Assembly: GCA_035524955.1 (NCBI GenBank)
Contig: DATLFG010000064.1
Span: 2,309 to 66,308, forward strand
Direction: 5' to 3'
Source: Candidatus Limnocylindria bacterium
Lineage (GTDB): Bacteria > Methylomirabilota > Methylomirabilia > Rokubacteriales > CSP1-6
DNA: 64,000 nt
Part shown: positions 1 through 64,000 of the stretch, in pieces
How the letters are laid out: each line of letters starts with the position of its first letter
How positions within the stretch are numbered: position 1 is the first letter of the stretch
Notes under the pieces: model-generated
Database searches by the model: none
What the model was told of the DNA's origin: nothing
The model's input: only the letters and a program-made list of their open reading frames with translations
Translations under genes and position numbers: made by a program

Positions 1-54
1 TCCCGGGCGCCACGAGAGGATCGTCGCCTCGAGCGGCGCGTCGCGCCGGCCGCG

Positions 55-930
55 CTACACGACGGCCACGACGCGGCTGCGGGGCACTCCCGCGATCAGG
101 CCCTCGGCCTCGATGCGGAAGACGCTGCTGCCGACCGCCAGGCCGCGTCCCGCGAAGCGCCCGGGCACGCTCGGATACGGCGCGCGCACGCGTGTCTGCA
201 CCACGTCGGCGATCTCGGCGTCGGAGAGGCCCACCGCCTCGAGGACGAGCGGGGAGGCGGTGTTGATGTTCACGGTGCTCACCGCCGCCGCGGTGACCAG
301 CTCGCCCAGCCCGGGGCGGTCCTCGGCGCCCCCGTACAGCTCGCGGGTGACGCCGCGGATCTGGAGCAGCTCGGCGACGTCCTGGAGATTGCCGTTCCGG
401 GCGCGATAGGGGACGGCGAGCTGCGCGTAGAAGTCGCTCTCGGCTCCGTGGAGGCGATGCAGCTCGTTGGCATCGCGCCAGTCCTGGAGCGAGTCCTTGA
501 TGATGTCGCGCTGCGTCCGGTCCAGCCGAAGGGCGGCCAGCAGGCGATCGAGCCGGTCGGCGGCGGCGCTGTTGGTGCCGAGGCGCGCGGTCTCGTCGGC
601 GATCCGGTAGGAGAACGCGCCCGGGCCCAGGGCCACGCGCCGGCGCGGCAGGGAGGGCAACCGGATCGGCGTCGTCTGGCCGGGCAGGGCGCGATAGAAG
701 ACGAGCTGGCCGGTCTCGTCGAGCGCGGCCACCTGCGACGGATTCATGATCTCGCGCAGGGCCTGGTGCACCCCGGCCTCGGCCAGATGGCGGGCCAGCA
801 CGCCGTCGCGGTAGGAGCGCACCATCGAGGCCTCGAGGCGCGCCGAGAAGGCCAGCTCGGTCACCACCACCGCCAGCAGGGTCAGCACCAGCAGCACGGC
901 CAGCAGGACGAAGCCGCGCTCGCCGCTCAT
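55..930 (-). CDS. gspK: Type II secretion minor pseudopilin GspK
   Basis: Internal ATG at 930 of ORF 55..1422. N-terminus MSGERGFVLLAVLLVLTLLAVVVTELAF is a pseudopilin-type hydrophobic helix. The C-terminal NINTASPLVLEAVGLSDAEIADVV segment is typical of GspK. ATGA overlap with the gspJ stop. The upstream part of the ORF is Arg/Gly/Pro-rich shadow. Confidence 0.8.
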   Translation of the reverse strand: MSGERGFVLLAVLLVLTLLAVVVTELAFSARLEASMVRSYRDGVLARHLAEAGVHQALREIMNPSQVAALDETGQLVFYRALPGQTTPIRLPSLPRRRVALGPGAFSYRIADETARLGTNSAAADRLDRLLAALRLDRTQRDIIKDSLQDWRDANELHRLHGAESDFYAQLAVPYRARNGNLQDVAELLQIRGVTRELYGGAEDRPGLGELVTAAAVSTVNINTASPLVLEAVGLSDAEIADVVQTRVRAPYPSVPGRFAGRGLAVGSSVFRIEAEGLIAGVPRSRVVAVV

Positions 931-1523
931 GGGAGCGTGGCCCGGAGGGCGAAGGTGAGCGTCTGCTGGGCGCCCGCGCGAGCGCCGCCCCTGGTCACGA
1001 GCGTGACCTCGACGGCACGCGGCACCGTCTCTTGCCGCCTCATGTCCCACTCGTCCTGCCAGGCGCCGGGCTCCTCGCCCAGATACCGGAAGCGAACGGC
1101 CCGCGTCCCGGGGTCCACCAGGGTCGGCGGGAGCCGGTCCAGCGCGATCCGATCGGGCAGGGGCTGCTGGCGCAGCGTGAGCCCCGACGGCTCGCCGGCG
1201 AAGCTGACCGCGGTGAAGGCGATCGGCGCCGGCGCGGGGAACGGCGGCGAGAGGGTGGCGAACACGAGCTGATCCGGACGGCCGTCGAAGAGGATACGCG
1301 GCTCCTGCGGCGGCTCCGGGGTGAGCCGGTACGGGAAGGCGCCGTCGAGCGCCTGCTCGAGCAGGATCACCACGCTGCGCGCGTGGTCCATCTGGGCCGC
1401 GCGCGCCTCGCCCCGGTTCCACGCGGCCAGGCCCACCCGGAGCCCGCCGAGCGCGATCACGAGCACGGCCGCGGCGATGCCGAGGGCGAGCACCAGCTCG
1501 ACGAGGGTGAAGCCCCTCCTCAC
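927..1523 (-). CDS. gspJ: Type II secretion minor pseudopilin GspJ-like
   Basis: Prepilin-type leader and methylation motif (V/M)RRG|FTLVELVLALGIAAAVLV. A GTG start at 1523 gives a short leader. Position between gspI and gspK. Confidence 0.7.
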   Translation of the reverse strand: MRRGFTLVELVLALGIAAAVLVIALGGLRVGLAAWNRGEARAAQMDHARSVVILLEQALDGAFPYRLTPEPPQEPRILFDGRPDQLVFATLSPPFPAPAPIAFTAVSFAGEPSGLTLRQQPLPDRIALDRLPPTLVDPGTRAVRFRYLGEEPGAWQDEWDMRRQETVPRAVEVTLVTRGGARAGAQQTLTFALRATLP

Positions 1524-1611
1524 CCGGCCCTCTCCCCAGAGGGGAGAGGGTAAAGGGGGTAAAGGTCGGCCGACTCCCTCTCCCCGCTGGGGAGAGGGCC
1601 GGGGTGAGGGG
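1518..1611. repeat. REP-like palindromic element, family 1, copy A
   Basis: CCTCACCCGGCCCTCTCCCC-AGA-GGGGAGAGGG ... CCCTCTCCCC-GCT-GGGGAGAGGGCCGGGGTGAGG. Two 10-bp-stem hairpins sit inside a larger inverted repeat. It fills the gspI-gspJ gap. Confidence 0.85.
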
Positions 1612-1633
1612 CGGCTTCCACGCCGCGCGCGCC

Positions 1634-2008
1634 TCATGGCCCCGGCTCTTCCGCGACGGCGCGCAGGCTCGCCAGCTCCAGGGTGCGATGGCGGCCCCAC
1701 CGCACCGCCACCGAGAGCGCGTAGAGATGAAGGCGTGGCCCGGCGGCCGGCGTCAGCTCCTCGGGCACCGGCACCAGGGCCACGCGCCGCTCCCACTGGA
1801 ACCGCCCCTCGCGGCCCGCGTCCACGCCTTCAGCGAGCACGTCGGTGGCGCGCGCGACGCGATCCGCCACGACGACGGCCTGCTGGTAGTCGTCGGAGAG
1901 GTGGAGCAGGCGGAGACCCAGGGACGAGAGCTGCATGAGGGCGACGATGGCGATACCGAGGATGGTCACGGCCACCAGCACCTCGAGCAGGGTGAAGCCG
2001 CGGCTCAT
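1634..2008 (-). CDS. gspI: Type II secretion minor pseudopilin GspI
   Basis: MSRG|FTLLEVLVAVTILGIAIVAL prepilin motif. 124 aa. ATGA overlap with the gspH stop. Confidence 0.8.
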   Translation of the reverse strand: MSRGFTLLEVLVAVTILGIAIVALMQLSSLGLRLLHLSDDYQQAVVVADRVARATDVLAEGVDAGREGRFQWERRVALVPVPEELTPAAGPRLHLYALSVAVRWGRHRTLELASLRAVAEEPGP

Positions 2009-2463
2009 GAACCCGCCCGCCGCGTGCTCACCCGCCCGGTCAGCGCGTCCACCGCGATCACGTAGGCGCGCGATCCCGGCGCGGCGATGGCGAACCGGGC
2101 GCCGCTCGACATCCCGTGCGGGAGGAACGTCACGCGGGGCGCCGAGAGCGCGTCGGCCTCGATGCGCAGCCGCGGGGAGACGGCGCGGCTCCCCAGCACG
2201 CCGGCCTCGCCCTCGCGCCCGGCGCGGCGCACCACGAGCGCGTGCGCGTCGCGATCGACGACCACCTCGAGGGCCTGCCGACGGGTGACCGCCTGCTCGC
2301 GCGCGGAGCGGAGGAAGGCGGCGACCGCTCCCACCTCCGCGCGCGCCCGCACCCCGTCGGCCGTGCGCCCGACGGCGGGCGCGACCACCGCCGCGGCGAT
2401 GGCGAGCACCAGCAGGACCACCGCCAGCTCGATGAGCGAGAAGCCTTGCGGGCCCCTCACCAC
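2005..2463 (-). CDS. gspH: Type II secretion minor pseudopilin GspH-like
   Basis: (V/M)[26 protein letters not shown] prepilin motif. GTG candidates at 2463, 2460 and 2475, so the start is approximate. The upstream ORF extension is translated repeat. Confidence 0.7.
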   Translation of the reverse strand: MVRGPQGFSLIELAVVLLVLAIAAAVVAPAVGRTADGVRARAEVGAVAAFLRSAREQAVTRRQALEVVVDRDAHALVVRRAGREGEAGVLGSRAVSPRLRIEADALSAPRVTFLPHGMSSGARFAIAAPGSRAYVIAVDALTGRVSTRRAGS

Positions 2464-2636
2464 CGCACCCCTCACCCGGCCCTCTCCCCAGAGGGGAGAG
2501 GGAGTCAGTCCCCTCTCATGCCCTCGCCGCCGGCGGCGGGCGGGCTCCTCATCCCCTCGCGCCCGGAGGGGGAGAGGGCAGGGTGAGGGGGCCGGTGGTG
2601 AGGGGGCCGGTGGGGAGGGGGCCGGTGGTGAGGGCG
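2454..2636. repeat. REP-like palindromic element, family 1, copy B, with 15-nt tandem array
   Basis: Hairpin CCCTCTCCCC-AGA-GGGGAGAGGG at 2480-2502. The partner arm GGGGGAGAGGGCAGGGTGAGG is near 2567-2589. Then GGTGAGGGGGCCGGT repeats about 3.6 times (2582-2636). It fills the gspG-gspH gap. Confidence 0.85.
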
Positions 2637-2663
2637 CGGGCGGCGAGGGGGCGCGTGACGGCG

Positions 2664-3092
2664 TCACTTCGCCTCCCAGGAGTTGACGTCGCCGTTCTCG
2701 CCGTCGCCTCCGGGCGCGCCGTCGGCGCCGTAGGTCCAGATGTCGTAGTCACCGTGATCGCCCGGGCAGCACTTGTACTGGTAGCTACGCCCCCAGGGAT
2801 CGGCCGGCACCGCCGGCTTCTTGAGATAGGGCCCGTTCCACGCGGCGACGTTGGGGTTCTGCGCCAGCGCCTGCAGGCCGGCGCCCGAGGGCGGGTAGGC
2901 GCCGACGTCGAGCCGGTACTGGTCGAGCGCGGCGCCGAGCAGCTCGATCTGCGCCTTGGCAGTGGCCTGCTTGCTCTGTCCCACGCGGCCGAAGAGTCGC
3001 GGCCCCACGAGCCCGGCGACCAGCCCGAGGATGATGATGACGACCAGCAGCTCGATGAGCGAGAACCCGCGCTGATCCCGGAGCCACCTCAT
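2664..3092 (-). CDS. gspG: Type II secretion major pseudopilin GspG
   Basis: MRWLRDQRG|FSLIELLVVIIILGLVAGLV, then the GspG-type body ...AKAQIELLGAALDQYRLDVGAYP...DPWGRSYQY. 142 aa. ATGA overlap with the gspF stop. Confidence 0.9.
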   Translation of the reverse strand: MRWLRDQRGFSLIELLVVIIILGLVAGLVGPRLFGRVGQSKQATAKAQIELLGAALDQYRLDVGAYPPSGAGLQALAQNPNVAAWNGPYLKKPAVPADPWGRSYQYKCCPGDHGDYDIWTYGADGAPGGDGENGDVNSWEAK

Positions 3093-4312
3093 AGCGGCAG
3101 ATCGGTGACCGAGAGAATGGCCAGGAGCATGGCGACGACGATGAAGCCGACCACCAGGCCCATGACCAGGATGATGCAGGGCTCGGCCAGCGCGATCAGC
3201 CGCTTGACGAGCTTGCGCGTGTCGGCCTCCAGGGAGGCCGCCACCTGCAGCAGCGTCTCCTCGAGGCGCCCCGTCTCCTCGCCCACGCGCACCATGTGGA
3301 CGGCCAGCGGCGGGAAGGCGCCGGCCTCGGCCATGGGCTGAGCGAGGCCGGCGCCGCGCCGGGCGCCCTCGCCCAGGCCCTCGACGGCGCGCGCCAGCAC
3401 CTGGTTGCCGAGCATGTCCTTGACCACGGCGAGGGCCGGAATCATGGCCACGCCGCTCCGCAGCAGCGTTCCGAGGATCCGCGTGAAGCGCGCCACCTCG
3501 GTCTTGACGATGACCTCGCCCGCCACCGGCAGCCGGAGCAGCAGCCGATCGGCACCCAGCCGCCCGCGCGGCGTGGCGAGCACCATGCGGCTCGCGAGCA
3601 CGCCGCCCCCGGCCAGCAGCGCGAGCAGCCACCAGTAGCGCTGGATCGCGCCGCTCGCCTCCAGCAGGATCAGCGTGGGCAGGGGGATGGTCGCGCCCAG
3701 GTCGCTGAAGATGACCGCGAACCGCGGGATCACGAAGGCCATCAGGAAGACGACCGCGGCCGCGCCCACCCCGGTCAGCAGGACGGGATAGATCAGCGCG
3801 GAGACCACTGCATCGCGGAACTCCTGCGACTCCTCGAGGAAGCCGGCGAGCCGGCGCAGCGTGGTCTCGAGCACCCCGCCCTTCTCGCCCGCCCGCACCA
3901 TGTTGATGTAGAGCCGCGAGAACGGGCGCGGATGCTGCTTGCCGAGCGCGTCGGCGAACGAGCTGCCGCCCTGCACGCTCCGCAGCACGTCGCCCATGAT
4001 GGCGCGCAGCCGCGGCGTGGGCGCCAGCTCGGCCTGGATCGCCAGCGCGCGGTCGAGCGGGAGCCCCGCCTCGATCAGGGTGGCGAGCTGCTGGGTGAGC
4101 GAGACCAGATCCCGGCCCGCCACGCGACCGCGGCCCGCCTCGGGCCAGGCGAGGCCCAGCAGGCGACGGCGCTGATCCTGCGCGTCGATCGCGATCGGGA
4201 AGTAGGCGTCGCGCTGCAGGCGCTCGACGACGGCGCGGGCGTCCGGCGCCTCCATCACGCCGTCGATCGTCTGCCCCCGGCGGTCGGCCGCCCGATAGCT
4301 GAAGACCGTCAT
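3089..4312 (-). CDS. gspF: Type II secretion inner-membrane platform protein GspF
   Basis: 407 aa from ATG 4312 (MTVFSYRAADRRGQTIDGVMEA...). Duplicated GspF/PilC-type domains and three TM segments. The first 28 codons of the listed ORF are repeat-derived. Confidence 0.9.
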   Translation of the reverse strand: MTVFSYRAADRRGQTIDGVMEAPDARAVVERLQRDAYFPIAIDAQDQRRRLLGLAWPEAGRGRVAGRDLVSLTQQLATLIEAGLPLDRALAIQAELAPTPRLRAIMGDVLRSVQGGSSFADALGKQHPRPFSRLYINMVRAGEKGGVLETTLRRLAGFLEESQEFRDAVVSALIYPVLLTGVGAAAVVFLMAFVIPRFAVIFSDLGATIPLPTLILLEASGAIQRYWWLLALLAGGGVLASRMVLATPRGRLGADRLLLRLPVAGEVIVKTEVARFTRILGTLLRSGVAMIPALAVVKDMLGNQVLARAVEGLGEGARRGAGLAQPMAEAGAFPPLAVHMVRVGEETGRLEETLLQVAASLEADTRKLVKRLIALAEPCIILVMGLVVGFIVVAMLLAILSVTDLPL

Positions 4313-4327
4313 GCCGGCTCTCGCCCG

Positions 4328-4471
4328 ACCCTCACCCTGCCCTCTCCCTGAAAGGGAGAGGGAGAAGGTGCACCCTCTCCCCTCTGGCGAGCGCAAGATC
4401 GAACACCCTCTCCCCTCTGGAGAGAGGGCAGGGTGAGGGGCCCGGAGGTGAGGGGCCCGGAGGTGAGGGGA
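4328..4471. repeat. REP-like palindromic element, family 1, copy C, with 15-nt tandem array
   Basis: Hairpin CCCTCTCCC-TGAAA-GGGAGAGGG at 4340-4362. 17-nt direct repeat CACCCTCTCCCCTCTGG at 4371-4387 and 4404-4420. GGTGAGGGGCCCGGA repeats about 2.7 times (4432-4471). It fills the gspE-gspF gap. Confidence 0.85.
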
Positions 4472-4481
4472 GCGAGGGGGC

Positions 4482-6224
4482 TCACGTGTCCTCCTGCGTG
4501 ACCCGGAGGATCTCTTCGACCGTGGTCAGCCCCGCGCACGCCTTCGCCCACGCGTCCTCGCGCAGCGTCACCATGCCCTGCGCCACCGCGTGCCGGCGGA
4601 TCTCGCCGGCCGGGATCTTCCGGACGATGAGCCCGCGCGTCTCGTCGGTGATCCGGAACAGCTCGTAGATGCCGGTGCGCCCGCGGTAGCCCGTCCCGCG
4701 GCAGTCGTCGCAGCCCTTGCCGTGGAACAGCTCCACGCCGGTCGCGTCGGTGACCCCGAGCGCGAGCAGCTCGGCCGGGTCCGGGTGGTCCGGCGCCCGG
4801 CAGGCCTGGCAGATGCGGCGCACCAGCCGCTGGGCGAGCACGCCGTTGAGCACCGAGGAGACCAGGTAGGGCTCGCAGCCCATGTCTTGAAGCCGCGTCA
4901 CCGCGGCCGGCGCGTCGTTGGTGTGCAGCGTGGAGAAGACGAGGTGGCCGGTGAGCGCGGCCTGGATGGCGATCTCCGCCGTCTCCAGGTCCCGGATCTC
5001 GCCCACCATGATGACGTCCGGATCCTGTCGCACGATGTGGCGAAGACCGGAGGCGAAGGACAGCCCGATCCTGGGACGCACGGGGATCTGGTTGACGCCC
5101 TTGAGCTGGTACTCCACCGGGTCCTCGACCGTGATGATCTTCAGGTCCGGACGGTTGATCTTGTCGAGCGCCGCGTAGAGCGTGGTGGTCTTGCCGGAGC
5201 CGGTGGGGCCGGTGACGAGCACGATGCCGTGCGGCCGGTGAACGAGGCCCTCGAACGCGCGCGCCGTCGCCGGCGCGAAGCCCAGCCGGTCGAAGGGCAG
5301 GAAGACCGACGAGCGGTCCAGCAGCCGCATGACGATGGATTCGCCGTGGATGGTGGGCACCGTGGAGACGCGGATGTCCACCCGCCGCCCGCCCGGCGCC
5401 GTGACGCGGATACGCCCGTCCTGCGGCAGCCGCCGCTCGGCGATGTTCATCTCGGCCATGATCTTCACGCGCGAGGTCAGCGCGGCCTGCAGCCGGCTGG
5501 GCGGGGCCTCCTGGTCGTAGAGCAGCCCGTCGATCCGGTAGCGCACCCGCAGGCTGTCCTCGAAGGGCTCGATGTGGATGTCGGAGGCATCCGCGGCGAC
5601 CGCCTCGTCGATGAGCAGGTTGACGAGGCGCACGACCGGCGCCTCGAAGGCCATGTCGCGCAGGTGGTCGACGTTGTCCTCGGGCTCCGCGTGGCGATCC
5701 GTCCCCGGCCCCATGCCCTCCACGATCTTCTGGAGCGCGGTGTTCGCCCCGTAGGCGCGCTCGATGGCCTCGAGGATGGCCGGCCCGGGCGCCACGCAGA
5801 GCTTGATGGCGAGCGAGAGGCTCTGCTGGACCTCGTCGAGCAGCAGGGGATTCGTGGGGTCGGCCGTCGCCACCGTCACCGTCGCGCCCTCGACCGCGAT
5901 CGGGCAGGCGACGTACTGCCGCAGGTACTTCGGCGACAGCTCCTTGAGGGCGGGCGGGGTCGAGGGCAGCTCCTCGGCGGCGAGAAACGGCAGCCCGTGC
6001 TGGACCGCCACCGCGCGCAGCACGCTCTCCTCGCGGGCCGCTCCGTTGGCGACCAGCGTCTCCCCGAGCCGGCGGCCTTCCTGCCGCGCGCGCGTGAGGG
6101 CCGCTGCGAGGATGTCCGGCGTGATGGTGCGGGACTCCACGAGAAGCTGTCCGATGCGGCCCGGATCCACGAGAGCGGGGTCCAAAGTGTGCGAAGTATC
6201 CGGTCCGCGTCGAGAGCGCGTCAA
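4482..6224 (-). CDS. gspE: Type II secretion ATPase GspE
   Basis: N-terminal MshEN/T2SE_N-type domain, Walker A GPTGSGKTTT, and a tetracysteine motif CQACR...CDDCRGTG. The listed start is TTG at 6224. No clear SD, so the start is uncertain. Confidence 0.9.
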   Translation of the reverse strand: MTRSRRGPDTSHTLDPALVDPGRIGQLLVESRTITPDILAAALTRARQEGRRLGETLVANGAAREESVLRAVAVQHGLPFLAAEELPSTPPALKELSPKYLRQYVACPIAVEGATVTVATADPTNPLLLDEVQQSLSLAIKLCVAPGPAILEAIERAYGANTALQKIVEGMGPGTDRHAEPEDNVDHLRDMAFEAPVVRLVNLLIDEAVAADASDIHIEPFEDSLRVRYRIDGLLYDQEAPPSRLQAALTSRVKIMAEMNIAERRLPQDGRIRVTAPGGRRVDIRVSTVPTIHGESIVMRLLDRSSVFLPFDRLGFAPATARAFEGLVHRPHGIVLVTGPTGSGKTTTLYAALDKINRPDLKIITVEDPVEYQLKGVNQIPVRPRIGLSFASGLRHIVRQDPDVIMVGEIRDLETAEIAIQAALTGHLVFSTLHTNDAPAAVTRLQDMGCEPYLVSSVLNGVLAQRLVRRICQACRAPDHPDPAELLALGVTDATGVELFHGKGCDDCRGTGYRGRTGIYELFRITDETRGLIVRKIPAGEIRRHAVAQGMVTLREDAWAKACAGLTTVEEILRVTQEDT

Positions 6225-6335
6225 TCGTACAAATATGTCGACAGTGTCTTGAAGAAGTTGCAGGGCGGGGCGCGTGACAGGGTGCAGAGCCCTGCGGTCT
6301 ACTGCGCTCCCCTGAGGGCAGAGGGGGCAGGCGTG

Positions 6336-6731
6336 CTAGCGCGGGCGGTCCTTGCCGCGTCGGGGAGCCGGTGGGACGTTGCTGTAGGTGAGCGTGTCGT
6401 CGGGGCCCCGATAGCGGTAGATCGTCTGCGGTGTCCCGCCGGCAGCCTCGCCAAGGCCCGCCTCCTTCAACACCCGCCGGACGTACTGCTGAGTCTCCGG
6501 GTACGGAGGGATCCCGCGATAGGTGTCCACGACGGCTTCGCCCGCGTTGTAGGCGGCCAGCGCCAGGGCGACGCTGCCCTGGTAGCGATCGAGGAGATAC
6601 CGGAGATGCCGCACGCCCCCGCGGATGTTCTCGCGCGGATCGAAGCGGTCCAGCACGCCCAGGGCCGCGGCCGTCGCCGGCATGAGCTGCATCAGCCCGC
6701 CCGCGCCCTTGGGCGACACCGCCGCCGGGTC
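6336..6731 (-). pseudogene. Lytic transglycosylase (SLT domain) fragment lacking its N-terminus and catalytic Glu region
   Basis: The translation reads (stop)DPAAVSPKGAGGLMQLMPATAAALG...AAYNAGEAVV, which is the SLT core starting just after where the ES catalytic motif should sit. There is an in-frame TAG at 6734-6732. Confidence 0.6.
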
Positions 6732-6741
6732 CTACCGGCGC

Positions 6742-6921
6742 ATGGAGCGGCTGGAGCAGGAATACTACGCGATCTCGCAGCAGCTGCGGCGCATCGAGGC
6801 AGTGCTGACCGACGAGAGCGGGCGGCGGGAGATCCTCGAGCGCGATCTGCCGGCGCTCAAGGAGCACGTCGCGCTGCTGCAGGCGCGGATCGGCGACATC
6901 GAGCGGCGGCTGGGCGGCTGA
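6742..6921 (+). CDS. Small coiled-coil protein (59 aa), function unknown
   Basis: MERLEQEYYAISQQLRRIEAVLTDESGRREILERDLPALKEHVALLQARIGDIERRLGG. Third-position GC is nearly 100% in this frame. Heptad-like pattern. Confidence 0.5.
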   Translation: MERLEQEYYAISQQLRRIEAVLTDESGRREILERDLPALKEHVALLQARIGDIERRLGG

Positions 6922-6928
6922 GCTACCC

Positions 6929-6975
6929 GCCCCTCACCCTGGCCCTCTCCCCCTCAGGGGGAGAGGGGAGGGAAG
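6929..6975. repeat. REP-like palindromic element, family 1, copy D
   Basis: CCCTCACCCTGG-CCCTCTCCCCC-TCA-GGGGGAGAGGG (11-bp stem at 6943-6967), between convergent stops at 6921 and 6979. Confidence 0.8.
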
Positions 6976-6978
6976 GAG

Positions 6979-7926
6979 CTAGCGGGGGGGTGGCTGGCTG
7001 CGGGCGCGCTTGACGAGCTCGGCGACGCGGTCGCGGTCCTCGCCCTTGGGCACCAGGGCCATGAAGCGCTCCCATGCGGCGACCGCGCCCGGGTAGTCCT
7101 GCTTCTGCTCGTAGAGCACCTGGCCGCGGTAGAGATAGGCGGGGGCGTACTGCGGATCGATCTCGAGGGCCCGGTCGAAGGTCTCGAGCGCGGAGTCGGC
7201 GTGGCCGCCGACCGCGACGATGAGACCCAGGTGGGTCATCGCGTCGACATTGCGCTCGTCGCGCTTGAGCACCGCCTGGTAGGCGGCGATCGCCTCGGAG
7301 TAGCGCCCCTCGAAGAGGCTCTGGCGCGCGGCCTGCAGCATGCCGGCCAGCATCTCGGGGGGGATCGGCTGGCCCGGCTCGAGCCGGACATTGGGCGGCA
7401 CGACGGGGGCAGGGGGCGGGCCCGGCACCGGGAGGCGGGCGCCGGGCGGCGTGAAGCTCTCGTCGCGCTCGGTGAAGCGCCCCGCGTTGACGCCGATGAT
7501 CACGCCGAAGACCAGCAGCGCCACCGCGCCCGCCGCGAACGTGGCCGGATGCCGGGTCCAGGAGGCACGGGCTTCCTGGGTTGCCCGCGGCCGGGGAAGC
7601 GCGGGGGCCATGTCGGGGCCCTCCCGTACGACGGATCCGAGCGCATCCAGCTCGGTGATCAGCGCGCCCGCGCGGGATTCGTAGCGCTCGCGGAGGCCCT
7701 GGTAGTCCGGATCGGAGAGATGCCCCGCCTCGTGGTCGAAGTCGAGCTCGCGCAGCGCGCGGTAGAGGGCGGCCTTCTCCTCCTCGAGCTCGAGCCGGCG
7801 GTCGTCGGAGGCGCGACCGACCGGCGACGCCGCCGTCCCGGCGCGGCGGCCCAGCAGCGGCCACAGCACGATCGCGAGCGCGGGCAGCACGACCGCGGCG
7901 ATCAGCGTGAGCTGCAGCGCGGTCAC
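6979..7926 (-). CDS. ccmI: Cytochrome c biogenesis protein CcmI/CycH (TM + TPR)
   Basis: GTG at 7926 (GTGA overlap with the ccmH stop). N-terminal TM VTALQLTLIAAVVLPALAIVLWPLLG, LYRALRELDFDHEAGHLSDPDY motif, and C-terminal TPR repeats. Confidence 0.8.
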   Translation of the reverse strand: MTALQLTLIAAVVLPALAIVLWPLLGRRAGTAASPVGRASDDRRLELEEEKAALYRALRELDFDHEAGHLSDPDYQGLRERYESRAGALITELDALGSVVREGPDMAPALPRPRATQEARASWTRHPATFAAGAVALLVFGVIIGVNAGRFTERDESFTPPGARLPVPGPPPAPVVPPNVRLEPGQPIPPEMLAGMLQAARQSLFEGRYSEAIAAYQAVLKRDERNVDAMTHLGLIVAVGGHADSALETFDRALEIDPQYAPAYLYRGQVLYEQKQDYPGAVAAWERFMALVPKGEDRDRVAELVKRARSQPPPR

Positions 7927-8384
7927 GGCTCGCGCTCGGCCATCTCGCGGCGGATGCGCGCGCGCATCGCGTCGTCGGGCGCGGGCTCCGTGCTCGCGCC
8001 GGCGGGCCGGCGGGTCCAGCGGCGCATCAGCAGGATCACCAGCACCAGACCCGCGGCGAGGCCGGCGAACGGGACCACCCAGACCAGCAGGTTGAAGCCC
8101 TCGCGCGGCGGGGCGAGCAGGATCCACAGGCCGTACTTCTCCACGAAGTAGGCCTTCACCTGCTCGGGCGAGTCGCCCGCGGCCAGGCGCTCGCGGATGA
8201 TCCCGCGCATCTGGTTCGCGGTCTCCGACGGAGAATCGGCCACCGACAGGCTCTGGCAGACCACGCACCGGAGCTGGGCGCCGATCTCGTGGACGGTGTT
8301 CTCGTCGACCGTGGCGGAGGCGAGCGGAGACGCCGCGGCGAGCGTCCCGACCAGGAGGAGGGCCCGGACCAGCGCGCGGCTCAC
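7923..8384 (-). CDS. ccmH: Cytochrome c-type biogenesis protein CcmH
   Basis: Signal sequence, LRCVVCQ (LRCxxC) motif, C-terminal TM. GTG at 8384 overlaps the ccmG stop. Confidence 0.85.
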   Translation of the reverse strand: MSRALVRALLLVGTLAAASPLASATVDENTVHEIGAQLRCVVCQSLSVADSPSETANQMRGIIRERLAAGDSPEQVKAYFVEKYGLWILLAPPREGFNLLVWVVPFAGLAAGLVLVILLMRRWTRRPAGASTEPAPDDAMRARIRREMAEREP

Positions 8385-8916
8385 GCCGGCTCCGCGAGCA
8401 GCCGGTCGATCTGCTCCGTCAGGATCTCGTCGGTGACGGCGCCCACGTGCTTGAAGCGCACCCGGCCCTGGCGATCGATGAAGAACGTCTCCGGGACACC
8501 GTAGACGCCGTAGTCCACCGAGACGCGGCCGGCGGGATCGGGCGCGTTGGGGAACGTGTGCCCGAAGCGGTCCAGGAAGCGCCGGGCCGGCTCCTCCTTG
8601 TCCTGGATGTTGATGCCGACCAGGGCGACGCCCCGATCCCGATAGGCCTGCCAGGCGCGCTCGAGGCTCGGGGCCTCGTCGTAGCAGGCGGGGATGCACC
8701 ACGACGCCCAGAAGTTGACGACCACCACCTTGCCGCGCAGGGCGTCGAGGCTGACCGGCTCGCCGTCGAAGGTGGTCAGCGCGAACGTCGCCGCCGGCTT
8801 GCCGACCAGCGGGGAGGGGATGTCGCGCGGGTCGGTGCGGAAGCCGTAGGCCAGGAGCGCCAGCACCGGGACGACCGCGAGCGGGATCGCCCAGCGCAGC
8901 GCGCGGGAGCGCGCGC

Positions 8917-8920
<4 letters not shown>
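8381..8920 (-). CDS. ccmG: Thiol:disulfide interchange protein CcmG/DsbE
   Basis: 179 aa with an N-terminal TM. Thioredoxin fold with WCIPAC active site and [12 protein letters not shown] motif. ATGA-type overlap with ccmF. Confidence 0.9.
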
Positions 8921-10895
<1,975 letters not shown>

Positions 10896-10899
<4 letters not shown>

Positions 10900-11342
10900 G
10901 GTTTGCCCTCGCCGCCCCGCAGCGTCTTGAGCAGCTCCTTGTAGCCGGCCTCGTTCCCGTCGTGGGGCGCCTTGTACTCCTCCGAGTGCTTGGCCATGAT
11001 CGTCGTGGCCTGGAAGTAGCCGTCTTGGCTCCACGTGCCCTCGACCACCGCGCCGCGCGCCTCCGCGAAGAGGTCGGGCGGAGTACCCCGGTGGCGCACC
11101 GGCACCGTGGCCCGGCCGTCCGAGAGGGTGAAGCGCAGGTCGAGGCTCCGCGGATCCCACACGAGGGTGCCCGGCTGGACCATGCCGCCCAGGCGATAGG
11201 CCTTGCCGGCCACCGGCGCCGCGCCCAGCTCGCTCGGGGTGACGAAGTAGACCACCGACTGGGTCACGCCCGCGTACACGAGATAGGCGAGCGCGGCCAC
11301 GATGACGAGGCCGCCCCCCAGGAACTTCGCCTTGCGGTTCAT
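10896..11342 (-). CDS. ccmE: Heme chaperone CcmE
   Basis: 148 aa with an N-terminal anchor and OB-fold body. The AKHSEEY motif matches the heme-binding HxxxY. Confidence 0.9.
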
Positions 11343-11473
11343 GCCGCGCGCGGCTTCGCGGCCCGGCGCGCGGCGAGCGCGCGGGTGCGGCGCGCCAGGT
11401 GGCGCCAGTAGGTGAGCAGCGCGCCGGCGGCGATGCCGTACGCGGCGAGCACGTAGCCCCAGTTGGACGGCAT
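11339..11473 (-). CDS. ccmD: Heme exporter protein CcmD
   Basis: 44 aa, MPSNWGYVLAAYGIAAGALLTYWRHLARR. Single TM. Lies between ccmC and ccmE with overlapping codons. Confidence 0.75.
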   Translation of the reverse strand: MPSNWGYVLAAYGIAAGALLTYWRHLARRTRALAARRAAKPRAA

Positions 11474-12114
11474 CAGGTCTGCTCCTCGAGCCGGGCGATC
11501 TCCATCCGGCGCGCCAGGAAGTAGGCGAACAGCAGGGTGAAGGCCACCCAGTTGACGAAGAGCGCGAGGCCGATCGCGGGATCGATCGGGGACCGCTCGG
11601 GCCCCAGGATCGTGGAGGGCTGGTGCAGTGCCCGCCACCACTTCACCGAGAAGTGGACGATCGGAATATTGACCGCGCCCAGGATGCCGACCACCGCGGC
11701 GTAGCGCGCCCGCGCCTCCGGATCCTCGATCAGGCTGCGCAGCAGCAGGTAGCCCACGTAGACCATGAAGAGCACCGCGGTCGAGGTGAGGCGCGCGTCC
11801 CACGTCCACCACGTGCCCCAGGTCGGCTTGCCCCAGATGGAGCCGGAGACGATGGTGAGCCCGGTGAAGAGCACGCCGATCTCGCCGGCGGCGCCGGCCA
11901 GGCGGTCCCACCCGGCGCGGCGGGTGGCCAGGTAGGCGATGCTGCCCAGCAGCACGAGGAGGAAGGCCAGGTAGGCGGTGAGCACCGCGGGCACGTGGAG
12001 ATACATGATGCGCTGCACGTTGCCCTGCACGGCTTCGCGGGGCGCGTAGCCGAAGCCGGCGGCGAGGCCCGCCGCCAGGCCCAGCACCGTCAGCCAGCCG
12101 AGCGCGCGGGTCAT
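11473..12114 (-). CDS. ccmC: Heme exporter protein CcmC
   Basis: 213 aa, polytopic. WGKPTWGTWWTWDARL W-rich motif. Confidence 0.9.
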   Translation of the reverse strand: MTRALGWLTVLGLAAGLAAGFGYAPREAVQGNVQRIMYLHVPAVLTAYLAFLLVLLGSIAYLATRRAGWDRLAGAAGEIGVLFTGLTIVSGSIWGKPTWGTWWTWDARLTSTAVLFMVYVGYLLLRSLIEDPEARARYAAVVGILGAVNIPIVHFSVKWWRALHQPSTILGPERSPIDPAIGLALFVNWVAFTLLFAYFLARRMEIARLEEQT

Positions 12115-12115
12115 C

Positions 12116-12832
12116 TCAGCCCTCCAGCACGAACTCGAAGGTGAGCACCCCGATCGTGACGTAGACGAGATCGGCGCCGGCCAGCAGCTTGAGCCAGTGG
12201 GCCACGTCGGCGAGCGGCTGGCCCAGCAGCAGGGCCTGGGTCGCGCTCACGGTGGCCAGCAGCACGGGCACCTGCACGGGCAGCAGCAGGACCGGGAAGA
12301 GCAGCTCGCGGGCGCGGAGCTGAGTGGTCATGGCCGCGAAGAGCGTGCCCACCGCGGCGAGCCCGATCGTGCCCAGGCCCAGCACGAGCGCCAGCGGCGC
12401 CGCCGGCGCCCAGAGGTCCACGCCGAAGAAGACGCCGAAGAGCACGACCAGGATGATCTGCACCGCCGCCATCAGCACGCAGTTGCCCGCGAGCTTGCCG
12501 AGGTAGATCGCCGACTTGTCGCCCGGGGTGAGCCGCAGCCCCTCCCAGCAGTCGTTCTCGCGCTCGCCGAGGAAGCTCCGGCCGAGGCCGAGGAGCCCGG
12601 CCAGGATGACACCGAGCCAGAGGAGGCCCGGCACCGCGGCGGCCAGGCGCTCGCGATCCGGGCCCAGCGCGAACTGGAAGAGGAAGAGCAGCAGCAGGCA
12701 GAAGAACAGGAGCGCGTTGGCGTGCTCCTTCGCCCGCCGCTCGATCAGAAAATCCTTCCAAAGGATTATCCAAGCGCGCTTCGCGTAAGACGAAACCGCG
12801 CGGCGGCCGGGCTCCTTCGCGCAAGCGCTCAT
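12116..12832 (-). CDS. ccmB: Heme exporter permease CcmB
   Basis: 238 aa, six hydrophobic segments. Lies between ccmA and ccmC. Confidence 0.8.
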   Translation of the reverse strand: MSACAKEPGRRAVSSYAKRAWIILWKDFLIERRAKEHANALLFFCLLLLFLFQFALGPDRERLAAAVPGLLWLGVILAGLLGLGRSFLGERENDCWEGLRLTPGDKSAIYLGKLAGNCVLMAAVQIILVVLFGVFFGVDLWAPAAPLALVLGLGTIGLAAVGTLFAAMTTQLRARELLFPVLLLPVQVPVLLATVSATQALLLGQPLADVAHWLKLLAGADLVYVTIGVLTFEFVLEG

Positions 12833-12869
12833 CCGAACTGCACTCCCGTTCGGCGGCCGGCACTCCCGC

Positions 12870-13577
<708 letters not shown>

Positions 13578-13584
13578 GTCCGCG

Positions 13585-13616
13585 AAAAAGGGGGGAGACG
13601 GGCGCCCGTCTCCCCC
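13585..13616 (-). terminator. Intrinsic terminator downstream of htpX
   Basis: Perfect GC-rich palindrome GGGGGAGACGGGC/GCCCGTCTCCCCC (13591-13616). On the minus strand it is followed by TTTTT (13589-13585). Confidence 0.75.
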
Positions 13617-13655
13617 GGCCGGCTCACGAGGACTGCCTTGGATCGGACGATCGGC

Positions 13656-14525
13656 CTATCTGGCCTGCGCTCGAGCCATGGCGCGCAGCCGCGCCACCCG
13701 CTCCGCGATCGGCGGATGCGTCGCGAACAGCGTCGTCCAGCCGCCGCCGGTGAGGGGATTGACGATGAAGAGGTGCGCGGTCGCCGGCGTGGCTTCCATG
13801 GGCGCCGTGACCCGGGAGGCCATCTCGAGCTTCTCGAGGGCCTTGGCGAGCCCCCAGGGCTGCCCGGCCATCCGGGCTCCGGAGGCGTCGGCCTGGAACT
13901 CCCGGGATCGCGAGACCGCCATCTGGATCAGCATGGCCGCGATGGGCGCCAGCACGATCATGAGCAGGCCGCCGACGAGGCCGCCGCCCGAGTCGTGCTC
14001 GTCGCTGTCCCGCCGGCCCCCGCCGAAGATCATCGCCCACTGGGCCATGTGGGCCATGTAGGTGATCGCCCCGGCCAGGGTGGCCGCGATGGCCATGATC
14101 AGGGTGTCGCGGTTCTGCACGTGGGAGAGCTCGTGGGCCAGGACCCCTTCGAGCTCGTCCTCGCTCATGATGCGCAGGATGCCTTCCGTGACGGCGATGG
14201 CCGCGTGCTGGGGGTTGCGGCCGGTCGCGAAGGCGTTCGGGGCCTCGCCGGGGAGGACGTAGACCCGCGGCATCGGCAGGCCGGCGCGGGTGACCAGGGT
14301 GCGGACGGTCCGGTAGAGGCCGGGCGCGGAGGCCTCGTCTACCGGCTGGGCGCGGTACATCGCCAGGACGATCTTGTCGGAGAACCAGTAGCTGCCGAAG
14401 TTCATCACCAGGGCCAGCCCGAAGGCCATGACCATGCCGTTCTGACCGCCGAGCGCCCCGCCGATGAGCACGAGCAGCACCGTCAGGGCTGCCAGCAGGA
14501 CACCGGTTTTCATGAGGTTCGCCAT
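13656..14525 (-). CDS. htpX: Membrane zinc protease HtpX
   Basis: 289 aa. HELSH zinc motif, four TM segments, M48 family layout. Confidence 0.9.
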
Positions 14526-14546
14526 CCGCTCGCCCTCCCGGTCCGA

Positions 14547-14575
14547 ATGCTAGCAGTCGAGTCCCAGACCGTCAA
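14547..14575 (-). promoter_or_regulatory. Putative sigma70 promoter for htpX
   Basis: Minus strand: TTGACG (14575-14570), 17 nt, TAGCAT (14552-14547). GGGAGG SD lies 8 nt before the ATG at 14525. Confidence 0.5.
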
Positions 14576-14603
14576 GCAAGTGGCGACTTTACGGGCTTTT
14601 GGG

Positions 14604-14632
14604 TTGACAAGGGGTACCCCCACGCTTATACT
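14604..14632 (+). promoter_or_regulatory. Near-consensus sigma70 promoter for yceD-rpmF-plsX-fab
   Basis: TTGACA (14604-14609), 17 nt, TATACT (14627-14632), about 55 nt upstream of the yceD start. Confidence 0.65.
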
Positions 14633-14688
14633 GACGCGTCTGTAAGAAAAACTCCTTACTTGACGGAAGCTTAGGCGAGGTTCTTCAC

Positions 14689-15198
14689 GTGCTGATCCAG
14701 GTAGCCGCCATTCCACCCGAAGGTCTGCGCATCGAGGGGACCGCGGAGTTCCCGCGGCCGTTCCAGGACCATTCCTGGGCGCTCGACGAGCTGGCGCTGA
14801 CGATCGAGAAGGACGGCGACGTCGTCTTCGTCCGCGGGGATCTCACCGCGCGGGTGCCGCTCACGTGCGGGCGCTGCGTCGAGGGCTACACGGTGACCGT
14901 CCATCCGGCCGTGGATGCCCGCTTCGTGCCCATGCCGGCGACGCGCGGGGAGGAGCACGAGCTGGGGGCGGCCGAGCTCGAGACCGACGTCTACCAGCAC
15001 GGCGCGCTCGATCTGACCGCGCTCCTGGAGACCGAGACCACCCTGGCGCTGCCCATGAAGCCGCTCTGCCGGGACGACTGCCGGGGCCTCTGCCCCGTCT
15101 GCGGCGGCAACCGCAACGCCACCGATTGCGCGTGCGAGACGCGCGCGCTCGACTCCCGCTGGGCGGCCCTCAAGGACTGGGCCGGCCGGTCGAGATAG
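14689..15198 (+). CDS. yceD: DUF177 / YceD family protein
   Basis: CGRCVEGY ... CRDDCRGLCPVCGGNRN metal-binding-like Cys pairs. Conserved position upstream of rpmF. Confidence 0.85.
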   Translation: MLIQVAAIPPEGLRIEGTAEFPRPFQDHSWALDELALTIEKDGDVVFVRGDLTARVPLTCGRCVEGYTVTVHPAVDARFVPMPATRGEEHELGAAELETDVYQHGALDLTALLETETTLALPMKPLCRDDCRGLCPVCGGNRNATDCACETRALDSRWAALKDWAGRSR

Positions 15199-15217
15199 CC
15201 CGAACAGGAGCCCTTCG

Positions 15218-15400
15218 ATGCCTCTGCCCAAGCGACGCCACTCCAAGACGCGCGGCCGCAAGCGGCGCACGCACTACAAGATGGTCGCGCCCACGCGCTC
15301 CCTCTGCCCGCAGTGCCGCGAGGTCAAGCCGCCCCACCGCATCTGTCCACACTGCGGCTTCTACAAGGGCCGCGAAGTCATCTCGGTCGAGGGCGAATAG
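15218..15400 (+). CDS. rpmF: 50S ribosomal protein L32
   Basis: MPLPKRRHSKTRGRKRRTHYK... plus CPQC...CPHC zinc ribbon. 60 aa. Confidence 0.95.
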   Translation: MPLPKRRHSKTRGRKRRTHYKMVAPTRSLCPQCREVKPPHRICPHCGFYKGREVISVEGE

Positions 15401-15440
15401 TCTTTCCGGCTGAGCCGGGCCGTGCCATAAGATCGGCGCC

Positions 15441-16466
15441 ATGAAGATCGCGGTCGACGCCATGGGAGGCGACTTCGGTCCCGCCGTCGTCGTCGAGGGC
15501 GCGGTGGCCGCGTGCCGCGAGTTCGGGCTGGCCTCCGTGCTGGTGGGGGACAAGGCGGCGATCGAGCGAGAGATCGTCCGGCTCGGGGCGCAGGAGCTCG
15601 CGATCAGCGTGCGCCACGCCTCGCAGGTGGTCGGCATGGCGGAGGCGCCCTCGCAGGCGCTCCGGCGCAAGCGCGACTCCTCGCTGCGGGTGGCCGCCGA
15701 GCTCGTGAAGGACGGCGAGTGCGGCGCCATCGTCTCCGCCGGCAATACCGGCGCGGCCATGGCCATCAGCATGTTCGTCATGGGACTGCTGCCCGGGGTG
15801 GACCGGCCCGCCATCGCGGCGCCGCTGCCGAGCCTGACCGGATACACCGTGCTCATCGACGCGGGCGCCAACGTGGATCCCAAGCCGCGCCAGCTCTTCC
15901 AGTTCGCGGTCATGGGCCACGTCTACTCGCGCCACATCGTGGGCAAGGACAATCCGCGGGTCGGCCTACTCTCGGTGGGCGAGGAAGAGGGCAAGGGGAC
16001 CGACCTGACCAAGGAGGCCTTCGAGGACCTGCGCGGCTCGTCGCTCAACTTCATCGGCAACATCGAGGGGCGCGACATCTACAACGGCCGCTGCGACGTG
16101 GTGGTGACCGACGGCTTCACCGGCAACGTCTGTCTCAAGGTCTCCGAGAGCCTCGCCGAGATGCTCACCGCGATGATTCGCGAGGAGCTGGGGCGCGACA
16201 TGTTCTCCCTGGCGGGCGCCGCGCTTGCCCGGCGGGCCTTCGCGCGGCTGAAGCGCCGGGTGGACTACACCGAGATGGGCGGCGCCCCTCTCCTCGGCAT
16301 GAACGGGGCCGCCATCATCTGCCACGGCGCCTCGCCGGTGAAGGCGATCAAGAACGCGGTACGCGTGGCCGCCGAGTGGGTTCGCAACGACGTGAACCAG
16401 CACATCAAGACCGCGCTCGAGGCGGAAGCGGTCCTCGCCGAGGGACGGGAGGGAGGCCGGGAATGA
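15441..16466 (+). CDS. plsX: Phosphate acyltransferase PlsX
   Basis: MKIAVDAMGGDFGP N-terminus. 341 aa. Conserved rpmF-plsX-fabH order. Confidence 0.95.
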   Translation: MKIAVDAMGGDFGPAVVVEGAVAACREFGLASVLVGDKAAIEREIVRLGAQELAISVRHASQVVGMAEAPSQALRRKRDSSLRVAAELVKDGECGAIVSAGNTGAAMAISMFVMGLLPGVDRPAIAAPLPSLTGYTVLIDAGANVDPKPRQLFQFAVMGHVYSRHIVGKDNPRVGLLSVGEEEGKGTDLTKEAFEDLRGSSLNFIGNIEGRDIYNGRCDVVVTDGFTGNVCLKVSESLAEMLTAMIREELGRDMFSLAGAALARRAFARLKRRVDYTEMGGAPLLGMNGAAIICHGASPVKAIKNAVRVAAEWVRNDVNQHIKTALEAEAVLAEGREGGRE

Positions 16467-17443
16467 ACCGGGCTCGCATCATCGGCGTGGGCGCCTTCGC
16501 CCCGAAGCGGATCCTGACGAACCGGGAGCTCGAGAAGATGGTCGCGACCTCCGACGAGTGGATCATCCAGCGCACCGGGATCCGCGAGCGGCACATCGTG
16601 GACGAGGGCGAGGGCCCCTCGGACCTGGCGGTCCGGGCCGCGCAGCAGGCGATGGAGCGGGCCCAGGTCACCGCCGAGGAGATCGACTTCATCGTGGTGG
16701 GCACCACCGCCGGGGACATGCACTTCCCCACCACCGCCAACCTCGTCCAGCATCGCCTGGGCTGCCGCAACGCGGGCTCGGTGGACGTCTACGCGGCCTG
16801 CTCGGGCTCGGTCTACAGCCTGTCCATCGGCGCCCAGTACGTCCAGACCGGCAAGTACCGCACCGTGCTGTGCATCGGCGCCGAGTGCCTCTCGCGCATC
16901 ACCGACTTCACCGACCGCGGCACCTGCATCCTGCTCGCCGACGCCGCCGGCGCCGCGGTGCTCCGGCCGTCCCCCGACACCGCCGGCATCATCGACACCG
17001 ATCTCTACTCGGACGGCCGCTACGGGGACCTGCTCATCCAGCCCGCGGGCGGCTCGCTGCGCCCCGCCACCCACGAGACGGTGGACCAGGGCCTGCACTT
17101 CGCCCGGATGAAGGGCAACGAGGTATTCAAGGTGGCGGTGCGGATGTTCGGCGACTGCGCCGAGCGCATCCTGAAGAACAACGGGTTCACCGCCGGCGAC
17201 CTCGACCTCTTCGTGCCGCATCAGGCGAACCTGCGGATCATCGAGGCCGCGGTCAAGCGCCTCAAGGTGCCGATGGAGAAGGTGATGATCAACGTGGAAC
17301 GCTACGGCAATACCGGCGCCGCGTCGGTCTACGTGGCGCTCGAGGAGGCGTGGGCGACCGGGCGGCTCAAGCCCGGCGATCTCGTGCTGATGGCCGCCTT
17401 CGGCGGCGGCTTCACCTGGGGCGCGGCGCTGCTGCGATGGTAG
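16463..17443 (+). CDS. fabH: 3-oxoacyl-ACP synthase III
   Basis: ATGA overlap with plsX. ...AACSGSVY active-site Cys region, ...HQANLRII, and GNTGAASV motifs. Confidence 0.95.
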   Translation: MNRARIIGVGAFAPKRILTNRELEKMVATSDEWIIQRTGIRERHIVDEGEGPSDLAVRAAQQAMERAQVTAEEIDFIVVGTTAGDMHFPTTANLVQHRLGCRNAGSVDVYAACSGSVYSLSIGAQYVQTGKYRTVLCIGAECLSRITDFTDRGTCILLADAAGAAVLRPSPDTAGIIDTDLYSDGRYGDLLIQPAGGSLRPATHETVDQGLHFARMKGNEVFKVAVRMFGDCAERILKNNGFTAGDLDLFVPHQANLRIIEAAVKRLKVPMEKVMINVERYGNTGAASVYVALEEAWATGRLKPGDLVLMAAFGGGFTWGAALLRW

Positions 17444-18387
17444 CCGGCGCCCTCGCCTTCCTCTTCCCCGGCCAGGGCTCGCAGGAGGTCGGGATGGGCC
17501 GCGCGCTCGCGGAGCGCTCGCCCGCCGCCGGCGCGGTGTGGGCCGAGGCGGACGCCGCGCTCGCCTTCCCGCTCTCGACGCTCTGCTTCGAGGGGCCGGC
17601 CGGAGACCTGGCCCTGACCGCCAACACCCAGCCCGCGGTGCTGACCGCGAGCGTGGCCGCCGCCGCCGCGCTGGCCGAGCGGGGCGTGACGCCCGGCCTC
17701 GCGGCCGGCCACAGCCTGGGCGAGTACTCGGCGCTCGTGGTCGCGGGCGCGCTGCGCTTCGCGGACGCGGTGCGGCTGGTGCGCCGCCGCGGCGAGTTCA
17801 TGCAGGAGGCGGTCCCGGTGGGCACCGGCGCGATGGCCGCCCTGCTGGGCGTGGAGCTGGCCGCGGTCGAGCAGCTCTGCGCGGAGGCCGCGCAGGGTGA
17901 GGTGGTGGGGGTGGCCAATATCAACTCGCCGGGCCAGATCGTCATCGCGGGGCACCGCGCGGCGGTCGAGCGCGCGGGCGCGGCGGCCGCGGCGCGCGGC
18001 GGCCGCAAGAGCGTCATGCTGCCGGTGAGCGCGCCCTTCCACTGCGCGCTCATGAAGCCGGCCGCCGACCGCTTGGTCGCAGAGCTCGAGCGGGTCGCGG
18101 TCAGCGACCCGCGCATCCCAGTGATTCGCAACGTGGACGGCGGGGTCACCCGGACCGCCGACGAGGTGAAGCCGTTCCTGATCCAGCAGGTGGCGAGCCC
18201 GGTGCGCTGGACCGCCTGCGTGGAGCGTCTCGCGCGCGAGGGCGCGACCTCATTCGTCGAGGTCGGCCCCGGCCGCGTGCTGACCGGGCTGCTCAAGCGC
18301 ACGCTCGAGGGGGCGCGCGGTCACGCAGTGGAGGATCCCGCGTCGCTCGATCGGGCGGTCGCGGCGGTCGGAGGCGGGGCGGCGTGA
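17437..18387 (+). CDS. fabD: Malonyl-CoA:ACP transacylase
   Basis: FLFPGQGSQ and GHSLGEYSAL motifs. Confidence 0.95.
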   Translation: MVAGALAFLFPGQGSQEVGMGRALAERSPAAGAVWAEADAALAFPLSTLCFEGPAGDLALTANTQPAVLTASVAAAAALAERGVTPGLAAGHSLGEYSALVVAGALRFADAVRLVRRRGEFMQEAVPVGTGAMAALLGVELAAVEQLCAEAAQGEVVGVANINSPGQIVIAGHRAAVERAGAAAAARGGRKSVMLPVSAPFHCALMKPAADRLVAELERVAVSDPRIPVIRNVDGGVTRTADEVKPFLIQQVASPVRWTACVERLAREGATSFVEVGPGRVLTGLLKRTLEGARGHAVEDPASLDRAVAAVGGGAA

Positions 18388-19136
18388 CCACCGGTAAAGC
18401 CCTGGCGGGAAAGGTGGCGATCGTGACCGGCGGCGGCCGGGGCATCGGCCTCGCCATCGCCCGGTTGCTGGCAGAGGACGGCGCCTCCGTGGTAGTCTCT
18501 GGCCGCGACGCGGCGCGTCTCGACGCGGCGGTGAAGGAGCTGGAGGCCCTGGGCGCGCCGGCCCTGGGGGTTCCGGCCGACGCTGGCAAGCGCGAGGACG
18601 TCGACCGCCTGATCGACGTGACCCGGGAGCGCTTCGGGCGCATCGACGTGGTGGTAAACAACGCGGGGATCACGCGCGATCAGCTCCTGGTCCGGATGAA
18701 GGACGACGACTGGGACCAGGTCCTCGACACCAACCTGCGCGGGGTGTTCCTGATGACCCGCGCGGCGGGCAAGGTGATGATGAGGCAGAAGAGCGGGCGT
18801 ATCATCAGCATCGCGTCCACCGCGGGCGCGATGGGCAACCCCGGCCAGGTGAACTACTCGGCGGCCAAGGCGGGCGTGATCGGGCTCACCAAGGCGGCGG
18901 CGCGGGAGCTGGCGCACTGGAACATCCTGGTGAACGCGGTGGCGCCCGGGCTCATCGAGACGGACATGACGGCTGCGATCCCCGCGGAGGCGCGCGAGGC
19001 GATGCTCCAGCAGGTGCCGCTCAAGCGGATCGGCCAGAGCCGTGAGGTGGCGGAGGTGGTGCGGTTCCTCGCCGGCGACGGCGCGACCTACATCACCGGC
19101 CAGACGATCCACGTCAACGGTGGACTGTATATCTAG
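18384..19136 (+). CDS. fabG: 3-oxoacyl-ACP reductase
   Basis: GTGA overlap with fabD. TGGGRGIG cofactor motif, NNAG, YSAAK catalytic motif. Confidence 0.95.
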
Positions 19137-19176
19137 TCCCGGATATCTAATCCCAGCGCGGTCAGGAGGGGAGGGC

Positions 19177-19413
19177 ATGGCGAAGCCGGTCGAGGAACGG
19201 GTCAAGGAGATCATCGTCGAGCAGCTCGGAGTGGAAGAGGACGAGGTACTGCCGGCCGCGAAGTTCATCGAGGACCTCGGGGCCGATTCCCTCGACACCG
19301 TCGAGCTCGTGATGGCCTTCGAGGAGGAGTTCGACCTCGAGATCCCGGACGAGGACGCCGAGAAGATCGCCACCGTCGGGGACGCCATCAGCTACATCAA
19401 GGAGAACCAGTAG
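19177..19413 (+). CDS. acpP: Acyl carrier protein
   Basis: 78 aa. [12 protein letters not shown] phosphopantetheine-attachment motif. AGGAGG SD. Confidence 0.95.
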
Positions 19414-19436
19414 GGCGGGGCGCACGGAGAGGCGAC

Positions 19437-20681
19437 GTGGACGCGCGTCGAGTCGTCATCACCGGGGTGGGGGCGGTCACGCCGATCGGCAACACCGCGG
19501 AGGAGTACTGGACCGCGTTGACGGAGGGGAAATCGGGAATCGGGCCCATCACCCGGTTCGACGCGAGTCTCCTGCCCACCCGGATCGCGGGCGAGGTGAA
19601 GGGCTTCGACTCGCTCCGCTACATCGACAAGAAGGACGACCGCAAGTTCGACCCGTTCCTCAAGTACGCGATGGCCTGCGGGGTGATGGCGGTGGAGGAC
19701 TCGGGCCTGAACCTGGAGCGGGTGGACACGACCCGGTTCGGCGTGCTGGTGGGCTCCGGCATCGGCGGCATCACCACCCTGCTAGAGAGCCACAAGGTCC
19801 TGCTCGAGAAGGGACCGGACCGGGTGTCGCCTTTCTTCATCCCGATGCTGATCGTGAACATGGCCTCCGGCCTCCTCTCGATGCGCTTCGGGGCCAAAGG
19901 GCCGAACTCCTCGGTGGTGACCGCCTGCGCGACCGGCAATCACGCGATCGGCGACGCGACGCGGATCATCCAGCGTGGCGACGCCGACATCATGATCGCG
20001 GGCGGGGCCGAGGCCATCATCATCCCGCTGACCTTCGCGGGCTTCTGCCAGATGAAGGCGATGAGTACCAGGAACGATGATCCGGCCCGCGCGAGCCGGC
20101 CGTTCGACGCGACCCGCGACGGCTTCGTGTGCGGGGAGGGGGGCGGCCTCCTGGTGCTGGAGGCGCTGGACCACGCCCTCGCCCGCGACGCGCGGATCTA
20201 CGCGGAGGTGGTGGGCTACGGCATGACCGGCGACGCCTACCACATGACCGCGCCGGACCCCGAGGCGGACGGCGCCGCGCGGGCCATGACCCTGGCCGTC
20301 CGCGACGCGGGCATCGAGCCGTCCGCGGTCGGCTACATCAACGCCCACGGGACCTCCACGCCCTACAACGACAAGTCGGAGACGATGGCGATCAAGCGCG
20401 TCTTCGGCGAGCACGCCCGGAAGCTCGCGGTCTCCTCCACGAAGTCCATGACCGGCCACCTGCTGGGGGCGGCGGGCGGGATCGAGGCGATCGCCACCGC
20501 ATTCGCGATCCACCACGGGATCCTGCCGCCGACCATCAACTACGAGACACCGGATCCCGAGTGCGATCTCGACTACGTCCCCAACCACGCCCGCAAGCAG
20601 GACGTGGAGGTCGCGCTCAGCAACGCGTTCGGCTTCGGGGGCACGAACGCCACCATCGTCCTCCGGAAGTATCGTCCCTAG
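19437..20681 (+). CDS. fabF: 3-oxoacyl-ACP synthase II
   Basis: 414 aa. ACATG active-site Cys, HGTSTP and GHLLGAAG motifs. Confidence 0.95.
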
Positions 20682-20685
20682 GAGA

Positions 20686-20751
20686 CTCGGAGGGGGCTGC
20701 GCCCCCTTCCGAACCTCCCCCAACCGCAGAGAGCGCGGGCGGAGCCCGCGC
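20686..20751. repeat. Double-hairpin intergenic element, family 2, copy 1
   Basis: CTCGGAGGGGGCTGCGCCCCCTTCCGAACCTCCCCC ... GCGCGGGC-GGA-GCCCGCGC, immediately after the fabF stop. Confidence 0.8.
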
Positions 20752-20756
20752 GGAAA

Positions 20757-21257
20757 GTGGAGCTCGATGGTCGCGGCTCATCCGGTGTCAACGGGACACC
20801 CGCCGCGTTGAGCGCCGCGCCGGATCCGGCCGGCGTGCTGGGCCCGCGCCTGGGCCACGCCTTCCGCGATCCCGCGCTCCTACGCCAGGCCCTCACCCAC
20901 CGCTCGTTCGCGAACGAGAATCCCGGCGCGCCCGACAACGAGCGGCTCGCCCTTCTGGGCGACGCGGTGCTGGCCCTCGTCGTCGCGGAGCGCCTGCTCG
21001 CCGCCGCGCCCGGCGAGCCGGTCGGGGTGCTGACCCCGCGCCGCGCGGCGCTGGTCTCGGGCGAGAACCTCGCGCGCTGGGCCGCCGCGCTGGAGCTGGG
21101 CGCGCACCTGCGCCTCGGGCGCGGGGAGGAGCAGATGGGCGGGCGCGCGAAGGAGTCGGTGCTCGCCACCGCGCTGGAGGCGGTCGTCGGCGTCGTCTAC
21201 CTGGAAGGCGGCCTCGACGCGGCCCGCGCGGCGGTCGCCCTCCTGGCCGTGTGGTAA
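20757..21257 (+). CDS. RNase III-domain protein without dsRNA-binding domain
   Basis: LGHAFRDPALLRQALTHRSF...NERLALLGDAVL...ESVLATALEAVVGVVYLEGG, ending 16 aa later. The start is uncertain (GTG 20757, TTG 20808 or GTG 20835). Confidence 0.7.
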   Translation: MELDGRGSSGVNGTPAALSAAPDPAGVLGPRLGHAFRDPALLRQALTHRSFANENPGAPDNERLALLGDAVLALVVAERLLAAAPGEPVGVLTPRRAALVSGENLARWAAALELGAHLRLGRGEEQMGGRAKESVLATALEAVVGVVYLEGGLDAARAAVALLAVW

Positions 21258-21266
21258 CCTGCGTTC

Positions 21267-22418
21267 ATGCGTCTCTGGCCCTTCCCGCTCGCGCGCGCGC
21301 CGGGCACCAACGGCGCGCCCGCGGAGGGCTACCCGGTCGTCGAGGATCTGCTGCGCCGCAACATCGAGGACGTCCTCCGCGTCGAGCGGCAGGAGGTGCG
21401 CGGGGCGACCTTCGCCTGGGGCGGGCAGCTCCTCGCGGAGCCCGCGCGCGCGCTCGCCCTGATCGAGCCGCGCCTGCAGCGCTTCGGCTACACACCCTTC
21501 CTCGGCCGCCAGGGTGACCGGGTGTGGATCCGCGCGGTGCCGCTGGCCGACGTGAAGGAGACCGGGCGTCCGGGCGTCAACCTGCTGCTGTTCGTGCTCA
21601 CCGTGCTCTCCACGCTCGCGGCGGGCTGTCTGGTCACCGGCTCCTTCCCGTTCGTGACCTTCAATCCGCTTCTCCAGCCGCTCCGCCTGCTCGACGGCGT
21701 GCCCTTCTCCTTCACCCTGATCGCCATCCTGGGCACCCACGAGTTCGGCCATTACTTCACGGCCCGCTACCACGGGGCGTCGGTGAGCCTGCCGTTCTTC
21801 ATCCCGGCCCCGCCGCCGATCTTCCTGTTCGGCACCCTGGGCGCGGTGATTCGCATGCGCTCGCCCGCGCGGGACCGGAACTCCCTCTTCGACATCGCGG
21901 TGGCCGGGCCGCTCGCGGGGCTGGTGGTGGCGGTGCCCGCCCTGCTCCTGGGGCTGCAGTGGTCGCGGGTGGGGATGGTGCTGCCCGAGCATGTCGGCAT
22001 GACATTCGGCGACTCGCTGGTCATGCGCCTGCTCACCTGGCTGGTCTTCGGGCCCATCCCGGCGGGGATGGACGTCTTCGTGCACCCGGTCGCGCTCGCG
22101 GGCTGGGTCGGCCTCTTCGTCACCGCGCTCAACCTGTTCCCGGTCGGCCAGCTCGACGGCGGCCGCATCGCGTATGCCCTCGTCGGCGCCCGGCACCGGC
22201 AGGTGTCCATCGTCACCCTGGTGAGCCTCGTCGCCCTCGGCGCGGTGTTCCAGTCCGCCAACTGGATCGTGTTCGGTGCGCTGGTCCTGCTGCTCATGGG
22301 GGTCCACCACGCCCCGCCGCTCGACGACCTCTCCCCGGTGTCCCCGCGCCGCTACGTCCTCGGGGTCTTCTGCCTGATCCTCCTGATCTCCCTGATCCCG
22401 CCCGTTCCCATACGTTAG
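21267..22418 (+). CDS. Site-2 protease family (peptidase M50) membrane metalloprotease
   Basis: HEFGHYFTARYHG zinc motif, several TM segments, and a second motif NLFPVGQLDGG. Confidence 0.85.
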   Translation: MRLWPFPLARAPGTNGAPAEGYPVVEDLLRRNIEDVLRVERQEVRGATFAWGGQLLAEPARALALIEPRLQRFGYTPFLGRQGDRVWIRAVPLADVKETGRPGVNLLLFVLTVLSTLAAGCLVTGSFPFVTFNPLLQPLRLLDGVPFSFTLIAILGTHEFGHYFTARYHGASVSLPFFIPAPPPIFLFGTLGAVIRMRSPARDRNSLFDIAVAGPLAGLVVAVPALLLGLQWSRVGMVLPEHVGMTFGDSLVMRLLTWLVFGPIPAGMDVFVHPVALAGWVGLFVTALNLFPVGQLDGGRIAYALVGARHRQVSIVTLVSLVALGAVFQSANWIVFGALVLLLMGVHHAPPLDDLSPVSPRRYVLGVFCLILLISLIPPVPIR

Positions 22419-22486
22419 CTCGGAGGGGGGCTGCGCCCCCCTTCCGAACCTCCCCCCAGAATCAGGTCGCGCGGGCGGAGCCCGCG
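22418..22486. repeat. Double-hairpin intergenic element, family 2, copy 2
   Basis: CTCGGAGGGGGGCTGCGCCCCCCTTCCGAACCTCCCCCC ... GCGCGGGC-GGA-GCCCGCGC. Begins within the stop codon of the M50 gene. Confidence 0.8.
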
Positions 22487-22527
22487 CTCGAGAGCTGACG
22501 GCCCACCCGTATCGGTTCCGGGTCGTA

Positions 22528-22557
22528 TTGCCAGACCTGACCCCGTACGAGTAAGAT
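22528..22557 (+). promoter_or_regulatory. Possible sigma70 promoter for the GS-like gene
   Basis: TTGCCA, 18 nt, TAAGAT. Lies about 60 nt upstream of the GTG at 22616, which has a GAGGGAG SD. Confidence 0.3.
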
Positions 22558-22615
22558 TGCCGCGCTTTGCGCCGCCGCCTTCTCGTCATGCCGGTCCCTC
22601 GAGGGAGACACGCCT

Positions 22616-23986
22616 GTGCCTGAAGATCGGGCAGACGCGAAGGGCCTCGAGGCGCTGATCAAGAAGGGGGAGGTGGACACCGTGCTCACGGTGTTCGCCG
22701 ACGGCCTCGGCCGCCTGATGGGCAAGCGGGTCGTCGGCCGCTACTTCCTCGACCACGTCCTGCGCGACGGCGTCCACGCGTGTATCTACCTCTTCACGGT
22801 GGACATGGAGATGCAGCCGCTGCCCGGCTTCACGCTCACCTCGTGGGAGCGGGGCTACGGGGACATGAAGCTGGTCCCGGACCTCACCACCTGGCGGCTC
22901 CTGCCCTGGCTGCCCAAGACCGCGCTGGTCTTCTGCGACGTCTACACCGAGGAAGGCGAGCCGATCGAGGAGGCGCCCCGCTGGGTCCTGCGGCGCCAGC
23001 TCGAGCGCGCGGCCAGGGCGGGTTACCGGGTGAAGACCGCGTCCGAGCTCGAGCTGTATCTCTTCAGGGAATCGTTCGACGAGGCGCGGGCCAAGCGCTA
23101 CCACGGCCTCACCCCGGTCTCGAGCTATCTCGAGGACTACCACATTCTCCAGACCTCCCGGGAAGAGCCGCTGGTGCGCGCGATCCGCAACGGGATGGAG
23201 ACGGCCCGCGTGCCGGTGGAGTTCTCCAAGGGCGAGTGGGGGCGCGGGCAGGAGGAGATCAACCTGCGCTACGCCGACGCGCTGGAGATGGCCGACCGCC
23301 ACGTGCTCTACAAGCACGGGGTGAAGGAGATCGCCTGGCAGCAGGGCTGCTCGGTCACCTTCATGGCCAAGTACGACATGGCCGCGGCGGGCTCGTCCTT
23401 CCACCTGCACTCCTCGGTGTGGGATCCGGCGGGCCGGCGCAACCTGTTCGCGGCCAAGGACGGCGGCCGGCAGGGCACGCCGCTCTTCCAGCAGTGGCTG
23501 GCCGGCCAGATGGCGATGGCTCGCGAGTTCGCCTATTTCTACGCGCCCACCGTGAACGCCTACAAGCGCTACCAGGCCGGCTCCTTCGCCCCGACCCGCA
23601 TCGCGTGGGGCTGGGACAACCGCACCTGCGGCTTCCGCATCTGCGGCGAGGGCGGCGGCTTCCGGGTGGAGAACCGCATCCCGGGCGCCGACGCCAACCC
23701 CTACCTGGCCTTCGCGGCCACCATCGCGGCGGGGCTGCGCGGCGTCGAGCAGACGCTGGCGCCGCCGGCCATGTTCGAGGGCAATGCCTATGAGGATACC
23801 CGGCTGGCCCAGGTGCCGAAGACGCTCCGCGACGCCCTCGCCGAGCTCGAGGGGTCGCAGGCCGCGCGCGAGGCGTTCGGGCCCAAAGTGGTGGAGCACT
23901 ACCTCCAGCACGGGCGCCTCGAACAGCAGGGATATGATCAGTCCGTCACCGACTGGGAGCTGATCCGCCTGTTCGAGAGAATCTAG
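22616..23986 (+). CDS. Glutamine synthetase family protein (gamma-glutamyl-amine ligase type, PuuA/GlnA3-like)
   Basis: 456 aa. GS catalytic-domain motifs including GADANPYLAFAATIAAGLRG. No classical GSI N-terminus. Confidence 0.8.
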   Translation: MPEDRADAKGLEALIKKGEVDTVLTVFADGLGRLMGKRVVGRYFLDHVLRDGVHACIYLFTVDMEMQPLPGFTLTSWERGYGDMKLVPDLTTWRLLPWLPKTALVFCDVYTEEGEPIEEAPRWVLRRQLERAARAGYRVKTASELELYLFRESFDEARAKRYHGLTPVSSYLEDYHILQTSREEPLVRAIRNGMETARVPVEFSKGEWGRGQEEINLRYADALEMADRHVLYKHGVKEIAWQQGCSVTFMAKYDMAAAGSSFHLHSSVWDPAGRRNLFAAKDGGRQGTPLFQQWLAGQMAMAREFAYFYAPTVNAYKRYQAGSFAPTRIAWGWDNRTCGFRICGEGGGFRVENRIPGADANPYLAFAATIAAGLRGVEQTLAPPAMFEGNAYEDTRLAQVPKTLRDALAELEGSQAAREAFGPKVVEHYLQHGRLEQQGYDQSVTDWELIRLFERI

Positions 23987-23988
23987 AT

Positions 23989-24030
23989 CCCTCACCCTGC
24001 CCTCTCCCCAGGGGGAGAGGGAGGAGGGCG
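23989..24030. repeat. REP-like palindromic element, family 1, copy E
   Basis: CCCTCACCCTG-CCCTCTCCCC-AG-GGGGAGAGGG, directly after the GS-like stop. Confidence 0.8.
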
Positions 24031-24147
24031 GGCAGGAGATGGAGAGACTGCGGGAGATACAAGAGATGCGAAGCCACAACACAGAGGTCGTCGCTCGCGA
24101 CGACCGTTGAATCAAATCAAGGGCGTTGCCCAACGGAGAACCTCGGG

Positions 24148-24912
24148 ATGGGGAATAGGCTCGAAAACAAGGTCGCGCTGATCACCGGCGCGGGGATGGG
24201 CATGGGGCGCGAGGCCTCGGTGCTCTTCGCCGAGGAAGGCGCGCGGGTCGTGGTCTGCGACCTCAACGGCGCGGCCGCCGCCGAGACGGTCGAGCTGGTG
24301 CAGAAGGCGGGTGGGGAGGCCCTGGCCGTGGTCGGCGACGTGGCGGTCGAGGCGGAGGTGCGCCGCATGGTGGAGGACGGGGCGCGCCGCTTCGGGGCGC
24401 TCCACATCCTCTACAACAACGCGGGGGTGCTCTGGAAGGACCGCGACCGATCGGTGCTCGAGACGGACGGCGAGCAGTGGGACCGGGTCATGGCCATCAA
24501 CCTCAAATCCGTCTTCTGGGTGACCAAGTACGGCATCCCGCATCTCAAGGCGGCGGGCGGCGGCTCCATCATCCTGGTGGGCTCGGTCTCGGCGCTGGCC
24601 GGCTTCACGCGGGCCCAGGACGCCTACACCGCGGCCAAGGGCGCGCTGATCTCGCTGAACAAGTCGCTGGCCATCCAGTTCGCCAAGGACAATATCCGGT
24701 CGAACGTGATCCACCCGGGGATCGTGGAGACCCCGTTGCAGGCCCCGTATCTCAACGACGCGCTGCGGGCCGAGTTCAAGACCGGTATTCCGCTGGGCCG
24801 GATCGGCCAGCCCCGCGACATCGCGAACGCCGCGCTCTTCCTCGCCTCGGACGAATCGTCGTTCATGACGGGGGCGGAGATGATCGTCGACGGCGGATTC
24901 ATGGCTCAGTAA
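24148..24912 (+). CDS. SDR family oxidoreductase
   Basis: TGAGMGMG cofactor motif, NNAG, YTAAK catalytic motif. 254 aa. Confidence 0.85.
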   Translation: MGNRLENKVALITGAGMGMGREASVLFAEEGARVVVCDLNGAAAAETVELVQKAGGEALAVVGDVAVEAEVRRMVEDGARRFGALHILYNNAGVLWKDRDRSVLETDGEQWDRVMAINLKSVFWVTKYGIPHLKAAGGGSIILVGSVSALAGFTRAQDAYTAAKGALISLNKSLAIQFAKDNIRSNVIHPGIVETPLQAPYLNDALRAEFKTGIPLGRIGQPRDIANAALFLASDESSFMTGAEMIVDGGFMAQ

Positions 24913-24940
24913 CCCCGCTACCCCAGAGGAGGCTCTTCCC

Positions 24941-25960
24941 ATGCCGACCTGCACGCGCCGTACGCTGGCCCTGATCGTCGTCGCCGCGCTGCTGGCGGTC
25001 GCCGCGGTCACCCCGGCGGCGGCCCAGAAGCAGACGGTCGTCATCTACACCGCGCTCGAGAACGAGCAGATCGCCGAGTACAAGAAGGCCTACGAGAAGT
25101 CGCTGCCGAATATCGAGGTCAAGATGCTCCGCCTGTCCACCGGCGACATCTCAGCGCGCTTCATGGCCGAGAAGGACAACATGCAGGCCGACGTGATCTG
25201 GGGGGTGGGCGCCACCAACCAGCTCGTGTTCAAGAACGCGGGGCTGCTCGTCCCTTACGCGCCCAAGGGCCTGGACCGGATCCAGCCGCTCTTCCGCGAC
25301 AAGGCCAACCCGCCGTCGTGGGTCGGTATCGACATCTACATGTCGGCGTTCTGCTTCAACACCGAGGTGGGCAAGAAGCACAACCTGCCCGCGCCCACGT
25401 CCTGGGCCGACCTCGCCAAGCCGGTCTACAAGGGGCACGTGGTGATGCCGAACCCCGCCTCCTCCGGCACCGGCTATCTCTCGGTGGCGTCCGTCCTGCA
25501 GCGGATGGGGGAGGCCGAAGGCTGGAAGTACCTCGACGCGATCCACCCGAACATGGCCGAGTACACCAAGTCCGGCTCCAAGCCGTGCAAGGACGCGGCG
25601 GCGGGAGAGCGGGCCATCGGCGTGTCGTTCGAGTACGTCGCGCTCGAGATGAAGAAGAAGGGCGCCCCGGTGGAGATGGTCCTTCCGAAGGAAGGGTCGG
25701 GCTACGAGATGGAGGCCAACGCGCTGACCAGGAAGGGCGCCAGGAATCCGGCCGCCAAGCAGTTCCTGGACTGGGCGATCGGCAACGAGGCGATGGCGCT
25801 CTACGCGAAGTACTTCGCCGCGGTCGGGGTGGCGGGGTTCCCGGTGCCGGAAGGCCTGCCCAAGGACATCAGCAAGGTCGTGTTCCCGAACGACTTCGAC
25901 TGGTCCGCGAAGAATCGCGACCGCATCCTCGCGGAATGGCAGAAGCGCTACGCGAGGTAA
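24941..25960 (+). CDS. ABC transporter periplasmic substrate-binding protein (FbpA / PhnS 2-aminoethylphosphonate type)
   Basis: Signal peptide RRTLALIVVAALLAVAAVTPAAAQ. About 340 aa. SSGTGYL motif of the Fe3+/AEP/thiamine-type SBP family. AGGAGG SD. Confidence 0.75.
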   Translation: MPTCTRRTLALIVVAALLAVAAVTPAAAQKQTVVIYTALENEQIAEYKKAYEKSLPNIEVKMLRLSTGDISARFMAEKDNMQADVIWGVGATNQLVFKNAGLLVPYAPKGLDRIQPLFRDKANPPSWVGIDIYMSAFCFNTEVGKKHNLPAPTSWADLAKPVYKGHVVMPNPASSGTGYLSVASVLQRMGEAEGWKYLDAIHPNMAEYTKSGSKPCKDAAAGERAIGVSFEYVALEMKKKGAPVEMVLPKEGSGYEMEANALTRKGARNPAAKQFLDWAIGNEAMALYAKYFAAVGVAGFPVPEGLPKDISKVVFPNDFDWSAKNRDRILAEWQKRYAR

Positions 25961-27873
25961 AGGCTGATCTCGACCTCGCCCTCGCGCGGCTCGGCTACAC
26001 GGCCTTCCGGCCGGGCCAGCGCGAGGCGGTGGAGACCCTGCTCGCCCGCGGTCGGCTCCTGCTGGTGGCGCCCACCGGCGGCGGCAAGAGCCTGAGCTAC
26101 CAGCTCCCCGCCACGCTCCTGCCCGGCACCACGCTCGTCATCTCGCCGCTGGTGGCCCTGATGGCGGACCAGGTGCAGGCCCTCGACGCGCGCGGGGTGC
26201 CCGCGACCTACCTGGCGGCCACGCTCGACGCCGCCGAGCTCCGCCGGCGCATGGCGCGGCTGGCCGCCGGGGCCTTCCGGCTGGTCTACGTCGCGCCCGA
26301 ACGGCTCGTGTTCCCCGGCTTCCGGGCCATGCTCCACCAGGCCAGCATCCCGCTGATCGCGGTGGACGAGGCCCACTGCATCAGCGAGTGGGGCCACGAC
26401 TTCCGCCCCGAGTACCTCGAGCTCGGCGCGCTGATCGGCGACTTCCCGGGGGCGCGCGTGCTCGCCTGCACGGCCACCGCGACGCCGATCGTGCGCGACG
26501 AGATCCTCGCGCGCCTGGGCCTCCCCCCGGACACGCCCCAGATGGTCCGCGGCTTTGCCCGTCCGAACCTCGCCTTCCGCGCGGTCGAGGTGGACGGCCG
26601 GCGGGAGCGCGAGCGGCTGGTGGACGCGGCGCTGAGCGAGGCGCTCGAGGGGCCGGGGCGCGGGGGCGGCACCGCGATCGTCTACGCGCCGACCCGCAAG
26701 AAGGCCGAGGAGGAGGCCGATCGGCTGGTCGCCCGGGGCTGGGGGGCCGCCGCCTACCACGCCGGGCTCGACGGCCGGACGCGAGAGCTGGCCCAGCGGG
26801 GGTTCGCCGAGGGACGGGTCGAGGTCGTGGTGGCCACCAACGCGTTCGGGATGGGCATCGATCGGCCCGACGTCCGCGCGGTGATCCACCTGGGCCCGCC
26901 CGGCTCCATCGAGGCGTACTACCAGGAAGTCGGCCGGGCCGGTCGCGACGGGGCGCCCGCCCTCGGACTCCTCCTGGTCAGTGGCAGCGATCTCCCGCTG
27001 CGCCGCGCCCTGCTCGAGCGGGGCGCCGACGGGGCGGCGCCGGAGCCCGCCGTGGTCGAGCACAAGTGGGGCATGTTCCTCGAGCTGATTCGCTGGGTCG
27101 AGGGCGGAAGCTGCCGTCACGACGCGATTCTCCGCTACTTCGGCGACGAGGCGGAAACGCTCGCGGGCTGCGGGCGCTGCGACGTCTGCACGGTGCTCGG
27201 AGCCGCCCCGGAGGAAGAGGATGCGGAGCGGACGTCCCTGATCGTCCGGAAGGCCCTCTCGGGGGTCGCCCGGGTGCACGGTCGCTTCGGGCTGCAGACG
27301 GCGGTCAAGCTCGTCCGGGGGGAGCCGGACGAGCGCCTCGAGCGGGCCGGGCTCACCCGGGTGCCGACTCACGGCAACCTCAAGGAGCATCCGGAGGCGT
27401 GGATCCTCGCCCTGCTCCGCCGGTGCGTCTCCGCGGGGTGGGTGAGCTTCTCGGGACGCGAGCGCCCGGTGGTGGTCCTGACCGAGGAAGGGCGCGCGGT
27501 CATGAAGGGCGCGCGGCCGGTGCGGCTGCTGCTGCCCCCGACCGGCCATCGCGCGGACGCGGCGCCCGCCGCGACGCGGAGGCCGGAGCCCGGGCGGCCC
27601 CGGCCCGCGCGCGACGCCGCGGAGCTGGACGCGGCGGCGCAGGGGCTCTTCGAGGCGCTCCGGCGTCACCGGCTCGCGGTGGCGCGCACCGAGGGCCTGG
27701 CGCCCTTCATCGTGGCCAGCGATCGCACGTTGCGCGACATCGCGATGCTGCGGCCGCGGAACCTGACCGAGCTCGAGCTGGCGCACGGGGTCGGGCCGCA
27801 CAAGGCCGAGCGCTACGGGGCCGGGCTCCTGCGCGTGGTGGCGGAAGAGGCCGCGCGGGGGAGCCGCGGGTGA
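25936..27873 (+). CDS. recQ: ATP-dependent DNA helicase RecQ
   Basis: FRPGQREAV, TGGGKSLSYQLPA, DEAHCISEWGHDFRPEY, zinc-finger CRHD...CGRCDVC, and a C-terminal HRDC domain (LFEALRRHRLAVARTEGLAPFIV...). The start overlaps the SBP gene by 25 nt. Confidence 0.9.
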   Translation: MAEALREVKADLDLALARLGYTAFRPGQREAVETLLARGRLLLVAPTGGGKSLSYQLPATLLPGTTLVISPLVALMADQVQALDARGVPATYLAATLDAAELRRRMARLAAGAFRLVYVAPERLVFPGFRAMLHQASIPLIAVDEAHCISEWGHDFRPEYLELGALIGDFPGARVLACTATATPIVRDEILARLGLPPDTPQMVRGFARPNLAFRAVEVDGRRERERLVDAALSEALEGPGRGGGTAIVYAPTRKKAEEEADRLVARGWGAAAYHAGLDGRTRELAQRGFAEGRVEVVVATNAFGMGIDRPDVRAVIHLGPPGSIEAYYQEVGRAGRDGAPALGLLLVSGSDLPLRRALLERGADGAAPEPAVVEHKWGMFLELIRWVEGGSCRHDAILRYFGDEAETLAGCGRCDVCTVLGAAPEEEDAERTSLIVRKALSGVARVHGRFGLQTAVKLVRGEPDERLERAGLTRVPTHGNLKEHPEAWILALLRRCVSAGWVSFSGRERPVVVLTEEGRAVMKGARPVRLLLPPTGHRADAAPAATRRPEPGRPRPARDAAELDAAAQGLFEALRRHRLAVARTEGLAPFIVASDRTLRDIAMLRPRNLTELELAHGVGPHKAERYGAGLLRVVAEEAARGSRG

Positions 27874-28961
27874 GGGTGGAGGCCGCCCGGCCCGCGGCGG
27901 TCGCGCTCGAGGGCATCGCCAAGAAGTTCGGCCAGTTCGTGGCCCTGCGCGGCATCACGCTGTCCGTCTCGCCCGGCGAGTTCATCTGCTTCCTGGGGCC
28001 GAGCGGCTGCGGCAAGACCACCCTGCTGCGGATCATCGCGGGGCTCGAGCGGCAGAACGCGGGCGTCGTGCTGATGGGCGGGCGCGACGTCTCCGCGCTG
28101 CCGCCCAGCCAGCGCAACTACGGCATCGTGTTCCAGTCCTACGCGCTCTTCCCGAACCTCACGGTGGCCCGCAACGTGGGCTACGGGCTCGAGACGCGGG
28201 GCGTGGCGAAGGCCCGGATCGAGGCCCGCATCGACGAGCTGCTGACCCTGGTGGGGCTCGGTGCCCACAAGCAGAAGTACCCGGCCCAGCTCTCGGGCGG
28301 CGAGCAGCAGCGCATCGCGCTGGCGCGGGCCCTGGCCCCGTCGCCCGCGCTGCTGCTGCTCGATGAGCCGCTCTCCGCCCTCGACGCGCGCGTGCGCCAG
28401 TCCCTCCGCCACGAGATCCGCGCGCTGCAGCGGCGGCTCGGCGTGACCACGATCATGGTGACGCACGACCAGGAGGAGGCGCTGGCCATGGCCGACCGCA
28501 TCGTGGTGATGAACCACGGGGTGGTGGAGCAGGTGGGCGCGCCCGTCGAGGTCTACATGCGCCCGCGGTCGCCGTTCGTCGCGCGCTTCGTGGGCCAGAT
28601 GAACTTCCTGGACGCCATCGCGGATGAGCGGGTCGGGTGGGCGCGCCTGGGCGCGGCGGAGATACGCCACGGGGCCACCGAGCTGATCGCCGCGGGTACC
28701 CGGCTCACGCTGGCGATCCGGCCCGAGGAGATCACGGTCGGCGGCGCGGCGGGCGCGGAGAACCGCCTGGTCACGCGCATCCGCGCGATCCAGTTCCTGG
28801 GCTCCTTCACCCGCCTGAGCCTGGCCCTCCCCGACGGCGCGCCCGCGCTCGAATGCGACGTGGCGGCCACCGCATTCGCCGGGCTGGGCGCCGCCGAGGG
28901 GTCCGAGCTGGCGCTCTCGCTCCGCCCCGAGGCCCTGCGCGTCTTCCCGGCCGCGGGGTAG
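27870..28961 (+). CDS. ABC transporter ATP-binding protein (FbpC/PotA/PhnT type with TOBE-like C-terminus)
   Basis: GTG at 27870 overlaps the recQ TGA. GPSGCGKTT, LSGGEQQR, LLLLDEP motifs. Confidence 0.9.
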   Translation: MRVEAARPAAVALEGIAKKFGQFVALRGITLSVSPGEFICFLGPSGCGKTTLLRIIAGLERQNAGVVLMGGRDVSALPPSQRNYGIVFQSYALFPNLTVARNVGYGLETRGVAKARIEARIDELLTLVGLGAHKQKYPAQLSGGEQQRIALARALAPSPALLLLDEPLSALDARVRQSLRHEIRALQRRLGVTTIMVTHDQEEALAMADRIVVMNHGVVEQVGAPVEVYMRPRSPFVARFVGQMNFLDAIADERVGWARLGAAEIRHGATELIAAGTRLTLAIRPEEITVGGAAGAENRLVTRIRAIQFLGSFTRLSLALPDGAPALECDVAATAFAGLGAAEGSELALSLRPEALRVFPAAG

Positions 28962-28967
28962 CGCGGG

Positions 28968-30710
28968 ATGGCGCGCGCGGCGTCGGGGGGGCCGTCCGCG
29001 ATCCCGGACCGGACCGTCCGTCACCGGCTGGCCGGCGAGGACCTGATCCGCTACGCGCTGGTCGCCCTGTTCGGGATCGTCCTCTACCTCTTCGTGCTCT
29101 ACCCGCTGCTGCACGTGATCTGGCGGAGCCTGCTGGACCCGGCCGGCGGGTTCGTGGGGCCGGCCAACTACCGGCGCTACTTCGGCACGCCCGCCATCGC
29201 CGCGTCCATCGGGAACAGCCTCTTCGTCTCCCTCGTGTCCATGGTCATCACGGTGGCGCTCGCCTTCGCCTACGCCTACGGGCTCACGCGCACCCTGATG
29301 CCGGGTCGCGGGCTGTTCCGGATCGTGGCGATGCTGCCGCTCTTCGCGCCCTCCCTGGTGCAGGCGCTGGCCTTCATCTACGTGTTCGGCAACAACGGCA
29401 TCTTCACCCGCACCACCGGCTACAACGTGGGGATCTACGGGGCCAAGGGCATCGTGGCGGCCGAGGTGTTCTACTGCTTCCCGCACGCGCTCCTGATCCT
29501 GGTGGCCGCCCTCTCCGCGACCGACGCGCGCCTCTACGACGCGGCGCGGACCCTCGGAGCCTCGCCGGTCAAGACCTTCCTCACCGTGACCCTGCCCGGC
29601 GTGAAGTTCGGGCTGGTGAGCGCCTGCTTCGTGGTCTTCACCCTCGTCATCACCGACTTCGGCGCGCCCAAGGCCATCGGCGGCAAGTTCTCGGTGATGG
29701 CCACCGAGATCTACAACCAGGTCTCCGGCCAGCAGAACTTCACCATGGGCGCCACCGTCTCGGTGGTCCTGCTGATCCCGGCGGTGCTCGCCTTCCTGGT
29801 GGACCGCGTGGTCCAGCGCCGCCGGTACGCGCTGGTGACGTCGTCCTCGCGCCCGCTCACCCCGGCCCGCCGCCCGCTCGCCGACTGGGCCGGCTTCGGC
29901 TACTGCGCGCTCATCGCGACGGCCATCGCGGGGATGTACGTGGCCATCGTGGTGTACTCGCTGGTGGTGCGCTGGCCGTACAACTTCACCCCGACCCTGC
30001 GGCACTACCGCTTCGACACGGTGGGCGGCGCCGCACCGCTCTGGAACAGCGTCTACGTGGCCGCCCTGACCGCGGTGGTGGGCACCGTGCTCACCTTCGT
30101 GGGGGCCTACGTGGTCGAGAAGTGCCGCACCGGGTGGAGCGGGGCGCTCTACCTGCTGTCGGTGCTGCCGGTGTCCATCCCGGGCATGGTGCTGGGCCTG
30201 GCCTACATCTTCACGTTCAACAAGGCGGACAGCCCGCTCAACGTGCTCTACGGCACCCTGGCGATCCTGGTGATCTCGAACGTCGTCCACTACTTCACGG
30301 TGGGCTTCCTCACCGCCACCACCGCGCTCCGGCAGATGGACGCCGAGTTCGAGAACGTCTCGGCCTCCCTGGGGGTGCCCTTCTACCGGACCTTCTGGCG
30401 GGTGACGGTGCCGATGGCCCTGCCGTCCATCGTGGGCATCAGCATGTACTTCTTCCTCAACGCGATGGTGACGCTCTCCGCGGTGGTCTTCCTGGTGGCC
30501 CCCGGCACCGAGCTGGCCGCGGTGGCGGTGCTGCTGATGGACGACGCGGGCGATGCCGCGCAGGCCGCCGCCATGTCGGTGTGCATCATCGCCATCGGCC
30601 TGACGGTGCGCCTGGCCTACTGGGCCCTGATGCGGGGGGTGAGCCGCCGCACGCAGGCCTGGCGCGAGCCCCGCGAACGCACTACGCTAGCCCCCGAGCC
30701 CCGCCCATGA
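28968..30710 (+). CDS. ABC transporter permease, fused double (FbpB / PhnU type)
   Basis: 580 aa. Two tandem six-TM binding-protein-dependent permease halves. Confidence 0.85.
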   Translation: MARAASGGPSAIPDRTVRHRLAGEDLIRYALVALFGIVLYLFVLYPLLHVIWRSLLDPAGGFVGPANYRRYFGTPAIAASIGNSLFVSLVSMVITVALAFAYAYGLTRTLMPGRGLFRIVAMLPLFAPSLVQALAFIYVFGNNGIFTRTTGYNVGIYGAKGIVAAEVFYCFPHALLILVAALSATDARLYDAARTLGASPVKTFLTVTLPGVKFGLVSACFVVFTLVITDFGAPKAIGGKFSVMATEIYNQVSGQQNFTMGATVSVVLLIPAVLAFLVDRVVQRRRYALVTSSSRPLTPARRPLADWAGFGYCALIATAIAGMYVAIVVYSLVVRWPYNFTPTLRHYRFDTVGGAAPLWNSVYVAALTAVVGTVLTFVGAYVVEKCRTGWSGALYLLSVLPVSIPGMVLGLAYIFTFNKADSPLNVLYGTLAILVISNVVHYFTVGFLTATTALRQMDAEFENVSASLGVPFYRTFWRVTVPMALPSIVGISMYFFLNAMVTLSAVVFLVAPGTELAAVAVLLMDDAGDAAQAAAMSVCIIAIGLTVRLAYWALMRGVSRRTQAWREPRERTTLAPEPRP

Positions 30711-31024
30711 CCACGATCCTGGTGGACATCACCCGCTACCGCGGGCGCTTCTTCGAGGTGCTGCAGGAGACCGAGCGCACCCAGACCGCGGTCATGACGA
30801 TCGCGCCCGGCCGGGACGGCGGGCCCGCGGAGACGCACGCGGGCGACCAGGTCGTGTTCGTCGTCGAGGGCGAGGCGATCGTCACCGTCGAGGGGGCCGC
30901 GCACGAGGCCCGCGCGGGGGCGTGCGTGCTGATCCCGGCGGGCGCGCTCCACCACGTGCGGAACCCGGGCCCGCAGCCGCTCTTCTTCCTGACGGTCTAC
31001 GCGCCGCCGGCCTACTCGCGATGA
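30707..31024 (+). CDS. Cupin domain protein
   Basis: 105 aa. ETHAGDQVVFVVEGEA...IPAGALHHVRN cupin motifs. ATGA overlap with the permease. Confidence 0.75.
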   Translation: MTTILVDITRYRGRFFEVLQETERTQTAVMTIAPGRDGGPAETHAGDQVVFVVEGEAIVTVEGAAHEARAGACVLIPAGALHHVRNPGPQPLFFLTVYAPPAYSR

Positions 31025-31758
31025 CGGTCGCCGGCAAGACCGCGCTCGTCACCGGAGCCGCGCGCGGCATCGGGCTCGCCATCGCCACCCGGCTGGCCGC
31101 CGACGGCGCGCGGGTGGCCCTGCTCGACCAGGATGCGGAGGCGGTGGAGACCGCGGCGCGCGGCGTCGGCCGCGGCGCGCTCGCGCTGGCCGGGGACGTC
31201 ACGCGCGCCAAGGACGTGGACGGCGCGGTGGCCCGCGTGGAGGCGGCCTGGGGTCGGCTCGACGTGCTGGTCAACAACGCGGGGATCACGGGCCGCTCGT
31301 TTCCGATCTGGGAGCTCTCCGACGAGGACTGGCAACGCGTCATCGACGTGGACCTCACGAGCGTGTTCCTCTGCTGCCGAGCCGCGGTGAAGGCGATGCT
31401 GCGGCAGGGCGGGGGCCGCATCGTCAACATCGCGTCGATCGCGGGGAAGGAGGGCAATCCCACACTCGTGCCCTACTCCGCCGCCAAGGCCGGCGTGATC
31501 GGGCTGACCAAGGCGCTCGCGAAGGAGGTCGCCACCCGCGGGATCTTCGTGAACGCGGTGGCGCCCGCGGTGATCGGCACCGAGCTGCTCAAGCAGATGG
31601 AGCCGAGCACGGTGGACCAGCTGGTCTCCAAGATCCCGATGGGGCGGGTAGGGACGCCGGAGGAGGTGGCCGCGCTGGTGGCCTGGCTCGCATCCGACGA
31701 GTGCTCCTTCAGCACCGGGGCCGTCTACGATCTCTCGGGGGGTCGCGCGACCTACTAG
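31021..31758 (+). CDS. SDR family oxidoreductase
   Basis: TGAARGIG, NNAG, YSAAK motifs. ATGA overlap with the cupin gene. Confidence 0.85.
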   Translation: MTVAGKTALVTGAARGIGLAIATRLAADGARVALLDQDAEAVETAARGVGRGALALAGDVTRAKDVDGAVARVEAAWGRLDVLVNNAGITGRSFPIWELSDEDWQRVIDVDLTSVFLCCRAAVKAMLRQGGGRIVNIASIAGKEGNPTLVPYSAAKAGVIGLTKALAKEVATRGIFVNAVAPAVIGTELLKQMEPSTVDQLVSKIPMGRVGTPEEVAALVAWLASDECSFSTGAVYDLSGGRATY

Positions 31759-31781
31759 TCGCGCCCGACCAGGAGGGGAGC

Positions 31782-32059
31782 ATGAGCCGAGCCGCGTCCT
31801 GGCTGGTCGTCCTGATGCTGAGCGCGTCGGCGCCCGCGCACGCCCAGACGCGGGCGCGGTGATGCAGGCGGGCGTGCTGGCCAGCCACGGGTTCCTCCAC
31901 GACGCGCGCCGCGTGGTGGTGGCCGCGCTCACCGCCGACGCGGACCAGCCGAGCCTGCACGCGCTGCTGGGCGACCTCTACGCCCGCACCGGTCTTCCGC
32001 GCGAAGCCGACGAGGCCTACGAGCAGGCCCGCGCCCTCGCGTCCCCCTCCGACCGCTAG
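31782..32059 (+). pseudogene. Possible frameshifted small secreted TPR-like protein
   Basis: A signal-peptide ORF (MSRAASWLVVLMLSASAPAHAQ..., stop at 31860-31862) runs into ORF 31859..32059, which has a TPR-like sequence, in another frame. Confidence 0.3.
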
Positions 32060-32116
32060 CTTCGCTCGCCGCGGCCGATCATCGCACCACGTCCTGTCTC
32101 GAGCGGGGTGCGCGGT

Positions 32117-32250
32117 GGGGGCGGCAGGCCCTCCCCGGGACACGCTGACCCGCAGCCCGGTTGCGCCGTCGCGATCGGGCCACGAGATGGGACGTTGGAG
32201 TCTTCGGCAACGCGCAGAAGACACGGTCCCGGGGAGGGCCTGCCGCCCCC
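32117..32250. repeat. Perfect 25-bp inverted repeats flanking an 84-nt core
   Basis: GGGGGCGGCAGGCCCTCCCCGGGAC at 32117-32141. Its exact reverse complement lies at 32226-32250. Located between convergent genes. Confidence 0.85.
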
Positions 32251-32308
32251 CGGCTCCACCCGTTGAGTTACCGTAACCCTCGGGCGACGCGTTGGCCGCG
32301 GCGCGACG

Positions 32309-32866
32309 CTAGGGGCGGAGGCCGCGGCGGAGGGCGGCGGCGAGGAGGGCGACCTTGGAGACGGACTCGGTGATGCGGTCGTCGAGCGCCATCGTGACCG
32401 CCTCGCGGAACGGGACCACGCGACGCTCGAAGAACTCGTCGTCGTCGGAGGCGAGGGGGTCGGCCACCAGATTCTCGCCGATGAAGCAGTAGGCGGTCTC
32501 GTCGAGATAGGCGGCGGAGGGGACGAAGCGGGTGAGGTGGGTCAGGCGCCCCGCGCGGTAGCCGCCCTCCTCCTGCAGCTCGCGCTGCGCGGCCGCCTCC
32601 GGCGTCTCGCCGGGCCGGCCTCCGCCCCCGGGCAACTCCCAGGAATCGCCGCGGAGGAGGTGCCGGAACTGGCGGATGAGCAGCACGTGGTCGGCGTCCA
32701 CGAACGGCACCACGCCCACCGTGGGTCCGACGTGCAGGATCGGGTAGGTCTTCTCCACGCCGGTGGGCAGCCGCCAGACGTCCTCGCGCAGGGTGAGCTT
32801 GCCGAGGCGCTCGCGCGTGGTCGAGCGGAGGAAGCGCCAGTCGCGGGGGGTCTCGTCGGGGGCCAG
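32309..32866 (-). CDS. Nudix hydrolase (ADP-ribose pyrophosphatase-like)
   Basis: Nudix box GGGGRPGETPEAAAQRELQEEGG. The conserved N-terminal strand region GKLTLREDVWRLPTG lies upstream of the only GTG (32758). A CTG at 32866 has GGAG 6 nt upstream. The conservative call is 32309..32758. Confidence 0.7.
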   Translation of the reverse strand: MAPDETPRDWRFLRSTTRERLGKLTLREDVWRLPTGVEKTYPILHVGPTVGVVPFVDADHVLLIRQFRHLLRGDSWELPGGGGRPGETPEAAAQRELQEEGGYRAGRLTHLTRFVPSAAYLDETAYCFIGENLVADPLASDDDEFFERRVVPFREAVTMALDDRITESVSKVALLAAALRRGLRP

Positions 32867-32904
32867 GGGAAGCTCCGTCGCGCCAGTGTGCTATCGTTGA
32901 GCCC

Positions 32905-33141
32905 ATGACGCAAGAGCGCCCCGCCGATCGGCTGATGGAGAAGCTGCTCCGCACCATCGAGGTCTCGCTCAAGGCCACCGAGGCCTCGCGCGAGGCGGTG
33001 CAGGAGATCCTCCGGCGCGGGGCGGAGACCGGGATCTTCTTCTCCGGCGCCCGCGCGGCCCAGTCCGCCGAGGGCTTCGACCTCACCGAGCAGGACCGCG
33101 ACTTCCTCCGCTCGCTCTCGATCCGACCCGATCCTCGTTGA
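32905..33141 (+). CDS. Hypothetical protein (78 aa)
   Basis: Very high third-position GC in frame. No recognisable motif. Its stop overlaps the next ORF. Confidence 0.5.
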   Translation: MTQERPADRLMEKLLRTIEVSLKATEASREAVQEILRRGAETGIFFSGARAAQSAEGFDLTEQDRDFLRSLSIRPDPR

Positions 33142-33149
33142 GGGGCGCG

Positions 33150-33398
33150 ATGCGCGCGCTGCTGCTCCTGGCCCTGATCGCGGTGGTGGTGCTCCTCATC
33201 ACCCGGCTGCCCGCGGCGTGGCGGGCGCGGCCGTCCTCGCCGGCCCCGCGGGTCCGCGACGAGCTGGTCAAGGATCCGGTGTGCCAGACCTACGTCCTGA
33301 TGTCGCGGGCCATCCGGTCCGAGGCGGACGGGACGCCGCTCTTCTTCTGCAGCCGCGAGTGCGCGGCGCGCTTCCAGCGAGGAGAGCGGCGGGCGTGA
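33150..33398 (+). CDS. Membrane-anchored TRASH/YHS-type metal-binding domain protein
   Basis: N-terminal TM MRALLLLALIAVVVLLI. DPVCQTYV...FFCSRECAARF matches the TRASH/YHS Cys pattern. Confidence 0.6.
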   Translation: MRALLLLALIAVVVLLITRLPAAWRARPSSPAPRVRDELVKDPVCQTYVLMSRAIRSEADGTPLFFCSRECAARFQRGERRA

Positions 33399-34213
33399 CG
33401 CCCGCGACGTACGACCTGCTGGTCTGCGATCTCGACGGCACCCTGCTCGACGACTCGATGGGGCTCGATCCCGCGCTGGTGAAGGCTTTCCACCGGGCGT
33501 CCGAGCGCGGGCTCACGATCTCGCTGGCCACCGGGCGGATGCCCGCGGCGACCGACCCGTATCGCGACGAGCTCGGCGTCACCGCCCCGGTCATCTACTA
33601 CAACGGCGCCGTCGTGCGCGGCGCCAACGGCGGTCCGGATCTCGTCTCGCTCACGCTGCCCCGCGGCGTGCTCCACCGGGCCTGGACGGTCTTCTCGCAG
33701 GCCCCGGTGCATCCGATCTTCTACCGTGACGACCGGCTCTTCTGCATCGCGAACACGCTGGCGGTGCGGCGCTACTGCGCCGAGGAGGGCCTGCGGGTGG
33801 ACGAAGTGGACGATCCCGGTCAGTTCCTGGCCCTGGGCGGCTTCATCAAGAGCCTGCTGATCGGCCACCCCAACGACCTCGGCATCGTGCGCGACGAGCT
33901 GACGCCGGTCGTGGCCGAGCACGGCCGCCTCGTGCGCACCCGCGGGGACTACCTCGAGCTGCTCCCGGTCGGGGCCTCCAAGGGCACAGCCCTGGCCCGC
34001 CTGAGCGCGCACGTGGGGGTGCCGCTCGATCGGGTGGTCGCGGTGGGCGACCAGGAGAACGACGTCGAGATGCTGCGCGCGGCCGGCCTCGGCGTGGCCA
34101 TGCCGCACGCCCCCGAGCTCGTGCGCCGCGCCGCCGACCGCATCGCGCCCGCGGCCCCCGAGGGCGGGCTGCTGCGGCTCTTCCGCGAGCTGTTTCCCGG
34201 CCGCTTCGACTGA
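33395..34213 (+). CDS. HAD-IIB (Cof-type) phosphatase
   Basis: GTGA overlap. LLVCDLDGTLL motif I, SLATGR motif II, and GDQENDVEML motif IV. Confidence 0.85.
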   Translation: MTPATYDLLVCDLDGTLLDDSMGLDPALVKAFHRASERGLTISLATGRMPAATDPYRDELGVTAPVIYYNGAVVRGANGGPDLVSLTLPRGVLHRAWTVFSQAPVHPIFYRDDRLFCIANTLAVRRYCAEEGLRVDEVDDPGQFLALGGFIKSLLIGHPNDLGIVRDELTPVVAEHGRLVRTRGDYLELLPVGASKGTALARLSAHVGVPLDRVVAVGDQENDVEMLRAAGLGVAMPHAPELVRRAADRIAPAAPEGGLLRLFRELFPGRFD

Positions 34214-34215
34214 TC

Positions 34216-35040
34216 GTGCCCCTGCACCCCGATCCCTGGCGGGCCATCGACCGTCAGCCGCGGCCCGAGCGTTACGTGGGGATGATGGAGGCGCGCGGGC
34301 GCACGCCGACCCAGGCGCGCATGCGCCGGCGCTTCCTGCGCTTCTGCCGCATCGCTCCCGGCTGGGGCGTGGTCGAGGTCGGCGCGGGCAGCGGGGTGGT
34401 CGCGCGCGACGTGGCGGCCCTGGTCGGCCCGAGCGGCCACGTGACCGGCGTCGACCGCAGCCGGGTGCTGCTGGCGGCGGCGCGGCGCCGGGCGCGCGAG
34501 GAGCGGCTCGACCGCCGCCTGGACTTCCGCCTGGGCGACGCGGCGGCGCTGCCGTTCCGCGGGGGCCGCTTCGACTGCGCCCTGGCCGTGACCGTGCTGC
34601 TGCACGTGGCGCGCCCGGAAGCGATGCTGCGCGAGCTGGTGCGGGTGACCCGCCCCGGAGGCGTGGTGGCGCTCCAGGACCAGGACTTCGGCACGCAGGT
34701 GCTCGATCATCCCGACCGCGAGCTGACCCGGCTGATCTTCGAGGGCGTGACCGCTCGGTTGTATCCCGAGCCGTTCTCCGGCCGGACCCTGGTGCGTCGC
34801 CTGGTCGAGCTGGGACTCGAGCGCGTGCGGCTGCTCGCCGACGTCTACCAGGTCCGCCGGCTCGATCCTTTCACGCACAGCCTGCTCGAGCGGCGGGCGG
34901 CCGCGGCGGTCGACTTCGGGCTGGTCGGGGCGCGTCGCGCGGCGCGCTGGCTCGCCGAGGTCGAGCGGGCGGACGCGGCGGGGCACTTCGTCTTCACCTT
35001 GAACTACTACGGCGCCGCCGGTACCAGGCCGCGGGGCTAG
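34216..35040 (+). CDS. Class I SAM-dependent methyltransferase
   Basis: VVEVGAGSGVVARD SAM-binding motif I. 274 aa. Confidence 0.8.
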   Translation: MPLHPDPWRAIDRQPRPERYVGMMEARGRTPTQARMRRRFLRFCRIAPGWGVVEVGAGSGVVARDVAALVGPSGHVTGVDRSRVLLAAARRRAREERLDRRLDFRLGDAAALPFRGGRFDCALAVTVLLHVARPEAMLRELVRVTRPGGVVALQDQDFGTQVLDHPDRELTRLIFEGVTARLYPEPFSGRTLVRRLVELGLERVRLLADVYQVRRLDPFTHSLLERRAAAAVDFGLVGARRAARWLAEVERADAAGHFVFTLNYYGAAGTRPRG

Positions 35041-35045
35041 GTCAT

Positions 35046-35128
35046 CGAAGGGGGCCCCTTCTGAAGTCTAAGAGGGGGCCCCCTCCGAGCCTCCCCCAAG
35101 GACGGATTGCGGCGGCGAAGCCGGCGCT
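35046..35128. repeat. Double-hairpin intergenic element, family 2, copy 3 (diverged)
   Basis: GAAGGGGGCCCCTTC, GAGGGGGCCCCCTC-CGAGCCTCCCCC ... GCGGCGGC-GAA-GCCGGCGC, directly after the methyltransferase stop. Confidence 0.65.
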
Positions 35129-35219
35129 CGAACGGAGGTGCTCGGACGCTTTCTTACCGGCCGAAGCCTCCCCCTGGAACCGCGGTAGGCCGCGCCCGGC
35201 CGCGTATACTGGAGCGGGC

Positions 35220-38200
35220 ATGAGCAGGGAGAGCGCGGGCGGGCTCGAGTCGCGGCTGCGCGAGACGGCGGCGCTGCTCGCGGTGGCGCGCGTGGCGAGC
35301 GCCACCACCGACTTCGGCGAGGCCCTGCGCCTCATCTGCCGCGAGCTGGCCCGGCTCACCGGGGCCGAGACCGTCTCGGCGTACGTGCGGCAGGCGGTGG
35401 GCGCGGAGCTCCGGCCGGTCGCGGCCTATCACGTGCCCAAGGACGGGTTCGAGATCCTCGTCACCGCGCGCCTCAGCGCCGACGAGCAGCGGGGCTTCGA
35501 CGCGGTCTTCCAGAGCGGGCAGGTGATCTGGAGCGACGATCTCCCGAACGACCCGCGCTTCGCGATCCCCCTCTTCCGCCGCTTCCCGCACCAGTCGGGC
35601 CTCGTGATCCCGCTCTCCATCGACGGGCAGGTGGCGGGCGCCTTCTACCTGGTGTGGTGGACCGCGCGCCGCCGCTTCGAGGACGCGGAGCTGGCCACGC
35701 TCCAGGCCATCGGTGAGCAGGCGGGGGTGCTGCTCCGCAACGCGCGATTGCACGAGGCGCTCAACTTGCGGGCCGCGCGCCTGCACACGCTGGCCCGGCT
35801 CAACCAGCTCGTGTCCTCCTCGCTCGAGCCCGACGAGGTGCTGGGCGGCATCGCCAGCGCGGCGGTCGAGCTCATGCAGGTGCCAGCGGTGGCGGTCTGG
35901 GTGGTGGACGCGGCGGTGAAGCGCATCGAGGTCCGCGCGGCGGCCGGCGGCCTGACGCAGTTCCCGCGGCGCCCGGTGGACGTCGGCCAGGGCGACGTGG
36001 GCTGGGTGGCCGCGGAGCGCCGCCAGCTCGAGGTGGCGGACATCGCGGCCGACCCGCGGGCCACCGATCCGGAGTGGTGGCGGCGGAGCGGCCTCAAGAG
36101 CTTCCTCGGTGTCCCGATCATCTTCCGGGACCTGCTGCTGGGCGTGCTCGTGCTGAGCGGGCACGGACCCTTGCACTTCGGCCCCGACGACCGGGAGCTG
36201 CTCGAGATCTTCGTCAGCCAGTCGGCCGCCGCCATCGCCAAGGCGCGCCTCTTCCAGGACATCCAGGACCGGCGTCAGCTCACCGAAGACCTCTACGCGC
36301 TGACCCAGGCCATGGACCGGTCCATGGACCTGCAGGAGCGCGTGGAGATCTTCGCGACCGGCGCCAACCGTGCGCTCAGCTTCGACCGTCTCAACGTCTG
36401 GCTGGGCGAAGACGACGGCCTCCACCTGCGCCTGGTCTCGGGCAGCGACGCGGGGCCCGACGTCCCGCGGCTCATCCCGCTCCGGGACAGCGGCGGCCTC
36501 CAGGTGGTGTGGGACTCGGGCATCACGCTCATGGTGGGCAGCGACGAGCAGCTCGCCCAGGTGCCGCCCTTGGCCCGCGAGCTCCACTCCCACCCGGTGC
36601 TGCGCACCCGGCGCTTCGCGCTGGTGCCGCTGCTCGTCCAGGGGCGGCCGATCGGGGTGGTCAGCGTCGACAACAAGACGAGCCGCCGGCCGGTCACGCG
36701 GCGGGGGATCGCCCACCTCGAGCTCTTCTGCCAGCAGCTCGCCACCTCGGTCAACAACGCGCGCCTCTACGGGGAGACCCGCCAGCGCGAGCGCGACGCG
36801 ACCATCCTGCTCGACGTCACGCGCAAGCTCTCGGCCACCCTGAAGCTGGACGAGGTGATCGACCTCATCTCGGACGGGGTCATCGAGGCCCTCGGCTGCG
36901 CGGCCGCCGGCTTCTACCGGTGGGACGCCGCGCGCGCCGGCCTCGTGCCCGTGCGGAGCCGCAACCACGCGATGGACTTCGCCCGCCCGCTCCTGCTCCG
37001 GCCGGGCGAGGGGGTGACCGGGCGCGCCTACGCGGAGCGCCGGCCGGTGTGGTGCGCCGATCGGCTCGCGGATGCGAGCCTCGTGTACTCGGGGCCCAAC
37101 GCGGCGGCGATGGCCCGGCCCGACGCTCCGCGCGCGTTCGCGGCCGCGCCGATCCTGATCCGCGACGAGGTCTTCGGGGTGCTGGGCGGGTCCTACTTCC
37201 AGCCGCACGTCTTCACCGAGCGCGAGATCAGCCTGCTCTCGAGCCTGGCCGCGCAGGGGGCGGTGGCGATCGAGAACGCGCGCCTGTACTCGGTGACCCA
37301 GCAGAACCTCGCGGGGGCGGCGCTGCTCAACGCGGCGGCCCGCACCCTGCACCGCACCCTCGACGTCAAGCGCCTGCTGCCGGACGCGGCCGGCACGCTG
37401 GCCCAGACCTTCGGGGCGCGCCGCGCGGGCATCGTGCTGTTCGAGGAGCGGGGCGGCGGGCCGAGCGGGGTCATCTCGTGGGGCGACTGGAGTCACGAGT
37501 CGGTGCGCGCGCTCGCGGAGCCGCTGCGGCGCCGGGAGGCCCCGCTGCTGATCCCGGATTCCGGGGCCCGGAGCGACCTGGTCACCGCGGGGGTCCTCGG
37601 ACCGGAGGAGGCGCTGGCCGCGTTCCCGGTACGCGGCCGCAGCCGGGTGCTGGGCGGCCTGCTCCTGCTCTTCCCGACGCCCCGTGCGCTCACCGAGGCC
37701 GAGACGCGGCTGGTCGCGGCCTACGCCGACCAGCTCGCGATGGCGCTCGACAACGCCACCCTGTTCGAGGAGGCGGAGAACCAGAAGACCCGCCTCGAGC
37801 AGGTCTTCGCCTCGACGTCCGACGGGTTCCTGGGGCTGGATCTCGAGCGCCGAGTGGTGGCGCTCAACCGGCAGGGCGGCGCCCTGCTCGGGATCGACCC
37901 GCACGAGGTGACCGGGCGGCCGCTCGCCCAGCTGGTCGAGACGCTGGCGGGCTCGGTGGAGTGGGAGGCGCCGGGCGGGCGGGCGCTGGCGACCGCGGTG
38001 GAGCAGGCGGGCGAGCCGGCGGACGGCGACCTCGAGGTGCGGCTCCCCGACCGGCGGACGCTCCGCTGGCTGACCACCCCGACGCGCGACCTGCTCGGTG
38101 CGGTGGTCGGGACCACCATCACCCTGCGCGACGTGACGCGGGAGCGCGAGATCGACCGCATGAAGACCGAGTTCGTCTCGACGGTCTCGCACGAGCTGCG

Positions 38201-39269
38201 GACGCCGCTCACCTCCATCAAGGGGTCGCTGCACCTGCTGCTGTCCGACGACCGCCTGACGCTCGACGAGACCCAGCGCCACCTGGTGGACATCTCGCTC
38301 AAGAACACCGACCGGCTCATCCGGCTGATCAACAACATCCTGGACATCTCGAAGATGGAGGCGGGCCACATCCATCTCGACCTGGAGCTGCACCGCCCGC
38401 TGGACTTCGTCGAGATGGCGGTGGAGGGGATCCGGGGATTCGCGGAGTCGCGCGGCATCGCGATCGAATCCCGGGTGACCACCGACGTGCCGGTGGTGAG
38501 CGTGGACTTCGACCGGATGGTGCAGGTGGTGACCAACCTGCTCTCCAACGCGATCAAGTTCTCGCCGGAGCGCGGCCTCGTCACGGTGGGGGCCAGGCGC
38601 TCCGGCGCCGATCTCGAGATCTGGGTGACCGACCAGGGACAGGGCATCGCCCCCGAGGACGTGGGCCGTCTCTTCCGCAAGTTCCAGCAGCTCGACGGCC
38701 GTACCGTGCGCGCGGTGGGCGGCACCGGGCTCGGGCTCGCGATCTGCCGCGGCATCGTGGAGGAGCACGGCGGGCGGATCGGGGTGGACAGCCGGCCCGG
38801 CGCGGGCGCGACCTTCACGGTGCGCCTGCCGTTGCCCGCCACCGCGGGCGCCGCGCCGAGCGGGGAGCGGCCGGAGGAGCGCAAGGAGGAGGCCCCGCTG
38901 GTCCTGGTGGTGGACGACGATCCCGACGTGCGCGCGCTGCTGCGGGACGTGCTGCAGATCGGCGGGCTCCGGGTCATCGAGGCCGGCCGCGTCCTGGAGG
39001 GCGTGGAGCTGGCCCGCCAGCGTCGACCCGACGTGATCACGATGGACCTCATGCTGCCCGATCTCGATGGCTTCGAGGCGATCCGGCTCCTGCGCGAGCA
39101 GCCCGAGACCCGGAACACCCCGGTGGTGGTGCTGAGCGCGATCGAGGTCGAGCCCGGCGATCCCCGGGTGCTCGGCGCCACCGTGTGCCTGGCCAAGCCG
39201 TTCAGCTCGGCCGACGTGCTCAAGGCGATCCGCTCGCGACTGCCGCCGCGCGACGGGGTCGGCCCGTGA
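35220..39269 (+). CDS. Hybrid sensor histidine kinase (about 5 GAF + PAS + HisKA + HATPase + REC)
   Basis: 1349 aa. Five successive ~165-aa GAF-like units, each ending in ...NARL(Y/H/F)E-type helices. PAS (FASTSDGFLGLD...). H-box SHELRTPL, G-boxes DQGQGI and GGTGLGLAI. Receiver LVVDDDPDV...DLMLPDLDG. Confidence 0.9.
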   Translation: MSRESAGGLESRLRETAALLAVARVASATTDFGEALRLICRELARLTGAETVSAYVRQAVGAELRPVAAYHVPKDGFEILVTARLSADEQRGFDAVFQSGQVIWSDDLPNDPRFAIPLFRRFPHQSGLVIPLSIDGQVAGAFYLVWWTARRRFEDAELATLQAIGEQAGVLLRNARLHEALNLRAARLHTLARLNQLVSSSLEPDEVLGGIASAAVELMQVPAVAVWVVDAAVKRIEVRAAAGGLTQFPRRPVDVGQGDVGWVAAERRQLEVADIAADPRATDPEWWRRSGLKSFLGVPIIFRDLLLGVLVLSGHGPLHFGPDDRELLEIFVSQSAAAIAKARLFQDIQDRRQLTEDLYALTQAMDRSMDLQERVEIFATGANRALSFDRLNVWLGEDDGLHLRLVSGSDAGPDVPRLIPLRDSGGLQVVWDSGITLMVGSDEQLAQVPPLARELHSHPVLRTRRFALVPLLVQGRPIGVVSVDNKTSRRPVTRRGIAHLELFCQQLATSVNNARLYGETRQRERDATILLDVTRKLSATLKLDEVIDLISDGVIEALGCAAAGFYRWDAARAGLVPVRSRNHAMDFARPLLLRPGEGVTGRAYAERRPVWCADRLADASLVYSGPNAAAMARPDAPRAFAAAPILIRDEVFGVLGGSYFQPHVFTEREISLLSSLAAQGAVAIENARLYSVTQQNLAGAALLNAAARTLHRTLDVKRLLPDAAGTLAQTFGARRAGIVLFEERGGGPSGVISWGDWSHESVRALAEPLRRREAPLLIPDSGARSDLVTAGVLGPEEALAAFPVRGRSRVLGGLLLLFPTPRALTEAETRLVAAYADQLAMALDNATLFEEAENQKTRLEQVFASTSDGFLGLDLERRVVALNRQGGALLGIDPHEVTGRPLAQLVETLAGSVEWEAPGGRALATAVEQAGEPADGDLEVRLPDRRTLRWLTTPTRDLLGAVVGTTITLRDVTREREIDRMKTEFVSTVSHELRTPLTSIKGSLHLLLSDDRLTLDETQRHLVDISLKNTDRLIRLINNILDISKMEAGHIHLDLELHRPLDFVEMAVEGIRGFAESRGIAIESRVTTDVPVVSVDFDRMVQVVTNLLSNAIKFSPERGLVTVGARRSGADLEIWVTDQGQGIAPEDVGRLFRKFQQLDGRTVRAVGGTGLGLAICRGIVEEHGGRIGVDSRPGAGATFTVRLPLPATAGAAPSGERPEERKEEAPLVLVVDDDPDVRALLRDVLQIGGLRVIEAGRVLEGVELARQRRPDVITMDLMLPDLDGFEAIRLLREQPETRNTPVVVLSAIEVEPGDPRVLGATVCLAKPFSSADVLKAIRSRLPPRDGVGP

Positions 39270-40441
39270 GTCCCGCCCGCATCCTGGTCGTGGACGATGA
39301 GGCCGACATCAACACGATCCTGAGCGTGACCCTGCGGCGCGCGGGCTACGAGGTCATCAGCGCGGCCGACGGGCTCGAGGCCCTCGAGGTCATCCAGCTC
39401 CACGCCCCCGACCTGATCCTGCTCGACGTGATGATGCCGCGCGCGGACGGGCTCGAGGCCCTGCGCCGCATCCGGGAGCACGGACCCACCGCGCACACGC
39501 CGGTGATCATGCTGACCGCCAAGGGCACGCTCGCCGACAAGATGAAAGGGTTCGAGCGGGGCGCCGACGACTATGTGGCCAAGCCGTTCGAGCCGGCCGA
39601 GGTCCTGGCCCGCGTGCAGGCGCTGCTCAAGCGCACCGCCCAGTCGCGGGTGGTGCGCCCGCTCCTGAGTGTGCTGGGCGACTGGTTCACCGCCGAGCAC
39701 ATGGCCCAGTTCGGCCGCGACCTCGAGGCGGCCCGTGACATCCAGCAACGCCTGCTGCCGCCGGTGCCCGCGCGCGTGGCCGGGCTCGACGCGGGGGCGG
39801 TATTGCGCTCGTCGACCATCGTGGGGGGGGACTTCTTCGACATCTTCCCGATGGGCGAGCGCCTCGGGGTGGTGGTCGGCGACGTCTCCGGCAAGGGCAT
39901 TCCCGCCGCGCTGCTCATGGTCATGGTGCGGACGCTCCTGCGCGAGATCGCCCGGGCCGTGGCCGAGCCGGCGGATGTGCTGGCCCGGCTGAACGCCTCC
40001 CTCTGCCGGGACATGCCGCCGTCCATGTTCGTGACGCTGGTGCTGGCGGGGCTCGACCCATCCGATCCGGGTCGCGTGGTGCTCGCGGGCGGCGGCCATC
40101 CCGACCCGGTGGTCATCCGCGCGGACCGGGGCGCCGCGGTGGCCTCGCTCGGCGCGGCGGGCGGCACGATGCTCGGCGTGTTCGCCGACTCCGCGTTCGA
40201 GCAGATCGAGCTGACGCTGGCCGCGCCCGGCGATACGCTCCTGTTGCTGACCGACGGCATCGTGGAGGCCCAGAGCGCGGACGGGAGCCGCCCCGGCATG
40301 CCGGCCCTGCTGCCGTTCCTCGAGCGCGAGCGCGCCCTGAGCGCGCAGGCGCTGGCGGACCGCCTGACCGCGGACGTGCTCGATCGCGCCGGCTCGCGCC
40401 GGCAGGACGACATGACGGTCTTCGTGCTCAAACGCTCCTGA
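39266..40441 (+). CDS. Response regulator with PP2C/SpoIIE phosphatase output (RsbU-like)
   Basis: GTGA overlap with the kinase. REC domain (ILVVDDEADI...DVMMPRADG...KPF). PP2C motifs GGDFFDIF, VVGDVSGKG, TDGIVEA, DDMTVFVL. Confidence 0.9.
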   Translation: MSPARILVVDDEADINTILSVTLRRAGYEVISAADGLEALEVIQLHAPDLILLDVMMPRADGLEALRRIREHGPTAHTPVIMLTAKGTLADKMKGFERGADDYVAKPFEPAEVLARVQALLKRTAQSRVVRPLLSVLGDWFTAEHMAQFGRDLEAARDIQQRLLPPVPARVAGLDAGAVLRSSTIVGGDFFDIFPMGERLGVVVGDVSGKGIPAALLMVMVRTLLREIARAVAEPADVLARLNASLCRDMPPSMFVTLVLAGLDPSDPGRVVLAGGGHPDPVVIRADRGAAVASLGAAGGTMLGVFADSAFEQIELTLAAPGDTLLLLTDGIVEAQSADGSRPGMPALLPFLERERALSAQALADRLTADVLDRAGSRRQDDMTVFVLKRS

Positions 40442-40782
40442 TAATCCGCATGGCTATTGCTGCCCTCACGCTCCGGGTGGGAGGCGTGACGGTGATCGAG
40501 AAGGCGCAGGCCACGAAGGCGTTGGTGCTACGGGCTCCAGGGGGCTTCCGCTCCTGCGTCGAGTGGCTGGCGTGGCCATGCGCGCGCGGGGCGGATGGGG
40601 CGGAGGGCTGGCGATCGCGCTGGCCGGTGCACCCCCTTCGGCGTCTGCTCCGGTGCGAGGCGGAACCACCGGCGTGGGAGCGCGCGGCGCCGGGTGCACC
40701 GCCCCGCAGCCGGCCAATGTGGCGGCGACGGTGGCCTCGAAGCAGGCGGTGACGCAGTGAAGCAGCCGCCGTCCGCCCCGGA

Positions 40783-40974
40783 TCAGCCGAAGATCAGATA
40801 GATCGCGACGCCGAGGAGCGCCAGCCAGACCGCGATGCCGACGAGGGCGGCGGTCTGGCCCTTGACGGGCTTGCCACCGGATCGCCGCCGGGAGACGCGG
40901 ACGCTGGTGAGGAGGATCAGGACGATCCCCGCCACCAGGATGATCGCGTCGACCAGGGCCACGGACTCGTCCAT
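40783..40974 (-). CDS. Small two-TM membrane protein (63 aa)
   Basis: MDESVALVDAIILVAGIVLILLTSVRVSRRRSGGKPVKGQTAALVGIAVWLALLGVAIYLIFG. Two hydrophobic helices separated by a basic loop. Confidence 0.5.
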   Translation of the reverse strand: MDESVALVDAIILVAGIVLILLTSVRVSRRRSGGKPVKGQTAALVGIAVWLALLGVAIYLIFG

Positions 40975-41004
40975 GCGAGCTGCCTCGGGGAGAGTGGCCC
41001 TCGG

Positions 41005-41484
41005 TCAGCGCGTCGCCGGCGCGTCGGGCGGGCGCGGCGGAGCAATCCGGATGTCGCGGATGGCTTCGATGCGCGCGCGCCGCTCCAGCTCGTCCGCGTC
41101 GAAGGCGCTCTCCTGATTGTCGGCTGACCGTACCACATAGGCGGGGCCGGTGGAGCCGTCGGGGAACGTGTGCTGGCGCTCGAGCCGTGCGACGATGCCC
41201 AGCGGCGCTCCATCCGCCATGCGGCTCAAGGTGTCGCCGGGACGGAAGAAGAACGCCCACTCGGTCTGGCCCAGGGAGCGGGAGACGGCCGGGGCGGGCG
41301 GCTCGGCGGGCGAGGCCGGCGGGACTTCGGCCGGCTGCGACGGGATCACCGCAGATGGAGCGGGCGGCGACGGAGCGGGCGCCTCCCGCGGCGCCCACAG
41401 CACGCCGAAGGCGGTGATCACGACCAGCAGCCCGAGCAGGACGCCGCCCAGGACCTTGAGGCGCAATGCGGTGGCCACCGTCAT
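41005..41484 (-). CDS. Membrane-anchored hypothetical protein (TM + Pro-rich linker + ~90-aa domain)
   Basis: ATG at 41484 (MTVATALRLKVLGGVLLGLLVVITAFGVLW). PAP/SPP-rich linker. The C-terminal domain has no motif I recognise. Confidence 0.5.
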   Translation of the reverse strand: MTVATALRLKVLGGVLLGLLVVITAFGVLWAPREAPAPSPPAPSAVIPSQPAEVPPASPAEPPAPAVSRSLGQTEWAFFFRPGDTLSRMADGAPLGIVARLERQHTFPDGSTGPAYVVRSADNQESAFDADELERRARIEAIRDIRIAPPRPPDAPATR

Positions 41485-41726
41485 GGCAGGAGGAGAAGGC
41501 AAGAACAGGGCCACTCGCCCTTCCAGTAATTGCACGCACTTAGCGTCGCTGCGCTGCGTCGTTTGACAAAGACTGGGCACCCGACCTGACAAGCTCCGGA
41601 GCCCGAGAGGCTTCGGTGACCTCAACTGTTTGATTTCGTGCGGCGGCCGGCATGGCTTGGCTCTTGCTGACTTACCCGGGCGGACGAGAGACGCGCCATG
41701 AACGAGACTCGGGGGACCCCGACGCG

Positions 41727-41807
41727 ATGCTGCTGACGACGCTGATCACCTTGCTGTTCATTGGGGTAAGTTCGGTCATTCTCTGGCTTTCGATAGGCGC
41801 CGAATAG
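41727..41807 (+). CDS. Hydrophobic micro-ORF (26 aa, or 51 aa from ATG 41652)
   Basis: MLLTTLITLLFIGVSSVILWLSIGAE, a single TM. Its stop abuts the AGGAGGAAGG SD of the next ORF. It lies in the lowest-GC stretch of the window. Confidence 0.3.
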   Translation: MLLTTLITLLFIGVSSVILWLSIGAE

Positions 41808-41820
41808 GAGGAAGGCGGCC

Positions 41821-42057
41821 ATGGGCACGCCCATAGCGGAGCAGGGCATCTCGCTGGAGACGGTGATGAAGCGCGGGGCACTGGTGTGCGTCGTCGCGGC
41901 GGGCGGTGTCGCGGTGGGACTGGCCGTCTGGGCCCTGCGCCGCTGGCAGGACGAGCGCCAGCATCAGGCCTGGCGCGCGTCGGTCAGTGCGGATCCCTAT
42001 CGGCGCGACCGCAACGCCTACCCGGTCGGCGCCCCGCTCGGGTACGCGCGCCGGTAG
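41821..42057 (+). CDS. Small membrane protein (78 aa)
   Basis: Strong SD AGGAGGAAGG 5 nt upstream of the ATG. TM segment GALVCVVAAGGVAVGLAVWAL. Confidence 0.5.
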   Translation: MGTPIAEQGISLETVMKRGALVCVVAAGGVAVGLAVWALRRWQDERQHQAWRASVSADPYRRDRNAYPVGAPLGYARR

Positions 42058-42138
42058 CGCTCCTCCAGCTTCGCCCGTCGTTCCCCCCCAGCCCCCACGC
42101 GGGCCCCCAGCGCCCACGCGGGATGGGCGCCGCTGCGC

Positions 42139-42147
42139 TGCTATACT
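42139..42147 (+). promoter_or_regulatory. Extended -10 promoter element (TGcTATACT)
   Basis: TG at 42139-42140, one nt, then TATACT at 42142-42147. No good -35. Lies upstream of the kinase::STAS/pel genes. Confidence 0.4.
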
Positions 42148-42173
42148 GAATCGCGCGATGTGGGGACCAGAGC

Positions 42174-43004
42174 GTGACCCGGGCAGAGCGTGACCCCGCG
42201 GCGCCCGGCCGCTTCACGATGTCGAGCGAGGCCCCCCAGCTCGCGCGGCTGCGTGAGTGGCTGCGCGAGGAGCTGGCCGGCCTCGGCGTGGAGCGCAAGA
42301 CCCTGGCGGCCCTCGTGCTGGCGGTGGGCGAGCTGTGCGCCAACTCCATCGAGCACGCTTACGAGGGCCGGGGTGGGCAGCCCATCCACGTCTCGATCCT
42401 GGGCCTCGAGGACCGGCTGGTCCTCGAAGTGGAGGACTTCGGACGGGCCTTCGACGCCGGCCGCTACGTCGAGCCAGATCTCGACGCGCTCCCGGACCAC
42501 GGGCTGGGCGTTCACCTGGTCCACCGTATCGCCGATTCGGTCTCGGTGGATGTGCGCCGGGAGCGGGGGACCCGGTGGACCCTCGTCAAGTTCCGGCCGG
42601 GTCATGGCCCGGCCGATCGCTCGATCGTGGAGAGCGGCGCCACGCCGCCGGCTCGATCAGGAGAGGCCATGGACATTGACGTAGCTCGCTCGGCCGCGAT
42701 CACGGTGGTCGTTCCCCGGGGCGACCTCGACATGGCGGCCGCGGATCAGATGAAGCAGGCCCTGACCGGCCTCGTCAACGAGGGGTCGGTCAAGCTGCTG
42801 GTGGATCTCGAGCAGGTCGGCTACATCGACAGCTCGGGCATGGGCGCCCTGGTCGCGACGCTCAAGCACGCCCGCGCCGCGGGCGGCGATCTGCGCCTCT
42901 GCGCGCTGCAGGATGACGTGCGGGCGATCTTCGAGATGACCCGGCTCAACAAGGCCGTCACGATCCACGGCACCCGGGGCGAGGCGCTGGCCGCGTGGGT
43001 CTGA
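42174..43004 (+). CDS. RsbW/SpoIIAB-like anti-sigma serine kinase fused in frame to STAS (anti-sigma antagonist) domain
   Basis: N-box ELCANSIEHAY, G1 VEDFGRAFD, G2 HGLGVHLV (aa ~16-140). Linker. STAS with the phosphorylatable motif YIDSSGMGAL (aa 166-276). No stop between the two domains. The likely start is ATG 42219 or GTG 42174. Confidence 0.8.
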   Translation: MTRAERDPAAPGRFTMSSEAPQLARLREWLREELAGLGVERKTLAALVLAVGELCANSIEHAYEGRGGQPIHVSILGLEDRLVLEVEDFGRAFDAGRYVEPDLDALPDHGLGVHLVHRIADSVSVDVRRERGTRWTLVKFRPGHGPADRSIVESGATPPARSGEAMDIDVARSAAITVVVPRGDLDMAAADQMKQALTGLVNEGSVKLLVDLEQVGYIDSSGMGALVATLKHARAAGGDLRLCALQDDVRAIFEMTRLNKAVTIHGTRGEALAAWV

Positions 43005-43864
43005 CGCGGCGCCTGCTCGCCGCCGCCCTCGCGCTGGGGCTCGGCGGAGCGTCGGCACCGGCCGCCTCTCCGGCTCGTCCCCTGGCGGGCGTGCGCACCT
43101 GGGTTGTCTATTACGCCGCGTCCCCCGAGGCGGCCGCGGACCTCGCCCGCTTCGACGTGGTCGTGCTCGATCCCCACGGTCACCCGCCGTTTCCCCTGGT
43201 CAAGCGGCACGGCTCGCTCCTGCTGACCTACGTGAGCCTGGGCGAGGTGCACACGAGCCATCCCGCCTACGCGGCCATCGCCGCCGAGCCGTGGGTGCTG
43301 TCCGCCAACCCGAACTGGCCCGACGCGCGCCGCCTCGACGTGCGCGCGTCCACCTACGAGCGCTGGCTGCTCGACCGGGTGGTGCCGGCTGCGCTGGCCG
43401 GCCCGGTCAATGGGCTCTTCCTCGACACCGCCGACACCGCGCTCGACCTCGAGCGGAGGGAGCCGCGCCGCTTCGAGGGCACGGCCCACGCCCTCGAGCG
43501 TGTGCTCGTGGAGATGAAGCGCCGGAACCCGCGCACGCTGCTGATGATCAACGGCGGTCTCCCGATCGTGGAGCGGCTGGCGACGGTGCTGGACGCGGTC
43601 GCACTCGAGTCGATCTGGACCGACTACGACTTCAAGTCCAAGGCCTACCGGATCCGGGCGGACGACGAGGCGGAGTCCCGGGCGCTCCTCCTGGACCGGG
43701 TGGTCGCGCTGGGCCTGCCGGTGTTCACGCTCGAGTACACGGCGGCCGACCACGGCGCGCCCTGGCCGGCCGAGCTGATCCGCCGCGCGCGGGCCCGGGG
43801 ATTCATCCCGTACGTGTCCATGATCGAGCTCGATCAGGTCTCGACGCACACCCTCGCTCCATGA
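42995..43864 (+). CDS. pelA: PelA-like glycoside hydrolase domain protein (TM1410/GH114-GH166-type TIM barrel)
   Basis: Signal peptide. WVVYYAASPEAAADLARFDVVVLDP...GLFLDTADT pattern, as in the PelA N-terminal hydrolase and endo-alpha-1,4-polygalactosaminidases. First gene of the pel cluster. The family assignment is by eye. Confidence 0.7.
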   Translation: MGLTRRLLAAALALGLGGASAPAASPARPLAGVRTWVVYYAASPEAAADLARFDVVVLDPHGHPPFPLVKRHGSLLLTYVSLGEVHTSHPAYAAIAAEPWVLSANPNWPDARRLDVRASTYERWLLDRVVPAALAGPVNGLFLDTADTALDLERREPRRFEGTAHALERVLVEMKRRNPRTLLMINGGLPIVERLATVLDAVALESIWTDYDFKSKAYRIRADDEAESRALLLDRVVALGLPVFTLEYTAADHGAPWPAELIRRARARGFIPYVSMIELDQVSTHTLAP

Positions 43865-43871
43865 CCGGCCC

Positions 43872-46004
43872 ATGATCAGAAAGCTCTCGCGGCGCGCCCT
43901 GCTCGGGCGCTCGGCGGCCGCGGCGGGCGCGCTGGCGCTGCGGGGGGCCGGCGTGTGGGCGCCCGTGGCGGAGGCCGCTCCCGCCCCGATGGCGCCGGCC
44001 ACGGGCAACCTGCCGCGGTACGTACTGGCCCTCTACAAGTCCGCCGAGGTCTACAACGACGTGGACGGCCGGCGACCCAAGACCGCCACCTTCAACGAGG
44101 TCCACAGCTGGGCCCAGATGCCGCTCAACTGGCTCGGGCTCATGGTCGAGTATCACGATGTCGACCGGGGCCTGCCCGATGAGCGGACCATGTCCCGCTA
44201 CCGTGGGGTGGTCACGTGGTTCCAGACCGAGGAGATGACGGCGCCCCTCGACTACGTGCGCTGGCTGGGCGCGCAGGTCCGGGCCGGGCGTCGGGTGGTG
44301 ATCCTCGACAACCTGGGCGCGCTCCGTGACCGCAAGAGCCTGCGAACCCTCGATCTCGCGGTGGTCAATCAGGCTCTCGCGCCGAGCGGGCTCGAGTTCC
44401 TGGGCAACTGGACGGGCAACCAGCAGGTCATCGAGGTGCGCCACAAGGATCCCAAGATGGTGGAGTTCGAGCGGCCGCTCCCGCCCGGGTTGCCGTACTA
44501 CCAGCAGGTGGTCTCGCGCCGGCCCGATTCGCGCGCGCACCTCGTGCTGGCCCGTCGCGACCTGCCGGACTCCGAGAGCCACATGGTGGTGACCGGCCCG
44601 TGGGGCGGGTTCGCAGCCGCGGAGTATACCCGCTTCCAGTTCCCGGGTGCGGCGGGCGCGCAGTGGTGGATCGACCCCTTCGCGTTCTTCCGCGAGGCGC
44701 TCGGGGTGGGGGACTGGCCGCGGCCCGACACCACGACCCAGTGCGGGCGGCGCATCTTCTACTCCCACATCGACGGGGACGGCCTGCGCAATCGCTCGGA
44801 GGTTCGCAAGGGCGCCTCGAGCGGCCAGATCGTTCTCGACGAGATCCTCTCGCGGTACCGTCTACCCACCAGCGTGTCGGTGGTGGTGGCCGAGGTGGAG
44901 CCGTCGCTTCTCGGCTCGCCCGAGTTCCACGAGCTCGCCCGCGCCATCTACCGGCTGCCGACCGTGGAGGCGGGCAGCCACTCCTACACGCATCCGCTGG
45001 ACTGGGAGAAGCAGACCCGGAGCTTCACGCCGGCCTCCATCCCCTACTCGGTGGAGACCGAGACCGCGGGCTCCATCCGCTACATCGAGGAGCGGCTCCT
45101 GCCGGCGGGCAAGCGGGTCCGCCTCTTCCAGTGGTCCGGGTCCACGCGGGTGAGCGAGGAGGCGATCGCCATCCTCGCGCGGCTGGGGGTCCCGAACATC
45201 AACGGCGGCGACACCATGCGCGACCGGGAGTGGCCGAGCTACACGCGGGTCGCGCCGCTGATGCGCCAGGTGGGCCGGCACTGGCAGACGTACACCTCGG
45301 CCTCCAACGAGAACCTCTACACCAACCTGTGGACGGGGCCCTTCTACGGCTTTCGCCACGTGGTCGAGACGTTCGAGAACACCGAGAAGCCGCGGCGCGT
45401 CGCGCCGGTCAACGTCTACTATCACTTCTACTCGGCCGAGCGCGTGGCCGCGCTGGCCTCGCTACGCTACGTGCACGACTGGGTCGCGCGGCAGCCTCTC
45501 GCGCGGCTCTTCACCAGTGAGTACCTCGCCATCGTGGAGGGCTTCCGGACCGCCCGCATCGCCCGCGCCGCGCCCGGCTGGCGCGTCTGGGACCACGGCG
45601 CCCTGCGCACGGTGCGCTTCGACGACACACGGGCGCCGGTGGATCTCGCGCGCTCGCGCGGCGTGCTCGGGTTCGTCCACCACCAGGGCGCGCTCTACGT
45701 GCACCTGGCCGGGCCCGAGCCCGCGCTGATCGTGCTCGGCGGCCGGCCACCCCGGACGCCGTACCTGGTGCAGGCGAGCCACCGGGTCACCGCCTGGAGC
45801 CGCGAGGCCGGGCGCGTCGCGGTGTCGCTCTCCGGCGTCGGCCCGAAGCTGGTCGAGCTGGCCGGCCTGCCTGCGGATCGCGACATGCCGGTGGAGATCC
45901 GCGAGGGCTCCGGGGCGCGGCGCGAGCAGGCACGGAGCGGGCCCGACGGCCACCTCACGGTCCGCGCCGGGGAGGCCACGGACGTGGAGATGCGGCTCGG
46001 GTGA
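43872..46004 (+). CDS. pelA: PelA-like polysaccharide deacetylase (CE4-type) multidomain protein
   Basis: Tat-like signal SRRALLGRSAAAAGALAL. CE4-like motifs HIDGDG and HSYTHP. 710 aa. Confidence 0.7.
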   Translation: MIRKLSRRALLGRSAAAAGALALRGAGVWAPVAEAAPAPMAPATGNLPRYVLALYKSAEVYNDVDGRRPKTATFNEVHSWAQMPLNWLGLMVEYHDVDRGLPDERTMSRYRGVVTWFQTEEMTAPLDYVRWLGAQVRAGRRVVILDNLGALRDRKSLRTLDLAVVNQALAPSGLEFLGNWTGNQQVIEVRHKDPKMVEFERPLPPGLPYYQQVVSRRPDSRAHLVLARRDLPDSESHMVVTGPWGGFAAAEYTRFQFPGAAGAQWWIDPFAFFREALGVGDWPRPDTTTQCGRRIFYSHIDGDGLRNRSEVRKGASSGQIVLDEILSRYRLPTSVSVVVAEVEPSLLGSPEFHELARAIYRLPTVEAGSHSYTHPLDWEKQTRSFTPASIPYSVETETAGSIRYIEERLLPAGKRVRLFQWSGSTRVSEEAIAILARLGVPNINGGDTMRDREWPSYTRVAPLMRQVGRHWQTYTSASNENLYTNLWTGPFYGFRHVVETFENTEKPRRVAPVNVYYHFYSAERVAALASLRYVHDWVARQPLARLFTSEYLAIVEGFRTARIARAAPGWRVWDHGALRTVRFDDTRAPVDLARSRGVLGFVHHQGALYVHLAGPEPALIVLGGRPPRTPYLVQASHRVTAWSREAGRVAVSLSGVGPKLVELAGLPADRDMPVEIREGSGARREQARSGPDGHLTVRAGEATDVEMRLG

Positions 46005-48223
46005 AGATCGAGCGCTGGAAGCTCGGGCTGGGCGTGCTGCTCGCCCTCGCACTGCTCGCGCTCTCGGTGCCGTGGGGCGCCGACCTGGGCTGGGCCTATC
46101 TGGCCGACCGGCAGTACGAGCTGGCGCGCGAGATGTTCACCGAGGCGCTGCGCGGCGAGCCCACCGACGCCAATCTCTGGCTGGGACTGGCCGCGACCTA
46201 CGAGGCGCTCGGCGATCCCGACCGGCAGGTCGCGACGCTCGAGGACGCAGCGCGCCGCCTGCCGCGCCGGCGCGACCTGCTGGTGAATCTGGCCGACGCC
46301 TACCAGGCCAACCGGGACCCCGCCGCGGCCGCGGCGGTGATCGAGCGGCTCACCGCGACCCCGGGCCCGGACGACGCGCCGCTGCTCGAGCGCCTGCTCA
46401 CCGCGTACCTGTGGAAGGGCGATTACGAGCGTCAGCTCGCGGTGCTGCGCAAGCTGCTCGCGCTCAGCCCGACCGATCCGGCGGTCGTGCTGGAGCTGGC
46501 CACCGTCGCGCGGAGCCTGAACCGGCAGGACGAGGCGGTGACGGTGCTGGAAGCCTACGTCCGGCGGCGGCCCGGTGACCCGGAGGGCCGGCGCTGGCTC
46601 GCCCAGATTTACGACTCACTCGGGCAGGGGGATCGCGCGATCGAGCACTGGAAGGTCCTGGCACGCGTCGCGCCGGACGATGTCGAAGCCCGCGACCGCC
46701 TGCTCCCGGCGCCCGGCGGCGCGCCGCGCGTGGAAGAGATCGCCCTGCTCGAGCGCCAGCGCGCGGCGGATCCGCGCGACGAAGCGGCACGCCGCCGCCT
46801 GGTGGACCTCTACCGCGCGGCCGGCGACGGCCCCCGCGCGATCCGCGCGCAGCAGGAGCTGGCCGCGCTGCGCCCCCGCGATCACGACGCGCTCGCCCGG
46901 CTGGGCCGCCTGCTCGTCGAGCAGGATCGCGGGCCCGAGGCGATCGTCGCGTACGAGCGGGCGGTCGAGATCGCGCCCGAGCGGCTCGACACCGCGCTGG
47001 CCCTGGCCCAGCTCTACGAGTGGGGGGACGAGCCGCGCCGCGCGCTGGCCTTGCTCGACCGCGTCGCGAGGGCGCGCCCCGCGGATCGCGCGCTACAGGA
47101 GCGGGTGGCCGCGCTCGCCCAGGGAAGCGACGACCTCCGGGCCACGCTGGCGGCGCTGGACCGGCTCGCCGCGCTCGCCCCGCTGGACGGGCGCCACGCC
47201 CGGCAGGCGGTGGACGCGCTGGTCGCCGCGAACCGCCTGCCCGAGGCGATCGCGCGTCAGCGCCGGATCGCCGAGCAGCACCCGGGGGCGCCTGGCCCCG
47301 CGCTGAGGCTCGCGCAGCTCCACGAGTGGAACAATCAGGAGCGCGAGGCCATCGCGGTGTACGAAGGGCTCGACCGCGCGGGCGCGCTGCCCGGGTCCTC
47401 GCTCGGCCGGCTCGCCGAGCTCTATCGATTCCAGGATCGCCCCGCGGATTTCCTGCGGGTGGCCGACCGACTCCTCGCGCGCCGGCCGGACGACTGGGCG
47501 CTCCGCGACGCGGCCGCCCAGACCGCCGAGGGGCTCGGGCGGCCCGGGGACGCGGTGCGCCTGCTAGAGCCCGTGGTGGAGCGGCGACCCCTCGACGAGG
47601 CCTTCGTGCTCCGCTACCTGGCGCTCACCGCGCAGGCCGGGCGCGCGGACGACGGGCTCCGCGTGCACCGGCGCTTCGCGGCCGGGGCGGGCGCGGCCTA
47701 CCGGGCGAAGGCGGGGCGGATCCTGATGGATCTCGGCAAGTATCCGGACGCGGTCGCGGAGTACGAGGCGGTGCTCGCGGCGGCCCCGGGCGCCGGCGAC
47801 GACGCGGTGGCCGCGCGCCTGGCCCTGGCTCAGCTCCACGACTGGACGGGCGCGGCCCAGCCCGCGCTCCGGCAGTGGGAGAGTCTCATGCGCGCCCGCC
47901 CGGGCGATCCGCGGGTGCTCCGCGAGGTGGGCCGGCGCAGCCTCGCGCTGTCGCGCCACGACGTGGCCCTGCGCGCCTACCGCTCGCTGCTCGCGGTCGA
48001 GCCCGACGACGCGGAGGCGCTCAAGCGGGCCGGGCAGCTCATGGCCTGGAGCCAGGACGCGCGCGGGGCGCGGGTCGCGCTCGAGCGCTTCAACCGCGTG
48101 AAGGGTGGGGACTACGAAGTCCACTACCTCCTGGGCGAGCTCTACTCCGCCGATCGGGACGAGGAGCGCGCGCGCCTCGAGTACGAGCGCGCGCTCCGGC
48201 TCCTGCCCGCTCGCCCCCGCTGA
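46001..48223 (+). CDS. pelB: PelB-like TPR scaffold protein (N-terminal part)
   Basis: GTGA overlap. N-terminal TM, then TPR repeats over about 700 aa. Confidence 0.75.
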   Translation: MKIERWKLGLGVLLALALLALSVPWGADLGWAYLADRQYELAREMFTEALRGEPTDANLWLGLAATYEALGDPDRQVATLEDAARRLPRRRDLLVNLADAYQANRDPAAAAAVIERLTATPGPDDAPLLERLLTAYLWKGDYERQLAVLRKLLALSPTDPAVVLELATVARSLNRQDEAVTVLEAYVRRRPGDPEGRRWLAQIYDSLGQGDRAIEHWKVLARVAPDDVEARDRLLPAPGGAPRVEEIALLERQRAADPRDEAARRRLVDLYRAAGDGPRAIRAQQELAALRPRDHDALARLGRLLVEQDRGPEAIVAYERAVEIAPERLDTALALAQLYEWGDEPRRALALLDRVARARPADRALQERVAALAQGSDDLRATLAALDRLAALAPLDGRHARQAVDALVAANRLPEAIARQRRIAEQHPGAPGPALRLAQLHEWNNQEREAIAVYEGLDRAGALPGSSLGRLAELYRFQDRPADFLRVADRLLARRPDDWALRDAAAQTAEGLGRPGDAVRLLEPVVERRPLDEAFVLRYLALTAQAGRADDGLRVHRRFAAGAGAAYRAKAGRILMDLGKYPDAVAEYEAVLAAAPGAGDDAVAARLALAQLHDWTGAAQPALRQWESLMRARPGDPRVLREVGRRSLALSRHDVALRAYRSLLAVEPDDAEALKRAGQLMAWSQDARGARVALERFNRVKGGDYEVHYLLGELYSADRDEERARLEYERALRLLPARPR

Positions 48224-48270
48224 CCGCCTCCTCCCTTGAACGCGGCGGACGTCGCCACCATACTCGCTCG

Positions 48271-49743
48271 ATGACCCGGCTTCGCCGCGCCCGCGGGATC
48301 GGATTCCTCCTGGGAGTGTGCCTGGGCTCGAGCCTGGCCAGCCCGCTCATGCCGGCGCGCGCGCAGACGCCGCCCGACGCTTCCGAGGCGCCCGAGGTCG
48401 CGGACCCGCTCGAGGCGGAGATGGTGCGGGCGCGCATCCTGGCCCGGCTCGGCCTGTTCGCGGAGGCGCTCGCGGCCTACCGCGCGCTGCTCGAGCGCCA
48501 CCGGGACCACCGCGCACTCCGTGAAGACTACGCGGAGGTGCTCGTGGACGCGGGGCAGCTCGAGCAGGCGGCCCCCGTGGTGGATCGGTACCTGGCCGAT
48601 GATCCCACGTCGGCGCGGTTGCGCCGGCTGCGGGCCCGGATCGACATGGCCCGGGGCGCGCCCGCCGAGGCGGGCCGCCGGCTCGAGGCGCTCGCGCGCG
48701 AGCAGCCGGAGGACGCCGGGATCGCCGCGGATCTGGCCGCGGCCGAGCTCGGCGCGGGCCGGTGGAGCCGGGCGTTCGACCTCTACGCGCGGCTGCTCGA
48801 CGCGGATCCGGAGAACCGTGAGGCCCTGGCCGCCCACCGCGAGATCCTCCTGGGCCACGCTCCGCGCGTCGAGCTGATGCATTCCACGCTGCTCCAGGCC
48901 GCGGCCACGCATCACGTGGAGGAGGCGGCGTGGCGCGGCTGGCTGGCCGACCGCTGGTGGCTGCGGGTGGGTGGCCGCCACGGCAGCTACATCCAGGATC
49001 GTGTGGTGGGCCGGTCCGCGTTCAGCGAGGAGGTGTGGACCGCGCTCGCCACGGTCGGGTTCCAGCCTACGCGCGCGATCACGCTCTGGGCCGGGCTCGA
49101 GGAGTCGCGGCGTCGCGAGGACATCTACCGCACCACCGCGCGGCTCGGCGGGGCCTGGGACGACGCGAAGGCCACCGGCGTGACGCTGGACGTGGCCATC
49201 CGCGAGCTGCTCACCAATCCGGTGGCCGCGCTGCCGCGGAACGGCACGACCGACCGGGTGACGGTGGACGTGGCGCGCCGCGTCCTGGTCCCGGTGGTGC
49301 TGGGCGCGCACTACGCCTTCCGGCACTACCGCGTCTCCGGGGAGGATCTGGGGGACCGCTGGGAGGCGGCGGGGCGGGCGGAGCTCGAGCTCGTGCGCAG
49401 CCGCGTGCAGGTCACGCTGATCCCGCAGGTATTTTTTTCCCGGTACACCGCGACCGCGGGCGGCGCCCTGCGCGAGGCCGTCTCGTTCCTCAAGCGCGAA
49501 GACGTGCTGGGCATCGGGAGCGTGGTGGGCTGGGACGTCACGCCCACGCTGCGCCTGCAGGCCGGCGCGGTGGGGCGGCGCGACCTGTTTCGCGCGCTCA
49601 CCTCGTGGGAGGTCAACGGGGAAGGGCGGTGGCGAATTCGCCCCTGGCTGGAGGGACGCGTGCTCTATACTCGCAACACCGAGTCCACCGGGGTGGGCGG
49701 CCAGGAGGAATTCTTCCTGGGCCGCCTCGACATCCTGTACTGA
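48271..49743 (+). CDS. pelB: PelB-like TPR + outer-membrane beta-barrel porin (C-terminal part)
   Basis: Signal peptide ...LMPARAQ. About 200 aa of TPR, then alternating-hydrophobic beta-strand sequence. The C-terminus, FFLGRLDILY, ends in an aromatic residue. Confidence 0.7.
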   Translation: MTRLRRARGIGFLLGVCLGSSLASPLMPARAQTPPDASEAPEVADPLEAEMVRARILARLGLFAEALAAYRALLERHRDHRALREDYAEVLVDAGQLEQAAPVVDRYLADDPTSARLRRLRARIDMARGAPAEAGRRLEALAREQPEDAGIAADLAAAELGAGRWSRAFDLYARLLDADPENREALAAHREILLGHAPRVELMHSTLLQAAATHHVEEAAWRGWLADRWWLRVGGRHGSYIQDRVVGRSAFSEEVWTALATVGFQPTRAITLWAGLEESRRREDIYRTTARLGGAWDDAKATGVTLDVAIRELLTNPVAALPRNGTTDRVTVDVARRVLVPVVLGAHYAFRHYRVSGEDLGDRWEAAGRAELELVRSRVQVTLIPQVFFSRYTATAGGALREAVSFLKREDVLGIGSVVGWDVTPTLRLQAGAVGRRDLFRALTSWEVNGEGRWRIRPWLEGRVLYTRNTESTGVGGQEEFFLGRLDILY

Positions 49744-50312
49744 TGAGACCGATATCGCGGAACATCCTGCTGCTGGCGGTCGCGGCGCTGATCGCGTCCG
49801 GCTGCGCGAGCGCGGTGCAGGAGTGGGTGAAGCCCGGCGCCGGCCGCGTCGACCGCGTCGCGGTGCTGCCCTTCGAGAACCAGACCACCGCGCTGCGCGC
49901 CGGCCAGTCCGCCGCCGATCTCCTCGTCACCGAGCTGCTCGCCACCGGCGCGGTCGCGGTGATGGACCCGAGCGAGGCTGCCGATCTCCTCCGCCGCGAG
50001 AACCTGGATCCGGCCGACGCGGGCCGCCTGCCGTCCGCGCAGCGGATCGGCCGGCTCCTGCAGGTGAGCCACGTGCTGCAGGGCTCGGTGACCGAGTACC
50101 GCTACAAGCCCGGTCTGTCCGAGACGCCCGCGGTCGGCGTCACCGCGCGGCTCGTGGAGGTGACCTCCGGCGACGTGGTGTGGAGCGCGAGCCACGCCCG
50201 CCTCGGCTCCTCGTGGATCCGCGAGGACGGGCTCGCGCGCGTGGCGCAGCAGGTGGCCCGGGACATGGCCGCCCATCTGACGGGCGCCCTGGGCGACGCG
50301 CGGGCGCGGTAA
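49743..50312 (+). CDS. pelC: PelC-like outer-membrane lipoprotein
   Basis: Lipobox LIASGC. 189 aa. The start overlaps the preceding stop (TGATG). Confidence 0.75.
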   Translation: MRPISRNILLLAVAALIASGCASAVQEWVKPGAGRVDRVAVLPFENQTTALRAGQSAADLLVTELLATGAVAVMDPSEAADLLRRENLDPADAGRLPSAQRIGRLLQVSHVLQGSVTEYRYKPGLSETPAVGVTARLVEVTSGDVVWSASHARLGSSWIREDGLARVAQQVARDMAAHLTGALGDARAR

Positions 50313-50319
50313 GCGCCGG

Positions 50320-51672
50320 GTGCTCGCCACACTCCGCCGCGACCGGTCCTACCTGCTCGAGCTGGGCGGCGGGCTTCTCGTGCTCGCGGTGGTCAACCTG
50401 CTGCTGCGGCCGAAGGATCCCGGCTTCCTCGCGGTGCAGCCGAACCCGGCCCTGCTCCTCGTCGCGGTGGTGGCCTGCCGCCACGGGCTTCGCGCGGGTC
50501 TCGTGAGCGGGCTCGTCACCGCGGCGCTGGTCACCGCGGGCATCCTGGCGCGTCTCGAGTACCTGACCTGGAGCGAGCTGCGCACGCTCGCGCACTACGT
50601 GACGCCGCTGCTGCTGATCGGCACCGGCTTCGGGCTGGGCGCGCAGCGGGAGTCGCTCCGGCGCGCTACGCTCACCCTGGAGCGCCGCGTCGAGGCGCTC
50701 GAGCACGAGCTGGCCGAGCAGGCGGTGCGCTTCATGGCCGCGACCGAGGCCAAGCACGAGCTGGAGCGGCGGGTGGCCGACGAGCGCGCGTCGCTCTCGA
50801 GCCTCTACACCGCGGCGCGCGCGCTGGAGACCCTCGACGCGGAGCGCCTCTATCCCGCCGTCGCGCTCACCGCGCGCCGCTTCCTGGAGGCCGACGCCTG
50901 CCAGTGCTACGTGCTCGAGGGCGAGCTGCTGCGTCTGCGCGCCGCGGAGGGGCCGGCCCCCGAGCGGGCGGAGATCCCGCCCGACGAGGGCCTGGTGGGC
51001 CTGGCGATCCGCCTCGGGCGTCCGGTCAGCGTGCGCGACGCGACCGTGATCGGCTCGCTCGACGATCTCCACACCGCGAGCCTGCTGATGGCGGCCCCGC
51101 TGCTGGGCCCCCAGGGCACGCTGCTCGGCTGCGTCACGGTGACGTCGCTGCCGTTCCTGCGCCTCACCGCCGCCTCGCTCGACCGCCTGGGCCTGGTCGC
51201 GGACTGGGGCGCGCGGGCCCTCGCGAACGCGCGGACGCACCAGGAGACGCGGGCGCGAACCATCGAGGACGATCTGGTGGGCGCCTACACCTACGCGTAC
51301 TACCAGCGCCGGCTCCACGAGGAGGAGATGCGCGCGGACCGCTACGGCCGCCCGCTCGCGGTGGTGATCTTCCGCATCCTGCGCTTCGGGGCGGTGGCGC
51401 CCGCTCGCCGCATCGAGCTGGGGCGCGTGCTGTCGCTCGTGTTCTCGCGCACCCTCCGGGACGTGGACATCGTGTGCCGGTACGCCACCGAGGACGCCTT
51501 CGCGATCGTCCTGCCGGAAACCTCGCCCGCGCACGCCGAGGTCGTCGTGGCGCGTCTCTCGCGCGAGATCGGGAACTTCCACTTCGCCCCCTACGGGGAC
51601 GAGACGCAGGATCTCGAGTTCTCGGCCCGTGTCCTCGCGGTGCGGGAGCGGCCCGGAGGAGTGACGTCCTGA
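50320..51672 (+). CDS. pelD: PelD-like c-di-GMP receptor (TM + GAF + degenerate GGDEF)
   Basis: Four N-terminal TM segments, coiled coil and GAF. GGDEF-like domain with RDVD (RxxD) followed by RYATEDAF in place of GGDEF. Confidence 0.8.
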   Translation: MLATLRRDRSYLLELGGGLLVLAVVNLLLRPKDPGFLAVQPNPALLLVAVVACRHGLRAGLVSGLVTAALVTAGILARLEYLTWSELRTLAHYVTPLLLIGTGFGLGAQRESLRRATLTLERRVEALEHELAEQAVRFMAATEAKHELERRVADERASLSSLYTAARALETLDAERLYPAVALTARRFLEADACQCYVLEGELLRLRAAEGPAPERAEIPPDEGLVGLAIRLGRPVSVRDATVIGSLDDLHTASLLMAAPLLGPQGTLLGCVTVTSLPFLRLTAASLDRLGLVADWGARALANARTHQETRARTIEDDLVGAYTYAYYQRRLHEEEMRADRYGRPLAVVIFRILRFGAVAPARRIELGRVLSLVFSRTLRDVDIVCRYATEDAFAIVLPETSPAHAEVVVARLSREIGNFHFAPYGDETQDLEFSARVLAVRERPGGVTS

Positions 51673-52634
51673 TCGCCGCGCTGCCCGCGGGCTGGCTCGC
51701 GGAGGCGATCGCGCTGGCGATCACGCTCGCGGGCCCTCGGTGGTGGCCGCTGGCCCTGCTCGCGCACGGGGCCGCCGCGTGGCTCGCCGGCCGCGCCCTG
51801 GGCGACGGGCGGCGCGACGCCCGGTTCCTCGCCACCGCGCTCGTGCTCTCGCTGCCCGGCCTCGGCCTGGTCGGCCTCAGCGCGATTCGCGCCTGGCGCA
51901 GGCGCGCGGCGCCGGCCGGGATGTATGCGGGCACGCACTCGGAGATGGCGGGCTTGCCCGGTCCGGGGCAGACGCCCGAGCCGGTGGACCGTGTCCTCGA
52001 CTGGCTGCAGGCGCAGGTCTCGGTGCAGCCGATGGCGGACCTCATCCGCGCCGCCGACCCGCGCACCCAGCGCTGGGGCGTGGGGCTTCTCGCCAAGCGC
52101 GGCGACCGGGCCGCGGTGGAGCTGCTGCGCGAGGCCCTGCGCTCGGTCGATCGCGACACCCAGATCGCCGCCTCGGGCGCGCTGCAGCGGGTGGAGGAGC
52201 GGCTGGTGGCTCGGATCGCGCAGGCGCAGGAGCACCTGCGGCTCGATCCGGACTCGCCCGAGCGCCTCGTGGCGGTGGGCGATGCGTGCGTGGCCTATCA
52301 GGGGAGCGGGCTCCTGGAGGCGGCGATGGGCCGCCACTGGCTCGGCGAGGCAGAAGCCGCGTACCGGGCGGCCTGCGCGCGCCGACCGGACTGGCCCGCA
52401 CCGGCCGCGGCACTGGCCCGGGTGCGGTTGGCGCAGGGCGATGTGGCGGAGGCGGAGACGCTGGCGCGGGCGGCGCGCGCGGTCGCGCCGTCCACCGCGG
52501 CGGACCTGCTGCTCTCGGAGATCTTCTTCGCGCAGCGCCGGTGGGGCGACCTGCGGGCGCTATCGCAGGACGCGGTGGCTGCCGGGCGCGCTGACGACAC
52601 GCTGCGCTGGTGGGCGGAGGAGCCGGCGGCGTGA
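51669..52634 (+). CDS. pelE: PelE-like inner-membrane TPR protein
   Basis: Two TM segments (LIAALPAGWLAEAIALAITLAG..., FLATALVLSLPGLGLVGLSAI), then HEAT/TPR-like helices. No ATG or GTG is available. CTG at 51669 overlaps the pelD TGA and has GGAGGA 8 nt upstream. Confidence 0.65.
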   Translation: MIAALPAGWLAEAIALAITLAGPRWWPLALLAHGAAAWLAGRALGDGRRDARFLATALVLSLPGLGLVGLSAIRAWRRRAAPAGMYAGTHSEMAGLPGPGQTPEPVDRVLDWLQAQVSVQPMADLIRAADPRTQRWGVGLLAKRGDRAAVELLREALRSVDRDTQIAASGALQRVEERLVARIAQAQEHLRLDPDSPERLVAVGDACVAYQGSGLLEAAMGRHWLGEAEAAYRAACARRPDWPAPAAALARVRLAQGDVAEAETLARAARAVAPSTAADLLLSEIFFAQRRWGDLRALSQDAVAAGRADDTLRWWAEEPAA

Positions 52635-54133
52635 GCGCGCCGCCGCCCGCCGACGTCTGCCTGATCCTCGAGGGCACGTATCCCTACGTGACGGGCGGGG
52701 TGTCGGCGTGGATCCACCAGCTCGTCAACGCGCTGCCCGAGCTGCGCTTCGCGATCTTCCACATCTCGGCGACGAGCGGCGAGACGCACGAGCCTCGCTA
52801 CACGCTGCCGCCCAACGTGGTGAGCCTGGTGGACGTGGGCATCCACGGCGGCGACGAGCCGTCGGGCAAGGGCCACCACGCGATGGACCCCGCCTCCTGG
52901 GAGACGATCTGGCGGTACCACGAGGAGCTCAAGGACGGCCGGGTCGACGGGCTGGGCGATCTCCTCCGGGACATCTCGCCGCACCAGGGCGCCGGCCCGT
53001 CGGTCCACGACTACATCTACGGGAAGCCGTCGTGGGAGATCGTGCGGCGCCTCTACGACAGCCGGGCCTCACACATCTCGTTTCTCGACTACTTCTGGAC
53101 GTGGCGGTTCACCCACCTGCCGATGTTCCGGTTGCTCCACGCGCCGGTGCCGGAGGCCGCCCTGTACCACACCGTCTCCACCGGGTGGGCCGGGCTGGTG
53201 GCCGCGACCCAGCGGGTCCGGCGCGACCGACCGATGCTGCTGACCGAGCACGGCATCTACTCGCGCGAGCGGCGCATGGAGATCGACCAGGCCGAGTGGA
53301 TCTACGTGCAGCGTCAGGCGCCCATGACGCTGCCGGCCGGGCCGGGCTTCTTCAAGGAGCTGTGGACCCGGCTCTTCGAGCATCTCTCCCGCCTGACCTA
53401 CGCCCACGCCGACCGGATCGTCACGATCTTCGAGGGCAACCGCCAGGCCCAGATCCGCGACGGGGCGGACCCGGCCAAGACGCTGGTGGTGCCGAACGGC
53501 ATCAACATGGAGCCGCTCGCCGCGCTGCCGCGCCTGGCGGCGGCGGCGGGGGAGTTCCGCATCGGGTTCGTGGGACGCGTGGTGCCGATCAAGGACGTGA
53601 AGACGTTCATCCGTGCGGTCCGGATCGTGAGCGCGGCGCTGCCGGGCGCGCGCGCGATCATCGCGGGGCCGGGCGACGAGGACCCGCGCTACCTCGACGA
53701 GTGCCGCGTGCTGGCCGCGACCCTCGGGGTGGCCGAGCGCGTGGAGTTCACCGGCCGGGTTGACGTCAAGCAGATCTACCCGCGCATCGACGTGCTCGTG
53801 CTCACCAGCATCTCCGAGGGGCTGCCCCTGGTGATCCTGGAGGCGGCCGCCGCCGGCATCCCGGTGGTCTCCACCGACGTGGGGGCCTGCCGCGAGCTCC
53901 TCGAGGGCAGCCAGCCCGCGGACCGGGCGCTGGGGGCGAGCGGCCTCGTGACCGGTCTCGCCGACCCGGGCGCGACCGCGCAGGCGATCCTGAGCCTGGC
54001 CCGCGACCCGGGGATGCGCGAGGAGATGGGCCGGGCCGCGCGGAACCGGGTCCGCGCCCACTACCAGGAGTCCGACCTGGTCCGGCGCTACCGGGAGATC
54101 TACACGGACATGATCGGGCCGCGGGAGCGGTAG
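52631..54133 (+). CDS. pelF: PelF glycosyltransferase (DUF3492 + GT4)
   Basis: GTGA overlap. CLILEGTYPYVTGGVSAWIHQLV N-terminus is typical of PelF. The GT4 C-terminal half includes the E(x7)E-like region SISEGLPLVILEAAAAG. Confidence 0.9.
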   Translation: MSAPPPADVCLILEGTYPYVTGGVSAWIHQLVNALPELRFAIFHISATSGETHEPRYTLPPNVVSLVDVGIHGGDEPSGKGHHAMDPASWETIWRYHEELKDGRVDGLGDLLRDISPHQGAGPSVHDYIYGKPSWEIVRRLYDSRASHISFLDYFWTWRFTHLPMFRLLHAPVPEAALYHTVSTGWAGLVAATQRVRRDRPMLLTEHGIYSRERRMEIDQAEWIYVQRQAPMTLPAGPGFFKELWTRLFEHLSRLTYAHADRIVTIFEGNRQAQIRDGADPAKTLVVPNGINMEPLAALPRLAAAAGEFRIGFVGRVVPIKDVKTFIRAVRIVSAALPGARAIIAGPGDEDPRYLDECRVLAATLGVAERVEFTGRVDVKQIYPRIDVLVLTSISEGLPLVILEAAAAGIPVVSTDVGACRELLEGSQPADRALGASGLVTGLADPGATAQAILSLARDPGMREEMGRAARNRVRAHYQESDLVRRYREIYTDMIGPRER

Positions 54134-54138
54134 GGGCG

Positions 54139-55554
54139 ATGGCGGGCATCGGCTTCCGCCTCAAGCGCCTCATCGTCGAGGACACCGGGACCGGCTGGCT
54201 GCGCGCGCACCTCTACGGCGCGGTGCTCGCCGCGGGTCCGTGGCTGCTCTCCATCGGCACCCTCGGGACGCTGGCCCTGCTCTCCCGCGACCTGATCGGC
54301 GACGCGGCGCACGCGCGCTTCCAGGTGATTGTGGTCTACACCTACACGTTCTCGCTGATCACCACCGGCGCCGCGCACATGGTGGTGACGCGCCAGCTCG
54401 CCGACGAGCTCTACGTGGGCCGCATCGGCACCCTCGTCGTCTCCTACCGCCTCACCGTCGGGGTGACCGCCCTCGCGCACCTGGCCCTGGGCGCGCTGTT
54501 CTACGCGCTGGCGCCCGGGCTCGAGCCGGCTCTGCGCGTGTTCGGGGTCATGCTGCTCGTGGTGGTGTCGTGCATCTGGATGGTGATGATCTACCTCGGC
54601 GCGGCCCAGGACTACGCGAGCGTGGTTGCCGCGTTCTTCGCGGGCAGCCTGGTGAGCCTGCTCGCGGCCCTGGCGCTCGGCCGTGGACTCGGCACGACCG
54701 GGTACCTGGGCGGCTTCCTGCTCGGGCAGGCGGGCATCCTCTTCGTGCTGTGCGCGCGGGTGGAGCGCGAGCTCGCGGCGGTGCGCATTCCGGAGGCGGT
54801 GAACCTCACCCACGCCTTCGTCCGCTACCCGGAGCTGATCGCGGCGGGGCTCCTCTACAACGCGGCCATCGCGGTGGACCGGATCGCGTTCTGGATCGCA
54901 CCGACCGGCCGGCCCATCGCGGGCTGGTTCCACGCCTCGCTCTACGACGCCCCGATCTTCCTGTGCTACCTTTCGGTGGTGCCGTCGCTCGCCATCTTCC
55001 TCGTCAGCGTCGAGACCGACTTCTACGATCGCTACCGAGAGTATTACGGCGTGGCCACCAAGCACGGCACGCTCCAGCAGGTCCTCGAGGCCAAGCGGGC
55101 CATGACCGCCTGCCTGCGCGACAGCCTGCGCCGCCTGCTGGTGGCCCAGGCTCCGCTGACCCTCCTGCTCATGGCGCTGGCGCCGTGGATCGCGGCCGGG
55201 CTCGGCCTCGACGGACTGCAGCTCGGGATCCTCCGCTGCGGTCTCGTGGGGGCGCTGCTGCACGTGCTGTGCCTCTTCGGGGGCATCGTGCTCCTCTACT
55301 TCGACCGGCGCCGCGCGGCCGCGGAGGTGGCGGGTGTCTTCTTGGCTGGCAACGCGGTCTTCACCGTGATCACGCTGCTGGTGGGCCCGCGCAGCTACGG
55401 GCTCGGCTACCCGCTCGCGGCCCTGCTCGGGTGCGTGTGGGCCTACCATCGCATCGAGCAGACCCTGGACGATCTGGAGTACCTGACGTTCGCGGGGCAG
55501 CCGATGGCGCCCGAGGCGTCGCCCGTCGAATCGAGCCCCACCGCGTCCGCCTGA
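54139..55554 (+). CDS. pelG: PelG polysaccharide export membrane protein
   Basis: MAGIGFRLKRLI N-terminus is characteristic of PelG. About 12 TM segments. 471 aa. Confidence 0.9.
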   Translation: MAGIGFRLKRLIVEDTGTGWLRAHLYGAVLAAGPWLLSIGTLGTLALLSRDLIGDAAHARFQVIVVYTYTFSLITTGAAHMVVTRQLADELYVGRIGTLVVSYRLTVGVTALAHLALGALFYALAPGLEPALRVFGVMLLVVVSCIWMVMIYLGAAQDYASVVAAFFAGSLVSLLAALALGRGLGTTGYLGGFLLGQAGILFVLCARVERELAAVRIPEAVNLTHAFVRYPELIAAGLLYNAAIAVDRIAFWIAPTGRPIAGWFHASLYDAPIFLCYLSVVPSLAIFLVSVETDFYDRYREYYGVATKHGTLQQVLEAKRAMTACLRDSLRRLLVAQAPLTLLLMALAPWIAAGLGLDGLQLGILRCGLVGALLHVLCLFGGIVLLYFDRRRAAAEVAGVFLAGNAVFTVITLLVGPRSYGLGYPLAALLGCVWAYHRIEQTLDDLEYLTFAGQPMAPEASPVESSPTASA

Positions 55555-55606
55555 TGGCACACCGGTCGGCGGGGGAAGCCGCGCTGGTGCGGCGCTCCGG
55601 GGCCGC

Positions 55607-56797
55607 GTGGTTCCGGGGCTGATCGTGGTGCCCCGCTCCCGCGCCGACTGGGTTCTGCCGACCTCGATGCTGCTGGGCACCTTCGCGTGGTCGTTCGTGT
55701 ACGTGAGCCTGCCCTTCCACATCCAGAAGATGTCCCCGCTGGACCCGGCCGGGACGCTCCGCTGGACGGGGTGGATCCTCGGCATCAGCCCGCTCATCAC
55801 GGTCGTCACCGCGCCGATCTCGGGCCGCATCGGTGAGCACGTGGATCCCAAGCGCGGGTTCATCGCGGTGCAGGCCTTGCAGGGGCTGGGCTTCCTCGGC
55901 ATGGCGCTCGCGCGCACGCTGCCCGAGATGCTGATCGCCCGCGTCCTCCTGGGGCTGATGGGGGCGGTGTCCACCTTCGCGTTCATCATGGTCGGGCGCT
56001 CGGGCGGCGACGTGCGGCGCCAGGTGTCGTACATCCAGTCCGGCATGACGCTGGGGCAGGTCCTGGGGCCGGCGCTCGGGGCGGTGGTGGCGGCGCGCCT
56101 CGGGTTCCGGCTGTCCTTCATCCTGGGCGGGGTGATGCTCTGGGCCTGCTCGGCCCTGGTGGCCTGGGGCGTGCCGGCCGGCCGGCCCCACGATGCCAAG
56201 GCGACGGGCGCGCGGCGGACGTCGCCGCGCGAGCTCGTGAAGGTGTGCCTGCTGGTGCTCGCGGGATCGACGCAGATCTTCTTCCTCGCCGCGATCCTCC
56301 CGCAGATCCTCCCGGCCCTCGGGGTGCCCGCGGATTCCACGCTCGAGTTGGGCGGGCTCCTGCTCCTGATCACCGGGCTGGCCGCCGCGCTCGGCGCGAT
56401 GGCGGCGCCGCGGCTGGCCGACGCGGTCGGCGACCGACGCGCGGTGCTCTGGTTCCTCCTGTGCTCCTCGGTGCTGCTGGCCGCGCTCGGGGTCGCGGGC
56501 AACGTGTGGAGCTTCGGCGCGCTGCGCTTCCTGCAGGTGCTCTGCATCGCGCCGGTCTTCCCCCTCTCGGTGGCGGCGATCGCGCAGCGGGCGTCCGGGG
56601 AAGCCATCGGCTTCGTCAACTCGGCGCGGATCGGGGCGGCCTTCGTCGGGCCGGTCGCCGCGACGACGCTGCTGGCGTCCATGCCGCCCGCCGCGGTCTA
56701 CCTGGCCCTGGCCGGGATGGGGCTGGCGGTGGTTCCGCTCGTGGCGGGGTTCAACCGCCGCGCACGACCGTGGGACGAGGGAGGTCGGAGCGCGTGA
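55607..56797 (+). CDS. MFS transporter
   Basis: 396 aa, about 12 TM segments. MFS loop motif GRIGEHVDPKRG. The start is approximate (GTG 55607, 55625 or 55628). Confidence 0.8.
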   Translation: MVPGLIVVPRSRADWVLPTSMLLGTFAWSFVYVSLPFHIQKMSPLDPAGTLRWTGWILGISPLITVVTAPISGRIGEHVDPKRGFIAVQALQGLGFLGMALARTLPEMLIARVLLGLMGAVSTFAFIMVGRSGGDVRRQVSYIQSGMTLGQVLGPALGAVVAARLGFRLSFILGGVMLWACSALVAWGVPAGRPHDAKATGARRTSPRELVKVCLLVLAGSTQIFFLAAILPQILPALGVPADSTLELGGLLLLITGLAAALGAMAAPRLADAVGDRRAVLWFLLCSSVLLAALGVAGNVWSFGALRFLQVLCIAPVFPLSVAAIAQRASGEAIGFVNSARIGAAFVGPVAATTLLASMPPAAVYLALAGMGLAVVPLVAGFNRRARPWDEGGRSA

Positions 56798-57897
56798 GCC
56801 AGGACGAGCTGGTCCGGCTGTCGGAAGTCCGCATGGAGCACGTGGGCAAGCGCTACGGCGACCACTGGGCGGTACAGGACGTCTCGCTCTCGATCCGCCC
56901 CGGCGAGTTCTACACGCTGCTGGGGCCGTCCGGCTCCGGCAAGACCACGCTGCTCCGGCTGCTCGCCGGGTTCATCACGCCCGACACCGGCCGCATCATC
57001 GTCGACGACGAGCCGATCGATCCGGTGCCGCCGTGGAAGCGCAACCTGGGCATGGTCTTCCAGCACGACGCGCTGTGGCCGCACCTCTCCGTGTTCGAGA
57101 ACGTGGCCTTCGGCCTGCGCGAGCGCGGTGTGAGCGGCGAGCCGCTGCGGGCGCGGGTGACCGCCGCCCTCGGCCAGGTGGGCCTGGCCGGCTTCGAGGG
57201 ACGCCGGCCGTCCCAGCTCTCTGGGAGCCAGCCGCAGCGCGTGGCGCTGGCGCGGGCCCTGATCATCCAGCCCCGCCTGCTCCTGCTCGACGAGCCGCTC
57301 GCCGACCTGGACGCGAGGCAGCGATCGCCGATGCGGCTCGATCTAGCGCGACTGCACCGCGACATGGGCATCACCACGGTCCACGTCACCCGCGACCAGG
57401 CGGAGGCGCTCGCCCTCTCCGCGCGCATCGCGGTGCTGAGCCAGGGCCGGATCGTGCAGGAAGGCCGGCCCGAGGAGATCTACTGGCGGCCGCGCAACCG
57501 GTTCGTGGCCGAGTTCGTGGGCGCCGCCAACCTGGTGGCGGTGCGGGTGGTGGAGGTGCGCGAGCTGGGCGTGGTGGTCGAGACCGCGGGCGGCTCGCGC
57601 ATCCCGGTGGCGTCGGGCGGGCATGCGTGGGCGGTGGAGGACCGGGGGCTCCTCTGCCTCCGGCCGGAGGCGCTGCGGCTCGAGGAGGCCGAGCGCGCGG
57701 CGGGGGGACTCCGCGGCAAGGTGGCCGGACACGTGTTCGAGGGCGCGCGCCAGCTGTACGACGTCGCCATCGCGGGCGGCACCGTGCGGGTGGAGATGAT
57801 CACCTCCGCGCAACAGGGCCGCAGCTTCAACCCCGGCGACGACGTCAAGATCGAGATCTCCCCGGAGACGAGCGTGCTGCTGCCCGCCGAGCCCTGA
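56794..57897 (+). CDS. ABC transporter ATP-binding protein (PotA/FbpC/MalK type, TOBE C-terminus), no cognate permease adjacent
   Basis: GTGA overlap with the MFS gene. GPSGSGKTT, LSGSQPQR, LLLLDEP motifs. Confidence 0.85.
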   Translation: MSQDELVRLSEVRMEHVGKRYGDHWAVQDVSLSIRPGEFYTLLGPSGSGKTTLLRLLAGFITPDTGRIIVDDEPIDPVPPWKRNLGMVFQHDALWPHLSVFENVAFGLRERGVSGEPLRARVTAALGQVGLAGFEGRRPSQLSGSQPQRVALARALIIQPRLLLLDEPLADLDARQRSPMRLDLARLHRDMGITTVHVTRDQAEALALSARIAVLSQGRIVQEGRPEEIYWRPRNRFVAEFVGAANLVAVRVVEVRELGVVVETAGGSRIPVASGGHAWAVEDRGLLCLRPEALRLEEAERAAGGLRGKVAGHVFEGARQLYDVAIAGGTVRVEMITSAQQGRSFNPGDDVKIEISPETSVLLPAEP

Positions 57898-58030
57898 ACG
57901 AGTGTCCGGGCCTGCTGACCACCGCTTACTTCTTCAAGCTCTCCATATGCGGGGGCCCGGACATGGCCCCCGCACTCCCCCAGTTTGCGGACAACCGTTT
58001 CGGTGTAATCTTCGGCCCCGGGAGGCCGTC

Positions 58031-58345
58031 ATGACCGATATCAGCCCGCAGGATCTGAAGGCAAAGCTCGATCGCCGGGATCCGATCGTGTTGCTCGACG
58101 TGCGCGAGGACTGGGAGACCGCGCTCTGCCGTCTCGAGAACGCGACCCACATCCCGATCGAGGAGATCGAGTTCCGCACCACCGAGCTCGATCCCGCCGA
58201 CGAGATCGTGGTGTACTGCCATCACGGGGTACGCAGCGCCGCGGTCGCGAACTTTCTCCGCCAGCAGGGCTACAAGGCGGTGAACCTCGCGGGCGGCCTC
58301 GATCTCTGGGCCCGCTCCATCGAGCCGAGGATGAAACGCTACTAG
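58031..58345 (+). CDS. Rhodanese-like domain protein
   Basis: 104 aa. Active-site loop CHHGVRS. GGAGG SD. Confidence 0.85.
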   Translation: MTDISPQDLKAKLDRRDPIVLLDVREDWETALCRLENATHIPIEEIEFRTTELDPADEIVVYCHHGVRSAAVANFLRQQGYKAVNLAGGLDLWARSIEPRMKRY

Positions 58346-58355
58346 CCAGAGGGGT

Positions 58356-59132
58356 ATGCGAGTGAAGCCCGACTTTGTCCGGGTTCACCGCGAGGGCGGC
58401 CTCGCGTGGGTGACGATGGACCGGCCCCCGCTCAACCTGATCGTGCCCGAGATGGTGGAGGGGATCCGGAGCACGTTCGACGCGCTCCGCCGCGACCCGG
58501 ACGTGCGGCTCGCGGTCATCCGCGGCGCCGGGCGCGTCACCACCGGGGGCATGCAGCTCCAGGTGCTCCGGGAGCTCACCCCGGCCGGCGCGAAGGCGTT
58601 CATCGCGAGCCTGCACGAGGCGATCAACCTGGTGCACGACGCGCCCTTCCCGACGATCGGCATGGTCCACGGCGCCTGTCTCGGCGCGGGCTTCGAGCTG
58701 GCGATGGCCTGTGACCTCCGCACCGCGGCCGCCCGGACCCGGCTGGGGCTGCCCGAGATCCGGGTCGGCATCCCCTCGGTGATCGAGGCGGCGCTGCTGC
58801 CGGGCTTCGTGGGCCCCGGGCGCGCGGCGGAGATGCTCCTGACCGGTGAGAGCGTCACCGCGGCCCAGGCCCTCGAGTGGGGCCTCGTGAACCGGGTGGC
58901 GCCGGCCGGCGAGCTGCGCGCGGTCACCGCGGAGCTGGCCGCGCGCATCCTCGAGTGCGCGCCGACCGCGGTGCGCCTGCAGAAGGAGCTGATCGTCCGC
59001 TGGCGCAATACCGACCAGCGGACAGCGGTGGAGTCCGGCGTCAACGTCTTCGCACAGTCGTTCGCCACCGGCGAGCCGCGCGAGGCCATGGACGCTTTTC
59101 TCGGCAAGCGCAAGCCCCGCTTCGCCCGGTGA
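58356..59132 (+). CDS. Enoyl-CoA hydratase/isomerase family protein
   Basis: Crotonase fold motifs ...GACLGAGFELAMACD... 258 aa. Confidence 0.85.
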   Translation: MRVKPDFVRVHREGGLAWVTMDRPPLNLIVPEMVEGIRSTFDALRRDPDVRLAVIRGAGRVTTGGMQLQVLRELTPAGAKAFIASLHEAINLVHDAPFPTIGMVHGACLGAGFELAMACDLRTAAARTRLGLPEIRVGIPSVIEAALLPGFVGPGRAAEMLLTGESVTAAQALEWGLVNRVAPAGELRAVTAELAARILECAPTAVRLQKELIVRWRNTDQRTAVESGVNVFAQSFATGEPREAMDAFLGKRKPRFAR

Positions 59133-59884
59133 TCCGCCTCGTCACGTTCGACTTCTGGGACACCCTCGTCACGGATTCTCCGGACAACCTCCGCGCGCAG
59201 CGGACCCTGCGCGTCACCGCGATCCGGCGGGCCCTCGAGGAGGCGGGCGCGCCGGTGACCGAGGCCGACGCGGAGGACGTGCACGAGCGCTCCGGGCTGC
59301 GGCTGGCCGAGCGCTACTGGAGCCACAACCGTGACCCCAGCCCCGCCGAGCAGCTCCGGATCGTGCTCGACACGAGCGGCCCCGGGACCGCCGCGCGGCT
59401 CACGCCCGCCGGCTTCGCGGCGGCGCTCGAGGCGTACATCTCGCCGGTGCTCGCGCACCCACCCGACCTGTGTCCGGGCGCCGCCGCGGCGGTGCGGGAG
59501 CTGGCCGCGCGCGGCGTGAGCCTCGGCATCGTCTCGAATACCGGGCGCACGCCCGGCCTGATCCTGCGGCGGGTCCTCGAGCGCCACGGCCTGCTCCGGC
59601 ACTTCGCGGTCATCTCGTACTCGGACGAGATCGGGGTGCGCAAGCCCGACGCCGAGATCTTCCGGAGCACGCTCGCCCGGGCCGGGGTGGCGCCGGAGCA
59701 GGCGGTGCACATCGGCGACAATCCCGAGGCCGACGTCGTCGGCGCCCAGGCCGTGGGCATGCGGGGCGCCCACTACACCGCCGGCTTCCGGGCGCCCGCG
59801 GCGGGCGCGGATCTCCTCATCCCCGATCTCGCGATGCTGCCGACCGAGGTTTTTCGTATTGCCCGGCGCGAGTCCGGCGGGTAA
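59129..59884 (+). CDS. HAD family hydrolase
   Basis: GTGA overlap. VTFDFWDTLV motif I, IVSNTG motif II, and HIGDNPEADVVGA motif IV. Confidence 0.8.
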   Translation: MIRLVTFDFWDTLVTDSPDNLRAQRTLRVTAIRRALEEAGAPVTEADAEDVHERSGLRLAERYWSHNRDPSPAEQLRIVLDTSGPGTAARLTPAGFAAALEAYISPVLAHPPDLCPGAAAAVRELAARGVSLGIVSNTGRTPGLILRRVLERHGLLRHFAVISYSDEIGVRKPDAEIFRSTLARAGVAPEQAVHIGDNPEADVVGAQAVGMRGAHYTAGFRAPAAGADLLIPDLAMLPTEVFRIARRESGG

Positions 59885-59885
59885 C

Positions 59886-60422
59886 ATGCCTGCCGCGATG
59901 GATCTGGGAGAGCTTCGCGCGAAGATCCGGGATATCAAGGATTTCCCCACCGAAGGCATCCTGTTCAAGGACATCACGACGCTGCTCAAGGACGGCCCGG
60001 CCTGGGCCTCCGTGATCGACCACCTGGCCGCCCGCTACCACACCGCGCGGGTGGACGTGGTCGTGGGGGTGGAGTCGCGGGGATTCATCTTCGGCGGCGC
60101 GCTCGCACATCAGCTCAAGGCGGGCTTCGTGCCCGTCCGCAAGCGGGGCAAGCTGCCGGCTCCCACGATCGAGGAGGAGTACGCGCTGGAGTACGGGCGC
60201 GACGTGCTGGCCATCCACGAGGACGCGGTGGGACGCGGGCAGCGCGTGCTGGTCGTGGACGATCTGCTCGCCACCGGCGGCACCATGGCCGCGACGCTCC
60301 GGCTGCTGACCCGTCTCGGCGCGACGGTGGTGGGGACCACGTTCCTGATCGAGCTGGCCTTCCTGAAGGGGCGGGAGCGCCTCAAGGGCTACCCGATCGA
60401 CTCCCTGATCGTCTATCAGTAG
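59886..60422 (+). CDS. apt: Adenine phosphoribosyltransferase
   Basis: IRDIKDFPTEGILFKDIT and the PRPP motif VLVVDDLLATGGT. The start is ATG 59886 or 59898. Confidence 0.9.
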   Translation: MPAAMDLGELRAKIRDIKDFPTEGILFKDITTLLKDGPAWASVIDHLAARYHTARVDVVVGVESRGFIFGGALAHQLKAGFVPVRKRGKLPAPTIEEEYALEYGRDVLAIHEDAVGRGQRVLVVDDLLATGGTMAATLRLLTRLGATVVGTTFLIELAFLKGRERLKGYPIDSLIVYQ

Positions 60423-60464
60423 GGGCTCGCCAGTGGTTGTATGATGGGGGCTGGAGGGAGCCAC

Positions 60465-60818
60465 ATGATCGAGCGCGCGATGCTGGGAGGAATGCTGGTG
60501 GTGGCGGCGGGGCTCGCCTCGCCGGTGGAGGTCCGGGCGCAGGAGACGGAGGCGCCGAGGCCCTCGGTGATCTTCAACCTGATCAACCGGCCCAGTGCGA
60601 CCGTCGAGTCCCGGGAGCGAGCCTTCAACGAGGCGATCAAGCAGGACGCCCTGGCTCCGAAGCCGTCGCCGCTGGACGAGTGGGAGCCGCAGCCGGACGG
60701 ATCGATGCGCAACAAGAAGAGTGGGATCATCGTCACCGTGAGGAACCCGTGCCCGCCCGGCGACATCGAGCACGAGTTCGCGCTGGCCGCGTACAACCGG
60801 TCGCGATCCCGCCGCTGA
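60465..60818 (+). CDS. Hypothetical secreted protein
   Basis: GGAGGGAG SD 5 nt upstream. Signal peptide MIERAMLGGMLVVAAGLASPVEVRA. Confidence 0.5.
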   Translation: MIERAMLGGMLVVAAGLASPVEVRAQETEAPRPSVIFNLINRPSATVESRERAFNEAIKQDALAPKPSPLDEWEPQPDGSMRNKKSGIIVTVRNPCPPGDIEHEFALAAYNRSRSRR

Positions 60819-60896
60819 GCGTCGAGCCGAGCCCTTCCGCGCGAGTCTGATCGGCCGGCCGACCGGGCCCGCCCGCGACCAGGAGAGTCACCAGCC

Positions 60897-61754
60897 ATGG
60901 CCATACGGAACGTCGGGGTGCTGGGCTGCGGTCTGATGGGATCGGGAATCGTCCAGGTGGCCGCGCAGGCGGGCTTCGCGACGGTGGTGGCGGAGGCGAG
61001 CCAGGAGCTGCTCGACCGCGGGCTCGGCGGGCTGCGCACGAGCCTCGACGTGCTGGTGGCCAAGGCCCGGCTCGACGAGAAGACCCGCGATGAGATCCTG
61101 GGCCGGATCAAGGGCGTGGTGGGGCTCGAGGCCTTCCGCGACTGCGACCTCGTGATCGAGGCCATCACGGAGAACCAGCCGCTCAAGAACGAGACCTTCG
61201 CCAAGCTCGACCGGATCTGCCCACCTCACGCGCTGCTGGCCTCGAACACCTCGTCGTGCAACATCACCGCGATGGCCGCGGCCACCCGGCGACCCGCGCA
61301 GGTGCTGGGCCTGCACTTCTTCAACCCGGTACCGCTGATGAAGCTGGTGGAGGTCGTCCAGACCATCCTCACCGAGGAGAAGAGCGTGCTGGCGGCCTAC
61401 GAATGGGTCCAGGCGGTGGGCAAGGTGCCGGTGCGCGCCAAGGACTCAACCGCCTTCATCGTCAACCGGCTGCTCGTGCCCTACCTGCTCGACGCCATCC
61501 GCGTCTACGAGGGCGGGCTGGCCTCGCTCGAGGACATCGATCAGGCCATGAAGCTCGGCTGCGGCTATCCGATGGGGCCGTTCACCCTGCTCGACCTGGT
61601 GGGCCTCGACACCACCATGTACGTGGCCGAGGTCATGTTCGACGAGTACCGCGAACCCCGCTACGCCCCCCCACCGCTACTGAAACGCATGGTGATGGCC
61701 GGGCAGCTCGGTCGCAAGTCCGGCCGGGGGTTCTATGACTACAGCCGCAAGTGA
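60897..61754 (+). CDS. hbd: 3-hydroxybutyryl-CoA dehydrogenase
   Basis: VGVLGCGLMGSGI NAD motif. HFFNPVPLMKLVE and NRLLVPYL motifs. 285 aa. Confidence 0.9.
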   Translation: MAIRNVGVLGCGLMGSGIVQVAAQAGFATVVAEASQELLDRGLGGLRTSLDVLVAKARLDEKTRDEILGRIKGVVGLEAFRDCDLVIEAITENQPLKNETFAKLDRICPPHALLASNTSSCNITAMAAATRRPAQVLGLHFFNPVPLMKLVEVVQTILTEEKSVLAAYEWVQAVGKVPVRAKDSTAFIVNRLLVPYLLDAIRVYEGGLASLEDIDQAMKLGCGYPMGPFTLLDLVGLDTTMYVAEVMFDEYREPRYAPPPLLKRMVMAGQLGRKSGRGFYDYSRK

Positions 61755-61839
61755 GCGGCAGGGAGGATGCGGGCGCGCGGGGGGCCGCGACCTGGTCGGC
61801 CCACGGTCAACATGGCTTGGCCATGTTGAGGCTGAAGGC

Positions 61840-61899
61840 ATGGCCGGGCAGCTCGGTCGCAAGTCCGGCAAGGGCTTCTACGACTACTCGAAGAAGTAG
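61840..61899 (+). pseudogene. Remnant duplicate of the last 19 codons of hbd
   Basis: ATGGCCGGGCAGCTCGGTCGCAAGTCCGGC is identical over 30 nt to 61695-61724. It encodes MAGQLGRKSGKGFYDYSKK, versus MAGQLGRKSGRGFYDYSRK at the end of hbd. Confidence 0.7.
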
Positions 61900-61917
61900 C
61901 CGCAAGCGCCCGGCGAC

Positions 61918-63063
61918 ATGAGCCATCTCTACTACCTGAGCGACGACCAGCGGACCATCCGCGACCTCGCCCGGGAGATCGCCCGTGAGCGGATCGCCCC
62001 GTTCGCGGCCCACGTGGACGACACCGGGGACTACCCGCACGAGCAGCTCAAGCTGCTGGGCCAGCAGGGGCTCATGGGGCTCCACATTCCGGAAGCCTAC
62101 GGGGGCACCGCGTCAGGCTCGCTCGCCTTCTGCCTAGCCGCCGAGGAGGTGGCCTGGGCCTGCGCCGCCACCTCCACGATCTTCCTGGTCCAGAATCTCG
62201 GCGGCTACCCGATCATCTTCGCGGGCAGCGAGGAGCAGAAGCGGCGCTATCTGCCGAAGCTCGCCTCCGGCGAGATGACCGCGGCCTTCTCGCTCTCCGA
62301 ACCCGGCGCGGGCTCCGACGCGGCCGCGATGACCTGCCGGGCCGTGCGGCAGGGCGACCGCTACGTGCTGAACGGCTCCAAGATGTGGGTGACCAACGGC
62401 TCGCACGCGGGGATCATCACGGTGTTCGTCACCACCGACCCCGGCAAGCGGGCCAAGGGCGTGACCGCGCTCCTGATCGAGCCCGGGCTCAAGGGCTTCA
62501 CGGTCGGGAAGGCGGAGCGCAAGCTCGGCATCCACGGCTCGCCCACGGTGGCGCTCCACTTCAGCGATTGCGAGGTCCCGGTGGAGAACCGGCTCGGCGA
62601 GGAAGGGGAGGGCTTCAAGGTGGCGATGCAGACCCTCGAGCAATCGCGCCCCACCATCGGCGCGCAGGCGGTGGGCATCGCGCAGGCCGCGCTCGACGCG
62701 GCGGTCGCGTACGCCAAGGAGCGCCGCGCCTTCGACCAGCCCATCGCCGCGTTCCAGGGCATCCAGTTCATGCTGGCCGACATGGCAATCGCGGTGCACG
62801 CCTCGCGCCTCGTCGTCCACCACGCCGCCTCGCTGATCGACCACGGGATCACCGGCGCCGCGCTCGAGTCCTCGGCGGCCAAGTGCCTGGCGTCGGACAC
62901 CGCCATGAAGGCGGCCACCGACGCGGTGCAGATCCTGGGGGGCTACGGCTACACGAAGGAGTTCCCGGTGGAGCGCTTCATGCGCGACGCCAAGGTCACC
63001 CAGATCTACGAGGGCACGAACCAGATCCAGCGGGTGGTCATCGCCCAGCAGCTCCTGGGCTAG
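61918..63063 (+). CDS. Acyl-CoA dehydrogenase (short/butyryl-chain type)
   Basis: 381 aa. ...FSLSEPGAGSDAAAM..., ...QILGGYGYTKEFPVERFMRDAKVTQIYEGTNQIQ... with the catalytic Glu in YEGT. Confidence 0.9.
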   Translation: MSHLYYLSDDQRTIRDLAREIARERIAPFAAHVDDTGDYPHEQLKLLGQQGLMGLHIPEAYGGTASGSLAFCLAAEEVAWACAATSTIFLVQNLGGYPIIFAGSEEQKRRYLPKLASGEMTAAFSLSEPGAGSDAAAMTCRAVRQGDRYVLNGSKMWVTNGSHAGIITVFVTTDPGKRAKGVTALLIEPGLKGFTVGKAERKLGIHGSPTVALHFSDCEVPVENRLGEEGEGFKVAMQTLEQSRPTIGAQAVGIAQAALDAAVAYAKERRAFDQPIAAFQGIQFMLADMAIAVHASRLVVHHAASLIDHGITGAALESSAAKCLASDTAMKAATDAVQILGGYGYTKEFPVERFMRDAKVTQIYEGTNQIQRVVIAQQLLG

Positions 63064-63102
63064 CCCGCCGCCCCGTCTTGACGGATCGGCTCGTGGCCAG
63101 AC

Positions 63103-63127
63103 CATACTTGACCAATGGTCAAGTATG
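63103..63127. promoter_or_regulatory. Perfect 25-bp palindrome, candidate TetR-family operator
   Basis: CATACTTGACCA-A-TGGTCAAGTATG. Ends 4 nt upstream of the -35 of the TetR promoter. Confidence 0.6.
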
Positions 63128-63131
63128 ACGG

Positions 63132-63160
63132 TTGACACCGTGGCGTGGGTTGGCTATAAG
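63132..63160 (+). promoter_or_regulatory. Near-consensus sigma70 promoter, apparently leaderless, for the TetR gene
   Basis: TTGACA (63132-63137), 17 nt, TATAAG (63155-63160). The ATG at 63167 is only 6 nt downstream. Confidence 0.55.
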
Positions 63161-63166
63161 CGACCT

Positions 63167-63832
63167 ATGCCGCGGCCCACGCGATGGGAGGCCGTGCTCA
63201 AGACGGCGACCACCCTGTTCGCCGCCAACGGCTTCGGCGCCGCCAGCGTGAGCCAGGTCGCCCGGCGCGCGCGCCTGTCGAAGCCGGGGCTGTACTACCA
63301 CGTGCGGGACAAGGAAGAGCTGCTGTTCCGGATCTGCGACCATTCGATGGCGGGGATCCTGGGTGGAGCGCGAGCGGCCGTTGCGGGGGCCGCCGATCCC
63401 GCCGACCAGCTCCGCGGGCTCATCCGGGCCCACACCACCTTCCACTGGCAGCATCCGAACAACCTTGCCATCCTCTTCGGCCAGGGCATGTATCTGTCCG
63501 CCGAGCGGCGCCGGCGCGTGGCCGCCATGGAGCGGGAGTACTTCGTCCTCGTGCGAGGGGTGATCCGGGAGGGCCAGCGCCGCCGCGTGTTCCGGCGGGT
63601 GGACCCCACGGTGGCCGCCTTCTCGCTGTTCGCGATGCTGAACACGCTCGACGGCTGGTACGACACCCGAGGAAGGATCCGGCCCCGTGACCTGGTGGTG
63701 GAGCTGGAGCGTCTCTACCTCGAGGGGCTCGTGGCGCCCGCGGGCGCGCGCCGCCCGCCCGCGCGCGGCCGACGGTCGACCTATGCTCCGCGTATCCCCA
63801 TCCGGAACCCTCAGCAAGGAGGCTTGCAATGA
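63167..63832 (+). CDS. TetR family transcriptional regulator (fatty-acid/acyl-CoA responsive type)
   Basis: HTH region LFAANGFGAASVSQVARRARLSKPGLYYHV. The alternative ATG at 63125 lies inside the palindrome. Confidence 0.85.
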   Translation: MPRPTRWEAVLKTATTLFAANGFGAASVSQVARRARLSKPGLYYHVRDKEELLFRICDHSMAGILGGARAAVAGAADPADQLRGLIRAHTTFHWQHPNNLAILFGQGMYLSAERRRRVAAMEREYFVLVRGVIREGQRRRVFRRVDPTVAAFSLFAMLNTLDGWYDTRGRIRPRDLVVELERLYLEGLVAPAGARRPPARGRRSTYAPRIPIRNPQQGGLQ

Positions 63833-64000
63833 GAGCGCTTCGATCGACCCGTCGCGATTTCATGTTGATGGCCGCCGTCGGCGGTTCCGCACTGGGCTTC
63901 CCGGCCGTGCTGCGCGCCCAGGCCCCGACGCTCAAGGTGGGGGTGGTTCACCCGATCACCGGCCCGCTCGCGGAGCCGGGCCAGGCCTGCCGCCTCGGGG
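63829..64000 (+). CDS. ABC transporter substrate-binding protein (branched-chain amino acid type), 5' partial
   Basis: ATGA overlap with the TetR stop. Tat-like signal RRDFMLMAAVGGSALGFPAVLRAQA, then LKVGVVHPITGPLA. Runs off the window. Confidence 0.7.
   Translation, partial: MRALRSTRRDFMLMAAVGGSALGFPAVLRAQAPTLKVGVVHPITGPLAEPGQACRLG

What the first reader, a model, noticed from the sequence alone, without database searches (positions are those of the whole stretch)
42174..43004. In-frame anti-sigma-kinase::STAS fusion with an internal Shine-Dalgarno and ATG that could also produce free STAS
Seen in sequence: the kinase motifs (ELCANSIEHAY, DFGRAFD, HGLGVHLV) and the STAS domain (YIDSSGMGAL) share one reading frame with no stop. 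The STAS domain begins at an in-frame ATG (42669), which is preceded by AGGAGAGG (42659-42666) at 5-nt spacing from its GGAG core (42660-42663). This looks like a former rsbW-stop / rsbV-start junction whose stop was lost but whose ribosome-binding site survives. Two products are therefore possible: a tethered kinase-substrate fusion and a free antagonist. Their ratio would set the switch. The W-then-V order is also the reverse of the usual rsbV-rsbW order. Larger fusions are known (for example M. tuberculosis Rv1364c), so the fusion itself is not unprecedented.
Basis: partly seen in the sequence, partly recalled or inferred. Interest (0 to 1): 0.7.

Follow-up and report, generated by a model that had tools for sequence, protein, structure and literature searches.

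The report
Kinase–STAS fusion keeping its internal start
A signalling kinase gene and the gene for its substrate were joined into one reading frame by a single-base loss of a stop codon, yet the substrate's own ribosome-binding site and start codon are still conserved, so the gene probably makes both a tethered kinase–substrate protein and a free substrate protein.

Summary
ORF 42174-43004 (+) encodes 276 aa: an RsbW/SpoIIAB-type Ser kinase (HATPase_c_2), a disordered linker of about 25 aa, then an RsbV/SpoIIAA-type STAS domain. The STAS domain starts at in-frame ATG 42669, 5 nt after a GGAG core.

Eleven relatives carry two genes with the junction TGA-GGA-GAG-NNC-ATG. Eighty-three loci, counting the window, read TCA (or CCA)-GGA-GAG/GAC-NNC-ATG in the same frame. 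The fusion is therefore a one-base stop-to-Ser change at 42657-42659.

Fused and split states changed at least twice on the gene tree. Within the fused clade, AGGAGA and the ATG never vary. Only 1 of 63 other four-fold-degenerate sites is unchanged, and none of them prefers A. This points to purifying selection on the internal ribosome-binding site. Two products are therefore likely but unproven.

The fusion architecture itself is common. Distant kinase::STAS fusions also keep a Met at the STAS boundary: 36/45, against 10/60 in control STAS domains.

The gene lies downstream of its GAF-histidine-kinase and REC-PP2C partners. It is the first gene of a pel exopolysaccharide operon.

Verdict: a real feature, and a new variant of a known kind.

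The parts
42174..43004 (+). Full-length kinase::STAS (W::V) ORF, 276 aa, GTG start, TGA stop
   Evidence: The start position matches ATG/GTG starts of orthologues P0001 and P0015.
42222..42587 (+). RsbW/SpoIIAB-type GHKL Ser-kinase domain (residues 17-138). N-box E53/N57 at 42330-42344; G1 D88xG90; G2 G110xG112.
   Evidence: Pfam HATPase_c_2 1.8e-23. Catalytic residues are invariant in 57 fused orthologues. Foldseek to SpoIIAB 1th8_A gives TMt 0.82.
42594..42668 (+). Variable, disordered linker (residues 141-165). It corresponds to the former C-terminal tail of the kinase plus the former intergenic spacer.
   Evidence: AF2 pLDDT is below 50 for residues 147-164. Length and sequence vary among orthologues.
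42657..42659 (+). TCA (Ser162): the codon that is the kinase gene's TGA stop in split relatives
   Evidence: TGA in 11 split loci; TCA or CCA in the fused loci; same frame and same flanks.
42659..42666 (+). Retained Shine-Dalgarno AGGAGAGG (GGAG core 42660-42663, 5 nt before the ATG)
   Evidence: AGGAGA is invariant in 76/76 distinct fused plus TGA-split sequences. Both four-fold third positions are A with 0 changes, against 1/63 elsewhere. Anti-SD dG is -7.4, stronger than about 77% of the listed gene starts in the window.
42669..43004 (+). Internal in-frame ATG (Met166) and the nested STAS ORF. The predicted free antagonist is 111 aa. The phospho-acceptor is Ser220 (AGC 42831-42833) in DSSG.
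   Evidence: ATG is present in 65/65 fused sequences. Pfam STAS 2.1e-19. TIGR00377 gives 81 bits for this part alone. Foldseek to SpoIIAA/RsbV/TM1442 gives TMt 0.88-0.92.
39266..40441 (+). REC-PP2C (SpoIIE-type) phosphatase, the likely cognate RsbU-like partner
   Evidence: Pfam Response_reg plus SpoIIE. It lies directly upstream of W in outgroups L015, L017, L120 and L008.
35220..39269 (+). Hybrid sensor kinase (5 GAF, PAS, HisKA, HATPase_c, REC), the likely input to the REC-PP2C
   Evidence: Pfam. Syntenic in L015, L017 and L099.
42995..43864 (+). GH114 (PelA-like) gene, first pel gene. Its GTG start overlaps the W::V stop by 10 nt.
   Evidence: Pfam GH114. The adjacency is conserved in fused and split loci. 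The rest of the pel operon is identified.

Best explanation
What it is. This is a partner-switching module in which the Ser-kinase gene (rsbW/spoIIAB-like) and the gene immediately downstream for its STAS substrate/antagonist (rsbV/spoIIAA-like) became one reading frame. The cause was a single-base change of the kinase's stop codon (TGA to TCA, now Ser162). The stop codon overlapped the antagonist's ribosome-binding site (TGAGGAGAG-N3-ATG).

What is shown:
- The junction is homologous to the two-gene junction of close relatives.
- The fused/split state has changed at least twice in this family.
- In the fused lineages the AGGAGA motif and the ATG are held constant at the nucleotide level, while other synonymous sites have turned over.
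- The kinase catalytic residues and the DSSG phospho-serine motif are invariant.

What is inferred:
- The mRNA yields two proteins. Ribosomes starting at 42174 make a 276-aa kinase tethered to its own substrate by a flexible linker of about 25 aa. This protein would phosphorylate its own STAS domain on Ser220, in cis or across a dimer, as Rv1364c does. Ribosomes starting at 42669 make a free 111-aa STAS protein.
- The upstream GAF hybrid histidine kinase controls the REC-PP2C phosphatase. The phosphatase removes the phosphate from STAS (free or tethered) and so flips the switch.
- The output is most likely control of Pel exopolysaccharide production, because the gene is the first cistron of a pel operon. 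The direct target (a sigma factor, or a non-sigma partner as for SypA/HsbA) is unknown.
For: Identity of the two halves. The AF2 model has two folded domains and a disordered linker (residues 147-164), with pTM 0.77.

The junction. In some searches fused loci read [T/C]CA GGA GA[G/C] NNC ATG, and 11 split loci read TGA GGA GAG ANC ATG in the same frame.

Repeated state changes. The NJ tree with 100 bootstraps never needs fewer than 2 state changes (2:24, 3:67, 4:9). L120/P0061 (54% identity) is fused through a different junction, GAAAGGGAGCCAGTG-ATG, which is an independent event that still carries an SD.

Synonymous-site test, 65 distinct fused sequences with nucleotide identity down to 74%. 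Among 63 four-fold sites with fixed first two bases, the median is about 5 changes, only 1 site has 0 changes, and none has A or T as the majority base. The two four-fold sites inside the SD (NCA, GGA) are A in 65/65 with 0 changes. The ATG is present in 65/65.

RNA structure. The region -25..+15 around the internal ATG is less structured than the rest of the ORF (mean z +1.27).

The motif works as an RBS elsewhere. The same motif is the only candidate RBS of the STAS gene in the split relatives, and CAGGAGAG also precedes gene 60897 in the window.

Generality. Of 45 distant W::V fusions (26-39% identity), 36 have a Met within +-2 of the STAS start. Only 10/60 internal STAS domains not preceded by a kinase do so (Fisher p = 5e-11). 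In 6 of 9 distant fusions with DNA, an SD-like site in the top 3% of the ORF lies at the right spacing, and a seventh is weaker.

Context. The order HK, REC-PP2C, W(:)V is conserved, and the pel operon lies downstream. Rv1364c autophosphorylates and autodephosphorylates its own STAS domain (Greenstein 2009, as cited in PMC7693655).
Against: - No expression data exist, so neither product has been observed. Internal initiation inside a translated ORF can be inefficient.
- The SD motif alone is not significant in this GC- and purine-rich genome (9.3% background).
- Linkers rich in G/E/R/K codons tend to look SD-like, which weakens the evidence from distant fusions. Two of nine distant fusions (L113, L119) have no SD.
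- The tree is neighbour-joining only, and the direction of the state changes (repeated fusion versus reversion) is unresolved.
- No sigma factor or other target was found near the gene. The link to Pel rests on gene order only.
Confidence: 0.7

Rival explanations
1. Only the full-length tethered kinase-STAS protein is made. The conserved AGGAGA-N5-ATG would then be kept for another reason. Candidates are an amino-acid requirement for Ser/Pro-Gly-Glu-x-Met at the linker/STAS boundary, an SD-like translational pause that lets the kinase domain fold before STAS emerges, or an RNA-level element serving the downstream pel genes.
For: No direct evidence for a second product exists. Gly163 and Met166 are also invariant at the protein level, so amino-acid constraint cannot be fully separated from nucleotide constraint for first and second codon positions. 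The AF2 pTM of 0.77 suggests the two domains pack as a unit.
Against: The constraint extends to the synonymous third positions. The rare A-ending codons TCA/CCA and GGA show 0 changes, whereas 62/63 comparable sites changed and none prefers A. Internal STAS domains not preceded by a kinase rarely have a Met at this position (10/60 versus 36/45), so the Met is not a fold requirement. The rest of the linker is hypervariable. The identical motif is the working RBS in split relatives.
Confidence: 0.2
2. The SD and ATG are evolutionary leftovers. Fusions would be recent and recurrent, arising repeatedly from split ancestors, so the RBS has simply not had time to decay. The fused and split states would be functionally near-equivalent.
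For: The state changed at least twice and a single base suffices. A further independent fusion exists (L120). The boundary Met is widespread in unrelated fusions, as frequent de novo fusion would predict.
Against: The main fused clade is old relative to synonymous turnover. Pairwise nucleotide identity goes down to 74%, and four-fold sites show a median of about 5 changes on the same tree. The nearest fused/split pair is only 85% identical. All fused members of the main clade share TCA or its derivative CCA, which is hard to obtain by many independent G-to-C transversions.
Confidence: 0.07
3. Assembly or sequencing artefact. On this view the real genome has a stop or a frameshift at the junction.
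For: A few singleton database variants do show frameshifts or chimeric ends in this gene (P0060, P0058, P0270).
Against: The same in-frame junction is found in 82 other loci from many independent metagenomes and MAGs, including a 99-100% identical contig, L031.
Confidence: 0.01

Closest known systems
RsbW-RsbV and SpoIIAB-SpoIIAA partner-switching pairs (Bacillus)
   Same: The same two folds and motifs are present: a GHKL Ser kinase with N/G1/G2 boxes, and a STAS domain with the DSSG phospho-serine. Foldseek TMt is 0.82-0.92 to 1th8, 1thn and 6m36. A PP2C phosphatase partner lies nearby.
   Different: Here there is one polypeptide with the kinase first. In Bacillus the genes are separate and the antagonist comes first. 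No sigma factor gene is adjacent. Identity is only about 20-29%, below the NCBIfam equivalog cut-offs.
Rv1364c of M. tuberculosis (PAS-PP2C-RsbW-RsbV in one protein)
   Same: The kinase domain is followed by the STAS domain in one chain. The tethered STAS is phosphorylated and dephosphorylated by the protein's own domains (Greenstein 2009 via PMC7693655). The kinase half matches 3ke6.
   Different: In the window the phosphatase is a separate REC-PP2C protein. The window protein has only two domains. No internal start or second product has been reported for Rv1364c in the literature I could search.
HptB-HsbR-HsbA (P. aeruginosa) and CrsR-CrsA (Shewanella)
   Same: Hybrid histidine kinases feed a REC-controlled PP2C that sets the phosphorylation state of a STAS protein. 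The output is the choice between biofilm and motility. The free STAS protein has partners other than the kinase (FlgM, HsbD) (PMC6482189).
   Different: In HsbR and CrsR the kinase is fused to REC-PP2C and the STAS protein is free. Here the kinase is fused to STAS and REC-PP2C is free.
SypE-SypA (Vibrio fischeri)
   Same: A kinase/PP2C-STAS module is encoded within an exopolysaccharide locus and controls polysaccharide/biofilm production through a STAS-only protein (PMC3610818, PMC10120452).
   Different: SypE is kinase-REC-PP2C and SypA is a separate gene. The polysaccharide system also differs (syp versus pel).
Genes with a nested internal start that yields a C-terminal domain alongside the full-length protein (for example T3SS SctQ/HrcQ; CheA-S from my own knowledge)
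   Same: An in-frame internal RBS plus start codon precedes a self-contained C-terminal domain that interacts with the full-length product (HrcQ: PMC8553256).
   Different: The protein families are unrelated. Here the internal start is demonstrably the start of a formerly separate gene, and production of two proteins has not been tested.

Membership tests
RsbW/SpoIIAB-type GHKL serine kinases (Pfam HATPase_c_2) | HATPase_c_2 fold with N-box (E..N), G1 (DxG) and G2 (GxG) ATP-binding motifs | tested here: met
   Pfam 83 bits against a cut-off of 27. E53, N57, D88, G90, G110 and G112 are invariant in 57 orthologues. Foldseek to SpoIIAB/RsbW.
RsbW/SpoIIAB-type GHKL serine kinases (Pfam HATPase_c_2) | Phosphorylates the cognate STAS protein on Ser; binds a sigma factor or other target | not testable with these tools
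   This needs biochemistry. No sigma factor gene was found adjacent.
Anti-sigma-factor antagonists (STAS; TIGR00377, SpoIIAA/RsbV) | STAS fold with a conserved phospho-acceptor Ser in a DSSG-like motif | tested here: met
   TIGR00377 79-81 bits against a cut-off of 53. Pfam STAS. D219-S220-S221-G222 is invariant. TMt is 0.88-0.92 to 1vc1, 1thn_B and 6m36_B.
Partner-switching system (kinase + STAS + PP2C phosphatase) | A cognate PP2C (SpoIIE/RsbU-type) phosphatase encoded with the pair | tested here: met
   REC-SpoIIE at 39266-40441. It lies directly upstream of W in L008, L015, L017 and L120.
Partner-switching system (kinase + STAS + PP2C phosphatase) | An identified output partner whose binding is switched | tested here: inconclusive
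   No candidate target was identified. Only the operon link to pel genes was found.
Rv1364c-type multidomain regulators | Sensor, PP2C, kinase and STAS all in one polypeptide | tested here: not met
   Only kinase plus STAS lie in the 276-aa ORF. The PP2C is a separate gene 1.7 kb upstream. Such large forms do exist among distant relatives (P0160, P0229 and others).
Two-domain HATPase_c_2::STAS fusion proteins (database architecture) | Kinase domain followed by STAS domain in a protein of about 235-290 aa | tested here: met
   About 35 of the best 150 representatives at 50% clustering have this architecture at 26-39% identity.
Genes producing two proteins by internal translation initiation | In-frame internal start codon with its own RBS, conserved beyond coding needs | tested here: met
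   AGGAGA-N5-ATG is invariant, including the synonymous positions. Local RNA structure is reduced around it.
Genes producing two proteins by internal translation initiation | Both protein products detected | not testable with these tools
   No proteomic or ribosome-profiling data are available for this uncultured lineage.

The most novel reading that the evidence does not exclude
Retention of the antagonist's own RBS and start codon would be a general, selected property of kinase::STAS fusions across bacteria, including the large Rv1364c-like proteins. Such genes would routinely encode both a tethered kinase-substrate protein and a free antagonist. Single-base stop-codon toggling (TGA<->TCA) would act as an evolutionary rheostat, shifting the ratio of tethered to free antagonist and thereby the threshold of the switch.
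Probability: 0.4. Interest if true: 0.7.

Novelty: new variant of a known kind. Interest (0 to 1): 0.55.

Why it matters
Partner-switching modules control stress responses, sporulation, virulence and biofilm formation. Their behaviour depends strongly on the stoichiometry of kinase and antagonist.

This locus offers a natural series of close relatives that differ by one base between two genes and one fused gene with a conserved internal start. That gives a concrete, testable hypothesis: fused modules still make free antagonist, and the fusion alters the ratio of tethered to free antagonist rather than abolishing the free pool.

The enrichment of a boundary Met in unrelated fusions suggests the idea may apply widely, including to Rv1364c-like proteins. 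These are currently annotated and studied as single products.

The locus also links a partner-switching module to a pel exopolysaccharide operon in Rokubacteria, an abundant and uncultured soil phylum.

If only the fused product is made, this is simply a well-documented example of gene fusion by stop-codon loss.

Tried and rejected
- Clostridial loci L018-L029 from the genome scan looked like possible independent fusions. They are ordinary spoIIAA-spoIIAB pairs (antagonist first, separate ORFs) and are irrelevant.
- A profile search with distant fusions (A3) against the word-indexed protein database returned almost only the Rokubacteria family again. Distant fusions were instead taken from the exhaustive representative search and fetched one by one.
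- The sigma-70 promoter and terminator scan of 41600-43200 found nothing. There is therefore no support for an internal promoter as the source of a STAS-only transcript, and no terminator before the pel genes. The scan covers only one promoter type.
- Programmed frameshifting or readthrough was considered and rejected. There is no slippery sequence at the junction, the fused forms have a plain sense codon, and TGA is used as a normal stop, including by this ORF.
- Literature searches for a described RsbW-RsbV fusion with internal initiation found nothing. This is absence of evidence within an open-access library only.
- The AF2 model could not be inspected for the Ser220-to-ATP-site distance, so cis docking is not shown.

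Full report
OBSERVATION. The window is 72% G+C. The ORF 42174-43004 (+) runs 276 codons without a stop and has a clear coding signature, with GC by codon position of 0.77/0.48/0.90. Pfam finds HATPase_c_2 at residues 17-138 and STAS at residues 168-271. NCBIfam finds the anti-sigma-antagonist superfamily above its cut-off, plus RsbW/SpoIIAB-like matches below the equivalog cut-offs. The junction reads TCA(42657) GGA GAG GCC ATG(42669). The Met is residue 166 and the nested ORF would give a 111-aa STAS protein. On its own the SD is not statistically remarkable: 9.3% of random 19-nt windows in this sequence pair with the anti-SD as well.

WHO CARRIES IT. The closest proteins are from Methylomirabilota/Rokubacteria MAGs and soil metagenomes. 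About 57 clusters at 90% identity share the fused architecture, down to 54% identity. Stand-alone kinases of 152-156 aa are 60-81% identical to the kinase half. In an alignment, the stand-alone kinases end where the fused proteins read '..RSGE.MD'.

THE JUNCTION IN RELATIVES. One scan of GTDB genomes and one of JGI metagenomes gave 97 related loci.
- Eighty-three loci, counting the window, are fused. They read TCA (or CCA in four loci: L086, L087, L089, L107), then GGA GAG/GAC NNC ATG.
- Eleven are split and read TGA GGA GAG ANC ATG in the same frame.
- Four deeper outgroups (L013-15, L017) are split with different spacers and frames.

The fusion is therefore a single-base change of the kinase's stop codon, which overlapped the antagonist's SD. 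Fused and split loci share the same flanking genes, so they are orthologous. An assembly artefact is excluded by the number of independent contigs.

HOW OFTEN. I built a neighbour-joining tree of 80 distinct sequences (237 gap-free codons, kinase core plus STAS), rooted on L017. It needs 3 fused/split changes. In 100 bootstrap replicates the minimum was 2 (24 replicates), 3 (67) or 4 (9), and never 1. A deeper relative, P0061/L120 (54% identity), is fused through a different junction (GAAAGGGAGCCAGTG-ATG) that still carries an SD-like site, so it is an independent fusion. The direction of the changes within the main clade is not resolved. All members share TCA or its derivative CCA, which favours one fusion followed by reversion over many parallel G-to-C transversions. 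This last point is inference.

IS THE INTERNAL START UNDER SELECTION? The test used the 65 distinct fused sequences, whose pairwise nucleotide identity ranges from 74% to 99.9% with a median of 81%. I took the 63 four-fold-degenerate codons whose first two bases never vary. Their third positions show a median of about 5 parsimony changes on the tree. Only one site has no change, and none has A or T as its commonest base. The two four-fold third positions inside the SD (NCA and GGA) are A in 65/65 with no change, and the ATG is present in 65/65. The codon between the SD and the ATG varies freely. TCA and GGA are disfavoured codons at a GC3 of 90%. The 40-nt window around the internal ATG is also less structured than the rest of the ORF (mean z +1.27). 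The same motif is the only candidate RBS of the STAS gene in the split relatives. Together these results indicate purifying selection on a working RBS plus start codon inside the fused gene. That is indirect but fairly strong evidence for a second product, a free STAS protein. No expression data exist.

THE PROTEIN. AlphaFold2 with 57 orthologues gives two confident domains, a disordered linker (residues 147-164, pLDDT below 50) and pTM 0.77. The halves match SpoIIAB/RsbW/UsfX and the Rv1364c kinase domain on one side, and SpoIIAA/RsbV/TM1442 on the other. Kinase ATP-binding residues and the DSSG motif are invariant in all fused orthologues. By homology with SpoIIAA Ser58 (my own knowledge), the phospho-acceptor is Ser220. 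A disordered tether of 25-45 residues is long enough for the STAS domain to reach the kinase's active site, in cis or across a dimer (inference). Rv1364c does autophosphorylate its tethered STAS domain (Greenstein 2009, cited in PMC7693655).

CONTEXT. Upstream lie a hybrid histidine kinase with five GAF domains and a PAS domain (35220-39269) and a REC-PP2C phosphatase (39266-40441). In outgroups and some split loci these sit directly in front of the kinase gene, so they are the likely input and cognate phosphatase. Three small conserved genes of unknown function lie between them and the fusion in the window.

Downstream, the fusion's stop overlaps the GTG start of a GH114 gene. Then follow a 710-aa protein, a TPR protein, a CsgG/LpoB-like lipoprotein, a GAF plus degenerate-GGDEF protein, a DUF3492-GT4 glycosyltransferase and PelG. 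This is a pel operon. No terminator-like site separates the fusion from it.

The arrangement works like the HptB-HsbR-HsbA pathway of Pseudomonas, in which hybrid kinases feed a REC-PP2C-kinase that acts on a STAS protein and the output concerns biofilm (PMC6482189). It also resembles SypE-SypA of Vibrio fischeri, a kinase/phosphatase-STAS module inside a polysaccharide locus (PMC3610818, PMC10120452). The domains are partitioned differently here. In those systems the free STAS protein has partners other than the kinase, which gives a rationale for keeping a free pool. That rationale is inference.

HOW NEW IS IT? The two-domain kinase::STAS architecture is common. In an exhaustive search of 1.84 billion representatives, about 35 of the best 150 hits are proteins of 235-290 aa with this architecture at 26-39% identity. 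Eight or so are larger proteins of 540-905 aa carrying the same C-terminal pair. So the fusion as such is already known.

What I did not find described is retention of the internal start (open-access literature only). That retention appears to be general:
- Of 45 distant kinase-then-STAS fusions, 23 have a Met exactly at the projected STAS start and 36 have one within two residues. The background Met frequency is 2.4%.
- Of 60 internal STAS domains not preceded by a kinase, 6 and 10 do so respectively (Fisher p = 5e-6 and 5e-11).
- For nine distant fusions I obtained DNA. Six have an SD-like site within the best 3% of their own ORF at the right spacing: L111, L112, L114, L115, L116 and L117. 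L115 has a perfect AGGAGG, the best site in its gene. One locus is weaker (L118), and two Mla-associated ones have none (L113, L119).

Caveat: linkers rich in Gly/Glu/Arg/Lys codons look SD-like by composition, and the sample is small.

VERDICT. The feature is a new variant of a known kind. It is a well-resolved natural stop-loss fusion of a partner-switching kinase and its antagonist that keeps a selected internal start, it heads a pel operon in Rokubacteria, and there are signs that the same design is widespread.

Noticed in passing
window 42995-55554: A complete pel-like exopolysaccharide operon follows the fusion. Its genes are GH114 (42995-43864), a 710-aa protein with no Pfam hit (43872-46004), a TPR PelB-like protein (46001-48223), a CsgG/LpoB-like PelC candidate (48930-50312), a GAF plus degenerate-GGDEF PelD-like protein (50320-51672), the DUF3492-GT4 PelF (52610-54133) and PelG (54139-55554). 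PelA appears to be split into two genes.
   Followed up: partly
window 40783-40974 (-), 41005-41625 (-), 41821-42057 (+): Three small genes without any Pfam match lie between the REC-PP2C gene and the fusion. They are conserved (about 50-88% identity) in most related loci but absent from the outgroups, where the phosphatase and kinase genes are adjacent.
   Followed up: partly
L120 (P0061), gene 1598-2419: A deeper Rokubacteria relative (54% identity) has REC-PP2C, the fusion and GH114 directly adjacent. It is fused through a different junction sequence that still has an SD-like AAGGGAG 6 nt before the STAS ATG. This is an independent fusion event.
   Followed up: yes
L111-L119 (distant kinase::STAS fusions): The contexts of unrelated fusions recur. 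L111 has glycosyltransferase/WecG/Bac_transf polysaccharide genes. L113 and L119 have HEAT-repeat plus MlaE/ABC/MlaD lipid-transport genes. L117 has a HAMP-SpoIIE phosphatase directly upstream. L115 has REC, secretin, a second STAS gene and a PilZ-sigma54 activator.
   Followed up: no
proteins P0060, P0270, P0058, P0062, P0072 (database relatives): These are singleton variants of this gene. P0060 (371 aa) has a frameshift in the linker. P0270 (508 aa) is a truncated STAS run into GH114. The others have chimeric C-termini. They are probably assembly errors or pseudogenes rather than further junction states.
   Followed up: partly
L002, L009, L011 (record titles): Contigs carrying clear orthologues with Rokubacteria synteny are labelled Acidoferrum, Dormiibacterota or Nitrosotalea (an archaeon) in their MAG records. 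This looks like mis-binning.
   Followed up: no
window 35220-39269: The hybrid histidine kinase is unusually large: five GAF domains, a PAS domain, HisKA, HATPase_c and a C-terminal receiver. Its stop overlaps the start of the REC-PP2C gene (39266-39269). No Hpt protein was seen nearby.
   Followed up: no
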